In this document: piece by piece, positions 1 to 64,000 of the stretch
Layout of the letters: every line of letters starts with the position of its first letter
Numbering within the stretch: position 1 is the stretch's first letter
Origin: an uncultured Oscillospiraceae bacterium
GTDB lineage: Bacteria; Bacillota; Clostridia; Christensenellales; Aristaeellaceae
Assembly (NCBI GenBank): GCA_964549135.1
Contig: CAZJUJ010000004.1
Location: forward strand, 13,453 to 77,452
Length of the DNA stretch: 64,000 nucleotides
Direction of reading: 5' to 3'
Notes under the pieces: model-generated
The model's database searches: none
What the model was told of the DNA's origin: nothing
Seen by the model: the letters and a program-made list of their open reading frames with translations, nothing else
Translations under genes and position numbers: made by a program

Positions 1-843
1 CGCAATGTCAAGGATATTTTTGAGGCCGATGATCTGACCATCGCCAATTTTGAAGGCGTGCTGGCGAATGATTATTCCATCCCCTCCAATAAGCGGGATA
101 ACAGCTATCTTTTCCTGGCCCCCACCAGCTATGTAGAGGCGCTGACCCAGAACAGCGTGGAGGCCGTCACCATGGAAAATAACCATGTGGGCGATTTCGG
201 GGATGACGGCATCGCCTCCACCATCCAAACCATGGAGGAGGCCGGCGTGGTCTGGAGCAATAAGGAAAATATGGGCGTGTATGAAACCCAGGGCGTGCGC
301 ATCGCCATGCTTGCCTATCAGACCCTCAATCAGCCCATCTCCTCGGAGGAATTAAAGCATGTGGTGGATGCGGATATTCAGGCCGCCAGGGCCACCTGCG
401 ATCTGGTGATCGTTTCCTTCCATTGGGGCAATGAATTGGATTATGCCCCCCGGGATAATCAGATCATGCTGGGCCGCGCCGCCATTGATTCCGGGGCCGA
501 TCTGGTGCTGGGGCATCATAGCCATCGCATCAATCCCATCGAGGAATATAACGGCAAATATATCGTCTATTCCCTGGCCAATTGCTCCTTTGCGGGCAAT
601 AATAAGCCCAGCGATATGTTCACCTTCATTTTCCAGACCCGCTTTAAGATCAAGGACGGCGAAATTCTCTCCAATTCCTTCCGCATCATTCCCTGCCGCA
701 TTTCTTCCCGAAAGGATTATAACGATTTCGCCATTACGCCCCTGACCGAGCAAAGCAATATCGATACCGTGCTTTCCACCCTGCAGAAGCATGGCAAGAA
801 TCTCACCTATCATGTAAGCTCCTATCCCATGGAATGGCAATAA
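1..843 (+). CDS. CapA-family metallophosphatase-like protein (capsule/poly-gamma-glutamate synthesis CapA family), 5' end cut by window edge
   Basis: Frame 1 is open from nt 1 (RNVKDIFEADDLTIANFEGVLA) into ORF 58..843. Motifs ANFE, ENNHxxDFG, SFHWGNE and GHHSH are typical of the CapA family. Confidence 0.8.
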   Translation, partial: RNVKDIFEADDLTIANFEGVLANDYSIPSNKRDNSYLFLAPTSYVEALTQNSVEAVTMENNHVGDFGDDGIASTIQTMEEAGVVWSNKENMGVYETQGVRIAMLAYQTLNQPISSEELKHVVDADIQAARATCDLVIVSFHWGNELDYAPRDNQIMLGRAAIDSGADLVLGHHSHRINPIEEYNGKYIVYSLANCSFAGNNKPSDMFTFIFQTRFKIKDGEILSNSFRIIPCRISSRKDYNDFAITPLTEQSNIDTVLSTLQKHGKNLTYHVSSYPMEWQ

Positions 844-876
844 TCCCCCACGAAAGAAAGCACCGCAAAGGATGAT

Positions 877-1842
877 GTGGCTGTGCATGCCAGAATAATG
901 CTGCTGCCCGCAAGCGCGCCCGGCGAAAAGCTGTGCGGCTTTGCCGAGCAGATTCTTACCGAGGTTTCCGCCGCCTTTCAGCATAGCTTTTCGCTGATGC
1001 GGGGAAAAATCGGCGAAAAATCCCTGGCCGCCCGTCAGGAGGCGCTGACGGAGGAAACGGCGGATGCCTGTCTCAAATGCCAGGCGGTGCTGCTCTGCGA
1101 CGCCGAATGCCCCGGGGCCCAGGCGCTTTATGACGCCCTGGATCTGCCGCTTCGCATCCGCTCCTTCTGCGTGCCGGATGCCCTGTGCGGCCGCCATGAG
1201 GCCCCTGTTTCCCTCTGGCTGGCCCAGGCGCTCTCCATCGATGATGATACCCTGCGCCGCGCCGCCCATTCCGCCCTCCTGTTTGCCCAGGAGATGGATA
1301 TCCCCTTTTCCCATGTGCCCCCTGCCGGGGCGTCCAGGGAGAATTGGGAGGAAATCCTCCGGGAAAAAAGCGCCGCCTTCCCCGCCGTTTCGGCTGCCGC
1401 CCTTTCCGCACCGGATGCAGCCGCCGCGCTGGTTTCCGCCCCCAATCAATTGGGGCTGTTCTTCTGCCCGCCCTATGCCGGGGGCATCCTGCATGCCGCC
1501 GCCACCGCTCTTTGCAATTATCCCGCCATGATGCATGACGCCGCCTTTGACGAGGAAATCGGCGTGTATGCGCCCTATATCCCGAAAGATCAGCAGCCGG
1601 AGGACTGCGCGCCCTTCGCCGTTGCCCTGTCGGTCGGGGCGATGCTGCGCTATTCGCTGCATCTTTTGCGGGAGGCCGGCTGCGTGGAGGCCGCCGTCAA
1701 TAATGTGCTTTCCTCCGGCTGGCGCACCCCCTCCTCCCATGGCGCAGACGGCACGCAGAAAACCGGCCAGGAATTGGTTGATCTCATCTGCGAGCAGATT
1801 TCCGTTGCCGGGGAACTGATGGGCAAGGCCGGCATTACCTGA
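877..1842 (+). CDS. Isocitrate/isopropylmalate dehydrogenase-fold protein, apparently catalytically degenerate
   Basis: GTG start. N-terminus RIMLLPAS and C-terminus FAVALSVGAMLRYSL..EAAVNNVL resemble IPMDH, but the GDILSD-type metal site reads GGILHA. Confidence 0.6.
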   Translation: MAVHARIMLLPASAPGEKLCGFAEQILTEVSAAFQHSFSLMRGKIGEKSLAARQEALTEETADACLKCQAVLLCDAECPGAQALYDALDLPLRIRSFCVPDALCGRHEAPVSLWLAQALSIDDDTLRRAAHSALLFAQEMDIPFSHVPPAGASRENWEEILREKSAAFPAVSAAALSAPDAAAALVSAPNQLGLFFCPPYAGGILHAAATALCNYPAMMHDAAFDEEIGVYAPYIPKDQQPEDCAPFAVALSVGAMLRYSLHLLREAGCVEAAVNNVLSSGWRTPSSHGADGTQKTGQELVDLICEQISVAGELMGKAGIT

Positions 1843-1850
1843 CCCCCCTG

Positions 1851-2023
1851 CCTCATCCCCACACCCAAACCGCGTTCCTTTCCGGTATCTAAACCATCAT
1901 TCAACTCCCGTATCCAAACCGGCATTTCATCACCTATCCAAACTACCGTTCCATCCTTTATCAAGTCTGGCGTTCCATCCCCTATCCAAACCGACACCTC
2001 ATTTCCGCGTCCAATCTCCCGCG
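1851..2023. repeat. Degenerate tandem array of about seven ~25-nt units (core TATCCAAACC...CGTTCCATCC)
   Basis: Reading the sequence gives units CGGTATCTAAACCATCATTCAACTC / CCGTATCCAAACCGGCATTTCATCAC / CTATCCAAACTACCGTTCCATCCTT / TATCAAGTCTGGCGTTCCATCCC / CTATCCAAACCGACACCTCATTTCCG. The array lies between the stop at 1842 and the terminator at 2035. Confidence 0.6.
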
Positions 2024-2034
2024 CTACGCATACG

Positions 2035-2075
2035 AAAAAGGCCTTTCCCTGTTTTTAGCAGAGAAAGACCTTTTT
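2035..2075. terminator. Bidirectional intrinsic terminator between convergent genes
   Basis: AAAAAGG-C-CTTTCCCTG-tttttag-CAGAGAAAG-A-CCTTTTT. Long stem flanked by an A-tract and a T-tract. Confidence 0.6.
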
Positions 2076-2181
2076 GCTGTTCAAACCGATATCGTCCGCC
2101 CATCATTTCCCTGGGGCGAATGCAATCATTGCGGGGGCTGATGAGGGAAAAAGCGCCCTCCAGCAATATTTTCCCGTCCCG

Positions 2182-3135
2182 CTATTTCTTCATCACGATC
2201 TGATACGCCGTGCAGCCGATGCCGATGCAGCAGGCGGCCATCACGCTATAGCAGGCCCAGACGGGGATCACCGCCGATTTATCAATCGCAAATTCCATCC
2301 AGATGCTGATGCCGATGCAGAGCAGGAAAATCCCGAAGCAGGCGGCCATGCGTGCGGGCGGCATCCGCCTGTCCCGGGGCCGCCGAAGCCATGGGATCAG
2401 CGCCGCCAGCATAAGCCCTGCCAGCACCAGCACCGCCGTCAGCTGGCTCACCCGCACAAACAGCCACCGGAGAAAATTATCCCGCCGCAGGCTTTCCAAT
2501 AAAATCTGGCAGGTGCAATAGAGGATCAGGAATACCCTGGCCTCCTCCCCTGCCGCTCCGCGCTTTTTCAGCATAAGCACCAGGAAAATGGCCAGCGCCG
2601 CCGCGCCCTCCAGCAGGAAAATGGCCCAATACCATTCCCCGTATTCATTGCATACCGCAAAGGGAAAACGCCAGAAGGCCTCGTTTTCCACATACATGCC
2701 AATGCCCTCGCCGCTGAAAAACTCCGCAAAGCGGCAAAGGGCAATGGTCAGCGCCCCGGGGGCCGCCAGGGCATCCAGGATCGCCGCGCATTTCTGCCCG
2801 GTGATTTTCGCAGTCATCAGGGCGGCCAGCGCCGCGCCCCCCGCCGCGCCCCAGAGGGCATAGCCCCCGTCAAAGAGGCGCAGCATATTTCCCGCGCCGA
2901 TTTCCAGATAAAAGCTGATCCGGGCCAGGCAATAGAAAGCCCGTGCGCCGAGCAGGCCCAGGGGCAGCGAAAGCATGGCGAAAATCCCGGCGGTATCCGC
3001 CTTGAGCCCCCGCCTTTTCTGCTCCCGCCCAAGCAGCCATAGGCCCAGCGCCAGCGAAAGCACAACGCACAGGGCATAGGCCGTCACCGGCCTGCCAAAG
3101 ATCGTAAAGAGCGTATAGCGAGCCATCGTTTCCAT
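2182..3135 (-). CDS. lgt: Prolipoprotein diacylglyceryl transferase
   Basis: 317-aa polytopic membrane protein. The N-terminal pattern (GRPVTAYALCVVLSLALGLWL..GARAFYCL, FDGGYALWGAAGGAALA) matches the Lgt family layout. Confidence 0.75.
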   Translation of the reverse strand: METMARYTLFTIFGRPVTAYALCVVLSLALGLWLLGREQKRRGLKADTAGIFAMLSLPLGLLGARAFYCLARISFYLEIGAGNMLRLFDGGYALWGAAGGAALAALMTAKITGQKCAAILDALAAPGALTIALCRFAEFFSGEGIGMYVENEAFWRFPFAVCNEYGEWYWAIFLLEGAAALAIFLVLMLKKRGAAGEEARVFLILYCTCQILLESLRRDNFLRWLFVRVSQLTAVLVLAGLMLAALIPWLRRPRDRRMPPARMAACFGIFLLCIGISIWMEFAIDKSAVIPVWACYSVMAACCIGIGCTAYQIVMKK

Positions 3136-3147
3136 CTGGATTTCCCC

Positions 3148-4035
3148 TTAATCAGGCTGATAGGCGCAGGCAAAATAGAGAATATCGCAAAGGGGCCGCC
3201 GCTTGGGATTATTGGGCGAATTGATCTTGTCATTCTGGAAGACCATGGTGGTGGAGGAGCCGCCATCCAGATTATAGGCGTTCTGCACGCCCTCAAAGGA
3301 GGCAACCAATTCGGAAAACTGCTCCAGATTCATGCCAACAGAGCCGGGATCCTCCGGCCCCTCGGCGGCGATGCACAGGTATTCCAGCGGCCCAACCTGG
3401 GCCAGGCACATCCGCTGGGCCGATTTCAGGGCGGCGTTATCCATATCCACATAGCCGGTCTGGCGCACGCCATCGATGACCAGCCCCGGGCCAAAGGTAT
3501 AGCCGTTAATGACCGTTCCATCAAAGGCCTCGATATCCGCATTGGTGGCATTCTTGAAAATATGCAGATCGCCCTTATCATCAATGATCAGCACATCATA
3601 ATCCCCATTGCATTTGGTGCGGTATACCTTGCCCTGCCGCGCCACATAGCCCACCCCATTACGGGCGGAGAAAAAATCGCCGTTGATGGCCAGCACCGCA
3701 TTGACCCGCTTGGCCATGGAGGTGCCCATCAGGGTGGAGGGGGAATAATAGCTCTGGGCCATGGCCGAGCGGAGCTGGCTGGCGCCTGCAATTTTCACAT
3801 GGGCCACCACATAATTGGTATCGTAGATGCGGCCCTTTTCGATCTTGACGGAAATGGAGGGATCCTCATATTCCCATTCGCCGGTATAGCCCTCCGGAAG
3901 GGGCTTGAGCCCCGCCTTGGCATCCAGCGCCAGCTCCGTCACCTCGGCCTGGGCGATAATCGTGCCCGAGGGCACCAGCACCAGCAGCATCAGCAGCATC
4001 AGCACAATCAGCAGCGTCCTGATCGTTTTTTTCAT
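3148..4035 (-). CDS. Secreted phosphodiester glycosidase (NAGPA/DUF2233) family protein
   Basis: Signal peptide MKKTIRTLLIVLMLLMLLVL. C-terminal NLDGGSSTTMVF motif. AGGAGG RBS upstream. Confidence 0.75.
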   Translation of the reverse strand: MKKTIRTLLIVLMLLMLLVLVPSGTIIAQAEVTELALDAKAGLKPLPEGYTGEWEYEDPSISVKIEKGRIYDTNYVVAHVKIAGASQLRSAMAQSYYSPSTLMGTSMAKRVNAVLAINGDFFSARNGVGYVARQGKVYRTKCNGDYDVLIIDDKGDLHIFKNATNADIEAFDGTVINGYTFGPGLVIDGVRQTGYVDMDNAALKSAQRMCLAQVGPLEYLCIAAEGPEDPGSVGMNLEQFSELVASFEGVQNAYNLDGGSSTTMVFQNDKINSPNNPKRRPLCDILYFACAYQPD

Positions 4036-4053
4036 CTTTCTTCCTCCTTGGCC

Positions 4054-5976
4054 TCAGGGCAGCATCTGCCCGTTTTCAAATTGGATGATTCCCGTCTCCA
4101 GGAAGGATGCCGGGGGATTTTCGCAGTTTTTGTATTCCTTGCTAAAGGTCAGCTTCTCCAGAATCTCTCTCCGCTCCGCCGCATCCGTCACCTCATAGGG
4201 GCGGTAATCGGGGCTGCCCTGGGTCTTGCAGGGGATAACCTGCATCTGCCTGAGCTGCACCTGACCGTCAGTTTTCTCATAGGTCAGCTGGAAAATGCCG
4301 GTAGACGGATCGACAGCCGACATGGTGCCGAAGGTAAAATTGCCGGTGGAATAGAGGATGGGCTTGCCCATATAGAACTGAATGGGCTGAATCACATGGG
4401 GATGATGCCCCCAGATCACATCCGCCCCGGCCTTAATGACCTCCCTGGCGTAAGCCATCTGCCAGGATTCGGGGGTCATATGGGTTTCTCTCCCCCAGTG
4501 CAGGCTTACCACCACCAGATCGCAGCCCTCATTTTCCTTGAGTTTCTTAATCCGGCTGGCAATCTTTTTCTGATCCGAATCCTGGGGATAGCTGAAGCCG
4601 ATAAAGCCGATGCGGATATCGCCCACATCCTGAATTCCCAGATCGTCATAGCCGTTTTCCCGCCCGGGATAGACCGAGCCAAACCGGGCGATGCCCGCCG
4701 CATCCAGGCATTCGATGCTGTCCTGATAGCCGGTCTGCATAAAATCCATGCAGTGGTTGTTGACGGTATTGACCATCTCCACGCTGCCCTCCAGCAGGAT
4801 CTGCACATGATCGGGATCTGCCGTCAGGTTATACATCTTGTCCGTATGCTTGGTGCGGTTGGTGAATACCACCTCCAGATTGGCGATGGTCAGATCATCC
4901 GCCGCCAGATAATCCTTAACCAGGGAAAAGGGCCAGGCATAGCCCTTGGCATCGATGGTGGTATGATAGGAGGAATCGGCCTTCTTATACTGCTCGGAAT
5001 CGCCGATGCTGCAATCCCCCACAAAGGAAAGGGTAATCCCGCTCTTCTCCTTTTCCGGCGCTTCCGTGGGCCGGGGAATATCCGTAGGCACGGGGGTTTC
5101 CGCCGCGGGGATTATTTCCGTTTGAGGAATAGTCACAATTGCGGCCTCTGCCGCCGGGGCAGCCGTCTGCGGCAGCGCAGATGGGGCGTTCGTCGCCGGC
5201 ACAGCGGCGGGGGCGGGCGTTTCCGCTTCCCCGGTATAAACCAGCGTAAAGGGATCATCCTTGGCGCCGCTGCCGCCCGAAATGGCCACCCGGCTCAGAT
5301 CCAGCCGCACGGAAAGCCGCAAGCCCACGTTTACCCGGGTATACGCACCCCAGCTGAGATGACCGTTATAGCCGATCAACTGCAGCTTGTAATCCTCCGG
5401 ATCCTTGATGGTAGCCGCCCAGTAGGGGCTTTTGTTGATGCTGCGATCCACATAGAGATTGCGCTGCTTGATGCAGTAGGGCGTGCCCACCGCCTGGCGG
5501 GATTTCTGCTCATTCCACATATTGGCGGAAAAGCCGTAATCCGTGGTCAGAAACTGCTCGCTGGTAAGAATGAATACCCGCCCGCCGTTTTCCGGGATCA
5601 GCGCGCCGGTAATATCTGCATCGCCAAAGAGACGGGAAACCATTTCCGTATCCAGCCAGGGGCAAAGATCGCTTTCCTCATACTGGCTGATGCGGCGATA
5701 GGTGCGGTTTTCGATCACCTTCTGATCGGTTTCAAAGATGGCCTGCTGGGTATCGATAATGTATTCGGTCAGCATCAGGGCAGTGCCATCCTCAATGCCC
5801 AGCACCCGCCAAAGCACCGGCGCCTCGGCCCCATCCTTTTCGTAGGGATATTCCCCCAGCAGCACATACTGGTATCCCTTTCCCTTTTCGTAGCCGCGAA
5901 GCGCCGTCTCCGCCGGGGCGGAAAGGGGCAGAAGCAGCATCAGCAGCGCCAAGAGCGCCAAGAGCATTTTTTTCAC
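4054..5976 (-). CDS. Secreted two-domain protein: N-terminal DUF6273-like domain, Pro/Ala/Thr linker, C-terminal CapA-family domain
   Basis: Best start is GTG at 5976, 6 nt after AAGGAGG, giving the signal peptide VKKMLLALLALLMLLLPLSAPAE. The C-terminal part carries SFVGDCSIGD, NNHCMDF, SLHWGRE and GHHPH. Confidence 0.75.
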   Translation of the reverse strand: MKKMLLALLALLMLLLPLSAPAETALRGYEKGKGYQYVLLGEYPYEKDGAEAPVLWRVLGIEDGTALMLTEYIIDTQQAIFETDQKVIENRTYRRISQYEESDLCPWLDTEMVSRLFGDADITGALIPENGGRVFILTSEQFLTTDYGFSANMWNEQKSRQAVGTPYCIKQRNLYVDRSINKSPYWAATIKDPEDYKLQLIGYNGHLSWGAYTRVNVGLRLSVRLDLSRVAISGGSGAKDDPFTLVYTGEAETPAPAAVPATNAPSALPQTAAPAAEAAIVTIPQTEIIPAAETPVPTDIPRPTEAPEKEKSGITLSFVGDCSIGDSEQYKKADSSYHTTIDAKGYAWPFSLVKDYLAADDLTIANLEVVFTNRTKHTDKMYNLTADPDHVQILLEGSVEMVNTVNNHCMDFMQTGYQDSIECLDAAGIARFGSVYPGRENGYDDLGIQDVGDIRIGFIGFSYPQDSDQKKIASRIKKLKENEGCDLVVVSLHWGRETHMTPESWQMAYAREVIKAGADVIWGHHPHVIQPIQFYMGKPILYSTGNFTFGTMSAVDPSTGIFQLTYEKTDGQVQLRQMQVIPCKTQGSPDYRPYEVTDAAERREILEKLTFSKEYKNCENPPASFLETGIIQFENGQMLP

Positions 5977-6032
5977 GGGCGACCTCCTTAAAAATTGCAT
6001 CCATTTCATTATATATTTATTTCAAATGGATG

Positions 6033-6956
6033 TCAATTCAAAAGGCGGCGGATTTCCTCCGGCAGGGCGGATTGGATGCAGATTTCCCTGCCGGAAATCG
6101 GATGCTGAAAGGAAAGCAGGCAGGCATGCAGGGCGAAGCGCCCGGGGAGGGCGTCATGGGGCGTGCCATAGAGATAATCCCCCAGAATGGGGCAGCTCAG
6201 GGCGCTCAGATGCACCCGGATCTGATGGGTGCGCCCCGTTTCCAGCCTTAGCCGCACCAGGGAAAGGCCGTTTTTTTCCTCCTCCACCCGGTAATGGGTC
6301 ACGGCCTCCTTGCCGTCCGGGCAGATTTCCCGCTTGCTTCCCGGCCCGGTTTTGCCGATGGGCAGGGCGATGATCCCCTCCTTTTCCGGCAAATGCCCCA
6401 GGCACAGGGCCTCATATTCCCGGATAAAGGCCGGGGTATGCAGCCGCTTCTGCAATAGCTGCTGGGCATGGGCATTCCGCGCCACCGCCATCAGCCCGCT
6501 GGTGCCCTTATCCAGGCGATTGACCGGGCGAAATACATAATCTTTGGGGCAGGAAAGATAGGCATACAGCCCGTTTTCCAGCGTCGGCCCCTCCTGATGC
6601 ACGGAGCAGAGGGTGGGCAGCGGCGCGGGCTTATCGATGATGAAATAATCCTCATCCTCATAGGCGATGGAAAGGGGCACGTCATGGGGGATCATCTCCG
6701 CCCCCGTATCGGTAAGCACTGCGGAAAGAATCTGCCCGGCATGCACCCGCACATCGGCATGCACATTTTTCTCATCCAGAAAAATGCCGCCGCTGAATTT
6801 CAGGCGGGTAAACTGGGTATAGGAAAGCTGCATTTCATTCCGGGCGATGGATTTTACCGTCCGCCCCTCCTCCTCTGGGCGGATCAGATGCTCGATGCGG
6901 CGCAAGAAATTCTCCTCCATCTTTTGAAAAAGTCGCGTGCCCCACAAGGGAGACAC
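6033..6956 (-). CDS. RluA-family 23S rRNA/tRNA pseudouridine synthase
   Basis: HQIRVHLS, RLDKGTSGLM and the S4-like N-terminus. The start could instead be Met-13 (6920). Confidence 0.85.
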   Translation of the reverse strand: MSPLWGTRLFQKMEENFLRRIEHLIRPEEEGRTVKSIARNEMQLSYTQFTRLKFSGGIFLDEKNVHADVRVHAGQILSAVLTDTGAEMIPHDVPLSIAYEDEDYFIIDKPAPLPTLCSVHQEGPTLENGLYAYLSCPKDYVFRPVNRLDKGTSGLMAVARNAHAQQLLQKRLHTPAFIREYEALCLGHLPEKEGIIALPIGKTGPGSKREICPDGKEAVTHYRVEEEKNGLSLVRLRLETGRTHQIRVHLSALSCPILGDYLYGTPHDALPGRFALHACLLSFQHPISGREICIQSALPEEIRRLLN

Positions 6957-6983
6957 GCGGCGGCAGAAGCAATTCGTTTTTTC

Positions 6984-7904
6984 TTAATCCATGATGCCAA
7001 TCATCTGCTGCCTGAGGGCGGCCCGCTCGGGCAGATTGATCCAGAACCGGGTCAGCTTCCGGCTGTTGGTCACATAATCCCGGAAATTCACCCGGTTGCG
7101 CACAAAGAGAAGCACGTTGGTATCCCCGTTCAGATCATTGGCAATGCTGATATCCTGACCAAAGCGGAAGCCCAGATCATCCATGGTTTCGGGCTCCACA
7201 TTTTTCACGCTGGCCAGATCGGAAAAGAACGTGAAATATTCGGATACGGTTTCGGTGTTCCCGCCCTCATCGGCGCAGAAATTCTCATAGGTCACCCGCA
7301 CCGTATCGCCGTTTACATCCACATATACTTCGCCGATAACATATACGCTGCCCGCCACATATTCAAATACCTGGCGGCCCGATCTGCTCAGATCGATGGG
7401 CGTAAACATATACCATTTGTCCGTCAGCCCCGGCTTGATTTCCCGGAACTGGGGGCCGAAGCTACAGGCGGTATTGTTGGGATACCAGGTGGCCCTTTCC
7501 ACGCAGACGGTGCTTCCGTCCTCATCCAAACGATAATAGAGATTGTAGGTATAGGTTTTCCCATCCATTTCAAAGGCGGCCTTCATGCGCTTGACGGGCT
7601 TGGAATAGCTGAGCCCCGTCTTGTCATAGGGAACAGACCAGGTGATTTCCTGCCCGGCGGCAATGCCATAGCGGGTTTCGGTATAGGCCGCGCTTCCGGT
7701 GCGGGTATCGGTCAGGGTAAATACGATTTTCCCGCTCCTGGTGCTTGCCACCTTGGTTTTCAGCGCGTTTTCGCTGCCGCCCTGGCTCAATTCCCGGGTG
7801 CCAAGGAAAGAGATCGTCAGGGGCTTTTCCTCTGCAACGCAGACCATGGGCAGCATGAGCGCTGCCAGCAGCAGCATAATCAGTAAGGAACGCAAGGCTT
7901 TCAT
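6984..7904 (-). CDS. Secreted hypothetical protein
   Basis: Start chosen at MKALRSLLIMLLLAALMLPMVCVAEE (AAGGAG RBS upstream). No recognisable family. Confidence 0.6.
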   Translation of the reverse strand: MKALRSLLIMLLLAALMLPMVCVAEEKPLTISFLGTRELSQGGSENALKTKVASTRSGKIVFTLTDTRTGSAAYTETRYGIAAGQEITWSVPYDKTGLSYSKPVKRMKAAFEMDGKTYTYNLYYRLDEDGSTVCVERATWYPNNTACSFGPQFREIKPGLTDKWYMFTPIDLSRSGRQVFEYVAGSVYVIGEVYVDVNGDTVRVTYENFCADEGGNTETVSEYFTFFSDLASVKNVEPETMDDLGFRFGQDISIANDLNGDTNVLLFVRNRVNFRDYVTNSRKLTRFWINLPERAALRQQMIGIMD

Positions 7905-8153
7905 TTCTTTCTTCACTCCTTCTATTTCGGCTCTCCTGCGAAAACCATTATACATAATAATAGACGGAAAAGCAAACCCTTTCGTTTCCTTTTTTCGGCG
8001 CGCCTCTCAAAATTTACAATTCATCTTTGCGTTCTGCCCATTTTCAGGCCGCAATATCTATGCATTAATTGTGAAATTCGGTCACCCGTATTGACATTGT
8101 ATGATTTGGGATATAGAATAAGGAGGTACTCAGGAAAATGGAGGATGAAGACA

Positions 8154-9029
8154 ATGGCGGATTCCCTTTTGTTTCAGAACAGCCCCGATCAGGCGGATAT
8201 GCCTGCTGTATTGGTAGAAGGCTCCCATACCCCCGATGCCCTGGCGGGCGCCAGCGGCGTTTATATTGCAGCCTCCGGCTCGGCCATGCTGCAGAGCGGC
8301 GTGCATCATCTGCGCGCCATGGATCATTGGCTGTGGCTGGCTGTGGAAGGCGGCGCGCTGGTGCTGGAGAATGAGGATGTCTCTTTGAATCTGCGCGCCG
8401 GCGATTGCTGCATGCTGCCCCCCGCCTCCCGGGATGTGGTGCTGGATGCGGCTCAGGAGGCCCGGGTGCTTTGGATCATGGTGGGCGGCACCCTTTCCGG
8501 CGCTTTCCTGCAGCGGATGGGCGCGCTGCCCCATCGGATTATGAAGCAGGGCGCGCTGCCCAGCCAGCTGAATCTGGCCAAGCATATCGTGCAGGCCACC
8601 GTCCGCGTAGCCGCGGCGGAGGATGCCTCCAGCGCCCAGCTGCAGCAGCTGCTCTGGGCCATGCTGGCCTCCCATTCCGGTCAGCCCGTGGCCATGGATG
8701 CCGTGCTTTCCCATGAAATTGCCAAGGTCGTGGATGCCATGCGCAAGAATCAGTATCGCGATAGCTTCTCCCTAAGCGATATGGCCGCCCTCTCCCGCAT
8801 GCCGGTGGAAACCTTCCGCAAGCGCTTTGTATCCGAGGTGGGCATGCCGCCCCAGAGCTATCAGCTCTTCTGCAAGATGGAGCGGGCCAAGGTGCTGCTC
8901 AAGGAGGGCTGCACCGTGCGCCAGGCCGGCGTGGAGGTCGGCATGAACGATCCCTACCACTTCTCCAAAACCTTTAAGAATATCGTGGGCATGAGTCCCT
9001 CCGCCTACAGCAAGACGGCCCTCAAATGA
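8154..9029 (+). CDS. AraC-family transcriptional regulator (cupin-like N-terminus, HTH C-terminus)
   Basis: C-terminal AraC HTH (FSLSDMAALSRMPVETFRKRF...MNDPYHFSKTFKNIVGMSPSAY). ATG 8154 lies 9 nt after GGAGG; earlier in-frame starts at 8091 and 8145 remain possible. Confidence 0.8.
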   Translation: MADSLLFQNSPDQADMPAVLVEGSHTPDALAGASGVYIAASGSAMLQSGVHHLRAMDHWLWLAVEGGALVLENEDVSLNLRAGDCCMLPPASRDVVLDAAQEARVLWIMVGGTLSGAFLQRMGALPHRIMKQGALPSQLNLAKHIVQATVRVAAAEDASSAQLQQLLWAMLASHSGQPVAMDAVLSHEIAKVVDAMRKNQYRDSFSLSDMAALSRMPVETFRKRFVSEVGMPPQSYQLFCKMERAKVLLKEGCTVRQAGVEVGMNDPYHFSKTFKNIVGMSPSAYSKTALK

Positions 9030-9463
9030 TGCCCGCCTCCCTTCTCTCCCCTGGGCTGCCCCCTGAAAAGGCGCGGCAGCTTTCTCCGCTTCAATTGGCC
9101 TATGTGGGCGACAGCGTCCATGCGCTGCTGGTGCGCACCTATCTCATCGGGGCCGGATTAAAGGTCAGGGATATGCATCTCTGCGCCAATCAGGCGGTAA
9201 ACGCCGCTTCCCAGGCCCGTGCGCTGCAGCAGATCCTGCCCCTGCTTACGGAGGAGGAAAGCGCCATCGTCAGGCGCGGCCGCAATGCCCATCCCCATCA
9301 CAGCGCCCCCAAATCCGCCAGCACGGGCGAATACGCCGGGGCCACGGGGCTGGAGGCGCTGCTGGGGTATCTCTATCTTACCGGGGCGATGGACAGGCTC
9401 GATTTTCTCGCCCCCTATCTCTGCCCGGAGGAAATTTCATGCCGCAGAAACACTTACGGGTGA
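9026..9463 (+). CDS. mrnC: Mini-ribonuclease 3
   Basis: LAYVGDSVHALLVRTYL and RRGRNA motifs. Conserved position upstream of rlmB/sigH. Confidence 0.85.
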   Translation: MMPASLLSPGLPPEKARQLSPLQLAYVGDSVHALLVRTYLIGAGLKVRDMHLCANQAVNAASQARALQQILPLLTEEESAIVRRGRNAHPHHSAPKSASTGEYAGATGLEALLGYLYLTGAMDRLDFLAPYLCPEEISCRRNTYG

Positions 9464-10161
9464 GGCTGCTCGCCCATACCCCCGATCCCGAAATCACCTG
9501 CGCCCTGGCGGCCCGCACCTGCTATTCCGCTGCGGAAATGGATGCCCTTTCCCAGCAGGTGCTTGCAAAGGATCAGGCCGGGTTTCTCCGGGGCGTCATT
9601 GCCTCGGGCCATCATTCGGTGCTGGAGCATGCCTCCTTCACTTTCTCCATCGAGGGCGTATCCCGGGCGCTGCTGGCCCAATTGACCCGCCATCGCATCG
9701 CCAGCTTTTCTGTCCAGAGCCAGCGCTATGTCTCCCTTTCGGAGGGCTTTGGCTATATCATTCCCGATCGCATCAAAGCCCTGGGCCAAGAAGCAACGGC
9801 GAAATATGAGCGCCAGATGGCGCAGATGCAGACCTGGTATAACGGCTGGCAGGAAAGGCTGGGTCAGGGCGAGGGCGCCAATGAGGATGCCCGCTTCGTG
9901 CTGCCCAACGCCTGCGAAACCCATATCACCATGACCATGAACGCCCGGGAGCTATTGCATTTCTTCTCCCTGCGCTGCTGCAATCGCGCCCAGTGGGAAA
10001 TTCGGGCCATGGCCCGGGAAATGCTGCGGCTGTGCAAGCAGATTGCCCCCGTCATTTTTGAGGCCGCGGGCCCAGGCTGCGTATGCGCCGCCTGCCCCGA
10101 GGGGGCCAGAAGCTGCGGTCAGGCCAGGGAAATGCGGGAATACTTCCGCAACATGAAATAA
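9439..10161 (+). CDS. thyX: FAD-dependent thymidylate synthase
   Basis: ThyX signature RHRIASFSVQSQRY. Confidence 0.9.
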   Translation: MPQKHLRVRLLAHTPDPEITCALAARTCYSAAEMDALSQQVLAKDQAGFLRGVIASGHHSVLEHASFTFSIEGVSRALLAQLTRHRIASFSVQSQRYVSLSEGFGYIIPDRIKALGQEATAKYERQMAQMQTWYNGWQERLGQGEGANEDARFVLPNACETHITMTMNARELLHFFSLRCCNRAQWEIRAMAREMLRLCKQIAPVIFEAAGPGCVCAACPEGARSCGQAREMREYFRNMK

Positions 10162-10179
10162 GGAAAGAGGAAAGCAGCC

Positions 10180-11274
10180 ATGGCTTTTTACAAGGATTTC
10201 AATCAGAAGAAAATGACCCGCGCCGATCATCTGCGCGCCGAAAGCAAATGGGAAGAGGAGGGCACCCGCTATCGCCGCTCCTCCGCCCAGAGCGATGCCC
10301 AGCGCCGGGAAGGCAAAAACGGCGCGGGCGAGCATAACCGCCCCTATGGCGAAAAAAAGCCCTACGGCGAGCGCAAGCCCTATGGCACGCCGGGCAATTC
10401 CTTCCGCAATGAGGAGCGCGGCCCGAAAAAAAATGATCAGCGCGCCTTCCAGCCCCGGAATCAGAAATTTCAGGATCAGCCCGCCCCCCGTCAGGAGCGT
10501 CCCGCCCCTGCGCCCCGGCCCGCTCCCGCCTATGAGGAGAGCTATCTGCCCCCGGAAAATCTGCTTTCCGGCCGCAATCCCATCCGCGAGGCCATTAAGA
10601 CCGGCCGGGATATCGAAAAGCTCATGGTGGCCCGGGGCGATCTTTCCGGCACCGCCCGGGAAATCGTCGCCATGGCAAAGGAAAGGCATATCCCGGTGCA
10701 GATGGTGGAGCGCAGCCGCCTGGACGAAATCACCCGCAATCATCAGGGCATGCTGGCCTATGCCTCTGCCTATCGCTATTATGATGTAGAGGATATGCTT
10801 GCGGAGGCCCGGGAAAAGGGCGAGGCTCACTTCCTGGTGGTGCTGGACGGGGTTACCGATCCCCAGAATCTGGGGGCCATTATCCGCACCGCCGCCTGCG
10901 TGGGCGCCCATGGCGTCATCGTGCCCGAGCGCCGGGCCGTGGGGCTTACCCCCTCCGCCGTCAAGGCCTCAGCCGGCGCCATCGAAACCGTTAAGGTGGC
11001 CCGGGTAACCAATCTGACCCGTACCCTGGAAATGCTCAAGAAGCAGGGCGTATGGCTCTATGCCGCCGATATGTCGGGTGAGGATTACCGCCGGGTGGAT
11101 TTTGCCGGGCCCATGGCGCTGATTATCGGCGCGGAGGGCGAGGGCGTCAGCCGGCTGGTGCTGGATACCTGCGATCATACCGTTTCTCTGCCCATGAAGG
11201 GCGGCGTTGGCTCCCTTAATGCCTCCGTCGCCGCCGGCGTGCTGCTCTATGCCGCCCTTTCCAGCCGCTGCTGA
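10180..11274 (+). CDS. rlmB: 23S rRNA (guanosine-2'-O)-methyltransferase RlmB with ~125-aa basic low-complexity N-terminal extension
   Basis: SpoU/TrmH motifs (LDGVTDPQNLGAIIRTA, LIIGAEGEGVS, SLNASVAAGVLLY). N-terminal KPYGE/R-rich tract. Confidence 0.85.
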   Translation: MAFYKDFNQKKMTRADHLRAESKWEEEGTRYRRSSAQSDAQRREGKNGAGEHNRPYGEKKPYGERKPYGTPGNSFRNEERGPKKNDQRAFQPRNQKFQDQPAPRQERPAPAPRPAPAYEESYLPPENLLSGRNPIREAIKTGRDIEKLMVARGDLSGTAREIVAMAKERHIPVQMVERSRLDEITRNHQGMLAYASAYRYYDVEDMLAEAREKGEAHFLVVLDGVTDPQNLGAIIRTAACVGAHGVIVPERRAVGLTPSAVKASAGAIETVKVARVTNLTRTLEMLKKQGVWLYAADMSGEDYRRVDFAGPMALIIGAEGEGVSRLVLDTCDHTVSLPMKGGVGSLNASVAAGVLLYAALSSRC

Positions 11275-11299
11275 AATTCTTTGTCCTGTGGAGGTTGAC

Positions 11300-11950
11300 A
11301 TGCCTGATAATCCCTTGATGGATGAACAGCAGGAAGATGAACGCTTTCTGGATATGCCCGATGAGGAGATCGTGGTGCTGGCGCAGAATGGCGATGGCCA
11401 GGCGCTGGCTTACCTGCTCAATAAATATAAGAATTTTGTGCGCTCAAAGGCGCGCAGCTATTTTCTCATCGGCGCGGATCATGAGGATATCGTGCAGGAG
11501 GGCATGATCGGGCTCTATAAGGCGATCCGCGATTTTCAGCCCGCGCGCCTGGCCTCCTTCCGCTCCTTTGCCGAATTATGCGTCAAGCGCCAGATCATCA
11601 CCGCCATTAAGGCCGCTACCCGGCAAAAGCATGTGCCCCTCAACAGCTATGTTTCCCTCAATAAACCGCTCTATGATGAGGAATCGGATCGTACCCTGCT
11701 GGATGTGATCGAGGGCCGCGTCACAAACCCCGAGGATCTCTATATCAGCCAGGAGGATCTTTCCCGAATCCAAAGCCAGATCAGCGAAATCCTCTCCGAC
11801 CTGGAACGCCAGGTGCTGGACGCTTTCATTGATGGCAAAAGCTATCAGGAAATCGCCGAGCTGCTGGGCCGCCATGTCAAATCTATCGATAACGCCCTCC
11901 AGCGCGTTAAGCGCAAGCTCTTCAAATTCCTCGAAGAAACCGACGAGTGA
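11300..11950 (+). CDS. sigH: RNA polymerase sporulation sigma factor SigH
   Basis: ATG at 11300 after a GGAGG RBS. LLNKYKNFVRSKARSYFLIGADHEDIVQEGMIGLYKAIRDF is a typical SigH region 2. The ORF-track start at 11207 overlaps rlmB. Confidence 0.85.
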   Translation: MPDNPLMDEQQEDERFLDMPDEEIVVLAQNGDGQALAYLLNKYKNFVRSKARSYFLIGADHEDIVQEGMIGLYKAIRDFQPARLASFRSFAELCVKRQIITAIKAATRQKHVPLNSYVSLNKPLYDEESDRTLLDVIEGRVTNPEDLYISQEDLSRIQSQISEILSDLERQVLDAFIDGKSYQEIAELLGRHVKSIDNALQRVKRKLFKFLEETDE

Positions 11951-11959
11951 GCGGGGATG

Positions 11960-12470
11960 GGATACGGGATTGGAAAATCATTGCGGGAGGATGCTTTTGC
12001 GTCAAAAGCACCCTCCCGCACCCTCCCGAAAACCGCCTCTGGATGGAACAAGGATTACTTTCGCATCGTTGAATGCCAGTGAAGCAAAAGGAAGCAAGTA
12101 GTAAGGAATAAAACAGCAATGCTCTCGCCAAACAGGAGGACATCGCTGCTGCAGAACACCTGCTTGAATGCCAGTGAAACAATAGAAAATCTGCAATAAG
12201 AAGCAAAACAGCAATGCTCCATCAAACGCGGAAGCATTGCTGCTGTTTTTCTATTCGTTATTTGTTTTTGCTGATCTGGCATTCAATTTAGCAAGAACCC
12301 TCCATGAAACATCCAGAGCCGGTTTTCGGAAGGGGCGCGGGGGAACCACTTTTGACTCAAAAGTGGTTCCCCGCAAAATAATCCCCCGTTTCCTGGTTTT
12401 CGGGAGGGTGCTGGAGGGGACTTTTGACTCAAAAGTCTCCTCCCGCAAAAATCCCGTCCTTTCCCCGTCC
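11960..12470. repeat. Modular nested-palindromic intergenic repeat, copy A (modules G-H-B-C-T-C-T-C'-B'-H-B'-H-G')
   Basis: H hairpins at 11983-12019, 12337-12374 and 12413-12446. B CCCTCCCGAAAACCGCCTCTGGATG at 12021-12046, with its inverse at 12310-12335. C TTGAATGCCAGTGAAGCAAAAG at 12069-12090 and 12164-12180, with its inverse at 12265-12286. T hairpins at 12110-12151 and 12205-12250. Confidence 0.85.
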
Positions 12471-13742
12471 TCACGTCTCTCCCGTCGGCTGCGGAAGCAC
12501 CACGCTGATGCGGGTGCCGAATTCCTCCCGGGAGAAGACATCGAAATAGCCGCCGTGCTTTTCGACGATCCATTTGGCGATAGAGAGGCCCAGGCCGGTG
12601 CCGCCGCCCGCCCGGGTACGCGCAGGATCGGAGCGGAAGAAGCGGTCAAAGATCCGGTTCAGGTCTTCCTCCCTGATGCCGATGCCGTTATCCTGCACCT
12701 CAAAGCAGGGCACGCCCTCCTTCAACCGTGCGCGGAGGGTAATCCGATCCTCTTTTTCGGTATATTTCACCGCATTATCGGTAAGGATCCGTGCGGTCTG
12801 CTTAAGCATGGCGGCGTCGCCCTGCACCATAACCGGCACATCGGCCATGATCCGCCATTGCCGCTCGCCCTGAATCATGCAGGATTCCTCATAGACCTCC
12901 CGCATCATCTGGGCGATATCCACATTTTCGATGGTCAATTGATTGCGTCCGTTATCCCCCCGGGCCAGGAAGAGCAATTGCTCCACCAGCTTTTTCATAT
13001 GCGCTGTTTCGCTCTGGATGGCCTCTATCCCCTCCGCCAGAATCTTGGGGTCATCCTTCCCCCATCGGGCCAGCATATCGGCATAGCCCTGAATGACGGC
13101 AATGGGCGTGCGCAATTCATGGGAGGCATCGGATGTAAAGCGGCTCTGCTCCCGATAGGCCTCCTGCATACGCCGGAGCAGATCATTAATGGCCGCCTCC
13201 AGGCTCTGCAATTCCTTGCTCCCGGTTTTTAGCTGCACGTTTTCATTGGTGGGCGATACGGTAGCCAGGGCGCTTTCCAGATGATGCAGCTTTTCCATAT
13301 CAAACTGCGCGCGGCTCAATTCCTGCGCGGTGCGCGCCATTTTTTCCAGGGGACTGAGCAGCCGCCTGGCCTTTTTCCTGCCGGTAATGTACTGGAGCAG
13401 CAGGAGAACCGTTTCAAAGCCGCAGAGAATCGTAAAAAAGCGGCTGACGATATGAAAATAGCCTTCCCCATCCACGGTAATCCTTTCGCCCGCCGCCGTT
13501 TCAAAGGAATAGCGGATGGTTTCCGCCCGCGTTCTCAGGCTCTGCCCGCTGTCCCATTCCAGATGCCGGTAGACGCTCTCGCCGCGCCAGCCGCCGGCGG
13601 CCTCCTCCGCCGCATAGCAGAAGCCGAAAACCGATAGCCCCAATAGCAGCGCATCCACCAATAAAAGCGTAAGAAGCATCCGGAAAAACCAGACGCGGTT
13701 CATCCGCTTGGCGATGGATTTCATTCTGCGGTCATCCTTCAT
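12471..13742 (-). CDS. Sensor histidine kinase (two TM helices, HAMP-like, HisKA, HATPase)
   Basis: H-box SDASHELRTPI. N and G boxes (DNAVKYT, DNGIGI, GGTGLGLSI). Confidence 0.9.
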   Translation of the reverse strand: MKDDRRMKSIAKRMNRVWFFRMLLTLLLVDALLLGLSVFGFCYAAEEAAGGWRGESVYRHLEWDSGQSLRTRAETIRYSFETAAGERITVDGEGYFHIVSRFFTILCGFETVLLLLQYITGRKKARRLLSPLEKMARTAQELSRAQFDMEKLHHLESALATVSPTNENVQLKTGSKELQSLEAAINDLLRRMQEAYREQSRFTSDASHELRTPIAVIQGYADMLARWGKDDPKILAEGIEAIQSETAHMKKLVEQLLFLARGDNGRNQLTIENVDIAQMMREVYEESCMIQGERQWRIMADVPVMVQGDAAMLKQTARILTDNAVKYTEKEDRITLRARLKEGVPCFEVQDNGIGIREEDLNRIFDRFFRSDPARTRAGGGTGLGLSIAKWIVEKHGGYFDVFSREEFGTRISVVLPQPTGET

Positions 13743-14419
13743 GCTTCCTCCCGCAGGACATACCCCACGCCCCTTACGGTATGCAGCAGCTTCTTTTCAA
13801 AGCCCTCATCCATCTTGCTCCTGAGATAGCGGACGTATACATCCACCACATTGGTTTCCCCCATGTAGCCATAGCCCCAGACCCTTTCCAGCAATTGCTC
13901 TCTTGTCAGCACAAGGGTCTTGTTTTCCAGGAAATACTGGAGCAGGGAAAATTCCCGGCTGGTCAGTTCAATCTCCCGCCCGGCGCGCATGACCAGATGC
14001 CGGGAGGCATCCAGGGAAAGATCGCCGCAGAAAAGGGGCTTTTCCTCCTCCTGCCGGGGCGCCTGCCTGCGCAGCGCCGCCCGGATGCGGGCCAATAATT
14101 CCTCAATGGAAAAGGGCTTGGTAATGTAATCATCCGCGCCCATATCCAGCCCGGTCACCTTATCCATGACCGCATCCCGGGCAGTCAGCATAATAACAGG
14201 CAAAGAGGAGGCCCTGCGGATTCTCCGCAGCACCTCCAGGCCGTTAATCCCCGGCAGCATGATATCCAATAGCATGAGATCAAAGGATCCTTTTTCTGCC
14301 ATTTCCAGGCCGCTGCGGCCATCAAAGGCTTTTTCCACGGCATAGCCCTCATGCTGTAGCTCCAATTCAATAAATCGGGCCAGCTTTTCCTCGTCCTCCA
14401 CCAGCAGAATCCTGTCCAT
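13739..14419 (-). CDS. OmpR-family response regulator
   Basis: Receiver domain (LLVEDEEKL, DLMLLDIMLPG) plus a winged-helix C-terminus (LTSREFSLLQYFL, VRGVGY). Has a 4-nt overlap with the kinase gene. Confidence 0.9.
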   Translation of the reverse strand: MDRILLVEDEEKLARFIELELQHEGYAVEKAFDGRSGLEMAEKGSFDLMLLDIMLPGINGLEVLRRIRRASSLPVIMLTARDAVMDKVTGLDMGADDYITKPFSIEELLARIRAALRRQAPRQEEEKPLFCGDLSLDASRHLVMRAGREIELTSREFSLLQYFLENKTLVLTREQLLERVWGYGYMGETNVVDVYVRYLRSKMDEGFEKKLLHTVRGVGYVLREEA

Positions 14420-14440
14420 GGCGCATCCTTCCTTTGCGGC

Positions 14441-14944
14441 TTATTGGCGCGTGTCCCCGTCCTTCTGTACGGCGTCCGCCGCCTTATCCATCACATCATT
14501 GACCTTGGCATCCACATTCGGGCCCTGGAAGGAATAGCGTCCCCCCACAAAAAGCCCCACCACCAGCGCAATCAGCGAGGCGGGCCAGCAGAAGATCAGC
14601 AGCAGCACCAGCACCGTAATCGGCATGGAAACAATCTCTTCGCCCTTCCGATTCCTGATCAGAAACTGATTGCTGTTGCCCTTGCTGAATAGATTGCGCA
14701 GCAGATTCCATAGCTTCCGGAGCCCGTTTCTCCAGTCATGGCCCCCATCGCTCCTGCCCGCATCCCTCTTTACCTGGGTGGTGTATTCCCGGGCCGCGTC
14801 CTCGCCCTTCATCCTGCCTTCGCTTTCCAGCAGCACCAGCGCATCCAGAATATCCCAATCGCTTTTTTCCAGCGCCGCCTTGGCCTCCTCATAGCTTACA
14901 TTCGCCTTCTGCCGCAGCTTTTCTACCATTTCATAATGATCCAT
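14441..14944 (-). CDS. Membrane protein with UBA/EF-Ts-N-like N-terminal domain (DUF4342-like)
   Basis: N-terminus VSYEEAKAALEKSDWDILDALVLLE. One or two TM helices near the C-terminus. Confidence 0.6.
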   Translation of the reverse strand: MDHYEMVEKLRQKANVSYEEAKAALEKSDWDILDALVLLESEGRMKGEDAAREYTTQVKRDAGRSDGGHDWRNGLRKLWNLLRNLFSKGNSNQFLIRNRKGEEIVSMPITVLVLLLIFCWPASLIALVVGLFVGGRYSFQGPNVDAKVNDVMDKAADAVQKDGDTRQ

Positions 14945-15064
14945 ATCCTTTTCCTCCTTGGCTCTTGGCCTTCATTTCGTGGAACAAGCATAGGATAGCC
15001 CCTGAAGATGAAAAACACCGCGTGCTTTTCATTAGAAAACCATGAGAAAATGATAAGGATTCCT

Positions 15065-15113
15065 AAAAAAAGGCATGGGAGGGCCGCCCCTGCCTCCGGG
15101 GTGCCCTCCCATG
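15065..15113 (-). terminator. Intrinsic terminator downstream of the aldolase gene
   Basis: 11-bp stem CATGGGAGGGC (15074-15084) / GCCCTCCCATG (15103-15113), followed on the minus strand by T7 (15065-15071). Confidence 0.7.
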
Positions 15114-15135
15114 ATGGATTTTCGCCGGGCTTTTC

Positions 15136-15798
15136 TTAAAGCGCCTGCTGAATTGCCCGGATATGCTCCCGGGCCAGATCGGCTATGGCGGCATAGTTTT
15201 TCTCCCGCACCAATTCGGGCCGCAGCACCGTAATGCCCGTGCCCACGGCGTTAATGCCGCGGCGGAGAAATTCCGGAATGGTTTCCGGGTTCACCCCGCC
15301 GGTCGCCATCAGGGGAATATGGGGCAGAGGGCCCCGGAGATTGGTAATATAATGCATGCCCAGATCATCGGCGGGAAAAAATTTCACCATGTCCGCGCCC
15401 ATATCCCAGGCATTGCAGATTTCGGTGGCGGTGGCGGCCCCGGGGATGGAATACATGCCCAGCCGCTTGGTTTCCGCGATCACGGCCTCCTTGGTATTGG
15501 GGGCAATGATGTATTCGCAGCCCGCATCAAAGGCAGCCTGCACCTCCTGCACATTCAGCACCGTGCCCGCGCCGATATGCATGCGCCCGCCCAGCCGCTT
15601 TCTGAGTGCGGCAATCTTTTCGGCATTTTCCGCAATGCAGTTTTCCTGCCTGTGATCAAAGGTGCTTTCCAGAAAGCGCACCCCCGCATCGGCCAGCGCC
15701 TCCGCCGCATCCAGCAGCGTTTCCTTTTCCACGCCCCGGGCAATGATCACCAGTTTTTCCTTCAGCAGCAATTCAAAGGCCGTCATTTCTGATTCCAC
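15136..15798 (-). CDS. eda: KDPG / 4-hydroxy-2-oxoglutarate aldolase
   Basis: Family layout with LESTF, GAGTVL and the C-terminal GGV..N motifs. Confidence 0.8.
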   Translation of the reverse strand: MESEMTAFELLLKEKLVIIARGVEKETLLDAAEALADAGVRFLESTFDHRQENCIAENAEKIAALRKRLGGRMHIGAGTVLNVQEVQAAFDAGCEYIIAPNTKEAVIAETKRLGMYSIPGAATATEICNAWDMGADMVKFFPADDLGMHYITNLRGPLPHIPLMATGGVNPETIPEFLRRGINAVGTGITVLRPELVREKNYAAIADLAREHIRAIQQAL

Positions 15799-16553
15799 TC
15801 CTTATTGTAGGGTAAAATGCAGCAGCTGATGCCGGAATCGATGGTCAGTTCAGCGCCGGTGACCGTTTTGGCTTCATCCGAGCAGAGATAATACACCCCG
15901 GCGGCGATCTCCTCCCCAAAGGATTCGCGCCCCGCCGGATACTGGGCCCGCCGTTTTTGCGTGGTGGCCTCATCCTGCATATCCCAGCGATCGGTATGGA
16001 TCGCCCCGGCCACCAGATTATTGATCCGAATGCCCAGATGGCCCACTTCCAGCGCCAGGGCATGATTCATGGCCGCAATCGCGCCCTTGGAGGCGGCATA
16101 CAGCACCCGCCCCGGCAGGGTGGCATTGGCATGCACCGAGCCAATCAGGCAGATGGCGCTGCCGGGAGGCATGAGCTTAACGGCCTCCTGACAGCCGAAA
16201 AAGGAGCCCCGGGCATTGGCGTTCATCACCGCATCCCAATCCGCCTGAGTGGCATTAAAGATGCTCAGATCCACGCCCAGATGCGCCGCATTGGAAATAT
16301 ACGCATTCAGATGCCCAAATTCCTGCTTCACCACGGAAAAAGCTGCGCGGATGCTTTCCACGCTGGCGGGATCCATGCCCAGCCCCAGTACCCGCACGCT
16401 TGGATACTCCCTGCCCACCTGCAGGGCGGCCTCCCGGGCCTCGTCCGCGCTGCGGCTGGTAATCACGGCGTCATAGCCCTCCCGGGCAAACCGCCTGATG
16501 ATGGCAAGGCCGGTATTCCGGGCAGCGCCGGTCACAAGAACGACACGATTCAT
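15783..16553 (-). CDS. SDR-family oxidoreductase
   Basis: TGAARNTGLAI Rossmann motif and YAASKGA catalytic YxxxK. Confidence 0.85.
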   Translation of the reverse strand: MNRVVLVTGAARNTGLAIIRRFAREGYDAVITSRSADEAREAALQVGREYPSVRVLGLGMDPASVESIRAAFSVVKQEFGHLNAYISNAAHLGVDLSIFNATQADWDAVMNANARGSFFGCQEAVKLMPPGSAICLIGSVHANATLPGRVLYAASKGAIAAMNHALALEVGHLGIRINNLVAGAIHTDRWDMQDEATTQKRRAQYPAGRESFGEEIAAGVYYLCSDEAKTVTGAELTIDSGISCCILPYNKEWNQK

Positions 16554-16598
16554 GGTATCACTCTTTTCTTTCTTCTTTCTGTTCTGTTTTTTATGGAT

Positions 16599-17792
16599 TC
16601 AGCGCTTTTCGTTGGCGTATTCCAGGCCCTTAAAATAATAGATCGTATCATCCTTGGGCCGAATATCCGTAAGCGTCCCTGTATAATGCCGCAGATTCCG
16701 GGGTTTATAGGGATAGCGGGCCATTTCCTCCTCATGCACCTCAATGCCCAGGCCGGGCTTATTGCCGATGAGGATATAGCCATCCTCAAATACCACCTCT
16801 TCATCGGTAATGCTCCTGCGGAAGGAGCCATCGGTCAGCATGATTTCGTGAATCAGGAAATTGGGGGTAGCGGCAGCCAATTGCAGAATGGCGGCGTTGG
16901 AAATCGGGCCGGAGGGATTATGGAAGCTGACGGGAATATGATTGGCCTCGCACATGGCGGCAATTTTCTTGCTTTCGGAGATGCCGCCGGTGTGGAAAAT
17001 ATCCGGCTGGGCAATATCCACGCAGCCCTTGCGCAGAACATCCCAGAATTGATACTTGCCGTAGAATCTCTCCCCCGCCGCCACGGGAATCATGGAATGA
17101 TCCCGCACCCAGGCAAGGGAATCCAGATTATCCGGCACGGTGGGCTCTTCAATCAGCATGGGCTTAAAGGGGGCCAGCTGGCGGCTCATCTCCACCGCCG
17201 TATAGGGATTGAAGCGGCCATGGCATTCAATCAGCAGATCCACAAAGGGGCCCACCGCATCCCGTACCGCCCCCACAATGCGCACGGCCTTATCCATTTC
17301 CTCCAGGGAAAGGGTCATATGCGCCTTGCCGAAGGGATCCCATTTCAGCGCCTTGATGCCCATGGCTACGGTCTTTTTCGCGGCGGCGGCAAAATCCTCC
17401 GGCTCCCGGGCCCCGGTAAACCAGGCGTTGGCGTACATTTTTACTTTGTCCCGCATCCTGCCGCCCAGGAGCGCCGCCACCGGCAGATTCAGCCGCTTGC
17501 CCAGAATATCCCAGCAGGCAATTTCAATGCCGGAAAGGGCGCTCATCATCACAGGGCCGCCCTTCCAATAGGAATCGCGATAGACCTCAAACCACATTTT
17601 TTCAATTTCGCCCGGATCGCGGCCCACCACCATCCGCTTCATATCCTCCACGCAGCCCGCCAGCGCATTTTCCCTGGTGCCCAGCGAGGCCTCGCCCCAG
17701 CCGTAAAGCCCCTCGTCAGTCTCCACCTTGATAAATGTCCAGTTGGTGCGGAAGGCATCCATCGTATAGGCCCTTACATCCGTAATTTTCAT
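16599..17792 (-). CDS. Enolase-superfamily (mandelate racemase/muconate lactonizing) sugar-acid dehydratase, galactonate/mannonate dehydratase-like
   Basis: MKITDVRAY..FIKVETDEGLYGWGEASL N-terminal capping domain. Barrel domain with IEEP and FHNP motifs. Confidence 0.8.
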   Translation of the reverse strand: MKITDVRAYTMDAFRTNWTFIKVETDEGLYGWGEASLGTRENALAGCVEDMKRMVVGRDPGEIEKMWFEVYRDSYWKGGPVMMSALSGIEIACWDILGKRLNLPVAALLGGRMRDKVKMYANAWFTGAREPEDFAAAAKKTVAMGIKALKWDPFGKAHMTLSLEEMDKAVRIVGAVRDAVGPFVDLLIECHGRFNPYTAVEMSRQLAPFKPMLIEEPTVPDNLDSLAWVRDHSMIPVAAGERFYGKYQFWDVLRKGCVDIAQPDIFHTGGISESKKIAAMCEANHIPVSFHNPSGPISNAAILQLAAATPNFLIHEIMLTDGSFRRSITDEEVVFEDGYILIGNKPGLGIEVHEEEMARYPYKPRNLRHYTGTLTDIRPKDDTIYYFKGLEYANEKR

Positions 17793-17924
17793 GCTCTTTC
17801 CTCCCCCTTGTCTTTCTCAGCCTTCATTATAAACAGCCCCCTCCTGCGCCGCAAGGGCGAAAAAACGCGAAACTTTTTCCTGTATTTTGGCCCCCGAAAA
17901 ATCGGCAGACTTCAGACACCAGAT

Positions 17925-18375
17925 TCCCCATCCCCGCTTGAAAACCAAGGACGAAGGAACGGGATTTTTGCGGGAGGAGGCTTTTGTGTCAAAAGCCCCC
18001 TCCCGCACCCTCCCGAAAACCGGGGAACAAGATACGGGGAATAATTTGCGGGGGAACCACTTTTGAGTCAAAAGTGGGTTCCCCCGCACCCCCTCCGAAA
18101 ACCGGCTCTGGATGATTCATAGAGGAATATAACAAATTGAATGCCAGATCGACAAAAAGAAATAGCAACCCACAAAAACAGCAGCAATGCCTTCGCGCTT
18201 GATGAGGACATTGCTGCTTTATTCTTTACACCTATTATTCTTTTGCTTCACTGGCATTCAATCTGGTTTTTTCTTTTTGTTTCATCCAGAGCCGGTTTTC
18301 GGGAGGGTGCGGGAGGGTGCTTTTGACGCAAAAGCATCCTCCCGCAATATTTTCCCCGTCTCCCGTTTCCCATTC
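17925..18375. repeat. Modular nested-palindromic intergenic repeat, copy B (most complete: G-H-B-G-H-B-C-T-C'-B'-H-G')
   Basis: H at 17970-18006, 18048-18087 and 18309-18345. B at 18089-18114, with its inverse at 18283-18307. C at 18137-18159, with its inverse at 18241-18261. Central T hairpin at 18174-18220. Confidence 0.85.
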
Positions 18376-18379
18376 CCCG

Positions 18380-19126
18380 TCAGGCGCGGTGGGCCGCCAT
18401 GTATTCTTCTACGCGCTTAAGCTCGTCCATGGTATTGACGCCCCAATATTCCGGGGAATCAGGGGTAACCACGGCGTGCTGCTTCCAATGCATTTCGTGA
18501 ATCACCCTGGTGACGCCGGTGAGATAGAATTCCTGTTTGGGGTTATCGTTTTTAACCCTTTTCAGCGCCTCCCACATCACGTCGCCGCTCATGACCTGCA
18601 CGCCCACATTCACTTCGTCAATCAGCAATTGCTCCGCATTGCAGGCGCTCTGCTCCACGATATCAATCAATTCGCCCTTTTCATCCCGGATCAGCCGCCC
18701 AAAGGCAGGAATGGGATGAATCTTTGCGGCCAGCAGCGTGTTTTTCGCCTGATTGGCAATATGCTCCTCCACCATGGTCATATAGGTTTTCCGGGAGAGC
18801 AGCGGCATATCGCAGTAGAGGCAAAGCACGGGACCGGAAAAATCGCCCACAGCCTCCTCCGCGCAGAGCATGGCATGGGCCGTGCCGCGCTGCTCCTTCT
18901 GCCAGACATAATGATATTTTTCGCCCAGATAATCGCGGATTTTTTCCCCCATCACGCCGATAACGATGGTGATATCCTCCGGCGCCACAAAATCAATCCC
19001 GGAAAGCACATGATCAATCAGCGCCCTTCCGCCCACCTGCCGCAGGGCCTTGGGGATTTCGTCCCTTTCGCATTGCAGCCGGGATCCCTTCCCCGCCGCC
19101 AGAATGACCGCCTTGGTTCTTTCCAT
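18380..19126 (-). CDS. Sugar-phosphate nucleotidyltransferase (GlmU N-terminal-domain-like)
   Basis: AVILAAGKGSRL signature; 248 aa with no acetyltransferase domain. Confidence 0.75.
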   Translation of the reverse strand: MERTKAVILAAGKGSRLQCERDEIPKALRQVGGRALIDHVLSGIDFVAPEDITIVIGVMGEKIRDYLGEKYHYVWQKEQRGTAHAMLCAEEAVGDFSGPVLCLYCDMPLLSRKTYMTMVEEHIANQAKNTLLAAKIHPIPAFGRLIRDEKGELIDIVEQSACNAEQLLIDEVNVGVQVMSGDVMWEALKRVKNDNPKQEFYLTGVTRVIHEMHWKQHAVVTPDSPEYWGVNTMDELKRVEEYMAAHRA

Positions 19127-19172
19127 GATCCTGTCTCCTTGTTCTTTCGTTTGCTTCGGCCCGCGCCGCCGC

Positions 19173-19814
19173 TTATTTTTTCATGCTGTTGATTTTGTAC
19201 ATCAGCCGCCGCCAATCCATCCGCAATTGCAGCAGCGCCGATTTGCCAAAGAAGAGGAAAAAGGGCAGCAGCGAGAAAATCAGCCCGATCTTATAGGCCC
19301 AGGGCGATACCAGAAATTCATAGATCAGCAGCGCCGCCGAAAAGATGCCCAGCCATTTGGCCTTGATGGGCAGGAAGAAAAAGAGCATGAATTCCGTCTC
19401 CGGGAAAAGCACCGCAAAGGAAAGCAGCAGCGATGTATTCAGATAGCTGTTGGTGGCATAGCCGGTGAGAAAGCCCGCTATGATATTGCCCAGAATCCCA
19501 AAGGCATAATAGAGATTGAAGCGCTTGCTCCCCCATTGGCTTTCAAGACTGGAGCCGATGAAATAGGAAAAATACAGGCTGAAAATAATCCAGACGATGC
19601 TTTCCTGGGGCGGCAGGAAAATAAACGTGATCAGCCGCCAGATTTCGCCCCGCAGGATCCTATCCCGGCTAAAGGCCAATAGGGCCGAGGCGCTCTGGTT
19701 CAGGGGCAGATAATCCAGCATGAATACCCCCAGCATGGCCAGGCACAAATATTTCATCAGATCCGGAATATAATACCGCCCCATTTTCCGCTCAATTTTA
19801 TTGAGCCATTCCAT
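19173..19814 (-). CDS. Rhomboid-like polytopic membrane protein
   Basis: Start at MEWLNKIERK (AGGTGA-like RBS). GEIWRLITFIFLP motif. I did not find a clear GxSG catalytic motif. Confidence 0.55.
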   Translation of the reverse strand: MEWLNKIERKMGRYYIPDLMKYLCLAMLGVFMLDYLPLNQSASALLAFSRDRILRGEIWRLITFIFLPPQESIVWIIFSLYFSYFIGSSLESQWGSKRFNLYYAFGILGNIIAGFLTGYATNSYLNTSLLLSFAVLFPETEFMLFFFLPIKAKWLGIFSAALLIYEFLVSPWAYKIGLIFSLLPFFLFFGKSALLQLRMDWRRLMYKINSMKK

Positions 19815-19921
19815 CCCTATCACCTTCCTTGCTGCCTCTATTATATAAGAAAAATCCCCGATGCGCAAGCCTTATCCATTTTTCTTTCCATTAATGACAA
19901 AAATCTGCCGCAAAGGGAAAG

Positions 19922-19967
19922 AAAAAAAGCCGCCCTTCGCCGCAAAAAGGGAAGCAAAGGGCCGCTT
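19922..19967 (-). terminator. Possible intrinsic terminator after the lipoprotein gene
   Basis: GCCGCCCTT (19929-19937) pairs with AAGGGCCGC (19957-19965) with one mismatch. T7 follows on the minus strand (19922-19928). The loop is large. Confidence 0.35.
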
Positions 19968-19997
19968 ATCAGAAAAAAGCCAATCGAAAGCGCCTGC

Positions 19998-20540
19998 TCA
20001 GCGGGCGTTGGCAGCAGCCATTTCCAGGGCCTTCAGAAGAGAATTGACGCCGATGGTGCAGCTGGTTTTCAGATCCGCCTCATCCGGCGCGCCGCTGGCG
20101 GTCAGGGGAAGGGAAAGCACCTCGGCTACCGTCTTGCCGATGCAGTAATTTTCCAGCGCCTGCACCTGGCTGTACCATTCCCCGGCGGGGGCAAACGCGC
20201 CCATGCCGTAATTTTCCTTCAGCTCCATCTTGGATTTCCATTCGCTGCCCGCCTCGGCCATCACCGCGCCCTGAGCGGTCACGCCCAGATCCCCGGCGGT
20301 CATATCAAAGCGGATATTGGTGATTTTTCCCGCATCATCCAGCACCAGCGTGCATACGGTAATTTCCAGGCTGTATTTCCCATCGTAGAAATCGCCGTCC
20401 TCCTCATAGGCGCTTTCCGCCTTGGTAACGGCGGTATACACCGCCATGCCCATGCTTTCGGCAGAGGCAGCGGCAGAGGAGGCCAGGCAGCAGCCCACGG
20501 CCAGAGCAAATACCAGAGACAGAATCACCATTCTTTTCAT
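19998..20540 (-). CDS. Lipoprotein with FMN_bind-like domain
   Basis: Lipobox LAVGC. YSLEITVCTLVLDDAGKITNIRFD and a C-terminal DLKTSCTIGVNSLLKAL resemble the FMN_bind fold and its Dxx[ST]GA[TS] site. Confidence 0.55.
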   Translation of the reverse strand: MKRMVILSLVFALAVGCCLASSAAASAESMGMAVYTAVTKAESAYEEDGDFYDGKYSLEITVCTLVLDDAGKITNIRFDMTAGDLGVTAQGAVMAEAGSEWKSKMELKENYGMGAFAPAGEWYSQVQALENYCIGKTVAEVLSLPLTASGAPDEADLKTSCTIGVNSLLKALEMAAANAR

Positions 20541-20641
20541 TCCATTGATCCTCCGATCCTATAATCCCGGCCCTTATGAGAACCGGCCTGTTTCCATTAT
20601 ACCCACTCTTTGGGGGATGAAATGGCTGCGGAAAAAATTTT

Positions 20642-22729
20642 TTATCCGCCCACCCGAATAAATACATACACAATCGCCGCCACGATGCCAAGGGCGCAGA
20701 GCAGCAGACCAAAGGAAATCGCATTGGTCACATACGCGCCATAGCGCATATCCGTGGGCGCCTTGGCATGCAGCCGGCGCCGGGGCGAAAGGGTATACAG
20801 CGCCTTATGCAGCCCCTCCACGATGGCGCTTGCCAGATGGGTAAAGATGCTGTGCTTGCCCTCCCTGTGCAATTCCTGCCGGTTTATCAGGAAAAGCTCC
20901 CGAATAAACAGCATCACATGATCCATCGTTTCATCCATCAGCCGGAAAAAGCCCGTGATCAGGCCCGCCAGATACCGGGTAATCGCCCGGGATTCGGGCA
21001 GCGCATCCAGAAAACCGGCGATTTTGCAGCCCACAAAGGGCAAAAAGCGGCAGAACACCGGGCGATAGACGATCTCCTCCAGATCCAGCCGCCGGGGCCA
21101 GAGATTGATATAGCCCTTCTCCCTGCGGTACAGCACGGTGCGCACAAAAAGGAAATACACCGACGTGCCGATGGCAAGGCTGATCAGCCCGCCGGAAAGA
21201 TTGGCCCAGGAGAGGAAATGGATGCTGCCCTGGGCCTGCTGATGCAGAAAAGGTGCGCTTATATTGGTCAGGCCAAGCAGCACCTGATTGGGGAAAAGGC
21301 CGATAGCCAATAGCGGCAGCACCGATAGCATCAGCGCCAGGGCAGAGCGCCCCTCCAGCCCCTCATGCCGCATCCCGTCATATTGCTTCTGGATTTCCGC
21401 ATCGGGATTCTTCTGCCAGAAAAGACAGAGATAGATTTTCAGCATGTAGGCGGCGGTCAGCCCGGCGGCAAAGAGGAAAACCCATTCCGCCGCATGATAG
21501 GAAAACACGCCGGGGTATTCGTGGGTCAATTCCACCAGCGCCTCATGGATCATGGTCTTGCTGGCATAGCCGTTCAGAAACGGCACGCCGCTTAAGCCCA
21601 TACCGCCCAGCAGAAACACCGCATGCAGCAGGGGCTTTTTCCGCCCATAGCCCATCAGGCGCGTAAGATCCAGGCTGTGCGCGCCCATATACACCGCCCC
21701 TGCGCCCAGGAACAGCGCCAGCTTCAGCAGGGAATGATTGATCATATGCCCCACCGTGCCCGCGGCAGCCATGGCCCCGTTTTCCCCCAGCAGCACCACG
21801 CAGGCAAAGCCCACCGTGATATACCCGATCTGGGAAAGGGAGGAGCAGGCCAGGATGCGCTTGAGATTGATTGAAAAGACCGCCAGCACCGCCCCCAGCA
21901 GCATCGTTATCAGCCCCAGCGCCAGCATCACCTGGCCAAAGACGCGGCTTTGCCCCATCAGATTCAGGCCGATGGCGATCAGGCCAAAGAGACCGGTCTT
22001 GGTCAGCATGCCGGAAAGCAGCGCGCTGGCCGGGGCCGGGGCCACGGGATGGGCCTTGGGCAGCCAGATATGCAGGGGCGCAAGGCCGGCCTTGGCGCAG
22101 AAGCCCACCAGCATCAGGCAGGCGGGAAGAAGCATATCCTCCCGGCCCAGGGCGCTTCTGAGCCCTGCGTAGGAAAGATCGCCCAGCCGGTGATAGCAGA
22201 GCATCATGCCCATGAGCGTCACCATGCCGCAGGCAATGGATACCCCCAGATAGGTGGCCGCCGCCCGCCGGGCCTCCCGACTTTCCTCATGGGCCACCCA
22301 GGGATAGGAGGCAATGGACATGATTTCGAAAAAGATAAAGGCGGTATACAGATCATCGGAAAGGAATACGCCCACAACCCCGGTCAGGGTGAGCAGCGTA
22401 AAAAAGACATAGCGCCCGCGATTTTCCCCATGGGAAAAATACTGCCGGGAAAACAGCGCGGCAATGAACCACATAAACGCCGCCAGCAGCGCATACAGCG
22501 CCCGGAAGCCATCCGCCCGGAAGGAAAGCCCCATGCCGCCAAGGCCCGCCCATTGGGCCGTCATTTCCCGTCCGGCCGCCGCCTGGGTAAAAATCACCAG
22601 CGCAAGGAGAAACTCGGCCAGCGTAAACAGCCGCAGCAGAAGATCACGGCTTTCGCCCTTTTTCCGCCCGGCCAGCGGGGCGATGACCGCCCCTGCCAAA
22701 GGCAGGCATAATACGATTGCAAACATCAT
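20642..22729 (-). CDS. NuoL/MrpA-like antiporter subunit with ~230-aa C-terminal extension
   Basis: Proton_antipo_M-type core (HIWLPKAHPVAPAPASALLSGMLTKTG). ATG 22729 overlaps the upstream stop (ATGA). Long C-terminal helical tail ending in a TM helix. Confidence 0.8.
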   Translation of the reverse strand: MMFAIVLCLPLAGAVIAPLAGRKKGESRDLLLRLFTLAEFLLALVIFTQAAAGREMTAQWAGLGGMGLSFRADGFRALYALLAAFMWFIAALFSRQYFSHGENRGRYVFFTLLTLTGVVGVFLSDDLYTAFIFFEIMSIASYPWVAHEESREARRAAATYLGVSIACGMVTLMGMMLCYHRLGDLSYAGLRSALGREDMLLPACLMLVGFCAKAGLAPLHIWLPKAHPVAPAPASALLSGMLTKTGLFGLIAIGLNLMGQSRVFGQVMLALGLITMLLGAVLAVFSINLKRILACSSLSQIGYITVGFACVVLLGENGAMAAAGTVGHMINHSLLKLALFLGAGAVYMGAHSLDLTRLMGYGRKKPLLHAVFLLGGMGLSGVPFLNGYASKTMIHEALVELTHEYPGVFSYHAAEWVFLFAAGLTAAYMLKIYLCLFWQKNPDAEIQKQYDGMRHEGLEGRSALALMLSVLPLLAIGLFPNQVLLGLTNISAPFLHQQAQGSIHFLSWANLSGGLISLAIGTSVYFLFVRTVLYRREKGYINLWPRRLDLEEIVYRPVFCRFLPFVGCKIAGFLDALPESRAITRYLAGLITGFFRLMDETMDHVMLFIRELFLINRQELHREGKHSIFTHLASAIVEGLHKALYTLSPRRRLHAKAPTDMRYGAYVTNAISFGLLLCALGIVAAIVYVFIRVGG

Positions 22730-24180
22730 TTTCCCAATCCTCCCGCAATCGCCTGAATATACTCCATCAGATTCCCGGCAAAGATCCCGGCAAGCACCAT
22801 CATCACGCACAGAATCACCAGCGCGCTCTTCATGCAGGCCCCGGGATCACAGGGCGCTTTCTCCCCCGGCGCAAGGCTCGGCTTCATAAAGAAGGCAGGA
22901 AAGGCCACCGTGAATACATAGATCGCCGTCAGCACGGAGGAAACCAGCAACGCCGCAGCCCCCGCAATGGGCAGCGCGCCCCCCAGATCAAAGGCGGCGG
23001 TGATCAGATAATTCTTGCTGATAAAGCCAGGCAGCGGCGGCACGCCCACCAGGGCCGCGCCCGCAAGCAGGAAAGCGCCGAAGGTCAGGGGCATTTTGCG
23101 GCCCAGGCCGTGCATTTCCCTTACCCGGGTGCGCCCGCTCTGAACCAGCACCGCCCCGGCGCAGAAGAAGAGAATGATCTTCATCAGCCCGTGGAATACC
23201 ATGTGCGCAAGGCCCGCCGCCATGCCCTCCCTGCTCAGCAGGGAAAGGCCAAAGAGCATATAGCTCAGATTGCTTACCGTAGACCAGGCCAGCCGCTTTT
23301 TCACATGCTGCTCCCGCACCGCCATGACCGAGCCCGCCAGCACGGTCATGATGCTCAGCAGCAGCATCGTCTGCTGGGCCCAGCTTCCCGCCAACAGCCC
23401 GGGATCAATCACATAATACAGGATGCGCAGCACCGCAAATACCCCGGCATTGACCACCGCCACCGCATGCAGTAGTGCCGTTACCGGCGTTGGCGCGACG
23501 GAGGCTGCAGGCAGCCACCGGGAAAGCGGCAGCACCGCCGCCTTGGCCCCAAAGCCGATAAAGCCCAGCAGGGCAATGAAATACAGCCAGTCCTTCCCCG
23601 TTTCTGCAATCTCCACGCCGCCCAGGGCAAATTGCCCCGCGCCCAGGGCATCAAAGCCCATCATGGCCACAAAGCCCAGGGCCGCGCCGCCAAAGAGGGA
23701 AAGCATATACCGCCGCACGGCGCGGATGGAGGGCTTATCCTTTTCATGCCAGACCAGCGGCAGCGTCAGCAGCGTCAGCAGCTCATAGAAAATATAGAAG
23801 GTGAATAGATTTTCCGCAGCCGCCAGCAGCACCGCCGCGCCATAGGTCATGGTATACCAGGCAAAGAAATTGCCCTCCCGCCGCTCATGGCGCATATATT
23901 CCATGGCATACAGCACCGCAAGGGGCCAAAGCACCGCCGCCAGGCCCAGATAGATCCGCCCGGCATCATCCAGATGCAGCGCGCAGACCATGCTGTCCGT
24001 AAGCCGCAATAGCTCGATTCTCCCCTCCCAGCCTGAAAGCACCAGATACAGCGCCAGAAGAGAGGTGGCAAGCGTGGCAGAAAAGACATACCCCATCCGG
24101 ATTTTTCTGTTTTTCAGCCGCAGAAAGGGCAGTGCCCCGCCCAGCGCCAGCGGCAGAAACGCACAAATGATCAGCAGCAT
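22726..24180 (-). CDS. MrpD/NuoN-like antiporter subunit (paralog 3)
   Basis: WLPAASVAPTPVTALLHAVAVVNAG core motif; about 14 TM helices. Confidence 0.85.
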   Translation of the reverse strand: MLLIICAFLPLALGGALPFLRLKNRKIRMGYVFSATLATSLLALYLVLSGWEGRIELLRLTDSMVCALHLDDAGRIYLGLAAVLWPLAVLYAMEYMRHERREGNFFAWYTMTYGAAVLLAAAENLFTFYIFYELLTLLTLPLVWHEKDKPSIRAVRRYMLSLFGGAALGFVAMMGFDALGAGQFALGGVEIAETGKDWLYFIALLGFIGFGAKAAVLPLSRWLPAASVAPTPVTALLHAVAVVNAGVFAVLRILYYVIDPGLLAGSWAQQTMLLLSIMTVLAGSVMAVREQHVKKRLAWSTVSNLSYMLFGLSLLSREGMAAGLAHMVFHGLMKIILFFCAGAVLVQSGRTRVREMHGLGRKMPLTFGAFLLAGAALVGVPPLPGFISKNYLITAAFDLGGALPIAGAAALLVSSVLTAIYVFTVAFPAFFMKPSLAPGEKAPCDPGACMKSALVILCVMMVLAGIFAGNLMEYIQAIAGGLGK

Positions 24181-24191
24181 CGGCCATCACC

Positions 24192-25658
24192 TCACATCAG
24201 GCCCGCCGCCAGGCCGCGAAGGAAATCAATCAGCCCGCCGGAAAACAGCCCCAGCCCCACAATCAGCACCGAATAGACCACCATGGGGGCCGTCATTTTC
24301 CAGGATACCTCGCAGCGGGGCAGCCCCTCTTTTCCGCCAAAGCAGCCCCTGATCACCACGGTGAGCAGATACGCCGCCGTCAGGATGGCGCTGATGAGCA
24401 GCGCCGCCGGGCCAATCCAGCTGCCCGCCAGGCCGGTATCCAGTGCGCCGGCGGCCAGATTCCATTTGCTCACAAAGCCGCCGGTGGGCGGAATGCCGAT
24501 CAGGCCCAGAGAGGCCACGGCAAAGCAGGCAAAGGTCACGGGCATCTGCTTGCCCAGGCCCTCATAATCCCCCACCTCGGTTTTGCCCGTCTGATGGATC
24601 ATGCTGCCCGCGCCCATGAACAGGGTGTTTTTCATCAGCGAATGGAAAATGATATGCAGCACCGCGCCCACAAAGCCGGCCTCCGTCATGGTAAAGAGGC
24701 CAAAGAGAACATACGAAACCTGGGAAACGGAGGAATAGGCCAGCCGCTTCTTGATCTTTTTTTCCTTGAACGCCATCAGCGAGCCCATCAGCACCGTGAT
24801 CAAGGAAAGGCCCAGCAGCAGCGTCTGCACCCAGGTGCCCCGCAGCCTTTCCGCGCCCGCCACAAAGTAAATCACCCGGATCATGCCCAGCACGCCCATC
24901 TTGGTAATCACGCCCGAAAGCACGGCGCTGGCCGGGGCCGGGGCCACGGGATGGGCCGTGGGCAGCCAGCCGTGGAGGGGAAACATGCCCGCCTTGACGG
25001 AAAAGCCGATGAGCATGACAAGGAAAATCGCCATGGCCAGGCCTTCCTTCCCCGCCAGCATTTCCGCCGTCAGGGGCCCGGCGGCAAAATCTCCCCCCGC
25101 CCCCAGAGAGCTGACAAAGAAAATGCCAATCAGGGCGGCAGAGGCGCCCAGCACGGAATAGATCAGATATTTGATGGCCGCCGCCACGGCAGGCCGATCC
25201 ATATCATGCAATACCAGCGGCACGGTCAGCAGCGTCATGGCCTCATAGAACATATAGAAGGTGACAAGATTGCCGCTGACGGCAAGGGCGTTCAGCACGC
25301 CCTGAGTCAGGGTATAGAATAGATAGAAGCGCGCCTTATGCGCATCCCCGCCCAGGTATTCCGCCGCATACAGCCCCACCCCGGGCCAGATCACGCTGAT
25401 CAGCGCAAGATACACCCTGGATACCTGATCCAGCCGCAATTGCAGGGAAAGGGTATCCGTCCAGCGAATCATCATTTCCCCCGGATTGCCAAAGAACGCA
25501 AGGCAGAGGGAGAGAAGCGCCGTAACCGACAGCGCCGCCATCGTGGCCCTGTCAAGCGTCTTTCCCTTCAGCCGAAGAAAATAAATGCCCAGCCCCGCCG
25601 CCACAGGCAAAAGCAGCGAAAGCAGCAGAAGAATATTTGCCAGATTTGTCATATTCAT
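24192..25658 (-). CDS. MrpD/NuoM-like antiporter subunit (paralog 2)
   Basis: HGWLPTAHPVAPAPASAVLSGVITKMG core motif. Confidence 0.85.
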   Translation of the reverse strand: MNMTNLANILLLLSLLLPVAAGLGIYFLRLKGKTLDRATMAALSVTALLSLCLAFFGNPGEMMIRWTDTLSLQLRLDQVSRVYLALISVIWPGVGLYAAEYLGGDAHKARFYLFYTLTQGVLNALAVSGNLVTFYMFYEAMTLLTVPLVLHDMDRPAVAAAIKYLIYSVLGASAALIGIFFVSSLGAGGDFAAGPLTAEMLAGKEGLAMAIFLVMLIGFSVKAGMFPLHGWLPTAHPVAPAPASAVLSGVITKMGVLGMIRVIYFVAGAERLRGTWVQTLLLGLSLITVLMGSLMAFKEKKIKKRLAYSSVSQVSYVLFGLFTMTEAGFVGAVLHIIFHSLMKNTLFMGAGSMIHQTGKTEVGDYEGLGKQMPVTFACFAVASLGLIGIPPTGGFVSKWNLAAGALDTGLAGSWIGPAALLISAILTAAYLLTVVIRGCFGGKEGLPRCEVSWKMTAPMVVYSVLIVGLGLFSGGLIDFLRGLAAGLM

Positions 25659-25688
25659 CGTCCCCTTTGCATCATGGGCGTGCGCCCG

Positions 25689-27191
25689 TCAGTTGAAAAT
25701 GGCGATACCCTGCCGAATCAGCTCCATCACCTGGCCGCCAAAGACACCCAGGAAAACATTGATCACAATCAGCGCGCCCATAGCCAAACGGAAGGGCATA
25801 TCCTTGGCCAGCGGGCTTTTTTCCAGCGGAAAGCGCTCGCCGGGGCGATAGAGGGTCATGGTGGTGCGCAGCATGTAGGCCACGTTCAGCACCGTGCTGG
25901 TCGCCAGCGTCAGCAGCAGCACCGCCATCTTCCAGTTCTGCATCTCCATGCCCGCCTGGGCCAGGAAAATCTTGGAGGCAAAGCCCCCCAGGAAGGGAAT
26001 GCCCACCAGCGAGCATGCGCCGATGCCAAAGGCCACCCCGGCCAGCGGCGCGCGCAGGCCCGAGCCGCGGATATCCCGGAAGGCCGCGCTGCCCCCCGAT
26101 ACCTCCCTGAGCTTGCTGGAGGAAAGGAAGAGCATGGATTTGGCCGCCGAATGGGCCAGAATATGGAAGAGCGCCGCCGCCATGCCCGCTTCGCTGCCCA
26201 GAGAGATGCCCAGGAAAATATAGCCGATCTGGGAAACGGAGGAATAGGCCACCATGCGGCTGAGATTATGCTCCCGAATGGCATCCACCGAGCCCAGAAT
26301 GATGCCCACAATGGAAAAGACAAACAATACATCGCCCACGCCGTCCCGGGCAAATACCTCCGCCCCGGCAGCCCGGAAGAAAATCTTGATCAGCAGGAAA
26401 ATATACATTTTCGAGATCAAAGAGGAAAGCAGCGCGCTGGAGGTGGGGGTGGCGCTGGAATATGCGTTGGGCAGCCAGGTATGGAAGGGATAGAGCGCGC
26501 CCTTCACCGCAATGCCCAGCGTCATCAGCACGCAGCACAGCGCCAGCGGAATCTGATAGGTATCTGCCGCCAGCATGCTTTGGATGGATGCCTCCAATTG
26601 GGGAAAGAGCAGATGCCCGGTCAGGCAGTAGAGAATGGAAAGCCCCAGCAGGAAAAGGCCGCTGCCCAGCAGATTCATGATCATATACCGGGTGGCCGCA
26701 AAGAGCGTGCGCCCCTTATTGCTGGAGCAGATCAGCGCGCAGGCGGCAATGGTGGTAATTTCAATGAAAACGTAGGCGGTAAACAAATCGTTGGTAAAGG
26801 TAATGGCCAGCATGGCGGTGGTCAGCAGGCAAACCATGGAGCCATAAAGATTCATCCGCTGGGGAGCCACATCCTTTGTCAGCTTCTTCCAGCCGCCCAG
26901 GATGGAAAAAAGAATCACCAGCGCAAAGCCCAGGCCCATCAGCGCCTCGATGATCCCTACCCTCAGCTCATTTCCGTAGGGCGCGCCGATTTCACCCATG
27001 GGGTAAATATAGCTTTCCCCCTGCTGAATCACCAGATAGAGCAGCGCCGAAAGCGCCAGCACCACCAGGCAGGAAAGGCCGGTCATAACGGCCCGGGCCG
27101 CCCGGGGCCTGAGAACAGAGCAGATCGCCGCCAGCATCAGGGGCAGCACGATCAGAAACAGGGGAATATTCTGCCAAAGCTGCATCTTCAT
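25689..27191 (-). CDS. MrpD/NuoN-like antiporter subunit (paralog 1)
   Basis: HTWLPNAYSSATPTSSALLSSLISKM core motif. Has a 4-nt overlap with the upstream mrpC-like gene. Confidence 0.85.
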   Translation of the reverse strand: MKMQLWQNIPLFLIVLPLMLAAICSVLRPRAARAVMTGLSCLVVLALSALLYLVIQQGESYIYPMGEIGAPYGNELRVGIIEALMGLGFALVILFSILGGWKKLTKDVAPQRMNLYGSMVCLLTTAMLAITFTNDLFTAYVFIEITTIAACALICSSNKGRTLFAATRYMIMNLLGSGLFLLGLSILYCLTGHLLFPQLEASIQSMLAADTYQIPLALCCVLMTLGIAVKGALYPFHTWLPNAYSSATPTSSALLSSLISKMYIFLLIKIFFRAAGAEVFARDGVGDVLFVFSIVGIILGSVDAIREHNLSRMVAYSSVSQIGYIFLGISLGSEAGMAAALFHILAHSAAKSMLFLSSSKLREVSGGSAAFRDIRGSGLRAPLAGVAFGIGACSLVGIPFLGGFASKIFLAQAGMEMQNWKMAVLLLTLATSTVLNVAYMLRTTMTLYRPGERFPLEKSPLAKDMPFRLAMGALIVINVFLGVFGGQVMELIRQGIAIFN

Positions 27192-27562
27192 TTCCCCTCT
27201 TTCCTTACTAATTCTGCAATCTGGTCAATATCCAGGGTGTGATAGCGCCGGTAGAGGCGCACCGTCAGCCCCAGCATGATGGCCGTTACGCTGACGGATA
27301 CCACAATGCCCGTCAGCACCAGCCCGGCCGGCAGCGGATTGACATACAGGCTGGGATCGGTGCTGCCATTCACATAGATGGGCGCCAGGCGGGATTCAAT
27401 ATAGCCATAGGAAGCCAGAAACAGATAAATGCCGCTGTCCATCATGGAAAAGCCGATGATCTTTTTGATCAGATGCTTATTGAGCAGAAGCTGGGTAAAG
27501 CCGATACCAAAGAGAATCAGTGCCACCACCTCATCCAGATGCTCATAAACCAGGCGCAGCAT
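27188..27562 (-). CDS. mnhC: MrpC/NuoK-like subunit
   Basis: 124 aa, three TM helices, NuoK-like pattern (GFSMMDSGIYLFL). Confidence 0.8.
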   Translation of the reverse strand: MLRLVYEHLDEVVALILFGIGFTQLLLNKHLIKKIIGFSMMDSGIYLFLASYGYIESRLAPIYVNGSTDPSLYVNPLPAGLVLTGIVVSVSVTAIMLGLTVRLYRRYHTLDIDQIAELVRKEGK

Positions 27563-28551
27563 CAGAAATCACCTCTTCTGAACATGGTATAAAGCGCATA
27601 CATCGTGCAGGCCACCACGCAGCCCACCACGAAATTCAGCGGGAGCAGAAGCCCGGCGGAAAAGATATTGCCCACCGTGCCGGGAGAAATGCCGTTTTCC
27701 AGATGATTGGCTCCCGTGAAGAAATGATAGCATTTCGCCGTGGAATAAAAGAGCAGCGATACCACCGATACGATCCTGAAGGTGCGGTAGGTAAAAAATC
27801 GCTCAACCTTATGATAGCCAAAGGCATTCTGATACAGGATCAGCCCGCCCCCCAGCACCGCGCCGCCGGAAAAGCCGCCACCCGGGGAAAGATGGCCGTT
27901 GGCAATGATGTAGAGGCCGAATATCAGCGTCAGCGGGCAGAGGATCCGGGTGCAGGACTGGAGAATCTCATCATGCCGCGGCTCAAAATGCCGGTCATAG
28001 GCATCCCGCTGCAATTGCCGGTCGCGATCCTTTTCGCCCTTGATGCTCAGCAGCATCAGCACCGTGCATACCGCAATAAACAGCACATGGGATTCGCCCA
28101 GGGTATCAAAGCCGCGGTAATCCAGGATAATGCCGGTAATAATATTGACCGCCCCGGTATCCTCCATGGTATGCTCCACATAAAATTCGGAAAGCTCGCT
28201 TTCCACCAGATGCTCCGCCCCGCCGAATTCGGGCATCTGCAGCGCCGCATACAAAAGCACGCCGATGAGCAGTGCGCAGACGATCACCGCCGCCGCCCGA
28301 TAGCATTTTTCATAGACGGGATGCCTTTCCGTGCGCAGCGGGGCCGCAAGCCGGGGATCCTCCCTTTCCTCCCTCTCCGGCGAATCCTCCTCCTTCATTT
28401 CCGGGGATTCGGTTTCGCTCAGGGCATCCTCCATTTCCGCTTCCAGGGCCGGATCGCCATGCTCCAGCCAGTTTATCAGATGCTGTTTCCGTTCACTTTG
28501 CCTGTTCGTCTTCTTCTTCATCTTCCTGATCCCCTGCTTCCTTGATTGCAT
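27562..28551 (-). CDS. mnhB: MrpB (MnhB-domain) subunit with acidic N-terminal extension
   Basis: NIITGIILDYRGFDTLGESHVLF MnhB signature. The start is uncertain: 28551, 28521, 28434 or 28398. The first two overlap the upstream gene. Confidence 0.75.
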   Translation of the reverse strand: MQSRKQGIRKMKKKTNRQSERKQHLINWLEHGDPALEAEMEDALSETESPEMKEEDSPEREEREDPRLAAPLRTERHPVYEKCYRAAAVIVCALLIGVLLYAALQMPEFGGAEHLVESELSEFYVEHTMEDTGAVNIITGIILDYRGFDTLGESHVLFIAVCTVLMLLSIKGEKDRDRQLQRDAYDRHFEPRHDEILQSCTRILCPLTLIFGLYIIANGHLSPGGGFSGGAVLGGGLILYQNAFGYHKVERFFTYRTFRIVSVVSLLFYSTAKCYHFFTGANHLENGISPGTVGNIFSAGLLLPLNFVVGCVVACTMYALYTMFRRGDF

Positions 28552-28774
28552 GGATTTTTTTCAGCGCCACAAACATCAGCAGCGAATTGATGCCCGCGCC
28601 CACGGCGGCCTCGGTAATGGCCAGATCGGGGGAGCGGAGCAGAATCCATACGATGGACATGGCCAGCCCCTGGGACATGAAAATGATCACCGAGGCAAGC
28701 AGGCTTTTTGTCATGCTCACCGCCACCGCACACACCAGAATAAATACCAGCAGAATCACATTCAGCGCTTCCAT
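28493..28774 (-). CDS. MbhD/DUF4040-like small membrane subunit (equivalent to the MrpA C-terminal segment)
   Basis: 93 aa, three TM helices, DLAITEAAVGAG motif, acidic tail. Confidence 0.7.
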   Translation of the reverse strand: MEALNVILLVFILVCAVAVSMTKSLLASVIIFMSQGLAMSIVWILLRSPDLAITEAAVGAGINSLLMFVALKKIHAIKEAGDQEDEEEDEQAK

Positions 28775-29085
28775 ATTTCCGCCTCCGCCGCAAATTGTTC
28801 ATCCGCCTCGCTGACCAGCCTGCCGATCAGATGCCCGGAAACCGGGCTGGTCAGCCAGAAAAAGGCCACCACGAAAATGATTTTCAGCGTTACCGCATCA
28901 AAGCCGGTATACACAATGGCCGCCAGCGCAATCAGCATCAGTCCCAGGGTATCCCCCATGCCGGCGGCATGAATGCGGTTCAGGGAAAAGCGGAACCGGG
29001 TTACCCCCACCACCGCCGTTATCTGCACCATCAGCCCCGAAAGCAGCAGCGCGGCAAAAACCGCAAACCGGATATACTCAAGCAT
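28762..29085 (-). CDS. mnhG: MrpG/MnhG subunit
   Basis: 107 aa. RIHAAGMGDTLG motif typical of PhaG/MnhG. Confidence 0.8.
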   Translation of the reverse strand: MLEYIRFAVFAALLLSGLMVQITAVVGVTRFRFSLNRIHAAGMGDTLGLMLIALAAIVYTGFDAVTLKIIFVVAFFWLTSPVSGHLIGRLVSEADEQFAAEAEIWKR

Positions 29086-29383
29086 CCTTTTTCCCCTCCT
29101 TTTCCTGCCTGGCCCGGTGAATGCCGATAAAAATCTTGCTGAGCAGCACCACCGCCAGAAAGCTGAGCATGGCGTAAATCAGGGCGATATCCATCAGATA
29201 TCCCTCCCCCATCAGCAGCGATAAAAGCACGATCAAAAGAATCGTTACCGTGCCGATCATATTGACCGCAATGATGCGGTCTGCCGTGGAGGGCCCCTTG
29301 ATCGATCGGTACAGGCAGATAAACAGGCAGACCCCCAGCACAATCATGGCCCCCTGAATCAGCAGGGAATACGCATTATCCAT
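29078..29383 (-). CDS. mnhF: MrpF/MnhF subunit
   Basis: 101 aa, three TM helices, GPSTADRIIAVN motif. Confidence 0.8.
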   Translation of the reverse strand: MDNAYSLLIQGAMIVLGVCLFICLYRSIKGPSTADRIIAVNMIGTVTILLIVLLSLLMGEGYLMDIALIYAMLSFLAVVLLSKIFIGIHRARQEKEGKKDA

Positions 29384-29840
29384 GCAGCGTCTCCTCCATT
29401 CTCTTCAGCCGTTTTTCAAAAATGGTGTGATCCAGCCCCTCCGCCATTTCGGGGGTCAGGCAATGAATGGTGATTTCGTTTCCCCTCAGGGAAAGGGTAA
29501 TGGTGCCGGGGGTCAGGGTGATGGAATTGGCCAGCACCATCCGGGCCAGGCGGCTGGTCAGCGTGGTTTCCACCGTGCGCACCACGGGGGCAGGCTTTCC
29601 CCGGTAAACGGTGCGCGCCAGGGCCAGATTGGCCTTCACAATCTCCCAGATCACCACCCCCGCGTAGGCCGTCATCTGCGGCACGCAGCGATAGAATTGC
29701 CCCTCCTTCTTCAGCGACCAATCGCAGAAGGCGCACAAAAAAAGCATGGCCAGCGCCGTGACGGCAAGACCCAGCAGCATAATTTCCGGCGTGATTTTCC
29801 CATTGAGAACCACCCAGAAGCCATACAGAATGACGGCCAT
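29376..29840 (-). CDS. mnhE: MrpE/MnhE subunit
   Basis: 154 aa. LANSITLTPGT motif typical of MnhE. First gene of the operon. Confidence 0.8.
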   Translation of the reverse strand: MAVILYGFWVVLNGKITPEIMLLGLAVTALAMLFLCAFCDWSLKKEGQFYRCVPQMTAYAGVVIWEIVKANLALARTVYRGKPAPVVRTVETTLTSRLARMVLANSITLTPGTITLSLRGNEITIHCLTPEMAEGLDHTIFEKRLKRMEETLHG

Positions 29841-29899
29841 TTTCCTTTCCTCCTCATCTATCTTTTCCTATTAAAAGGGTATTTCAGCAAGCCTTGCAG

Positions 29900-29908
29900 A
29901 GTATAGCA
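29900..29908 (-). promoter_or_regulatory. Candidate extended -10 element (TGCTATACT) for the mrp operon
   Basis: The minus strand reads TGCTATACT about 60 nt upstream of the mnhE start. The -35 is weak. Confidence 0.3.
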
Positions 29909-29996
29909 CAAACGGCATAAAAAAGAAAGAGTCAAAATAGTTAAATAACGTGCGGAAAGATTAATAATTTTTTCGGTTCAAATTCGCATTTTTCTG

Positions 29997-30025
29997 TTGC
30001 CTGAAAGCGAATTTCATGCGATAAT
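29997..30025 (+). promoter_or_regulatory. Candidate sigma-A promoter for the apbE-rnf operon
   Basis: TTGCCT (29997-30002), 17 nt spacer, GATAAT (30020-30025). Embedded in the inverted repeat AAATTCGC (29980-29987) / GCGAATTT (30007-30014). Confidence 0.45.
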
Positions 30026-30110
30026 AGGAATTGTAGGCCACAGATGAAAAAAGGAGGCGGCTTTCGCCCCGCTCCGTCCCATTCTTTTGCTGGAGGAATC
30101 CTTCGTATCC

Positions 30111-31172
30111 ATGAAACGATTGCTGTTTTTCCTGATCGCGTTTTCCTTTTGTTTCTCTTTTTTGCTTTTTCCTGCCGCAGGCGAGGCATACCAGAAATAC
30201 TCCCGGGTGGAATATGGCATTTTTGATACCGAAATTACCCTTATCGGCTATTGCGCCAGCCAGAATGATTTTGACCGCATCGCCGATGAAGCCATGAATC
30301 AGCTGCGGGAGCTGAACCGCATCTTTGACGCCTATAATTCCTATGCCGGCCTCCATAACCTCTGGTATGTCAATCGCTATGCCGATGATGCGCCGGTGGA
30401 GGTGCCGGAGCCCCTCTTCCAATTGCTTCTCTGGTGCCGGGAAAAATGGACGGCGGGCTACCGGCAGAATAATATCGCCCTGGGGGCGGTGCTTTCCATC
30501 TGGCATGATTACCGCACCGCGGGCCTTGCCGATCCGGCTTCCGCCGCCCTTCCCTCTCTGGAGGAACTGCGCGCCGCCGCCCGGCATACCGATTTTGATC
30601 AGGTGCTGCTGGATGAGGAAAACCGCACGGTCTATTTTGCTGATCCTCTGCTCACTCTGGATATCGGGGCCGTGGCCAAGGGGTATGCTGCCGATCTTGC
30701 GGCAGAATATCTGGAAAAGGCCATGCCCTCCTTCCTTCTGAGCCTGGGAGGCAATATCCGCGCCGGTGCTTCGCCCCTGGATGGGCGGGTCAATTGGGGC
30801 GTCAGCATCCAGGATCCCGATGATCCTGCCGGTATGCTGGATGTATTGTATCTCCATTCCCTTTCCGTGGTCACCAGCGGGGATTACTGGCGCTATTATG
30901 CGGTGGATGGCACGCGCTATCATCACATCATCGATCCCGATACCCTCCTGCCCGCATCGCATATGCAGGCGGTCACGGTGGTATGCGAAAGCGGGGTGCT
31001 TGCGGATTATTTAAGCACCGCACTCTTTATCCTCCCCTATGAGGAGGGAAAAGAGCTTGCGGAAAGCCTGCCCGGGGTGGAGGCCCTCTGGTCGCTGGCA
31101 GACGGCACGGTCTGTATGACCGATGGCTTTGCCGCCATGACCCGCTCCCACGGCGCATCCTCCCGGGAATAA
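30111..31172 (+). CDS. apbE: FAD:protein FMN transferase
   Basis: ApbE family layout (FGTxITLIGY-type N-terminus, LDIGAVAKGYAAD, SVVTSGDYWRYY..HHIIDP). I prefer ATG 30111 (signal peptide MKRLLFFLIAFSF) to the TTG at 30087. Confidence 0.85.
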   Translation: MKRLLFFLIAFSFCFSFLLFPAAGEAYQKYSRVEYGIFDTEITLIGYCASQNDFDRIADEAMNQLRELNRIFDAYNSYAGLHNLWYVNRYADDAPVEVPEPLFQLLLWCREKWTAGYRQNNIALGAVLSIWHDYRTAGLADPASAALPSLEELRAAARHTDFDQVLLDEENRTVYFADPLLTLDIGAVAKGYAADLAAEYLEKAMPSFLLSLGGNIRAGASPLDGRVNWGVSIQDPDDPAGMLDVLYLHSLSVVTSGDYWRYYAVDGTRYHHIIDPDTLLPASHMQAVTVVCESGVLADYLSTALFILPYEEGKELAESLPGVEALWSLADGTVCMTDGFAAMTRSHGASSRE

Positions 31173-31182
31173 AGGAGGCGGC

Positions 31183-31581
31183 ATGAAGAAAAAGGAATTG
31201 CTTTTGCTGCTTTTTGCGCTGCTGCTTGCGCTGCTTGTATTTTTCGCCTCCCGGCTGCCTGGCAGCGGCAAGGAGGCCGCCGGGCTGGTGCGCATCCAGG
31301 TAAACGGTGAATTCTATGCCCAGGAAGCGCTGACAGATGGCAAAACCATCGAAATCCTGCAGGAAAACGGCGAAAAAAACGTCATTTCCCTATCAAGCGA
31401 TGGCTTCCGCATGGCCTATTCCACCTGCACCAATCAGCTCTGCATTCAGCAGGGGCCGGTCACCCTGGATAATTACGCCCGCCGCGCCCTGGGCACCCAT
31501 GTGCTGTGCCTGCCCAACGGCGTAGATGTGGAGCTTGTGCTTCTGGATCGCACCCCCGATCCCGAGCTTCCGGATATCTGA
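31183..31581 (+). CDS. NusG domain II-like (DUF1312-type) membrane-anchored protein
   Basis: N-terminal TM helix, then IQVNGEFY...CTNQLCIQQGPV...VLCLPNGV, typical of NusG_II proteins found next to apbE. Confidence 0.65.
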   Translation: MKKKELLLLLFALLLALLVFFASRLPGSGKEAAGLVRIQVNGEFYAQEALTDGKTIEILQENGEKNVISLSSDGFRMAYSTCTNQLCIQQGPVTLDNYARRALGTHVLCLPNGVDVELVLLDRTPDPELPDI

Positions 31582-31593
31582 TTTTCGTGCCCC

Positions 31594-31616
31594 AGGGGGC
31601 AGAACCCCCCTTTTTG
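31594..31616 (+). terminator. Short GC hairpin plus T5; possible attenuator between the NusG_II gene and rnfG
   Basis: GGGGG-cagaa-CCCCC followed by TTTTT. Confidence 0.4.
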
Positions 31617-31695
31617 CAGCCGGCTGCAGCCGGAGAAGATAAAGAAATTTTGTTTTCCCTTTTCCCGGGAAAACAGACAAGGAGGATGGAAACAA

Positions 31696-32946
31696 GTGAA
31701 GAAGAAATTTCCCGGCTGGGCGGTGCTGCTCATTATTACCCTGGTGGCCGGGCTGGCCCTGGGGGCCACCTACTCCGTCACCAAGGATGCCATCGCCCAG
31801 CAGGCCGTCACCGCAGCGGAAAACGCCCGCCGGGCCGCGCTGCCTGCGGCGGATTCCTTTGAGCAAATCGAAATCGAGCCCGCATCCAATGTGGATTGGT
31901 GCTATGCAGGCTATCAGGGCGATGCCCTGATCGGCTATGTGGCCCAGATTACCGTACAGGGCTTCGGCGGCCCCATTGAGGTCATTGCCGGGCTGGATAC
32001 CGAGCTGACCGTCACCGGCATTTCGGTGGGCGGCTCCTCCTTTTCCGAAACGGCGGGCCTGGGTGCCAAGGCAAAGGATGCCGCCTTTGCCAGCCAGTTT
32101 GTGGGCAAGCCCGCCCCCGTCAGGGTGATCAAGGCCGGCGGCACCCCTGCCGATAACACAGTGGATGCCATCACCGCCGCCACCATTACCTCCAATGCCG
32201 TGGCCGGGGCAGTCAATCAGATTGCCGATTTTGTGGAGGGGCTGCTCTTCCCCCAGGGGCGCGGCGATGAAATCGCGCTGCCTGCGCGGCCCGAAGCGGG
32301 CGTTTTCAGCGCCTCTGCCAGGGGCTATGGCGGCCCGGTGCTGGTAGAAGCCGCCTTTGACACCGAGGGCAAAATCACCTTCATTTCCGTCGGCGATGAG
32401 AATTTTGCCGAAACCCCCGCCCTGGGCGGCCTTGCCCGGGAGGCCGAATTCCTCCAGCAGTTTATCGGGAAAACCGCGCCCGTCGCCCTTGGGGAGATCG
32501 ACGCCATTTCCGGGGCCACCCTGACCACCAAAGCGGTAACGGATGCGCTGAACAGGGCCTATGACGCTTCCCGGGGCGAATTGCCCGCTGAAACGCCCGC
32601 GCCCGCCCTGCCTGAGCGGCCCGAAACGGGCATCTTCAGCGCCTCCTCCAAGGGCTATGCCGGCCCGGTCTGGGTGGAGGCGGCCTTTGATGCCGAAGGA
32701 AAAATCACATTCCTTTCCATCGGCGATGATCGCTTTGCCGAAACCCCCGCCCTGGGCGGAATGGTTCAGGAGGCGGAATACATTTCCCAGTTTATCGGCC
32801 GCCAGGCCCCCGTTGACGCGCTGGATATCGATGCCGTTTCCGGGGCCACCCTGACCAGCGAGGCCGTGGTCAGCGCCGTCAATAAGGCCTATAACAAGTA
32901 TCTTGCCGATGCGCTTGCCACCCCTGCCCCGTCCCCGGCGGACTGA
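31696..32946 (+). CDS. rnfG: RnfG-like subunit expanded to three FMN_bind domains
   Basis: GTG start after AAGGAGG. RnfG-type N-terminal anchor (LALGATYSVTKDAIAQQ). Three flavinylation-type motifs: DAITAATITS, DAISGATLTT, DAVSGATLTS. Confidence 0.8.
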   Translation: MKKKFPGWAVLLIITLVAGLALGATYSVTKDAIAQQAVTAAENARRAALPAADSFEQIEIEPASNVDWCYAGYQGDALIGYVAQITVQGFGGPIEVIAGLDTELTVTGISVGGSSFSETAGLGAKAKDAAFASQFVGKPAPVRVIKAGGTPADNTVDAITAATITSNAVAGAVNQIADFVEGLLFPQGRGDEIALPARPEAGVFSASARGYGGPVLVEAAFDTEGKITFISVGDENFAETPALGGLAREAEFLQQFIGKTAPVALGEIDAISGATLTTKAVTDALNRAYDASRGELPAETPAPALPERPETGIFSASSKGYAGPVWVEAAFDAEGKITFLSIGDDRFAETPALGGMVQEAEYISQFIGRQAPVDALDIDAVSGATLTSEAVVSAVNKAYNKYLADALATPAPSPAD

Positions 32947-32979
32947 GATCTGCATACGTCATGAAAGGAGGCATTTACC

Positions 32980-34320
32980 TTGTTCAAAAAAACCTTCCGG
33001 CGCGGGATTCATCCCCTGCATCGCCAGCATGAGGGGAAGGGCCCCACGCGCCATATGCCCATTGAGGAATATGTATCCGACAGCGTTACCATCCCCATGA
33101 ATACCAATATCGGCGCGCCCTCCGTTCCCTGCGTCAAAAAGGGCGATCTGGTGAAAATGGGCCAGGTCATTGCCACCGCCGGGGGCTTTGTGGGCGTGCC
33201 GGTGCATGCCAGCGTTTCCGGCGAGGTCACCGCGGTGGAGCCCATCCCGTATCTGGGGGCCGCCCCCGCCCTGGCCATTACCATCAAGAATGATTTCAAT
33301 GATACCTGGTGCGATCTTACGCCTCTTGGCAGCGTGGAAATGGTGGATCCCGCCAAGGTGATCCCCGCCATCCAGGCCGCCGGGATTACCGGCATGGGCG
33401 GCGCTTCCTTCCCCACCCATGTCAAGCTCACCTTCCGGGAGGGTGCCTCCTGCGATACCATCATCGTAAACGGTGCGGAATGCGAAACCCATCTCACCGC
33501 CGATCATCGCCTGATGCTGGAAAACAGCAACCGGATCGTGGATGGCCTGCGGGCGGTCATGCGGGCGCTGAAGGTGGAAAGGGGTATCATCGCCATTGAG
33601 GATAATAAGCCCGATGCCATTCTGGCCATGCAGAAAGCCGCCCAGGGCCGGGAGGGCGTGGTGATTCAGCCGCTGAAGACCAAATACCCCCAGGGCGGCG
33701 AAAAGCAGCTGATCGAGGCCATTACCGGCCGCCAGGTACCCGCGGGCAAATTGCCCATCGCCGTGCATGTGGTGGTGCTGAATGTGGGCACCTGCGCCGC
33801 CATCGCCGATGCCGTCATCGACGGCAAGCCCCTAATCAGCCGGGTGACCACCGTGACCGGCCGCGTAGACCATCCCAAAAACCTGCGGCTGCGCATCGGC
33901 ACCCTGGCCGATGATGCCATCGGCGCCTGCGGCGGCTTTTCCCAGGAGCCCGGCAAAATCTTTTTCGGCGGGGCCATGACGGGCGTCTGCATCCCCAATA
34001 CCCAGGTGCCCATGTCCAAATCCACCAACGGCATTGTGGTCTTTAACCGCAGGGAGGGCAAGAGCAAGGATGAAAGCCCCTGCATCCGCTGCGGCCGGTG
34101 CGTGGCAGCCTGCCCCATCGGGCTGAATCCCTATCAGATCAAGGTGGCGGCGGATAAGAGCGATTTTGCCGCAGCCGAAAAGCTGCATGTCAATGACTGC
34201 ATGCTCTGCGGCTCCTGCGCCTATGCCTGCCCCTCCCGCCGCTGGCTCACCCCGTCCTTCAAATTCGCCAAGGATAAGCTGGCCGCCGAGGCCAAGGCAA
34301 AAGGAGGCGCAAGCAAATGA
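32980..34320 (+). CDS. rnfC: Rnf complex subunit C
   Basis: TTG start 8 nt after GGAGG. GGASFPTH NADH-binding-type motif and two CxxCxxCxxxCP ferredoxin motifs. Confidence 0.9.
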   Translation: MFKKTFRRGIHPLHRQHEGKGPTRHMPIEEYVSDSVTIPMNTNIGAPSVPCVKKGDLVKMGQVIATAGGFVGVPVHASVSGEVTAVEPIPYLGAAPALAITIKNDFNDTWCDLTPLGSVEMVDPAKVIPAIQAAGITGMGGASFPTHVKLTFREGASCDTIIVNGAECETHLTADHRLMLENSNRIVDGLRAVMRALKVERGIIAIEDNKPDAILAMQKAAQGREGVVIQPLKTKYPQGGEKQLIEAITGRQVPAGKLPIAVHVVVLNVGTCAAIADAVIDGKPLISRVTTVTGRVDHPKNLRLRIGTLADDAIGACGGFSQEPGKIFFGGAMTGVCIPNTQVPMSKSTNGIVVFNRREGKSKDESPCIRCGRCVAACPIGLNPYQIKVAADKSDFAAAEKLHVNDCMLCGSCAYACPSRRWLTPSFKFAKDKLAAEAKAKGGASK

Positions 34321-35243
34321 ATCTGAGATTATCCACAGCCCCCCATGTTCATCATCCCGTTACCACCCAGCGCCTGATGCTCTATGTACTCATTTCGCTG
34401 CTGCCCACGGCTGCCTTCGGCGTGTATGCCTTTGGCCTTTCGGCGCTGCTATTGCTTTGGGTTTCCATGGCCAGCGCGGTGCTTGCCGAATTTCTGTGGC
34501 AGAAAATTGCCCGGCAGCCCGTGCGGGTGAATGATTTTTCCGCCCTGGTGACCGGGCTGATCCTGGGGCTCAATCTGCCCGCCACCGCCCCCTGGTGGCT
34601 GGCCATGATCGGCAGCGCCTTTGCCGTTCTCATCGTCAAGCAGCTTTTCGGCGGCCTGGGCGATAATTTCCTCAATCCCGCCATGGCGGCCCGGGCAGTG
34701 CTGCTGGCCTCCTGGCCCGTGCATATGACCACCTATACCGCCCCCACCTTCTTTCAGGCCGGCGTGGACGCGGTCAGCACCGCCACCCCCCTGGTCATGA
34801 AGGATACCGCCCTTCTGGATCTTTTCCTGGGCCGGATTCCCGGCGCCATCGGCGAGGTCAGCAAGGCGGCGATCCTGTTGGGCCTTGTGTTCCTTCTCCT
34901 GACCAAGACCGTTTCCTGGCATATTCCCGTTTCGGTCATCGGCGGCGTGTTCGTTTTCTCCTGGCTTTTCGGGGCTGATCCCGTCATGGCCATTCTCTCC
35001 GGCGGCGTGCTTTTCGGCGCGGTCTTTATGGCCACCGATTATGTCACTTCGCCCATGACCCCCTGGGGCCGCATCCTCTACGGCCTGGGCATCGGCCTGA
35101 TCATTTCCCTCATCCGCCAGTTCGGCGCGTATCCCGAGGGCGTTACCTACGGCATTCTGCTGATGAATATCGCAACGCCCCTGATTGATCGCTTCCTGCC
35201 CCGGAAGATCTATGGCCATCAAAAGGAGGCTAAGAACGCATGA
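34317..35243 (+). CDS. rnfD: Rnf complex subunit D
   Basis: NqrB/RnfD family. Flavinylation site context DAVSTATPL. Confidence 0.9.
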   Translation: MNLRLSTAPHVHHPVTTQRLMLYVLISLLPTAAFGVYAFGLSALLLLWVSMASAVLAEFLWQKIARQPVRVNDFSALVTGLILGLNLPATAPWWLAMIGSAFAVLIVKQLFGGLGDNFLNPAMAARAVLLASWPVHMTTYTAPTFFQAGVDAVSTATPLVMKDTALLDLFLGRIPGAIGEVSKAAILLGLVFLLLTKTVSWHIPVSVIGGVFVFSWLFGADPVMAILSGGVLFGAVFMATDYVTSPMTPWGRILYGLGIGLIISLIRQFGAYPEGVTYGILLMNIATPLIDRFLPRKIYGHQKEAKNA

Positions 35244-35878
35244 GCGAAAAAAAGAGCCTGGGGAAAACCATCTTTAACGGCATCATCCCCGAAAACCCCA
35301 CCTTCCGCCTGGTGCTGGGCACCTGCCCTACCCTGGCGGTCACCACCAGCGCCATAAACGGCCTGGGCATGGGCGCGGCGGCCACCTTCGTGCTGGTCTG
35401 CTCCAATGTGGCCATTTCGCTGCTGCGCCGGTTCATTCCCGATCAGGTGCGCATCCCCTCCTTCATCGTCATCATCTGCACCTTCGTGACCATGATCCAG
35501 CTGCTGATGCAGGCGTATCTCCCCTCGCTGTATGAATCGCTGGGCATCTTCATTCCCCTGATCGTGGTCAACTGCATCATCCTGGCCCGGGCCGAAGCCT
35601 TCGCCAGCAAAAATCCGCCCCTGGCCTCCGCCGCAGACGGCCTGGGCATGGGCGTGGGCTTTACCCTGGCGCTGACGCTGATGGGCTCCATCCGTGAGCT
35701 GATCGGCAGCGGCTCGGTTTTCGGCATCAGCATCCTGGGCCCCTCCTATCAGCCCATGCTGCTGATCGTGCTGGCCTCCGGCGGCTTTCTGACCTTCGGG
35801 CTGCTGCTGGGGCTGTTCAATCTGATCGTGAAAAAAATTGAGCGCAGGCGCGCAGGCAAGGAGGCGCAGGCCGCATGA
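35240..35878 (+). CDS. rnfE: Rnf complex subunit E
   Basis: NPTFRLVLGTCPTLAVTT and IVVNCIILARAEAFA motifs. Confidence 0.9.
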   Translation: MSEKKSLGKTIFNGIIPENPTFRLVLGTCPTLAVTTSAINGLGMGAAATFVLVCSNVAISLLRRFIPDQVRIPSFIVIICTFVTMIQLLMQAYLPSLYESLGIFIPLIVVNCIILARAEAFASKNPPLASAADGLGMGVGFTLALTLMGSIRELIGSGSVFGISILGPSYQPMLLIVLASGGFLTFGLLLGLFNLIVKKIERRRAGKEAQAA

Positions 35879-36459
35879 ATGAAATTGTCAATATCCTTCT
35901 GTTCATGGTCAGCTGCATCCTGACCAATAATTTCATCTTCTCCCGCTTCCTGGGCTGCTGCCCCTTCCTGGGGGTATCCAGCAAGGTGGAAACCTCGGTC
36001 AGCATGGGCCTGGCGGTCACCTTCGTCATGACCATTGCTTCCCTCTTCTGCTATATGATCTATCATTGGCTGCTATTGCCCCTGGGGCTCACCTTCATGG
36101 GCACCATCGCCTTCATTCTGGTCATTGCGGCGCTGGTGCAGTTTGTGGAAATGTTCCTCAAAAAGAGCAGCCCCACCCTCTACAGCGCCCTGGGCATCTA
36201 TCTGCCCCTGATCACCACCAATTGCGCCGTGCTGGGCGTGGCCACCCTGAATGTGAATAACGGCTATAACATGCTCTATTCCACGCTCAATGGCACCTTC
36301 TCCGCCCTGGGCTTCACCCTGGCCATCGTGCTGATGGCGGGGGTGCGCGAGCGGCTGGAAAGCTCCCATATTCCCGAGTGCATGAAGGGCTTCCCCATCA
36401 CGCTGGTTGCTGCCGGGCTGATGGCGGTTGCCTTCATGGGCTTCAGCGGCCTGGTGTAA
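35875..36459 (+). CDS. rnfA: Rnf complex subunit A
   Basis: NNFIFSRFLGCCPFLGVS and LITTNCAVLGVA motifs. Confidence 0.9.
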   Translation: MNEIVNILLFMVSCILTNNFIFSRFLGCCPFLGVSSKVETSVSMGLAVTFVMTIASLFCYMIYHWLLLPLGLTFMGTIAFILVIAALVQFVEMFLKKSSPTLYSALGIYLPLITTNCAVLGVATLNVNNGYNMLYSTLNGTFSALGFTLAIVLMAGVRERLESSHIPECMKGFPITLVAAGLMAVAFMGFSGLV

Positions 36460-36471
36460 GGAGGATAAAGT

Positions 36472-37260
36472 ATGACGACCATTCTGTATGCCGGCGTGCT
36501 GCTGGGCGTTCTGGGCCTGGTTTTCGGCCTGGTGCTTACCTTTGCCAGCAAGAAATTCCATGTAGATGTGGATGAGCGGATTGCCCAGGTCAAGGATTGC
36601 CTGGGCGGCGCAAACTGCGGTGCCTGCGGCTATGCGGGCTGCGATGCCTTTGCCGAGGCCGTGGTCAGCGGCAAGGCCCCCCTCAATGGCTGCGCCCCCG
36701 CCGGGGAAAAGGGCATCCGGGAAATCAGCCGCATTATGGGCATGGATGCCCCGGAAACCGAAAAAATGGTGGCCCGGGTGCTGTGCCAGGGCACCAGCGG
36801 CATCGCCAAATCCCGCTATCGCTATGATGGGTATCAGAGCTGCGCCGTGGCCGCTTCCCTGGCCGGCGGGCCCAAGGATTGCCGCTTCGCCTGTATCGGC
36901 CTGGGCGATTGCCAGGATAAATGTGCCTTCGATGCCATCCGGATGGAGGACGGCATTGCCGTTGTCGATCCCAGCCGCTGCACCGCCTGCGGCGCCTGCG
37001 TCCGGGCCTGCCCCCGGGGCGTGCTGCGCCTGATGCCTCTGTCCCAGAGCGTTATCGTCCGCTGCCGGAATGAGGATACCGCCCGCCTGGCCCGTGCCGT
37101 CTGCATGGATGCCTGTATCGGCTGCGGCCGCTGCAAAAAGGAATGCCAGTATGATGCCATTACCGTGGAAAATGGCTATGCCCGCATCAATCCCGATCAG
37201 TGTACCCGCTGCGGGGCCTGCGCCCAGGTCTGCCCCTGCAAGTGCATCACCATCGAATAA
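36472..37260 (+). CDS. rnfB: Rnf complex subunit B (polyferredoxin)
   Basis: N-terminal anchor, CGGANCGACGYAGC cluster, and several CxxCxxCxxxCP motifs. Confidence 0.9.
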   Translation: MTTILYAGVLLGVLGLVFGLVLTFASKKFHVDVDERIAQVKDCLGGANCGACGYAGCDAFAEAVVSGKAPLNGCAPAGEKGIREISRIMGMDAPETEKMVARVLCQGTSGIAKSRYRYDGYQSCAVAASLAGGPKDCRFACIGLGDCQDKCAFDAIRMEDGIAVVDPSRCTACGACVRACPRGVLRLMPLSQSVIVRCRNEDTARLARAVCMDACIGCGRCKKECQYDAITVENGYARINPDQCTRCGACAQVCPCKCITIE

Positions 37261-37264
37261 CCAA

Positions 37265-37670
37265 TGATTACGGTAGGAGATTTTGCGGGAGGAGACTTTT
37301 GAGTCAAAAGCACCTTCCCGCGCCCTCCCGAAAACCGGCTCTGGATGTTTCCTGGAGGGCGATAACCAGATTGAATGCCAGATCAGCAAAAAAAGCGAAG
37401 GTTTTTACAGAATACCATTCTTGATTGCTATCAAACGGCTCCCCGCGCCCTCCCGAAAACCGGATCTGGATGCTTCTTGGAGGAATAAACCCAACTTTGG
37501 ATGCCAGATCGGCAAAAACAGGCAGGAAGAACGAAAACAGCAATGCTCTCGCCAAACACGAAAGCATTGCTGTTGCTTTTTGCGATTATTATTCCCTTTT
37601 GCTGATCCGGCATTCCGTTTTCTCAGCAGATATTCATCGCATTCCTTCTTCCGTGCGCAGGTCGGCACGG
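37265..37670. repeat. Modular intergenic repeat, copy C (G-H-B-C-halfH-B-C-T-C'; right arm truncated)
   Basis: H at 37285-37321. B at 37322-37347 and 37447-37472. C at 37371-37395 and 37496-37519. T at 37534-37581. C' at 37596-37616. Confidence 0.8.
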
Positions 37671-37679
37671 CGTTTTTCC

Positions 37680-39776
37680 TTAGTGCTGAACAGGCACCTC
37701 ATAGGTCACAAAGGAGCCATTGCCAGTCTGCTGCCCCTTGACAGCGCCCAGCGACGAAGCGTCGATTCGGGCGGGCAGGCTGACGCGCACATGGCTTTCA
37801 CGGGCGTAAGTTCCGCCGCTGATTTCGAGCTTTTCCAGCACGTTATCCCGGACAACGCATTCGATGGTCAGATCGCCGCGCGCCGGCAGGCGGAAGGAGA
37901 AGCTCTTCCGGCTTTCGGGCAGGGCGGGCACGATGGTGATCAGGTCGCTGCCGCCGTTCAAGAGCATGCCATTGATGCCGGTGAGCAGCGTGCCGGAGGC
38001 CGTGGTGAACCAGGGCCGCATGCGCGCCTTCTCCTCGTTGATTTCCCACATTTCGTCAAAGCAGCCGCGCTCGTCAATGGCCTGATAAAGCGCGTTCAGC
38101 GTATGCTCGCCATCGTTTTGACGGGCGTAGACAATGGCCTTCCAGGCGGCGTACCAGCTGGCCACGCGGCTGCCGACGCTGTACATATTGCCGTAGATCA
38201 GCTCATTGCCGATGTAATCGCGCATGGCCTTGAGCTGCCGTTCATCCTCAGGCGGCACGCAGGCATAGGGATAGGTTCCGGTAAACATGGCGATGCTCTT
38301 TTGCTCGCAGCCCGGGAAGGGGACATACTTTTCGCCGTCCTGGGGCAAAAAGCGCAGAAGCTCCTGCGCCGTTTTTCGGCAGTCGGCGGCAAATTGCTCA
38401 TCGCCGCCCAGCAGCTTGACCGCTTCGGCAGCGATATTCAGCGTGGTAATGGCCGCGCAGGTGGTCATGTAGGCATTTTCCACATCGCAGCCCAGCCGCT
38501 CAAGATCGGTGCATTTTCCGATGACCACGCGCCCGCCCTCGAGGCGATAGACCATGTGGCGCAGGAAGAAATTGGCGCAGCTTTTTATCATATCCCCGTA
38601 TTGCTCAAGCAGCGCCGGATCGCCTGCGTAGCGGTAATTGTTCCAGGCGCCCAGGGCGATGCTGCCCATATGGAAGATATGATCGTACCAATAGCCCACG
38701 GGCGCGCCTTCCTCGCCGGTCTCGACCGTTTCCCAGGGATAGCGCGCACTGATGGAAATGGGTTTGCTGAAGCGCGAGGCGCGCGTTTGCGCCTGCTTGA
38801 GCCCGGCCAGCCGGAAATCACTGACCCGGCGCGCCAGTTCGCCATGGCCCGAGGTCAGCAAGCCGTCCAGCGAAAAGAATTCGTCAAAGGCGAAAAAGCG
38901 GCTCTGCCAGTGAGAATCGTTGAGGCCCACCGGAATCGACCAGCGCGTCGTGTAGCAGCGCAGATGATACAGCGCCATCTGCCAGGCCGCTTCCAGTTCC
39001 TTTTCGCCGAAGGAAACATAGCTTTTGCGCGCATAGGCGAGCCAATCCTGCTCATGAGCCGCCTGAAGGGCCGCCGGATTTTCAGCCTCCCGGCGCATGA
39101 CCTCCAGCCTTTCAGCCCAGCCTTCCCCATCGAGGCTATCGGTTATCATGAAGGAAAAGACCACCGTTTCCCCGGCCCCGACGCATGTGCGCAGCGTAAA
39201 TCGATTGGCGTCAATCTCGGCCTGAACCGGGCGATCGGCCTGAAAGCGCGCGCCGCCCGTGCTGACGGTTTGGCCATCCAGCGAAAAGGCGACGTCGATG
39301 CCGGCTGCATCGCTTTGCGCGCTTAAGGCGACGCGGCGGGGCTGGCTGGTTTTCGGGGCATTTTCGGCCCAAAGCCAGGTCAGCGCGTATTCGCAGGGCG
39401 CGGAAAAGGTCTTTTTCATGATCAGGAGATTTTTCTCCATGCAGAGGAAATTGAGCGTGTTCAGCGTCAGCGCACCGTGCTGCGAGCAGGTGGTCAGCAA
39501 ACCGCGTTCGGAATCCAGCGTCTGCTCAAAATGATCGGCGCGGGGCAGGGAATGAAGAAAGCGCCCGAAAGGAATAAGGGGGCGCGTAGAATCGTCCCGC
39601 GTGCGCCGTCCAGCCCAGAAGATGCTCTGCGCAGGAAAACCGCCGAGCTTTTCCGTCGTATTCATGTCCAGAGACTGTGTGCCTTCGCCGTCAAAAGACA
39701 GCGCCAAAGCGCCGTTGCCCAAAATGGGCGGCGTATAGTCCGGGCGATTTTGTCCGGAATGATAGGTGTGCTTCAT
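37680..39776 (-). CDS. Glycoside hydrolase, (alpha/alpha)6-barrel type (GH65/GH15-like superfamily; family not resolved)
   Basis: Start at MKHTYHSG (ATG 39776, AAAGGAG RBS 8 nt upstream). The size and helical-repeat central region suggest this fold. The ORF-track N-terminal 48 aa come from reading through non-coding 28-nt repeats. Confidence 0.6.
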   Translation of the reverse strand: MKHTYHSGQNRPDYTPPILGNGALALSFDGEGTQSLDMNTTEKLGGFPAQSIFWAGRRTRDDSTRPLIPFGRFLHSLPRADHFEQTLDSERGLLTTCSQHGALTLNTLNFLCMEKNLLIMKKTFSAPCEYALTWLWAENAPKTSQPRRVALSAQSDAAGIDVAFSLDGQTVSTGGARFQADRPVQAEIDANRFTLRTCVGAGETVVFSFMITDSLDGEGWAERLEVMRREAENPAALQAAHEQDWLAYARKSYVSFGEKELEAAWQMALYHLRCYTTRWSIPVGLNDSHWQSRFFAFDEFFSLDGLLTSGHGELARRVSDFRLAGLKQAQTRASRFSKPISISARYPWETVETGEEGAPVGYWYDHIFHMGSIALGAWNNYRYAGDPALLEQYGDMIKSCANFFLRHMVYRLEGGRVVIGKCTDLERLGCDVENAYMTTCAAITTLNIAAEAVKLLGGDEQFAADCRKTAQELLRFLPQDGEKYVPFPGCEQKSIAMFTGTYPYACVPPEDERQLKAMRDYIGNELIYGNMYSVGSRVASWYAAWKAIVYARQNDGEHTLNALYQAIDERGCFDEMWEINEEKARMRPWFTTASGTLLTGINGMLLNGGSDLITIVPALPESRKSFSFRLPARGDLTIECVVRDNVLEKLEISGGTYARESHVRVSLPARIDASSLGAVKGQQTGNGSFVTYEVPVQH

Positions 39777-39792
39777 GAGGATCGCTCCTTTC

Positions 39793-39935
39793 GAATGGGG
39801 AATCCGCCTGGAAACCGGAATGAATGGGGTAACCGTCCGTGGGCCGGAATGATGGGGTAACCATCTGGTGACCGGAATGATGGGGTATCCGTCCGCGGGC
39901 CAGAATGATAGGGTAACCATCTGGTAACCGGAATA
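39793..39935 (-). repeat. Five head-to-tail ~28-nt repeats in the leader of the glycoside hydrolase gene
   Basis: Minus-strand units CGGTTACCAGATGGTTACCCTATCATTC / TGGCCCGCGGACGGATACCCCATCATTC / CGGTCACCAGATGGTTACCCCATCATTC / CGGCCCACGGACGGTTACCCCATTCATTC / CGGTTTCCAGGCGGATTCCCCATTC. A 28-nt period is not a multiple of 3. Confidence 0.85.
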
Positions 39936-39956
39936 TAGAAAAAGTGTCGTTTTTGT

Positions 39957-39984
39957 ATTATACCACGCCCAGGCAGACTGTCAA
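39957..39984 (-). promoter_or_regulatory. Near-consensus sigma-A promoter with extended -10
   Basis: The minus strand reads TTGACA (39984-39979), 16 nt spacer, TGG-TATAAT (39962-39957). It sits directly upstream of the 28-nt repeat array. Confidence 0.7.
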
Positions 39985-40043
39985 GCACGGAACGATCGGA
40001 CGCAGGCATCATAACCTTCCTCCTGATGTCTAAAAATGAGTAT

Positions 40044-40077
40044 AAAAAAAAAGACCGCAGGCATTTTGCCCACGGTC
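40044..40077 (-). terminator. Intrinsic terminator ending the terminase cassette
   Basis: Minus strand GACCG..GGCA-aaa-TGCC..CGGTC followed by T9 (40044-40052), 16 nt after the stop at 40093. Confidence 0.5.
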
Positions 40078-40092
40078 GGATATAGGGGGGAG

Positions 40093-40305
40093 TTAAATCC
40101 GTTCCAGCTGGTCGGCGGTGCATTCGTATTCCGGCCATTCGCCCGGATAGGCATCCGGATCATCAACGTAGCCCTGCACATCGCTCTCGACGGTATAATA
40201 ATACCTACCGTCGTATTTACCAGTGGAAATATGAATGATCTGTCCTGTCACATTTTTGTGAGGAATTCTAACATGCTCATACATTTCAAATTCTGGTTTC
40301 ATCAT
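40093..40305 (-). CDS. Small acidic hypothetical protein (SH3-like/DUF4926-like by memory); candidate immunity/antitoxin partner
   Basis: 70 aa. ATGA overlap with the upstream gene. EMYEHVRIPHKNVTGQIIHIS..YYYTVE pattern. Confidence 0.6.
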   Translation of the reverse strand: MMKPEFEMYEHVRIPHKNVTGQIIHISTGKYDGRYYYTVESDVQGYVDDPDAYPGEWPEYECTADQLERI

Positions 40306-40784
40306 TCTTCCTCCTTCAAACGACGATCAATGTACGCTGTCAGAAAACGATCTTGTCCATCGGGGCCATCATCTATCCAAACGGTTCGAAATACCTGCCG
40401 AGCCGTTACGCCAAGCTTTATAGGAATGCTGGTTTTAACATGCCCGTCTTCAAGGTCGATCCGATCAAATTTGCGAGACGGCTCATACCCCTCCTCGATG
40501 TCCCGGAAGAGCCGCTCGGGATCATCCGCTGTGTAGCCCAGCCGAAAGAATTGCTCCGAATGCTTTCCGCCAGGCTTTAAGCAGAAGTTCTTCAGCTTAT
40601 CCTGGTGAATCGAAAATCCCTTCTCGCTGCGATAGAACTCTCCATCTATTGTAGCATCATTCGCAGCTTTTGCAAGCTGTTTTTTCGGCCCATGCCCCAA
40701 TTGCTCGGGAGATCGCCTGACGCCCCATTTCATTCCTTTGATACCGTGGTGATAAATTTCACCCAAATATCGGCCGTCTCTCAT
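40302..40784 (-). CDS. MKWGxRR-motif protein with DUF6883-like C-terminal domain
   Basis: Start at MRDGRYLGEIYHHGIKGMKWGVRR, 2 nt after the terminase stop. The C-terminus KLKNFCLKPGGKHSEQFFRLGY...RTVWIDDGPDGQDRFLTAYI resembles DUF6883 as I recall it. Confidence 0.6.
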   Translation of the reverse strand: MRDGRYLGEIYHHGIKGMKWGVRRSPEQLGHGPKKQLAKAANDATIDGEFYRSEKGFSIHQDKLKNFCLKPGGKHSEQFFRLGYTADDPERLFRDIEEGYEPSRKFDRIDLEDGHVKTSIPIKLGVTARQVFRTVWIDDGPDGQDRFLTAYIDRRLKEEE

Positions 40785-40786
40785 CT

Positions 40787-42529
40787 TTAGTCGAATGCCT
40801 CCCTGTTGGTTTTGTAGGCAACGTAGGCGTCCATCATGGCGGCCACCGCGTCGATCTTCTGGTCGTAGCGCTTTTTCATCAGCTTTCGGTTCCCGTTGGT
40901 ATCCTGAATGGCGATGCAATGCCCCATGGCAAAGCTCATCAGCCCTTCGTCAAATAAAAGCATCCGCTCCTCGGATAGTTTTTTCAGCTCCCCCAAAGGA
41001 ACGGATTCCGTCTTGCTTCCCTGTATCACCTTTTCGATGCCAAAGGGCCCGTTTTCGCTTTCCCAGCGTGCAATAAATTCCTTGGCGTTGTAGGGGTCAT
41101 AGCCCACGCAGCGCACATCGTATTCATGCCCGGTGATGAAGCCATCCAAATCATCGTAGACCGTCATCATGTCCAGCACCGTTCCATCCATCACCACCAG
41201 GCTTCCCTCGGCAATGAATTCCTCATATTTGCTGTGCATGGCGGCGGGCAGCTTGTAAAACGTCAGATCAGAAATGTAATTTCGCGTCTTCACGCCAAAG
41301 CGCCCATCCCCAAGCGGGAATAGAAACGTAAACGCGCAAAAGTCGTCGCCCTGAGAAAGGTCGCACCCCATCGCGCACGGCATTTGCCAAAAGCTTTGCT
41401 TGCTATGCGGTTGAATTTCATCGTAGGTGAAGAAATAGGTGCTTCCCTCCATGGGAATGCCAAAGCGCTTGGCCAGCACGTCATTTCTTTCGCTGGGGGA
41501 TTTCTCGATCATCTCCACATCGCGCTGATAGGTTTCATAGCTCACGGTCTTGCCCAGGTTCGGATTGGCTTTCAGCCACATTTCCGGCCTGTTCACTTCG
41601 TCTATACTGTCCAGCTGGTAATACCATATGGATACCCAGGGGGCGTCGATCTCGCCGCGAAGAATCTTCATCAGCTTCATTTTGATCGTATCGCCAATGG
41701 CGTTGCGAACCGTTCCCTCGGAACTGATGGCGACTATCAGGTAATCGTCAATTTTGGAAGAACCCTGCTCTATCGCGCCGACTACATCCTCCCGCACATC
41801 GCAGCTTAGCCATTCATCAATGGTGGCGAATTTTGTCCGCATACTCTGCAGTTTGTCTACGCTCATGGGCACGGTTTCAATCCGGCTGTTGGTAATGAAG
41901 TTTTCAATGCCCTTCTTTGTGCTGGCCAGCTTTACCCGCCCTGCCTTGCTGCCGGTGGTATTCTGCAGGCTGCCCTCCGTCAGAAATTTGAATAGAGGCC
42001 CTCTGGCGCGGGTAATGGATGTGCGGATGGGAGAGAGCGTCTCATCCGCCTGCCGCATGGTGTATGCCGTAGCGATCTGGTGGGTGGTGGTGGTATCGAT
42101 ATTCAGGAAATAGCTGTGCAGACTGCTTCCGTACATCGTCTTTGCTGCGCCGCGCGCTACGATCAGGTATTGCTTGTTGCATAGCCGTTTCTTGATTCGC
42201 TTGCGTACATATCGCATGCGCGTGCCATCCTCGCTGGGGATGGGCACCGCCTGCTCCACGAATCGATACCATCCGAAAATATCCTCCGCCCATAGCTTAA
42301 AGCTGTCCAGCAGCTCCAGATCAGATCCATCCGTCAGCGTCAATTCGTTGTTGCAATAGGCTACAAAGCCCTCCACCGCCTGATCATCGTAATAAAAATC
42401 CGGATTGGCAATCTTCTCGTCAATCCGGTGCATCTGCATCTCAATCGTTTCGCAGATGGGAATCTGCCCAGCCATCACCGCATCGCGAAATGCGCCATAA
42501 TAGCGCGGCACCGCTGTGTTTGATAGCAT
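40787..42529 (-). CDS. Phage terminase large subunit (Terminase_1-like)
   Basis: 580 aa. N-terminal ATPase with a deviant Walker A (VARGAAKT). C-terminal nuclease-type KIDAVAAMMDAYVAY. Overall Terminase_1 layout. Confidence 0.8.
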   Translation of the reverse strand: MLSNTAVPRYYGAFRDAVMAGQIPICETIEMQMHRIDEKIANPDFYYDDQAVEGFVAYCNNELTLTDGSDLELLDSFKLWAEDIFGWYRFVEQAVPIPSEDGTRMRYVRKRIKKRLCNKQYLIVARGAAKTMYGSSLHSYFLNIDTTTTHQIATAYTMRQADETLSPIRTSITRARGPLFKFLTEGSLQNTTGSKAGRVKLASTKKGIENFITNSRIETVPMSVDKLQSMRTKFATIDEWLSCDVREDVVGAIEQGSSKIDDYLIVAISSEGTVRNAIGDTIKMKLMKILRGEIDAPWVSIWYYQLDSIDEVNRPEMWLKANPNLGKTVSYETYQRDVEMIEKSPSERNDVLAKRFGIPMEGSTYFFTYDEIQPHSKQSFWQMPCAMGCDLSQGDDFCAFTFLFPLGDGRFGVKTRNYISDLTFYKLPAAMHSKYEEFIAEGSLVVMDGTVLDMMTVYDDLDGFITGHEYDVRCVGYDPYNAKEFIARWESENGPFGIEKVIQGSKTESVPLGELKKLSEERMLLFDEGLMSFAMGHCIAIQDTNGNRKLMKKRYDQKIDAVAAMMDAYVAYKTNREAFD

Positions 42530-42532
42530 GTG

Positions 42533-43933
42533 CTATTGTTCCTTTTTCTTCTTTTCCTTGGGCGGATCATTTCGATGCTCGTAAGAATCCCTGGCTTTCT
42601 CCGCAGCGCGTGCAGATTCATACCATTCCTTTACGGTGTTCAGGCTCTTGGCGCTGAGCCTGGAAAAATCGGTCTTGTCATCCGGGGCTCCCCGATGGTT
42701 GTAGGCATCCCGTTTGTTCTCCACATCGCCGGCGGTTTCATACCATTTCTTAATTTTCTGCAGCGTGCCCAGATCCAGCTTGCCGGTATCCTTATCCTGG
42801 TATTTCTCGATCTTGAAATCGCCCTCGTTCTTATCGAAAATGCGGGCAACCGTTTTCGATACCACTTTGGAAAGCGATTGCTTCAGAAAATCCGTCCCCG
42901 CCTCCTTTAGAAGACGCTCCATGGTGCCCGTCTCCCTTTTCTTCTGCTCGACAACAAGATCAGAATATCTCTTTTCCCGCTCAAGCCGCCCAATGCGCTT
43001 CAGCAGCTCGTCCTCATCCATTTGGCAGGCGCTCTTGGCCTCTTTTTTCACGCTTTTTAAGGCAGCGGCCTTCTTCTGCTCGCCGCCGGAATGCCCATCC
43101 GTTTTCGGGCTATCTTCTTCACCCGCGCCGCTCCGCTCCTTCCCCACGCCGTAGCGCAAACGCCCCAGCGCCGTCAGACTGCCGTCCGGGTTCTGAAATC
43201 GACGGACGCCCCACTTTTGATCTTTGATGCCGTGGTGGGAGAGGACGGGTGAGGTGGAATCGGAATGGGATAATTCTTCGTCAATTTCTTCAATGCTACC
43301 ATAATCATTCCAACAGTCGTAAAGCGCACAAGTCTTGAAATAAACTCTTGCTTTTTTTGTGTCTGCATACCCCAGTTCTCGCAGCATAATAGAAGCGAGT
43401 TCATCGTTTTTTTGTTTGATTTGTTCATTCAGCTTTTTTCTTTCTGGGCTGTTCCATGGTAGGCTGTCATCGCCCAGTTTCGCGTGTATGTCACGAAGTT
43501 CAGACACAGGTTTTTGAAGTGAAAGTACATGAACATTGCCAGCATACGAATCATAGAGGAAGCGGCCCACTTCGTTCTGAAACCTGACCATGGGTGCAAT
43601 GTAGTCATCGAATTCCTCGTCATCAAACATCTCAGGGTTTGCTGTCCACTGCTTAGCAAACTCTCGTAGCTCTTTTTCTCCTTCCTCAGGAGACAACTTT
43701 TTTCTTCTATCGACTTCCCATTTATGCCCCTTTTCTGTAATCAGACCGCGATCACTCAAGAAACCCAGCTTAGTCATCGCTTTTGTTGTCGATTCATCCA
43801 GATGCCCCGAAAAACTTGTTTTCCCATACCGAAGTTTTCCCTCTTCGGTCAGGCTTCCATCTTTGTTCTGGTACCTTCTAATGCCCCACTTCATGCCCAG
43901 AATCCCATAGTGCATCAGCTGATCGTTTTCCAT
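42533..43933 (-). CDS. Hypothetical protein with two MKWGxRRxQNxDGSLT modules and a coiled-coil C-terminus
   Basis: HYGILGMKWGIRRYQNKDGSLTEEGKLRYG at the N-terminus and HHGIKDQKWGVRRFQNPDGSLTALGRLRYG at about residue 235. Start ATG 43933 is 7 nt after GGAGG (43939 is also possible). Confidence 0.65.
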   Translation of the reverse strand: MENDQLMHYGILGMKWGIRRYQNKDGSLTEEGKLRYGKTSFSGHLDESTTKAMTKLGFLSDRGLITEKGHKWEVDRRKKLSPEEGEKELREFAKQWTANPEMFDDEEFDDYIAPMVRFQNEVGRFLYDSYAGNVHVLSLQKPVSELRDIHAKLGDDSLPWNSPERKKLNEQIKQKNDELASIMLRELGYADTKKARVYFKTCALYDCWNDYGSIEEIDEELSHSDSTSPVLSHHGIKDQKWGVRRFQNPDGSLTALGRLRYGVGKERSGAGEEDSPKTDGHSGGEQKKAAALKSVKKEAKSACQMDEDELLKRIGRLEREKRYSDLVVEQKKRETGTMERLLKEAGTDFLKQSLSKVVSKTVARIFDKNEGDFKIEKYQDKDTGKLDLGTLQKIKKWYETAGDVENKRDAYNHRGAPDDKTDFSRLSAKSLNTVKEWYESARAAEKARDSYEHRNDPPKEKKKKEQ

Positions 43934-43954
43934 ATCCATACCTCCTTTTCTTCA

Positions 43955-43983
43955 AATAAAAAGCCCCGAGCTTTTGCCCGGAG
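43955..43983 (-). terminator. Intrinsic terminator after the AT-rich secreted-protein cassette
   Basis: Minus strand CTCCGGGC-aaaa-GCTCGGGG (two G-U pairs), then CTTTTTATTT. Confidence 0.5.
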
Positions 43984-44001
43984 CGTCGTTGTGCATACTG
44001 T

Positions 44002-44913
44002 TCAGGGAAACACTTTTGTCCAGAAGTCCTCGTTTTTCAGAAGTTTATGTACAAAAAATGATAGGGTTTTGACACATTCGTCAACCTGTTCACTATACAA
44101 ATCGCGTTTTTCAGCGGTATCAATTACCCCCGTTCCTTTTCCTTTGATTCGTATAGCCTCTTCCCTAATCTCTTTTAGGTTGAAAAATAATGCTTCATAT
44201 TGCTTGCCACCCTTTTGATCTTTGAAAAGAATTTTCAGATGTTTAATGATTTCTGAAATCACATCTGGCTCTTTCTTATTCTCGGAGACAAACGGCATTA
44301 TTTCAGGGCATTCGTTTTGTTTGTCTTTGTGCTTTTCGAAGTAGTCTTGATGGTCTTCCAACAGGTGAATGTAGTATATGAAGGCCGCCATGCTGTTGCA
44401 CTTTTTATCATAGTCCCACTCAATCCAGAGGAAATGACCGCCTGTCGGAAAATCGAACACCTTTGCCGTCGTTTTCAAGAGAATATCCTTGCGAATTGAC
44501 CAATGGGCTTTATCAGAATCAGAACCTGTTTCCACGGGATAAACATAATCCCAGCCATGATGGGTATGATCCCGATGCTGCGAACAGCCAAAATCAATTG
44601 CAGTAATTGCTGGAAGTCCCCCAACGCCGTACTGTTCCAACATGGTCAAATGTTTATCCCATTTACCATCTGAGTCGGTCAAATTCTTTGATCGATTGGC
44701 CTCGTCTATAGCAAGCTGGCTGGCGTATAGCAATGCCATAAACGCTTGCTGTTGAGGTTTTTCCTTCAAAAAGTACGCTTCATCTTTAAGCAGAATCTTT
44801 TTCATCATTTTTTCGTGTTCCGCTTCATTTCCCGCATACCCCACCGACACCATGCCGGTCATAGGTATAAGAAATACAGTCAGTATCAGACAGATACTCA
44901 CAAACCGCTTCAT
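44002..44913 (-). CDS. Secreted hypothetical protein with His-rich putative metal-binding motifs
   Basis: Signal peptide MKRFVSICLILTVFLIPMTG. CSQHRDHTHHGWDY and YYIHLLEDHQDY motifs. About 35-40% GC. ATGA overlap with the upstream lipoprotein gene. Confidence 0.6.
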   Translation of the reverse strand: MKRFVSICLILTVFLIPMTGMVSVGYAGNEAEHEKMMKKILLKDEAYFLKEKPQQQAFMALLYASQLAIDEANRSKNLTDSDGKWDKHLTMLEQYGVGGLPAITAIDFGCSQHRDHTHHGWDYVYPVETGSDSDKAHWSIRKDILLKTTAKVFDFPTGGHFLWIEWDYDKKCNSMAAFIYYIHLLEDHQDYFEKHKDKQNECPEIMPFVSENKKEPDVISEIIKHLKILFKDQKGGKQYEALFFNLKEIREEAIRIKGKGTGVIDTAEKRDLYSEQVDECVKTLSFFVHKLLKNEDFWTKVFP

Positions 44914-46727
44914 TCCTTTGTCCTCTCAAACCCGGTGGCGTCAAACACCAGCAGCTTCTTCTCTGCAGTTGCAGTAAAGTGGTACTGAATGGGGGAATAC
45001 CGGGCTTCGTCTCCGTTGCCAATCTCAATGGTGATCTGCATTCCCGGCTTCCAGGCGTATTTCCGGGCGGTTTCGCTCGTAAAGGCGGCGCTGAAGGTGG
45101 TTATTTCGCCTTCTTTCCCGCGCTCTGCCTTTTCAATCGTCCAATCCTCAAAGATCACCGGCTCGTCCGCATCCGGTATCGTCACGCTGACCTTCACGCT
45201 GGAATCAGCCGTCAGCACATTCGCAGGCACCGTAAGCGTTCCGCCGCTGAATCCTACCGTTCCATCCGGAATATCCGTCTGCCCGCCAAAGGCAGCGTCA
45301 ATAGGCGCGGCCAGGAACAGCGCTGCGCCATTGGGGTGAAGGATGCTCTGCACCCGCTGATCTTCCGCACCGCTATTTCCCATTTTTTCTTTCAGGGAAA
45401 ACATAAGCTCGCAATTCAGCAGCAGCGGCTCATATACCGGCGGCAGCTCCGTTTTGCGCTGCTGCCTGATTAGCTCGTTATATTTCTTTATGTCTTCCCG
45501 CTGGGTCTTGGTGGCTCCCTTGGGCGTTTCGGCATTCTGCACCGGGCCCAGGTATCTTTCATTCAGCGCTCGCTGCTCGTTTGCCAGGCTGTTCACATTA
45601 TCCAGCAGCGCTTCATAGGCGGCATTCAGATACTCCGTCCGCCCCGTACAGTCGTAAAGATCGATGTTGGTCTGGGCAATAAAGTAATGGGCAGACCAAT
45701 CGTCGTAATCGCTGTTGGCATTCATCAGCGAAATATAATGCGCCGCCGTCTTTGCGTAATCCGCCTTGCCAAGGGTCTCCTTCGCCGAAGAAACAGCCAG
45801 CGGCAGAATGCGGGCCAGATCGTAATCCTTCCGGAATATCCGGCAGTCCATTTCTTCATAGGCCTTTACGGCGCTCAGGCACTCGGCGTATTGCCCGTTT
45901 TCGTAATAGCTTTCTGCCAGTGTCAGCCAGTAGGTACCCAGCATCTGGTAGGTATCCCCATTCGATTCGAGAAAACGGATGCGCGCGGCAACGTTTGCGT
46001 TGTTCTTCCATGCCACAAATTCGTCCACCGCGTTTTCGCTCAGCGCCAATTCCCCGGGCAAGTCATAGTCGCTCACCACCCGCACCATGTAAATAAACGT
46101 GTCCTTCCGGCTTTCGTGAAGGGCCTCTGCCGCCTCATCATCCAGCGCCCAGCTGTCCTGCAAATATTCCAGCTCGCTTTGGGCATTCGTCCTTGCGTAG
46201 CTGACTGCAGAATCCGCGGTCATATAAACAATGGATGCCGCCAGGCTGGATAAGCTGAAGGAATGAACCGCACTCATCAGTCCCAGGGGATTGGGAAGCG
46301 CAGCCCGAAGGGATTGGCCCCGATTCTGCTCCAGAACATATTCCAGCCGTTCCCGCTTGACGGCAGCCATCCGATACCTTTCCAGCGTATCGAGAATGGA
46401 GGTCAGCTGCACCAGCGTCCGGCTGTCTACTGCATTTGGATAAGTATTATTGATCAAACGGGAATAGGACTGCTCCAAATAGAGCCGACTGTTTTTGGAG
46501 GCGTTTATCTCCTGCGTCAGCACCGCCAGATAATTCAGCATGGCAATGGAATTGCGCTGAATTGCGTCCAGCGAAAATTCGCCTGCGCCCTCCTTGGCGG
46601 GCGCCGCTGTCGGCGCTGCGGTCGGCTGGGAAAAGCCGGAGATATCCTGCGCAGCGCATCCGGTCAGCGCCGTCAGGGCAAGCATAACCATCAGCAGCAG
46701 CGCGCATCCTCTCGTACTCCGTTTCAT
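44910..46727 (-). CDS. Helical-repeat lipoprotein, function unknown
   Basis: Start at MKRSTRGCALLLMVMLALTALTGC (lipobox LTGC; GGAGG RBS 9 nt upstream). Confidence 0.6.
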   Translation of the reverse strand: MKRSTRGCALLLMVMLALTALTGCAAQDISGFSQPTAAPTAAPAKEGAGEFSLDAIQRNSIAMLNYLAVLTQEINASKNSRLYLEQSYSRLINNTYPNAVDSRTLVQLTSILDTLERYRMAAVKRERLEYVLEQNRGQSLRAALPNPLGLMSAVHSFSLSSLAASIVYMTADSAVSYARTNAQSELEYLQDSWALDDEAAEALHESRKDTFIYMVRVVSDYDLPGELALSENAVDEFVAWKNNANVAARIRFLESNGDTYQMLGTYWLTLAESYYENGQYAECLSAVKAYEEMDCRIFRKDYDLARILPLAVSSAKETLGKADYAKTAAHYISLMNANSDYDDWSAHYFIAQTNIDLYDCTGRTEYLNAAYEALLDNVNSLANEQRALNERYLGPVQNAETPKGATKTQREDIKKYNELIRQQRKTELPPVYEPLLLNCELMFSLKEKMGNSGAEDQRVQSILHPNGAALFLAAPIDAAFGGQTDIPDGTVGFSGGTLTVPANVLTADSSVKVSVTIPDADEPVIFEDWTIEKAERGKEGEITTFSAAFTSETARKYAWKPGMQITIEIGNGDEARYSPIQYHFTATAEKKLLVFDATGFERTKE

Positions 46728-47329
46728 CTGTATGTACCTCCGTCGGAAAAGCTTTGGAAGGAATCCATCAAACACGAGGGCAAAGTCCTTCTTCATCACA
46801 AGAACGATGTTTCCCCCTCTTTCAGGAGTCGGGGCCATACATGTTTGATCCAGATAACGCTTAATAGAACACGCGTTTCATCGTTCTTTTCATTGCATGC
46901 AGAGCCGTCAGCCCCTCTTATTGTACCATACAGCATTCCGCCTGGAATTAATTTCCCATTACATATTATTGCAGTTCTGTTAATTTATCCACCGCCGCAT
47001 TCAGCAGCCATTCATACTCGCTGATGATGCGGTTCATGCTCTCCAGAACCGCAGAAGATGTCGGCGGATCAAAGATCAGCTTCACCTTCATGCAGACATA
47101 GGTCTTCACCCCTTCAAGACACGCCTCTTGAGGGCCTGCAAAATCACGCCATGTTTGGCTTGCGTCTAACAGCCTTGAGAATGCTGTCCATTAGGAAATC
47201 TCCTTTTCTCCATAATCCAACAGGCGTTGGAACGCCGCAATTGCCCCCGCCCGCTGGTTTTGCGCGCTTGCCTTTTTGCTTCGTTCATGCTATACTCCTC
47301 AGGAGAACCCGCCCGAAAGGAGAAGCATC

Positions 47330-47611
47330 ATGACGCCCGCACCCGATTTACAGGAAGCCCTTACCAGAATCGCCGCCATGGAGGAATGCATGGACGCCGT
47401 GGAGGCCGCCCTGCGCCGCGAACAATCCCTGGCCGATCCCGCCATGGAGGATAAAATCCGCCATCTGACCGTCTACATGGAAAGCGGCCTGTGGCTCGCG
47501 GATTATGAAAGGGATGCGCGCGGCGAATTGCCCCCCGGCCTGAAGCGGGGCGTTTTATCCCAGGATGGGCTTTACAACCTGCTGGACGAAATCAGGCAGA
47601 CCCGCGGCTGA
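47330..47611 (+). CDS. DUF4298-like small protein
   Basis: ATG 47330 is 7 nt after AAGGAG. The GVLSQDGLYNLLDEI C-terminal pattern matches what I recall for DUF4298. Confidence 0.6.
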   Translation: MTPAPDLQEALTRIAAMEECMDAVEAALRREQSLADPAMEDKIRHLTVYMESGLWLADYERDARGELPPGLKRGVLSQDGLYNLLDEIRQTRG

Positions 47612-47639
47612 AGGCAGCGCTTTTTCTGCATTATACAAT

Positions 47640-47975
47640 TCTCTTCGGGAAGAAGATTTCTGGACACCCAAAGAATCCCGCACACGCAAGCGGGAGAACA
47701 TCGCAGGCGCGGGCTTTTGAGCCAGGCACATCTTCCCGCCCCTCCTGTAAACTGGCGCTTGCACGGCAACCCATGATCAGCTAAAGGCGCTGCGCCTCTT
47801 CCCGCGCCCGAAGGCTGGTTCCCGAGGTTTTGCAGAGAACATAACCCAACTGAATGCCAGCGCTGCAAAAAGAATAAACGGCAAGGAAAAACAACAATGC
47901 TCCCCAATCTGACGGGGAGCATTGCGTTATTTCTATTCTTTTCCTCTTTTGCTGCATCGGCGTTCAAACCAGACA
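47640..47975. repeat. Degenerate copy E of the modular intergenic repeat (decayed H/B, recognisable C-T-C')
   Basis: C-like AACTGAATGCCAGCGCTGCAAAAAG at 47848-47872. T hairpin AACAATGCTCCCC..GGGGAGCATTGCGTT at 47887-47934. C'-like CTTTTGCTGCATCGGCGTTCAAACC at 47946-47970. Confidence 0.55.
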
Positions 47976-48085
47976 GAGCAAAGGGCGAAGCAGTCCGGAT
48001 ATCCTTCCTTGAGAGCATGCAGCGGAGGCCCCTCTTTGTCTGCAAAGAATGGTTTCCCTGCAAAATCTGCCCTCATCTCACCGGC

Positions 48086-49453
<1,368 letters not shown>

Positions 49454-49490
49454 GGTTTTTATCCCCCTATGATAAGATGGCAGACGGCAA

Positions 49491-50666
49491 TCAGCCGCCA
49501 AAAAGGCTTCTGAAGAATGCGCCCACGCTGCCGGCGGCGCGTTCATTGGAAGCAGTATCGATAATCAGATCCAGCAGCCCCAGGGCGCTGGAATAGGCAG
49601 GGCTGGAGAGCTTCACCGCCTTGCGGGGCAATTCCCGCACGGGCTTATCCAGCTTGGCCGCCAGAAAATCGCGGCCGCCGCGGTTGATGGCCAGGCCGCC
49701 GCCCGTCAGATACACGGGCGACCAATTGCTCAGCTTCACGCCGGATTCCTTGATGGCATCCCGCACCGCCTCGCAGATTTCCTCCGCGCGGGGCTCCAGA
49801 ATTTCCTCCACCTTTTCCCGGGGGAAGCTCTTGGGATTGCCCTCCTTATCCGCGCCCTCAAAGGCGGCCTGTCCGGCGGAAAGGCCGTATACATAGGCGC
49901 GCTTGATCTGCTCGGCCACCGGCAGGGTAACCTCCAGGCCATAGGCCAGATCAGCCGCAATATGCCCGCCGCCCATGGGGATGGTTTTCAGATAGCTCAG
50001 GGCGTCGCCCTCCACCGCCATGACCTCGGTATTGAGATAGCCCATATCCACCAGAATGGCCGTGCGGTCGCGCTCCTCATCCGGCACGAAAAGCATCGCC
50101 TGCCCCGTGGGGGTCGAGAAGCAGCCGCTCACCGTAATGCCGATGCTGCGGAAGCGCTCCGTCACATCCTCCAGGAAAAACTGATCGGCAATCACAAAGG
50201 ATACCATGGCCCGCAGTTCATAGCCATGCATGCCCATGGGCTCCAGCGTTTTTTTGCCATCGTCCACGATGAACCAGGCTGGGCTGCGATGAATCACGCT
50301 GCCCCGCACCTCCCCCAGCTCATTGGTGGCGCGGGCAAACAATTCGTTGATATCCCGCTCCGTCACCCGGGGGTCTGCGCCCTGCAATTCCACCTTGACT
50401 TCCACCGTGCGCACCTGGGAAAAATCCCCCGGCACGCCCACGTTGATTTCCCTGATCCTTGTGTGGGATTGCTCCTCCGCCTCATGCACCGCATGGCTGA
50501 TGGCCTCATTGAGCGCATCGGGGGCGTTCCATCTCCCCTCCATATAGCCATCGTAGGTGGCGATGCCTGCCCCAATAATGTCACAGCGCTGCCGTCCGCT
50601 GGTTTCGGCGACCAGCGCCACAATCTTGCTCGTGCCAAAGTCCATTGCGGCCACTGTTGTTTTCAT
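49491..50666 (-). CDS. ftsA: Cell division protein FtsA
   Basis: Actin-fold motifs ([20 protein letters not shown]). Position upstream of ftsZ. Confidence 0.9.
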
Positions 50667-50855
50667 CCGTCCATCATCCCCTGTTCGTCAGGCTTTCCCG
50701 TCCCTTGACGGCATAGCCAGAAAAAGCCGAAAGCGCAATCATCCTATTCGGTCAGTTTATTGTAACAGTTTTGTGATAATTTGGCAAGTGAAAAACGAGG
50801 AAAAGCCGGGTTTTTTTGAAAGTTTTTTCGCAAATTCCATTCTTTTTTCCTTATT

Positions 50856-51653
50856 TTACAATTCTGCGGGGGTATAGGTGGCCACGGCCGGCACCGAGGC
50901 CTCGATCACGCCGCCGTATTTCCCCATTTCGCGCAGCTTGGCCACCACGGCGCGCACCGTGCCGATTTTGGCCCGGAGCTGCTCTGCATCCCCCAGATGG
51001 GCGGTATAGCCGTCGGTGGTGATCAGGTATAGGCTGTCCGAATCGGAAAGATTCAATTCAGATACCTGCCCGGAAAAGCCCTGCAGTTCAATTTCCTCCA
51101 TCAGCAGCCGGTACGCCTCCATCTGCTCCGCCGTTCCGGGCACAATCACGCTGCCGACTCTTACCTCCTTGGCCTGGAAGCCGGTCACATTGACCAATTC
51201 CCCCTCGGGCAGCGCCGTGCCCAGCCTTTCCAGCACCATGCCCTCGTCATCCAATAGATAGGTCACCCCCATCACCTGCACATTGGCCCGGGCCACCCGC
51301 TCCCGAACGTAAAGCACCACGCTGTCGGGAAATTCCTTTTCCATTTTTTCAAAGATCAGATAGCGATTGGCGTTGATCCCGGCGGCGATTTTCTCCTCAT
51401 CCAGGGAAAAATAGCTGACGCTGCCATCCAGCCCGGCAGCCAGCACCACCTCCTCCCAGGAAACGGCGGAATTGCCCATCACCGCAATGCGCCGGATTTT
51501 AAGCAGGCTTTCATTGAGCAGCACTGCCGCCGCGCACACAAGCAGCAGCGTCAGCATCACCGTGCGCACCCCCGCCCGTTTTCGGGGCGGAGGCGGCGGG
51601 CTGGGCGTATTTTCTTCCCGGAATGAATTTTCAGGCGGATACATCTGCGCCAT
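50856..51653 (-). CDS. ftsQ: Cell division protein FtsQ/DivIB
   Basis: Single TM helix followed by a POTRA-like segment (IRRIAVMGNSAVSWEEV). Confidence 0.75.
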   Translation of the reverse strand: MAQMYPPENSFREENTPSPPPPPRKRAGVRTVMLTLLLVCAAAVLLNESLLKIRRIAVMGNSAVSWEEVVLAAGLDGSVSYFSLDEEKIAAGINANRYLIFEKMEKEFPDSVVLYVRERVARANVQVMGVTYLLDDEGMVLERLGTALPEGELVNVTGFQAKEVRVGSVIVPGTAEQMEAYRLLMEEIELQGFSGQVSELNLSDSDSLYLITTDGYTAHLGDAEQLRAKIGTVRAVVAKLREMGKYGGVIEASVPAVATYTPAEL

Positions 51654-51665
51654 GCTGTGCCTCCC

Positions 51666-52922
51666 TTAAAGCGCAATGCGCTGTATTTTTGCTCCCAGAG
51701 CGGATAGGGTGTCTTCCAAATGGGCGTAGCCCCGGTCAATCAGCCCGATATTGCCGATGGTGGTCTCCCCCTGGGCGGCCACCCCTGCCAGCACCAGCGC
51801 CGCCCCGCCCCTTAAATCCCGGGCCTCCACGCGCATGCCATGCAGCCTTTCCACCCCCTGCACCACCGCCATCCGCCCGCTGGAGCGGATATTGGCGCCC
51901 ATGCGGCAAAGATCAGCCGCATGGCTCAGGCGATTTTCAAACACGTTTTCGATGATGACCGATGTGCCCTCGGCCAGGCAGCAGGCGGCAAGCAATTGGG
52001 CCTGCATATCGGTGGGAAAGCCGGGATGGGGCTGGGTCTGAAGCTGGGAAATGGCCTTGAGCCGGGGCGGGGCCTCCAGAATCATCCGCGTTCCCTTTTC
52101 CCAGATCCGGCAGCCCATTTCCCGCAGCTTATCCGTCACCGGCAATAAATCCCAGGGATGCACATGGCTCATTTCCAGCCTTCCGCCCGTCATGGCCCCG
52201 GCGCACATAAATGTGCCCGCGCAGATCCGATCGGGAATGGGCGAATAGGAAACGCCATGCAGCCTTTCCACGCCCTCGATTTCAATCAATTGCGAGCCCG
52301 CACCCCGGATTTTCCCGCCCATGCGGTTGATAAACCGCTGCAGATCCCCGATTTCCGGCTCTCTTGCCGCATTGTGGATGGTGGTCACCCCGGGCAGGAG
52401 CGCCGCCGCCATCATCACGTTTTCCGTAGCCCCCACGCTGGGATAATCAAAATAAACATCTCCCGCGTGCATTTTTTCCCCGTCGCAGTAAAATACGCCC
52501 CCGGCATCCACGATCCTCACCCCCAGGGCCCGCAGCCCCTTGAGATGCAGATCGATGGGCCTCAGCCCAATTTCGCAGCCCCCGGGATAGGTCACCGTGG
52601 CCCGGCGCATTTTGCCCAGAATGGGCCCCAGCAGAAAAATGGAGGAGCGGATCTGCTTGGATAAATCATCCGGCATTTCCCAGCCGTGCATCCGCCCGTT
52701 TCGGATCATCATGACGTCATCCTGCCGCAGGGCCTCGCAGCCCAGCTGCCTGAGGATTTCCGCCATGCTATGTACATCCAGAATATCCGGGCAATCCCGG
52801 ATGATCACATCCCCCTCCGGCAGGATCGATGCCGCCAGAATGGGCAGAACGGCATTCTTGGCCGCATCCACCCGGACGCTCCCCTCTATTCTTTCGCCGC
52901 CCAATACCCGGAATCCTTCCAC
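51666..52922 (-). CDS. murA: UDP-N-acetylglucosamine 1-carboxyvinyltransferase
   Basis: KNAVLPILAAS, active-site GGCEIGLRPIDLH, and HPGFPTDMQAQ. Confidence 0.9.
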   Translation of the reverse strand: MEGFRVLGGERIEGSVRVDAAKNAVLPILAASILPEGDVIIRDCPDILDVHSMAEILRQLGCEALRQDDVMMIRNGRMHGWEMPDDLSKQIRSSIFLLGPILGKMRRATVTYPGGCEIGLRPIDLHLKGLRALGVRIVDAGGVFYCDGEKMHAGDVYFDYPSVGATENVMMAAALLPGVTTIHNAAREPEIGDLQRFINRMGGKIRGAGSQLIEIEGVERLHGVSYSPIPDRICAGTFMCAGAMTGGRLEMSHVHPWDLLPVTDKLREMGCRIWEKGTRMILEAPPRLKAISQLQTQPHPGFPTDMQAQLLAACCLAEGTSVIIENVFENRLSHAADLCRMGANIRSSGRMAVVQGVERLHGMRVEARDLRGGAALVLAGVAAQGETTIGNIGLIDRGYAHLEDTLSALGAKIQRIAL

Positions 52923-52986
52923 AGGGCTTCACCTTCCTTCTTCTCCCACCCTATGCAGAAGAAAAAATCCGGTGCATGCTTTTTTC

Positions 52987-54141
52987 TCAGATCAGATTGC
53001 ATCTGCCGTATCGGCTGATATTCAGCACGATGCCCACCGCCGCCATGGTCAGGGAAAGGGAGGTTCCCCCCGCGCTGAAAAAGGGCAGCGGCAGCCCGGT
53101 GGTCGGCAGAATGCCCACCACCACGCCCATATTGATAAAGGCCTGCACGGCAATCAGCCCGATAATCCCGGCAGCCAGCAGGCAGCCAAAGGGCTCATCG
53201 CAGGCCATGGCGATGCGCAGCCCCGCCAGAAGAAAGGCAATGAAGAGGAAAATCACCGCCAGGCAGCCCGCCAGGCCAAAGTCCTCCCCCACGATGGCGA
53301 AAATAAAATCGCTTTCCGGATAGGGCAGATAGGCGTATTTCTGCCTGCCCTGGCCAAGGCCCATGCCAAAGAGCCCGCCAGAGCCAAAGGCAATCAGCGA
53401 TTGGGAAAGCTGATATCCCTCATCGCTCATTTTGGCAAAGGGATTCATAAAGGAAAGCAGCCTTTCCCGCCGGTATTCCTCGCTCCATGCATAATACGCC
53501 CCCACCGTCAGCCCGCCTGCCCCCAGGGCCAGCATATGCCCCCATTTTGCCCCGGCCAGCATCACCATCAGCACGCTGACAATGATGATCGTGCCCGCGG
53601 TGGAAAGATTGGGCTGCTCCAGAATCAGCAGAAACATCACCCCCGGCACTGCCAGCACCGGCAGAATGCCCCGAAACAGCCGCTCGATCTTTTTCCCGCG
53701 TGCCGTCAGCGTCATGGCCATAAAAAGCACCGCCGCATATTTGGCCATTTCCCCCGGCTGAAAGGAAAGGCCGCCAACGGAAAGCCAGCGGCGGGAGCCG
53801 TTAATGGATACGCCGATGCCGGGAATCACCACCAGAAGCAATAGCAGCAGGCTCAGCAGCACCCCGCCCATCACCACGCGCCGCCTCCGCCAGAAATGAT
53901 AGGGAATGCGGGAGGTGAAGGCCATGCATACGCCCCCCACCGCCGCACCAAAGAGCTGCTTTTTGACCTCGGATAAGGGATCGCCCCCGTCCTGGGCCTT
54001 GTAATAGGTGGCGCTGAAAAGGGTCACCAGGCCCAGCATCATGAGCAGCAGCATGATGATGAGCAAGGGCCGATCCACCGGCCGACGCCGGGAGCGGGAA
54101 TGCAGAGCGGGCGAAAGCATCGCGATTTCCTGCCTTTCCAT
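52987..54141 (-). CDS. ftsW: SEDS-family lipid II polymerase/flippase FtsW/SpoVE
   Basis: SEDS motifs (QPGEMAKY, ESDFIFAIVGEDFG, LPLPFFSAGGTS). The start is ambiguous (54180 TTG, 54141 or 54120). Confidence 0.85.
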   Translation of the reverse strand: MERQEIAMLSPALHSRSRRRPVDRPLLIIMLLLMMLGLVTLFSATYYKAQDGGDPLSEVKKQLFGAAVGGVCMAFTSRIPYHFWRRRRVVMGGVLLSLLLLLLVVIPGIGVSINGSRRWLSVGGLSFQPGEMAKYAAVLFMAMTLTARGKKIERLFRGILPVLAVPGVMFLLILEQPNLSTAGTIIIVSVLMVMLAGAKWGHMLALGAGGLTVGAYYAWSEEYRRERLLSFMNPFAKMSDEGYQLSQSLIAFGSGGLFGMGLGQGRQKYAYLPYPESDFIFAIVGEDFGLAGCLAVIFLFIAFLLAGLRIAMACDEPFGCLLAAGIIGLIAVQAFINMGVVVGILPTTGLPLPFFSAGGTSLSLTMAAVGIVLNISRYGRCNLI

Positions 54142-54299
54142 GCCTTGATATTTTCTCGCTTCCGTATCCTCAAAAGGCAAGGGGCGTGAGGAAATATCTT
54201 TCCTTCGCCCCTTCCGATAAACGCCGGCCCGGCCGGTTCTCGGCGCTGTGTATTCCGCCCGGGAAGCTGCTTCCCGCGGCTCCTTTGTATGCCCGCTTT

Positions 54300-55721
54300 T
54301 TACAATTGACGCACGATTTCCTTAAAGATTCTGCCCCGCTGCTCATAATCCGAAAACATGTCAAAGGAGGCGCAGGCCGGGGAAAGGAGTACGTTTCCGC
54401 CCTTTTCCATCAGCGCTCTGCAGCGCAGCACGGCGTCCTTCAGCGTCTTTTCCCGGTGAATCTGCCTGTATCCCGCATCCAAAAGCGCCCCCTCGATCTG
54501 ATCCGCCGTTTCGCCAATCAGCACGCAATGCTCAATCAGCGGGGTGGCCATGATCTCCGCCGCCAGCGGCGCAAAGGAAACATGCTTATCCGAGCCGCCC
54601 AGAATCAGCGCGGTAGGCAGACGCATGGATTGCACCGCCTTGATGGTGGAATCCACATTGGTGCCCTTGCTGTCGTTGATATAGCGGATGCCCCCGATTT
54701 CCCGCACGAATTCGATCCGATGCTCCACGCCCCGGAAGGTACGCAGGGCATGGCGGATCACCGGGGCGGGCACCCCCCGGGAAAAGGCAATCGCAGCGGC
54801 GGCCAGGGCGTTTTCCTGATTATGCGGGCCGGGAATATAGATTTCATCCATCCGGCAGATGATTTTTTCCTCATCGCCCAGACGAATCACCATCTGCCCA
54901 TCCCGGATAAACGCGCCCTGCTCCACCTCATGCAGCCGGGAAAAATACAATACCCGGGCCTTCAGCCCCTTTGCCATCTCCCGGCAATAGGCATCCTCAT
55001 AATTCAGCACGGCGTAATCGTTTTCGTTCTGCGCGTCAAAAATATGGCGCTTGAGCCCGGCATAAACCTCCATCGTGCCATGGCGCACCAGATGATCCTC
55101 CGTCACATTCAGCACCGCCGCCGTCAGGGGATGGAAGGTATCGGTGGTTTCCAGCTGGAAGGAGGAAACCTCCACCACCACCGCATCCTCGGGCCGGCTT
55201 TCCATGGCGGCGGCGGACAGAGGATAGCCGATATTGCCCGCCACATGGCTGATTTTCCCCGCCTGCTCAAAAATCGCGCCCAGCAGGGAAACGGTGGTGG
55301 TTTTGCCGTTGGTGCCTGTCACCGCCACCATGGTGCCCCGGGTCAGCCGGGAGGCAATCTCCAATTCCCCGGATACCGGAATGCCCATTTCCCTGGCGGC
55401 AAGCACGATGGGGGCGTTCAGGGGCACGCCGGGGCTGATGATCAGCATTTCCTTCCCCTTCAGCGCATCCAGCCCGTTTTCGCCCAGCCGGAATTCAATG
55501 GGCAGCCCCTGCAGCGGCGCCAGCTTTTCTCCAAAATCCGCCATGGGCTTGGCATCATTCACCGTCACCAGCGCCCCTTCCCGGCAAAGCAGCCGGGCCA
55601 GGGCAATGCCGCTTCGGGCCATGCCCACAATCAGCACGCGCCGCCCCTCCCAGGGATGATTGCTCTTCTCCTGCGGTTCGCTTTTTCTTCCGTTTGCGCC
55701 AAAGAAAACGGGTTCACGCAT
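54300..55721 (-). CDS. murD: UDP-N-acetylmuramoylalanine--D-glutamate ligase
   Basis: VLIVGMARSG, VTGTNGKTTT, and the Mur ligase central and C-terminal domains. Confidence 0.9.
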   Translation of the reverse strand: MREPVFFGANGRKSEPQEKSNHPWEGRRVLIVGMARSGIALARLLCREGALVTVNDAKPMADFGEKLAPLQGLPIEFRLGENGLDALKGKEMLIISPGVPLNAPIVLAAREMGIPVSGELEIASRLTRGTMVAVTGTNGKTTTVSLLGAIFEQAGKISHVAGNIGYPLSAAAMESRPEDAVVVEVSSFQLETTDTFHPLTAAVLNVTEDHLVRHGTMEVYAGLKRHIFDAQNENDYAVLNYEDAYCREMAKGLKARVLYFSRLHEVEQGAFIRDGQMVIRLGDEEKIICRMDEIYIPGPHNQENALAAAAIAFSRGVPAPVIRHALRTFRGVEHRIEFVREIGGIRYINDSKGTNVDSTIKAVQSMRLPTALILGGSDKHVSFAPLAAEIMATPLIEHCVLIGETADQIEGALLDAGYRQIHREKTLKDAVLRCRALMEKGGNVLLSPACASFDMFSDYEQRGRIFKEIVRQL

Positions 55722-55765
55722 GCCGGTTCACTCCTTTTTTATCGTCAGGTTTCTTTGCTCCGTCA

Positions 55766-56806
55766 TTAATAGAATGCATTCAGGGAAAGCACCGCGATCA
55801 GGGAAAGCGCCAGCGTCACCGCCGCATACATCAGCACGATCTGGTTTTCCTTCATGCCGGAAAGCTCAAAATGATGATGGATGGGGGTCATTTTGAAAAT
55901 GCGCCTACCCTGGCCGTATTTTTTCTTGGTGAATTTGAAATAGGCGGTCTGCAGCATCACGGAAACCGAACTCATGATGCAGGTAAAGCAGATGGGAATC
56001 AGCAGGAATTCCAGTTTCAGCAGCATCGCTGTTCCCACCATCACGCCGCCGATAAACATGCTGCCCGTATCCCCCATGAAGATCTTGGCGGGATGCCGGT
56101 TAAAGCGCAGAAAGCCGATGCACGCCCCCGCCAGCGCCAGGCAGGAAAAGGCGATGATATGGCTGTTGGCCGCGCTCTGGATGCTGCCCTTCGCCGCCAG
56201 GAAGGAGGCAATGACACCAAAGGCCCCCATGCCCACCACCGTAACCGAGGAAAGGATGCCGTCCACCCCGTCCTGCAGATTGGCGCTGTTGGTCATGAAC
56301 ATGACCAGCACCGTCATGATGGGGATATAGAAAACGCCCAGATTCCAGGTGTGATCCGTAAAGGGCAGCACCACATCGCTTCCTACCTTGAAATAGCAGT
56401 AGAGTGAAAAGGCCAGGCCCACAAACAATTGCCCGATCAGCTTCTGCCGGGGCTTCAGGCCCTCGTGATCCTTTTTCACATCCTTGATGTAATCATCGGC
56501 AAAGCCCACGGCCATAGAGCCCAGCGCCACAAAAAGCAGCGGCCACAGGGCGCTTTCAAAGCCGAAATTCCATTCCCTGCGCAGGCCGGTAATCAGCGCC
56601 ACCATCAGCAGGGAGGCAATCGCCGCCCCGGCAATCACAATGCCGCCCATATTGGGGGTGCCCTGCTTGGCCTTGTGGGCCTGGGGCCCCAGATCATAGA
56701 TGGTCTGGCCGAACTTGAGCTTTTTCAGATACGGAAGAAACCGGGGCATGATCATCAGCATCAGAGCAAGGGCAATGCCCACGGCGATCGCGCATTGTAC
56801 AAACAT
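55766..56806 (-). CDS. mraY: Phospho-N-acetylmuramoyl-pentapeptide transferase
   Basis: GTPNMGG, NSANLQDGVDG and HHHFE motifs. Confidence 0.95.
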   Translation of the reverse strand: MFVQCAIAVGIALALMLMIMPRFLPYLKKLKFGQTIYDLGPQAHKAKQGTPNMGGIVIAGAAIASLLMVALITGLRREWNFGFESALWPLLFVALGSMAVGFADDYIKDVKKDHEGLKPRQKLIGQLFVGLAFSLYCYFKVGSDVVLPFTDHTWNLGVFYIPIMTVLVMFMTNSANLQDGVDGILSSVTVVGMGAFGVIASFLAAKGSIQSAANSHIIAFSCLALAGACIGFLRFNRHPAKIFMGDTGSMFIGGVMVGTAMLLKLEFLLIPICFTCIMSSVSVMLQTAYFKFTKKKYGQGRRIFKMTPIHHHFELSGMKENQIVLMYAAVTLALSLIAVLSLNAFY

Positions 56807-56848
56807 GGTATCTCTCCCTCTTGCGTGGTTCGTTTTCCGTCTTGCCGC

Positions 56849-58321
56849 TTACGGATTCATTTCCTTCAGCAATTCCCTTACGACCACTTTTTCGTCAAAG
56901 GGCCTTTTCACCCCCATAATTTCCTGGTAGGTTTCATGCCCCTTGCCGGCAAGCACAATCATATCACCTTCCCGGCCGATTTGCAAGGCATGGCGGATGG
57001 CTTCCCGCCGGTTTTCGATGACGATATAGCTGCCGCCGGTGGGCTTTATGCCCTCCTCCACCGCCCGGAGAATTTCATAAGGATCCTCCGTCCGGGGGTT
57101 ATCGCTGGTGAGGATGGAATAATCCGCCAGCCTGCCGCTGATTTCGCCCATCATGGGCCGCTTGCCCGCATCCCGGTCGCCGCCGCAGCCAAAGACCGAT
57201 ATGACCCGGCCCCGGGTAAACTGCCGCACGGCGGTCAGAATATTCTCCAGCGCATCCGGGGAATGGGAATAATCCAGCAGCACCCGGTAGGGGGTATTGG
57301 TATCCAGCACCTCCGCCCGGCCCGGCACCGATTTTACCTTGGCCAGCGCCGCCGTAATCGTTTCGGGATTGATGCCCACATTCAGGCATACCGCCGCGGC
57401 GGCCAGGGCGTTATAAACATTGAACATCCCCGTCAGCCGAAGCGCCACCGGGTATTCATGGGTATTAAAGAGCTTCATGACAAAATGCACGCCGTCTTCG
57501 GTGATTTCAATATCCCGGGCGAATAGATCGGCGTTATTGCAGATGCCGTAGGTGGTTCGGGGCACCCGAATATCCCTGAGGATTTCCCCGCCCCTTTCAT
57601 CATCCACATTGATGGCGGCGTTATCAATCCACCGGGGATCAAAAAAGGTCTTTTTGCAGGCAAAATAATTGTCCATGGTGCCGAAAAGATCCAGATGATC
57701 CTGGGAAAGATTGGTATAGCAGCCCGATTCAAAATGCACGCCCAGCAGCCGGTTCATATGCAGGGCATGGGCGGATACCTCCATGCTCACCGCCGTTACG
57801 CCCGCATCGCGCATCTGCCGAAGCGTCCTGAAAAATTCAATAGGCTCGGGGGTGGTGAAATGAGATTCCAGATATTCCTGACCGATCATATTGCCGGTGG
57901 TGCCAATCAGCCCCACCTTATGCCCGGCCTCCTCCAGAATCGCCTTGATCAGATAGCTGGTGGTGGTCTTGCCCTTGGTGCCGGTTACGCCCAGCAGCTT
58001 CATCTCCCGCTCGGGATGGCCAAAGAATTCCGCCGTCATCAGGGACATGGCGCTCCGCACATTCTTTACCTGCACCTGGGGCACGTTAAGAGGCAGAAAA
58101 TGCGTCACCACCAGGGCAGACGCGCCGTTTTCAACGGCCTTGCCGGCAAAATCATGGGCGTCAAAGCGCGCGCCGGGAATGCAGAAAAACAGCGCGTTTT
58201 CCATTCTTCTCCGGCTGTCCATGGATAAATCCAGAATGTCGCATTCGCCCCTGATTTCCACGGCTTCCTCCGCCGCAGCCCTGGCCAGCATCGATAAGAG
58301 CATATTGCATCCTCCGTTCAC
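56849..58321 (-). CDS. murE: UDP-MurNAc-L-Ala-D-Glu--2,6-diaminopimelate ligase
   Basis: GVTGTKGKTTT. The DNPR motif (LTSDNPRTEDP) indicates a meso-DAP-adding MurE. ATGA overlap with the PBP gene. Confidence 0.9.
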   Translation of the reverse strand: MNGGCNMLLSMLARAAAEEAVEIRGECDILDLSMDSRRRMENALFFCIPGARFDAHDFAGKAVENGASALVVTHFLPLNVPQVQVKNVRSAMSLMTAEFFGHPEREMKLLGVTGTKGKTTTSYLIKAILEEAGHKVGLIGTTGNMIGQEYLESHFTTPEPIEFFRTLRQMRDAGVTAVSMEVSAHALHMNRLLGVHFESGCYTNLSQDHLDLFGTMDNYFACKKTFFDPRWIDNAAINVDDERGGEILRDIRVPRTTYGICNNADLFARDIEITEDGVHFVMKLFNTHEYPVALRLTGMFNVYNALAAAAVCLNVGINPETITAALAKVKSVPGRAEVLDTNTPYRVLLDYSHSPDALENILTAVRQFTRGRVISVFGCGGDRDAGKRPMMGEISGRLADYSILTSDNPRTEDPYEILRAVEEGIKPTGGSYIVIENRREAIRHALQIGREGDMIVLAGKGHETYQEIMGVKRPFDEKVVVRELLKEMNP

Positions 58322-60435
58322 TCAGGCAATTGAAAAGTAACCTTGATTTTTTCGCCCCGGGGGGCATAGCTTCCCGCCGAGGGCGTCTGGGAAACGGCCA
58401 GGCCGCTCCCCGCAATCTCCATTTCAAATCCGCGGGCCCGCAATTGTCTTCCCGCCTCTACCATGGAAAGGCCGCATACCTCCGGCACGCACGCCATTTC
58501 ATCCGCCCGGGCAGGTGCCTCCTCATAGGTGTAGAGCATCACGCAGTCCCCCGCCCGCATTTTCGCCCCGGCAGCCGGGGCCTGGGCAGCTACCGCATCG
58601 CTGATGCCGTCCGTTTCGGCAAGCAGCCCATTTTTCGCCAGGGCTTCCCGGGCCTCCCGGAGGGAAAGCCCCGTTACATCGGGCACGCTGGCCTCCGCTC
58701 TGTCCTCCGCTTCCACCCGCTCAATGCCCAGATAGGGCAGGATATCCGAAAGTATCTGCCGGGCAAAGGGGGCGGCGGTGGTGCTGCCGTAATCAACGGG
58801 CACCCGGGCCTCATGCACCGTCACCAGCACCGCCACCTGGGGATTTTCCATGGGCGCAAAGCCGATGAAGGAGCCGATATGCACATCGGATACCACCCGC
58901 CCCTGCCGGTATACCTGGGCCGTGCCCGTTTTGCCGCCGATGGAATAGCCGCTGATCGCGGCATTTTTCCCGCCGCCGTTTTCCACCACGTTTTTAAGCA
59001 GCATGCGCATGGTCTTGCTGGTTTCTTCGCTGATGGGCAGGGAAAGCACCTGAGGCCGGGTGCGGTCGATCACCGTCCCCTCCTCATCCAGCACCTCTTT
59101 GACAATGTAGGGCCGCATCAGCCGCCCGCCGTTAACCACCGCGCCTGCAGCCGTGATCAGCTGCAGCGGCGTTACCGCCACGCTCTGCCCAAAGCCGATC
59201 CGGGCCAGATCCACATCCTTGACATACCGGCTGTTAATCAGCAGCCCCGGGCTCTCCCCGGGCAGATCAATCCCTGTTTTCCGGCCCAGCCCAAAGGCGT
59301 GCAGATACCGGTAATAGGTATCCGTGCCCATCCGCAGGGCCAAAGTGACAAAGGCGGGGTTGCAGCTGTTGGCAAGCGCATCCGCCAGGCTCTGCTGCCC
59401 GTGGCTCGCCTTCCAGCAGCGGATTCTGTCGCCCGATACGGTGATGCTGCCCGTGCAGTGAAAGCCATCGGAAAGGGAAGCGCAGCCGCTGTCCAGGGCG
59501 GCGGCACAGGTAAGCAGCTTAAAGGTGGAGCCCGGCTCATACACATCCGTTACGGCTGTAATGCGCATCAGCTCCGTCAGAAGCGCCGCATCGCTTCTGG
59601 GCGGCTCATTGGGATCATAATCGGGCTTCATGCAAAGGGCCAGCACCGCGCCTGTATTCACATCCGTCACGATGCACTGCACCCTGGAGGCATTATTCAC
59701 CTCCAGGCATTCCCGCATGGCCTTTTCCACCACGCCCTGAATGGTCGCATCCACCGTCAGCCGCAGCGTATGGCCCGTTTCGGGGGCCACATAGGCCGTT
59801 TTCCCGTCCGGCAGCATCCGGGCCCTGCTGTCCACCTCCGTGCGCAGAGAGCCCTCTTTGCCCCGCAGAAGCGTCTCGTACTGGCTCTCCAGCCCCGATT
59901 GCCCCCGGGAATCCACATCCGTCAGCCCCAGCACCTGGGATAGAAAGGCCCCCTTGGTGTAGAACCGCCGGGTATCCTCTTCAAAGCGCACGCCCCGCAG
60001 CAGCCGCTGCATTTCGCCGCCGCCCGCCTGCAGCGCCCGGATCTGATCCACCGTTTTCCGGGGCACCTGGCGCTTCAGAATGACGGAGGCCAGTTTCTTA
60101 TTTTCCAGCTTCTCCGCCATGGCATCTTCATCGGCATCCAGAAGGGGCGACAGCACCTTCGCCAGAGCACGCTCATCCTCTGCCGCCCGGGGATTGGCGG
60201 TCACGATATAGGCCGTGGCCGACAGGGCCAGGGTCTCCCCGTTGGTATCCTGAATGCTGCCCCGCCGGGCGGTCACCGTGCCCTCTCGGGTCCATTGGCG
60301 CACGCCCCGCTGGGTCAATTCAGCCCCCTGAAACAAGGCTAAGCTGCCGATGCGCACGCCTACCGCCAGGAAAAGCAGCGTGAGCACCGCCAGCATCGTC
60401 AGCATCCGTTTGCGAATTTTGATTTCTGCGCGCAT
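58318..60435 (-). CDS. Class B penicillin-binding protein (PBP2B/SpoVD-like) with two C-terminal PASTA domains
   Basis: STFK, SCN and KTGT motifs. Two PASTA-like repeats at the C-terminus. Confidence 0.9.
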   Translation of the reverse strand: MRAEIKIRKRMLTMLAVLTLLFLAVGVRIGSLALFQGAELTQRGVRQWTREGTVTARRGSIQDTNGETLALSATAYIVTANPRAAEDERALAKVLSPLLDADEDAMAEKLENKKLASVILKRQVPRKTVDQIRALQAGGGEMQRLLRGVRFEEDTRRFYTKGAFLSQVLGLTDVDSRGQSGLESQYETLLRGKEGSLRTEVDSRARMLPDGKTAYVAPETGHTLRLTVDATIQGVVEKAMRECLEVNNASRVQCIVTDVNTGAVLALCMKPDYDPNEPPRSDAALLTELMRITAVTDVYEPGSTFKLLTCAAALDSGCASLSDGFHCTGSITVSGDRIRCWKASHGQQSLADALANSCNPAFVTLALRMGTDTYYRYLHAFGLGRKTGIDLPGESPGLLINSRYVKDVDLARIGFGQSVAVTPLQLITAAGAVVNGGRLMRPYIVKEVLDEEGTVIDRTRPQVLSLPISEETSKTMRMLLKNVVENGGGKNAAISGYSIGGKTGTAQVYRQGRVVSDVHIGSFIGFAPMENPQVAVLVTVHEARVPVDYGSTTAAPFARQILSDILPYLGIERVEAEDRAEASVPDVTGLSLREAREALAKNGLLAETDGISDAVAAQAPAAGAKMRAGDCVMLYTYEEAPARADEMACVPEVCGLSMVEAGRQLRARGFEMEIAGSGLAVSQTPSAGSYAPRGEKIKVTFQLPE

Positions 60436-60469
60436 GGTTCTCCCCCCATGGGCAGCCGGGAATCATCCT

Positions 60470-61000
60470 TTACCTGCTGCCCGTGATCATTCCATGCCAG
60501 ACGGGAGAGGGGGAATCCCCCGTCAGGCTGATATTCTGCCGGCTCGGCCGGGTATCCGGGGCCATCACCTGAACGGCCTCCACGCCGGTGGCGGCCACCA
60601 TGCCCATTTCCTGGGCGGCGGCATAGCAGATCCGAGAGGAATCCCGGGCCGCCATCACCTCCAGCGTCAGCTGGCTGTTATCCGTGATGGTCTGGGCGAT
60701 GCCGCTTTCCATGGCGCTGATGCGCTTGGAAAGCTCGGCCCGCTGGCAGGCCTTGTTCAGCACCAGAATGGCAAAGGCCAGGAATACCGCGCAGAGGAAA
60801 ATAATGCCGATATTGGCAGGAATGGTGGCGGCGCGCCGGGGAGCCTTCCGGGTGCTTGCGGCATAATAAGGCTGGCGGTCGCTTCCCTCTCCCGCTTCGG
60901 CATCGGGCACATACACATGGCTGCGCACATTCATGCGCATGCCCGGCATGGCCTGTACGCCGGCCATGGCGTACTGCATCGTCTTTCCCTTCTGCATCAC
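60470..61000 (-). CDS. ftsL: FtsL-like septum-formation protein
   Basis: Single TM helix plus a coiled-coil segment. Position between mraZ and the class B PBP. The start is uncertain. Confidence 0.6.
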   Translation of the reverse strand: MMQKGKTMQYAMAGVQAMPGMRMNVRSHVYVPDAEAGEGSDRQPYYAASTRKAPRRAATIPANIGIIFLCAVFLAFAILVLNKACQRAELSKRISAMESGIAQTITDNSQLTLEVMAARDSSRICYAAAQEMGMVAATGVEAVQVMAPDTRPSRQNISLTGDSPSPVWHGMITGSR

Positions 61001-61025
61001 TATGATATTCCCTCACTTTGCGAAA

Positions 61026-61592
61026 TTAGAACGTCTGTCCCTTCTGCATTTCGGCGATCATGGCCAAAGGATCGGCAAATTCCTCGTCAAAATCCAGATC
61101 CTGCTGGCGGCTGTCGGCAGCGGGCACGATCCTGATATGGGTCGCCGCGCCGTTTACATCCACATCCCGGGCATCCCCCAGCCGCCAGGAGCGTATCTTC
61201 TGGGGAAGCAAAAGCCTGCCCTGGGCATCCGCCTCGCAGTCCACATAGCTGTATTTGCTGAATTGATCCAATAGGCGCTGGGCCCGGGCATTGATCCTGA
61301 CCAGCGCGAGCAGCTCATCCCGCCGCTCCAGCCAGCCGTGAAGCGGATAAAGCGCCACGGCCTTAAAATCCGGCGTGGGCGCCACGGCGAAGGTATCGCC
61401 CAGGGGCTCACGGAAGGCGGCGGGGATGATCATGCGGCCCTTGGCGTCAATGCCGTGGGTATAGCTGCCCACAAAGCCCAGGAAGGGCGGCTTGCCGTGA
61501 TCGTCATGGCCGGTTTCGGGCGCGGGTTCACTGGAATGCAGCGCATCCCCCGGGGTTTCCGGGTTCAGCCCCGTTTTTTTCTCATCCGCCAT
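61026..61592 (-). CDS. mraZ: Transcriptional regulator MraZ with N- and C-terminal extensions
   Basis: Two SpoVT/AbrB-like repeats (HGIDAKGRMIIPAAFRE, DAQGRLLLPQKIR). The start at MADEKK (61592) is tentative; the ORF-track start at 61607 is TTG. Confidence 0.8.
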   Translation of the reverse strand: MADEKKTGLNPETPGDALHSSEPAPETGHDDHGKPPFLGFVGSYTHGIDAKGRMIIPAAFREPLGDTFAVAPTPDFKAVALYPLHGWLERRDELLALVRINARAQRLLDQFSKYSYVDCEADAQGRLLLPQKIRSWRLGDARDVDVNGAATHIRIVPAADSRQQDLDFDEEFADPLAMIAEMQKGQTF

Positions 61593-61644
61593 ACGCTCAC
61601 CACACAATCCGCCATTTTCTCACCACTTTTTGGGCTGCTTCACC

Positions 61645-61674
61645 ATTTTAAGGCACTTTTCAGGGCTTTGTCAA
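61645..61674 (-). promoter_or_regulatory. Candidate Pmra sigma-A promoter
   Basis: The minus strand reads TTGACA (61674-61669), 18 nt spacer, TAAAAT (61650-61645). Followed by GTGGTGAG direct repeats at 61626-61619 and 61603-61596 and a GGTGAAG variant at 61646-61638. Confidence 0.5.
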
Positions 61675-61713
61675 GCGCAAGCGCAGATCGCTGTTTCCTC
61701 TTTGGGAAACATT

Positions 61714-61772
61714 TTCGTCATACTTTCGTCATCCATTCGACAAAAAGAGAAAACGCGTTCGCATTTTCGGCA
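61714..61772 (-). promoter_or_regulatory. Array of four TGNCGAA (Spo0A-box-like) heptamers, three at exact 11-bp spacing
   Basis: Minus strand: TGTCGAA (61742-61736), TGACGAA (61731-61725), TGACGAA (61720-61714) and TGCCGAA (61772-61766). All are in the same orientation, 40-100 bp upstream of the candidate -35. Confidence 0.45.
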
Positions 61773-61989
61773 AAAGAAAAGAGAGAACACATTTTCGCAT
61801 TCTCTCATTTTTTGTTTCTTTTGAATATCGAGTTCGTTCAATTATGTATCGATTAAACAAAAAAATAAAACATTTTTCGTTTCATCCTTTTGGGAATTTG
61901 TAATACAAATTTCATTTTCGTTCCATCCTGTTCGCATTTTGTCCCGGCCCGCCACATGTAGGGCCCGCCCGACACCGCCGCAACAAAAT

Positions 61990-62011
61990 AGCGGCTCTTC
62001 AGCCGCTTTTT
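61990..62011. terminator. Hairpin terminator 3 nt after the metallophosphoesterase stop (works on both strands)
   Basis: AGCGGCT-cttc-AGCCGCT. Flanked by AAAAT on one side and TTTTT on the other. Confidence 0.55.
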
Positions 62012-62013
62012 GC

Positions 62014-62748
62014 TTATTTTTCTTCCGTTTCGCTCCCCGGATTGGGATCAGCCGCCACGCCCGCGCCCGGCAGGCGATACAGACGGAACCCCAGCCCATC
62101 GCAGGAAACGCAATGATAGCGCACCCCGCCGTGCAGCCCGGTGACCGCGCCCCGGAGGGACGCGCCATGGAGATGGCCGTACACCACGTCATCCACCCCA
62201 TGCCGGGAAAGCAGCTGGGAGAGACGGGTTTCCTCTCCCCCTTCGCCCAGGGGCGGATAATGGCACATAACCACCAGCCGCTCTGCCCCCAGCCTTTCCG
62301 CCCTGTCCAGAGACATTTCCATCCGCAGAAGCTCTCTGGTATAGAGCCTCTCATCCTCCGCCGCGTGGGGGGCGGGCAGCGTCCAGCCCCGGGTGCCGCA
62401 GAAGGCGGTATCGCCCAGGCGCAGGGCGTCATTCTGCACGGCATACATGCCGGGGGGCAATAGCTCCCGCAGCCGGGAAATGCCGCACCACCAATAATCA
62501 TGATTGCCCCGCAGGATGATTTTCTTCCCCGGCAATTGGCCTATGGCCCTAAGATCCGGCAGCGCATCCTCAATCTGCATGGCCCAGCTGATATCCCCGG
62601 GGATCAGCACCGTATCCTCTTCCGTTACCCTTTCGCGCCAATCCCTTGCAATCCGCGCAAAATGGCCCTCCCAATGTTCGCCGAATATCTCCATGGGCTT
62701 GTTATCGCCGCCGGGCAGATGCAGATCCCCAATCGCATAGATATCCAC
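62014..62748 (-). CDS. Metallophosphoesterase (YfcE/calcineurin-like)
   Basis: GTG start at 62748, 1 nt after the upstream stop. DIYAIGDLHL, GDISW, GNHDYW and GHLH motifs. Confidence 0.8.
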   Translation of the reverse strand: MDIYAIGDLHLPGGDNKPMEIFGEHWEGHFARIARDWRERVTEEDTVLIPGDISWAMQIEDALPDLRAIGQLPGKKIILRGNHDYWWCGISRLRELLPPGMYAVQNDALRLGDTAFCGTRGWTLPAPHAAEDERLYTRELLRMEMSLDRAERLGAERLVVMCHYPPLGEGGEETRLSQLLSRHGVDDVVYGHLHGASLRGAVTGLHGGVRYHCVSCDGLGFRLYRLPGAGVAADPNPGSETEEK

Positions 62749-62749
62749 G

Positions 62750-63145
62750 TTATTCGTCTTCGTCCTCGTCGTCCTCGGCCTCTTCCTCTTCCAGCTCATC
62801 CAGAGAAAGATCATTTTCGATTTCGCCGTATTCCCGGCCGGGAATATCCTCGTCAATTTCGGGGATGATTTCATCCATGGAGCTGACGGGATCAATGCCC
62901 AGAGAGGATTCGCTTACGCGGGTTTCGCCTTCCTCATCCTGGCGATCGTTATTATTGTTCATTTCCTTCAGGCAGAACAGGCATACGTCCTTGCCGGGCA
63001 GGGCAGGGGCCTCATTGCAGACGGTACACATTTCGATTTCGTCATGCTGCCTTTCACCCTTCATTTCCCGCTTGCATATCTTGCAGTAGCCTTCCTCCTC
63101 CTGAATATAATTCAGTTCGCACCGGGGGCATTTGATCAATTTCAT
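62750..63145 (-). CDS. Zinc-ribbon protein with a highly acidic C-terminal tail
   Basis: Start at MKLIKCPRCELNY (GAGGAGG RBS). Four CxxC pairs. The tail is DELEEEEAEDDEDEDE. Confidence 0.65.
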   Translation of the reverse strand: MKLIKCPRCELNYIQEEEGYCKICKREMKGERQHDEIEMCTVCNEAPALPGKDVCLFCLKEMNNNNDRQDEEGETRVSESSLGIDPVSSMDEIIPEIDEDIPGREYGEIENDLSLDELEEEEAEDDEDEDE

Positions 63146-63277
63146 TTTCTTTTCCTCCTCAGGCATCCCTGCCAGCAATTTCCTTGGCAAAGCCATGGCA
63201 ATTTGTTTGATCATTTTTGAAGTTTGTATTACGATAAACCTGCGATCGTAATACTTTTGAAACAAAGGAGAATTTTC

Positions 63278-63919
63278 ATGAAACACTCACTTTGCATTTT
63301 CACGGTTTCTCTGGTTCTGCTTGCCTCCACCGCGCTGGCGGATGGCGCGCCCGCCTCCCAGTTTGGCTTTGAGGGCTGGCCCTACCGGCAGCAGAGCCCC
63401 GCCTGTGCCCGGGAGGAAGCGATAACGCCCGCGCCTGCCCCGAAGGAGACGCCCGCGCCCACCGTCCGGCCCGCCGCTTCGCCGACCGCGGCAGCACCTG
63501 CGCCCACCGCAAGCACGGGTGATTATACTACAATATCCGTCTCCGCGCAAGAGCAAAAAGTATTGAATTTGCTGAATCAGGAGCGTCTCAGCCATGGTCT
63601 GCCCGCTCTTTCCCTGGATCCTGAGCTTTCCCGCATTGCGCGGATCAAATCCTGCGATATGAAGGCGGCGCATTATTTCGCCCATACCTCCCCCACCTAC
63701 GGAAACGCCGCCGCCATGCTCGGCCATTTCGGCTATTCCTTCGCCGGGGTCGGGGAAAATATCGCCCATCATGCCACGGTGGAAAAGGCCCACGCCGCTT
63801 TCATGAGCAGCCAGGCACACCGGGGCAATATCCTGGGCAGCCAATGGCTCAAGGTGGGCATCGGCATCTGCTACGATGACCAGGGCTTCGTCTATATAAC
63901 CCAGCTTTTCGTCCGCTGA
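63278..63919 (+). CDS. CAP/SCP-domain secreted protein (YkwD-like)
   Basis: Signal peptide MKHSLCIFTVSLVLLASTALA. The CAP domain carries HYFAHTSP and HRGNIL motifs. Confidence 0.8.
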   Translation: MKHSLCIFTVSLVLLASTALADGAPASQFGFEGWPYRQQSPACAREEAITPAPAPKETPAPTVRPAASPTAAAPAPTASTGDYTTISVSAQEQKVLNLLNQERLSHGLPALSLDPELSRIARIKSCDMKAAHYFAHTSPTYGNAAAMLGHFGYSFAGVGENIAHHATVEKAHAAFMSSQAHRGNILGSQWLKVGIGICYDDQGFVYITQLFVR

Positions 63920-63924
63920 GCCTT

Positions 63925-64000
63925 GGGGAGAGAACGGGGAGAGATCTTGCGGGAGGATGCTTTTGTGTCAAAAGCACCCTCCCGCGCCCTCCCGAAAACC
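63925..64000. repeat. Modular intergenic repeat, copy D (G-H-B...; runs off the window edge)
   Basis: H hairpin at 63949-63985 differs from the copy A hairpin by one loop nucleotide. B module starts at 63987. Confidence 0.75.

Follow-up and report, generated by a model that had tools for sequence, protein, structure and literature searches.

We have identified, in the 64,000-nucleotide stretch of clostridial DNA analyzed here (the window), a repeat family that is real and previously undescribed, though the kind of element is already known and is not new biology. In our judgment its members are probably REP/BIME- or MITE-like: intergenic, hairpin-forming, non-autonomous and lineage-restricted. 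An earlier note on this DNA had described a set of modules (G, H, B, C and T) recurring at 11960-12470, 17925-18375, 37265-37670, 47640-47975 (decayed) and 63925-64000 (cut by the window edge), and the modules are indeed present at all five sites, at counts far above chance. In the window, hairpin H (GCGGGAGGnnnCTTTTGnnnCAAAAGnnnCCTCCCGC) has six matches at no more than one mismatch against 0.00 expected, with two more variant hairpins at 12337-12374 and 18048-18087. For the B core CCCTCCCGAAAACC, 10 matches were found where 0.94 would be expected, and for the C module four where 0 would be. A covariance model of H plus B finds eight strong units in the window, scoring 59-83 bits. The stop codons said to flank the elements (11950, 12471, 18380, 37260 and 63919) were placed correctly, as were the identities of the flanking genes (sigma-70 family factor, histidine kinase, NTP transferase, RnfB and CAP). 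An exact look-up of the sigma-factor ORF returned no record, probably because its start codon was called differently.

The elements are 420-520 nt long, have arms of 54-80 nt that in the window copies are 89-95% complementary, and hold no conserved ORF. The units lie outside ORFs in every copy. A spurious 695-aa ORF in the window reads into copy 2. Folding of copy 2 gives a single hairpin of -229 kcal/mol (z = -15.9). The earlier description of the element as one large palindrome holds for copies 1 and 2, which are full, but copy 3 has no right B'-H-G' arm, copy 4 has decayed, and the window end truncates copy 5. Two oriented half-elements fit better than a single palindrome, as in other species solitary G-H-B units are found after intra-operon stop codons. 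The G-H-B unit can also stand in tandem (12321-12388 with 12395-12470, and 17960-18021 with 18035-18103). Besides inverted doublets there are units in tandem, and B2, C and T serve as linker modules; the inverted arms are spaced 140-360 nt apart. The modules of each copy, together with a sixth, decayed remnant, are collected in Table 1.

Table 1. Modules of the repeat copies in the 64-kb window
Feature	Position	Strand	Remarks
Copy 1, left lead (G): G-runs GCGGGGATGGGATACGGGA, then AT-rich spacer	11951..11982	+	1 nt past sigma-factor stop (11950)
Copy 1, left H hairpin	11983..12019	+	17-bp stem, 3-nt loop, conserved A.C mismatch at stem position 9
Copy 1, left B tail ACCCTCCCGAAAACC	12020..12034	+	with H 3' arm, forms tandem GCACCCTCCC x2
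Copy 1, second stem SL2: B2 (GCCTCTGGATG), variable loop, C (TTGAATGCCAGTGAAGCAAAAGG)	12035..12092	+	
Copy 1, internal duplication: degenerate T-like half, then second C (12164-12187)	12110..12187	+	
Copy 1, centre T: AAAACAGCAATGCTC..GAAGCATTGCTGCTGTTTTT	12205..12250	.	A-tract, hairpin of -21.5 kcal/mol, T-tract; bidirectional terminator-like
Copy 1, right half: C' 12263-12286, B2', B tail of inner unit	12263..12334	-	
Copy 1, inner right unit: variant hairpin GCGGGGGAACCAC..GTGGTTCCCCGC (12337-12374), lead ACGGGGGATTATTTT	12337..12388	-	
Copy 1, outer right unit: B 12395-12409, H 12410-12446, lead/G 12447-12470	12395..12470	-	stops 1 nt short of kinase stop codon (12471-12473)
Copy 2, left arm, two tandem units	17925..18103	+	H 17970-18006, B 18007-18021; variant H 18048-18087, B 18088-18103; lead side toward promoter region of gene 16599-17792(-)
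Copy 2, left SL2: B2 18104-18114, C 18137-18160	18104..18160	+	
Copy 2, centre T hairpin (CAGCAGCAATGCC..GGACATTGCTGCT)	18174..18224	.	A and T tracts on flanks
Copy 2, right half: C' 18238-18261, B2' 18283-18293, B 18294-18308, H 18309-18345, G 18346-18379	18238..18379	-	reaches NTP-transferase stop codon (18380)
Copy 3, left half: lead 37261-37284, H 37285-37321, B 37322-37336, B2 37337-37347, C 37371-37394	37261..37394	+	immediately 3' of rnfB stop codon (37260)
Copy 3, partial second unit: H end and B (37425-37463), then B2, C (37497-37520)	37425..37520	+	
Copy 3, T hairpin (37534-37582), C' (37595-37616)	37534..37616	.	T -22.3 kcal/mol; right B'-H-G' arm absent
Copy 4, decayed: H-like 47692-47754, C 47850-47873, T 47886-47930, C' 47945-47968	47612..48085	.	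fills gap between DUF4298 gene and ftsZ; H-like part 12.8 bits only; T -23.3 kcal/mol
Copy 5, cut at window end: lead/G 63920-63948, H 63949-63985, B 63986-64000	63920..64000	+	immediately 3' of CAP-domain gene stop codon (63919)
Sixth, decayed remnant: degenerate H' and G' (..CCCTCCAGCAATATTTTCCCGTCCCG)	~2100..2181	-	against stop of gene 2182-3135(-)

The conserved core of the family is about 70 nt long and consists of an ACGGGRA/AT-rich lead, the 17-bp GC-clamped hairpin H, and the single-stranded, C-rich tail B (RCCCTCCCGAAAACC), which repeats the 3' arm of H such that one CCCTCCC copy is always left unpaired. H and B are nearly invariant between species, while the neighbouring modules vary. 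Compensatory substitutions preserve the H hairpin in the different subfamilies: pairing holds in 87.6% of cells, whereas sliding the partner columns gives no more than 55.5%, and double changes occupy 34 cells against 13.7 in shuffles, with none of 500 shuffles as high. The pair 12-31, for instance, is seen as GC, UA, CG, UG and AU, and the variant stems GGGGGAACCAC/GTGGTTCCCC, GAGGGAGGGAC/GTCCCTCCCTC and CTGGGGGAAACCGCTCTTTGG/CCAAAGAGCGGTTTCCCCCAG are still fully complementary. The stem also carries a conserved mismatch, A.C on the sense strand. We considered and rejected H as a canonical terminator, because its flanks show no consistent U-tract in either orientation, and a small ORF starting from an ATG within H, because the AGGC variants have no ATG. 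Four G-runs occur in only one or two leads, so a G-quadruplex is not a general feature of the lead.

In each half of the element in this genome, one or two units connect to a weak second stem, SL2 (B2:C), whose halves are the 3' part of B (GGCTCTGGATG) and the C module. We grade SL2 as weakly supported, because RNAalifold predicts no consensus structure for it and its best stem, at a mean of 4.8 bp, is barely above the 4.0 bp of shuffled sequences. The two inverted halves have in common the central module T, an A-tract, hairpin and T-tract that is terminator-like both ways, with hairpins of -14.5 to -23.3 kcal/mol, the A-tract on the 5' side and the T-tract on the 3' side. A terminator consensus scan marks 18197-18171, in the T of copy 2. 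Since the T sequence (CAGCAATGC...) is near-identical at unrelated loci, T belongs to the repeat and is not locus-specific. T has the features of a Rho-independent terminator and is a putative terminator in both directions, and the earlier suggestion that the element supplies terminators fits well with a centre that, by sequence, reads as a bidirectional intrinsic terminator.

To describe where the units lie, we considered the identities and orientations of nearby ORFs. Of the 59 units, 37 have an ORF of 100 aa or more on the same strand that ends about 0-20 nt upstream, while only 10 have the end of an opposite-strand ORF on their 3' side. Over all units measured, the hairpin starts 2-44 nt past the stop codon (median 16). 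It had been claimed that the elements start close to stop codons, and in the window this is true of the G-runs, which begin 1-12 nt past the stop, but the hairpin itself lies 24-34 nt past it. Convergent gaps are occupied much more often (44%) than tandem or divergent gaps (11-14%), and occupied gaps are larger (median about 300 nt) than empty ones (48-115 nt). The lead side faces outward, against stop codons or against promoters and ribosome-binding sites, with about 20 units directed toward promoters, ribosome-binding sites or divergent gaps and not toward stop codons. Within operons, solitary units sit immediately 5' of the next gene's ribosome-binding site. The elements take up essentially all of the dispensable space from the stop codon to the next functional signal. 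Replication orientation can be rejected as the cause of the bias in gene sense, because both orientations flank single convergent gaps.

The family was found at no fewer than 34 loci, in at least eight species-level MAGs of uncultured gut and rumen Clostridia. Carriers include SIG375 (SVHD01), SIG368 (SVGW01), the Hadza assembly CAKTWP01, CAVIWF01, CAVKHY01, RGIG2992 and RGIG6889. The sequences examined yielded no match to the family in phages, plasmids (by blastn) or viral contigs, and a literature search with the exact sequence yielded none either. Rfam gave no match at the gathering score anywhere in the window; at an E-value threshold, all of the Rfam matches were far under the gathering score of their family, and almost all were to miRNA precursor models. 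These results bear out the proposal that the family is lineage-specific and undescribed. A metagenome scan returned two short contigs only. The short-read Logan contigs of this species that encode the exact RnfB, NTP-transferase or kinase proteins all end 41-52 nt past the stop codon, inside H. With the eight strong units in 64 kb, these breaks show the family to be multicopy in the genome.

Comparison with relatives speaks to how the elements come and go. A sister genome with 86% nucleotide identity (L054) has plain terminators and no units at ftsZ and rnfB, the sites of copies 4 and 3, and its homology to our genome ends at the stop codons of those two genes. The rnfB orthologues compared, at 75-86% identity, all lack a unit 3' of rnfB, and most have ordinary terminators there; the rnfB relatives L039-L044, L050 and L051 are without units. 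The insertion polymorphism that the earlier note had proposed looking for is thus found, with orthologous sites empty in the sister genome and in six rnfB relatives. Judging from these comparisons, the elements are gained or lost at places where close relatives keep a short spacer and an ordinary terminator. In one orthologous gene pair (L019 and L027, 89% amino acid identity) a unit is present 3' of the stop codon in both species. Copies 3 and 4 lie exactly at both synteny breakpoints with L054 and enclose a 10.8-kb segment, part of which is low in GC and contains a phage terminase gene. The position of these copies hints at a role in genome rearrangement. Separately, two of the rnfB relatives (L043 and L044) have assemblies that diverge at a palindromic element unrelated to this family, and in L043 a spurious 190-aa "gene" has been called within the palindromic element 3' of rnfB, which is not a member of this family.

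Among known systems, the REP, BIME and REPIN elements of the Proteobacteria, with their RAYT (TnpA_REP) transposase, are similar in many respects, and the modular build with REP/BIME-like logic that had been suggested is supported. Both are high-copy, short, extragenic, GC-rich hairpins that occur as single, tandem and inverted-pair units in mosaic with other conserved motifs; both favour transcribed 3' and intercistronic sites, are enriched between convergent genes, have a conserved imperfection in the stem, and include co-existing subfamilies. The hallmark GT[AG]G of REP is, however, absent here at any fixed position, and the 5' flank is instead an AT-rich run after ACGG(G)RA. At 17 bp, H is a longer hairpin than that of REP, and the tail behind it copies its 3' arm. 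The inverted arms are much farther apart than in a REPIN (140-360 nt), enclosing a terminator-like hairpin of their own. The host also differs, being a clostridium, with no RAYT found in the sequence searched. Class 2 Y1 (RAYT) genes have mostly been reported outside the Clostridia, in other phyla (PMC6006769).

The family here also resembles the MITE-type repeats in its size, inverted repeats, modular build and insertion polymorphism between relatives. Such repeats, which include Correia/NEMIS in Neisseria, ERIC/IRU in the enterobacteria, RUP and BOX in the pneumococcus and bcr1 in the Bacillus cereus group, measure 100-500 bp, are bounded at their ends by long, imperfect inverted repeats, and have a modular structure (as in BOX A-B-C); they are co-transcribed with their neighbours, show insertion polymorphism, and in some cases have promoter or terminator activity. 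In the Rfam search and in blastn of plasmids and phages, the family showed no sequence similarity to Correia/NEMIS, ERIC/IRU, RUP, BOX or bcr1; neither a TA nor any other target-site duplication was seen, and no cognate IS is known. Unlike MITEs, the units are oriented and can also stand alone as a 70-nt piece. T resembles the bidirectional Rho-independent terminators and occupies the site of the relatives' ordinary terminator, whereas H differs from such terminators in having no consistent U-tract on either flank. A last comparison is with the PATEs derived from IS200/IS605 and with integron attC sites, which are likewise strand-specific imperfect hairpins. PATE and attC hairpins are recognised as single-stranded DNA, and attC sites lie directly 3' of stop codons in a fixed orientation. 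No TnpA, TnpB or IntI gene is nearby here, however; the R''/R' core sites of attC (RYYYAAC / GTTRRRY) are absent from the unit, and the units follow convergent housekeeping genes in both orientations instead of forming one-directional cassette arrays.

We suspect that copies spread by a single-stranded, hairpin-dependent copy or recombination process, with the responsible enzyme, of the HUH/Y1 type as for REP and IS200 or of another type, presumably encoded elsewhere in the genome. Once inserted, the element would form the 3' UTR of the upstream gene's transcript, T would stop transcripts coming from both sides, and H may form a stable RNA hairpin acting as a barrier to 3' exonucleases or as insulation. 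The REP hairpins of enterobacteria have a documented role of this kind, as exonuclease barriers and in insulation. A Pfam search of the ORFs bounded by inward-facing units (at L034, L032 and L028) found ordinary genes only, and no transposase or RAYT adjoins the units. Searching E. coli RayT with phmmer against 2072 ORFs, a weak test covering only about 450 kb, gave no match, and the plasmids, phages, viral contigs and loci examined held no autonomous IS with matching ends. Neither a target-site duplication nor the exact ends of the element could be defined, the ends being blurred by reiterated GGGRA runs, and the empty-site junction cannot be aligned because homology with the sister genome ends at the stop codons. 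The H-B unit could be the cis-element of a persistent repeat-enzyme partnership in Firmicutes, analogous to REPIN-RAYT but with some other enzyme, or a 3'-UTR punctuation module domesticated by the host, a reading that we entertain as a minority possibility.

We considered the possibility that the unit is a host-selected RNA module of the 3' UTR, with H and its exposed CCCUCCC tail bound by a protein or sRNA, or with the hairpin affecting terminating ribosomes, so that the genes carrying it are co-regulated. In E. coli, REPs within 15 nt of stop codons were reportedly proposed by Liang, Rudd and Deutscher in 2015 to affect terminating ribosomes. The sense orientation near a stop codon of 37 of 59 units and the median distance of 16 nt would fit such a role, as would the constancy of H-B amid changing modules, the CCCTCCC that is always left unpaired, and the unit shared past the stop by the L019 and L027 orthologues. 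The strictly outward orientation of the units, taken with the near-identity of H-B between species, could likewise reflect a host function, and this counts against the repeat reading. The genes carrying units are unrelated in function, however (sigma factor, kinase, RnfB, FtsZ, CAP and NTP transferase), and the same genes have no unit in sister genomes. The roughly 20 units facing promoters, ribosome-binding sites or divergent gaps are not accommodated; read on the sense strand, the conserved mismatch is A.C, a pairing disfavoured in RNA; and in the window the distances of 24-34 nt put the hairpin outside the ribosome footprint. On balance we find this explanation doubtful.

The units might also be bound as double-stranded DNA by a chromosome-organising or recombination protein, much as BIMEs are by gyrase or IHF, or else be recombination scars or hot spots bordering variable regions. 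The location of copies 3 and 4 at the L054 breakpoints, around the 10.8-kb segment, is consistent with this, as is the parting of the L043 and L044 assemblies at an unrelated palindromic element, although assembly chimeras at repeats could account for the latter. Most copies, in any case, lie between ordinary housekeeping genes with no signs of an island. The compensatory changes in H, moreover, preserve intrastrand pairing and not fixed half-site sequences, which indicates that a hairpin is maintained and not recognition by a protein dimer, and we regard the proposal as improbable.

An outward-firing promoter cassette, with transcription leading away from the element and running antisense into the upstream gene or into a downstream gene, was suggested by the antisense loop, which reads TTGACN and is followed by the 16-17 nt 3' arm and then by the AT-rich lead as a possible -10. 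The asymmetry of the loop (sense NGT, antisense TTGAC) is kept in most of about 50 hairpins, and a promoter scan of copies 1 and 2 found three sites against 0.4 expected and four against 0.6; among the candidates, TTGACA-17-AAAAAT at 17992->17964 points toward gene 16599-17792(-). The -10 candidates, however, are weak and not position-specific, the leads reading AAATCC, AAAAAT, AATATT and so on, and a -35 box hidden in a 17-bp stem would be unusual. Units at gene starts usually have an independent canonical promoter beyond them (L034, L028, L021 and the window at about 17835); otherwise only 13-23 nt separate the unit from the ATG, and the transcription start would sit within the ribosome-binding site. 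We consider this very improbable. Finally, chance resemblance or an assembly artefact, for which only the general risk of mis-assembly at repeats can be argued, is refuted by a chance expectation of about 0 and by the presence of the unit in assemblies made independently from samples of rumen, goat, sheep and human (Hadza) origin and at the ends of Logan contigs.

The family has practical consequences for the genomics of these abundant uncultured gut and rumen Clostridia. The repeats break short-read assemblies at nearly every occupied gene end and yield spurious ORF calls, and recognising them improves both the assembly and the annotation of MAGs. To our knowledge, REP-like systems have been well studied only in the Proteobacteria, and for a REP/BIME-like family that occurs in Clostridia, lacks GTAG and has shown no RAYT in the limited sequence searched, one has to ask which enzyme maintains it. 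With its own putative bidirectional terminator, and abutting stop codons and promoters as it does, the element is a natural insulator cassette and could inform the biology of 3' UTRs in the Firmicutes. If the punctuation-module reading were true, the element would combine a hairpin, an exposed CCCUCCC tail resembling an anti-Shine-Dalgarno sequence, and a portable bidirectional terminator, and would set transcript ends and stability for hundreds of genes across a clade of gut and rumen Clostridia.

The same modules, namely a lead (G), a hairpin (H), a C-rich tail (B), a second stem (B2:C) and a central terminator-like hairpin (T), recur at all five sites named in the earlier note, as direct reading of the five regions bears out. 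A repeat finder connects these regions via direct and inverted matches, and within the window the H pattern GCGGGAGGnnnCTTTTGnnnCAAAAGnnnCCTCCCGC has 6 matches at ≤1 mismatch (0.00 expected), CCCTCCCGAAAACC has 10 (0.94 expected) and the C module has 4 (0 expected). A covariance model trained on 38 hairpin-plus-tail (H+B) sequences detects 8 units in the window at 59-83 bits, and a sensitive self-BLAST adds a decayed remnant. The ORF ends given by the earlier note proved correct; Pfam neighbours are a sigma-70-family factor, a histidine kinase, an NTP transferase, RnfB, FtsZ, a DUF4298 protein and a CAP-domain protein. Three long mechanical ORFs extend into the GC-rich units or span them, and automated annotation is likely to report false genes at elements of this sort. 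Elsewhere in the window, a long ORF that lies upstream of the rnf genes contains a tandem duplication, which probably codes for duplicate domains in the protein, and three stretches whose shared segments are 62-84% identical (repeat families D2, D14 and D19) suggest three paralogous genes in a row.

Coordinates of the repeat copies and of other features in the window and related loci
Feature	Locus	Position	Detail
Copy 1	window	11960-12470	tandem units 12321-12388 and 12395-12470; tail example 12010-12034
Copy 2	window	17925-18375	tandem units 17960-18021 and 18035-18103
Copy 3	window	37265-37670	rnfB stop codon at 37260
Copy 4	window	47640-47975	ftsZ stop codon at 48086
Copy 5	window	63925-64000	
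Inverted arms	window	11972-12051 / 18277-18356	80 nt, 94% complementary
Inverted arms	window	17968-18023 / 18292-18347	56 nt, 95% complementary
Decayed remnant	window	~2100-2181	in gap 1843-2181; also adjoins a stop codon
C-rich tandem repeat	window	1906-1991	same gap; 24 nt, 3.6 copies
Terminator-like inverted repeat	window	near 2036-2078	same gap
Long mechanical ORFs	window	15957-18044 (+), 12237-13232 (+), 36073-37389 (-)	
Similar stretches	window	21819-26525	
Tandem duplication	window	32274-32892	330 nt, 1.9 copies, 75% identity
Variable segment	window	37261-48085	10.8 kb
Low-GC part	window	40000-47000	GC 45-54% vs ~60%
Terminase large subunit	window	40787-42529 (-)	
28-nt tandem repeat	window	39808-39934	~4.3 copies, consensus CCGGAATGATGGGGTAACCGTCCGCGGG
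Promoter beside unit	L002	~7470-7650	TTGACG-17-TATAAT
Different palindromic element	L043	4581-5340	arms 4635-4738 and 5215-5319
Different palindromic element	L044	1683-2323	

Comparison of all copies shows the repeated core to be an oriented unit in which a lead of ACGGGRA and then 4-9 A/T precedes the 37-nt hairpin H, and the tail RCCCTCCCGAAAACC comes after it. The tail duplicates the 3' arm of the hairpin, giving two tandem copies of the C-rich GCACCCTCCC, one of which is therefore left unpaired in every unit. This duplication is present in all H+B units, and the tail co-varies with the stem among subfamilies (CTCTC tails with GAGAG stems, CCCCTTCC tails with GGGGGAA stems), suggesting that the 5' arm could pair with either 3'-arm copy. 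On the 3' side of the tail, a short stem can arise by pairing of GGCTCTGGATG (B2) with TTGAATGCCAG (C), which enclose a variable loop of 25-30 nt; beyond this stem lie an A-rich stretch and then the T hairpin. Two halves inverted relative to each other make up the large palindrome that the earlier note had described, but it is complete in copies 1 and 2 only: copy 3 is without its right-hand unit, copy 4 has decayed, and the end of the window truncates copy 5. Copy 2 folds into a single hairpin (-229 kcal/mol, z = -15.9). The T hairpins (-14.5 to -23.3 kcal/mol), having an A-tract ahead and a T-tract behind, resemble in sequence intrinsic terminators that act in both directions.

Hairpin H is under constraint. 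Across 38 different H+B sequences, taken from the window and from related loci, standard pairs fill 87.6% of the cells of the H stem, as against at most 55.5% with the 3' partners slid, and double-sided changes occur in 34 cells versus 13.7 in shuffles, a value reached by 0 of 500 shuffles. Pair 12-31 is found as GC, UA, CG, UG and AU; at pair 11-32 a conserved imperfection, an A.C mismatch, is present in 30 of the 38; and divergent subfamilies have quite different stems with perfect complementarity kept. The second stem stands on less firm ground: although its partner keeps a constant offset of +36 to +42 and its pairs vary by genome (CTGG/CCAG, CTGGG/CCCAG, CGGG/CCCG, GGGGAAA/TTTCCCC), the best-stem length is only 4.8 bp versus 4.0 bp in shuffles, and RNAalifold predicted no consensus structure for it.

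The family is a repeat restricted to one lineage. When one genome per species was scanned for the H-B junction pattern, at least 34 loci were found, the carriers being at least 8 MAGs that represent uncultured Clostridia sampled in cattle, sheep, goats and humans (Hadza). Among the matches listed, carriers have 54-62% GC (the window has 57%), H+B is nearly identical in every carrier, and the window forms of B2 and C occur only in the window and SIG375-like loci; in other carrier genomes the second stem and centre take forms of their own. Searches of viral contigs, of phage and plasmid records, of Rfam and, by sequence, of the literature gave no match, and a metagenome scan yielded only two short contigs. 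Short-read contigs with the exact window RnfB, NTP transferase or kinase all end 41-52 nt past the stop codon, inside H, which is the behaviour of a high-copy repeat. Units are also borne by L010 (CAVDRM010000002.1, 59% GC), from a MAG labelled 'Anaerovibrio sp.'; this points to mislabelling or mis-binning of the contig and less to a true occurrence in Negativicutes.

Orthologous sites are empty in relatives. The sister genome contig L054 (FtsZ 97% identical, 86% nucleotide identity across 9.3 kb) stops aligning at the ftsZ and rnfB stop codons of the window, where it has short spacers, ordinary terminators and no unit in place of copies 4 and 3, and the fetched rnfB orthologues (75-86% identity) have no units after rnfB. 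A relative with 92% FtsZ identity has a variant unit, within which contigs break. The family is thus patchy among close relatives, as expected for an element that spreads and decays. Copies 3 and 4 bound a segment missing from the L054 contig, the low-GC part of which encodes a phage terminase large subunit and a DUF7211 protein; the segment is probably what is left of a prophage or island within a variable region. At the edge of its low-GC part, the 5' end of a glycoside-hydrolase ORF holds a 28-nt tandem repeat whose period is not a multiple of three. In a relative whose RnfB is 79% identical (loci L043 and L044, from two assemblies), a different nested palindromic element, 640-740 nt long and rich in GC hairpins, lies after rnfB; the assemblies show 100% identity as far as mid-element and diverge beyond, and the 190-aa "gene" annotated within this element is probably a false call. 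Gap-filling palindromes of unrelated sequence thus also exist in this clade.

We considered the placement of 59 units (nhmmer E < 1e-3) relative to ORFs. A same-strand ORF of at least 100 aa ends ~0-20 nt upstream in 37 of the 59, and an opposite-strand ORF end lies beside the 3' side in only 10, most of which have a sense gene too; from stop codon to hairpin start is 2-44 nt (median 16). Within convergent gaps, each unit adjoins the gene to which it is sense. The lead side of ~20 units points toward the promoter or ribosome-binding site of an oppositely oriented gene, some merely 13-23 nt from the ATG, and solitary units lie within operons at related loci L019, L006 and L013. Occupancy of convergent gaps is ~3-4 times that of tandem or divergent gaps, and occupied gaps are ~300 nt long, whereas empty ones measure 48-115 nt. 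Read most simply, carrier genomes have minimal intergenic spacers, so that an inserted element necessarily touches flanking signals and, being palindromic, offers each convergent gene a sense unit as a matter of course. This fails to account for the bias of solitary units towards the sense orientation, which speaks for constraint at the RNA level. At the related locus L002, a canonical promoter on the antisense side of a unit is followed by what by eye resembles a tRNA gene; units may thus also lie upstream of RNA genes.

The family is probably a REP/BIME- or MITE-like non-autonomous hairpin repeat. By analogy with REP, drawing on the RAYT/REPIN literature (PMC6006769 among it), it would be copied by an enzyme encoded elsewhere and tolerated in 3' UTRs or spacers, where T would terminate transcription arriving from both sides and H would supply a stable RNA hairpin. 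Weighing against full membership, the GT[AG]G motif of REP is absent from the window family, a search over a limited amount of DNA turned up neither a RAYT nor a transposase, and no target duplication could be made out. A 3'-UTR regulon element seems unlikely beside the REP/BIME/MITE reading, and a protein-binding site in double-stranded DNA, or a hot spot of recombination, is more doubtful still. An outward promoter, to which the TTGACN of the hairpin loop on the antisense strand would lend itself, is the least probable of these three.

The REP/BIME- or MITE-like kind of element is well known, while the sequence family itself appears to be undescribed. Its significance could be raised by the H-B core that is invariant across species, the duplicated C-rich tail and the built-in terminator, and also by the host clade, in which, to our knowledge, REP-RAYT systems have not been reported.
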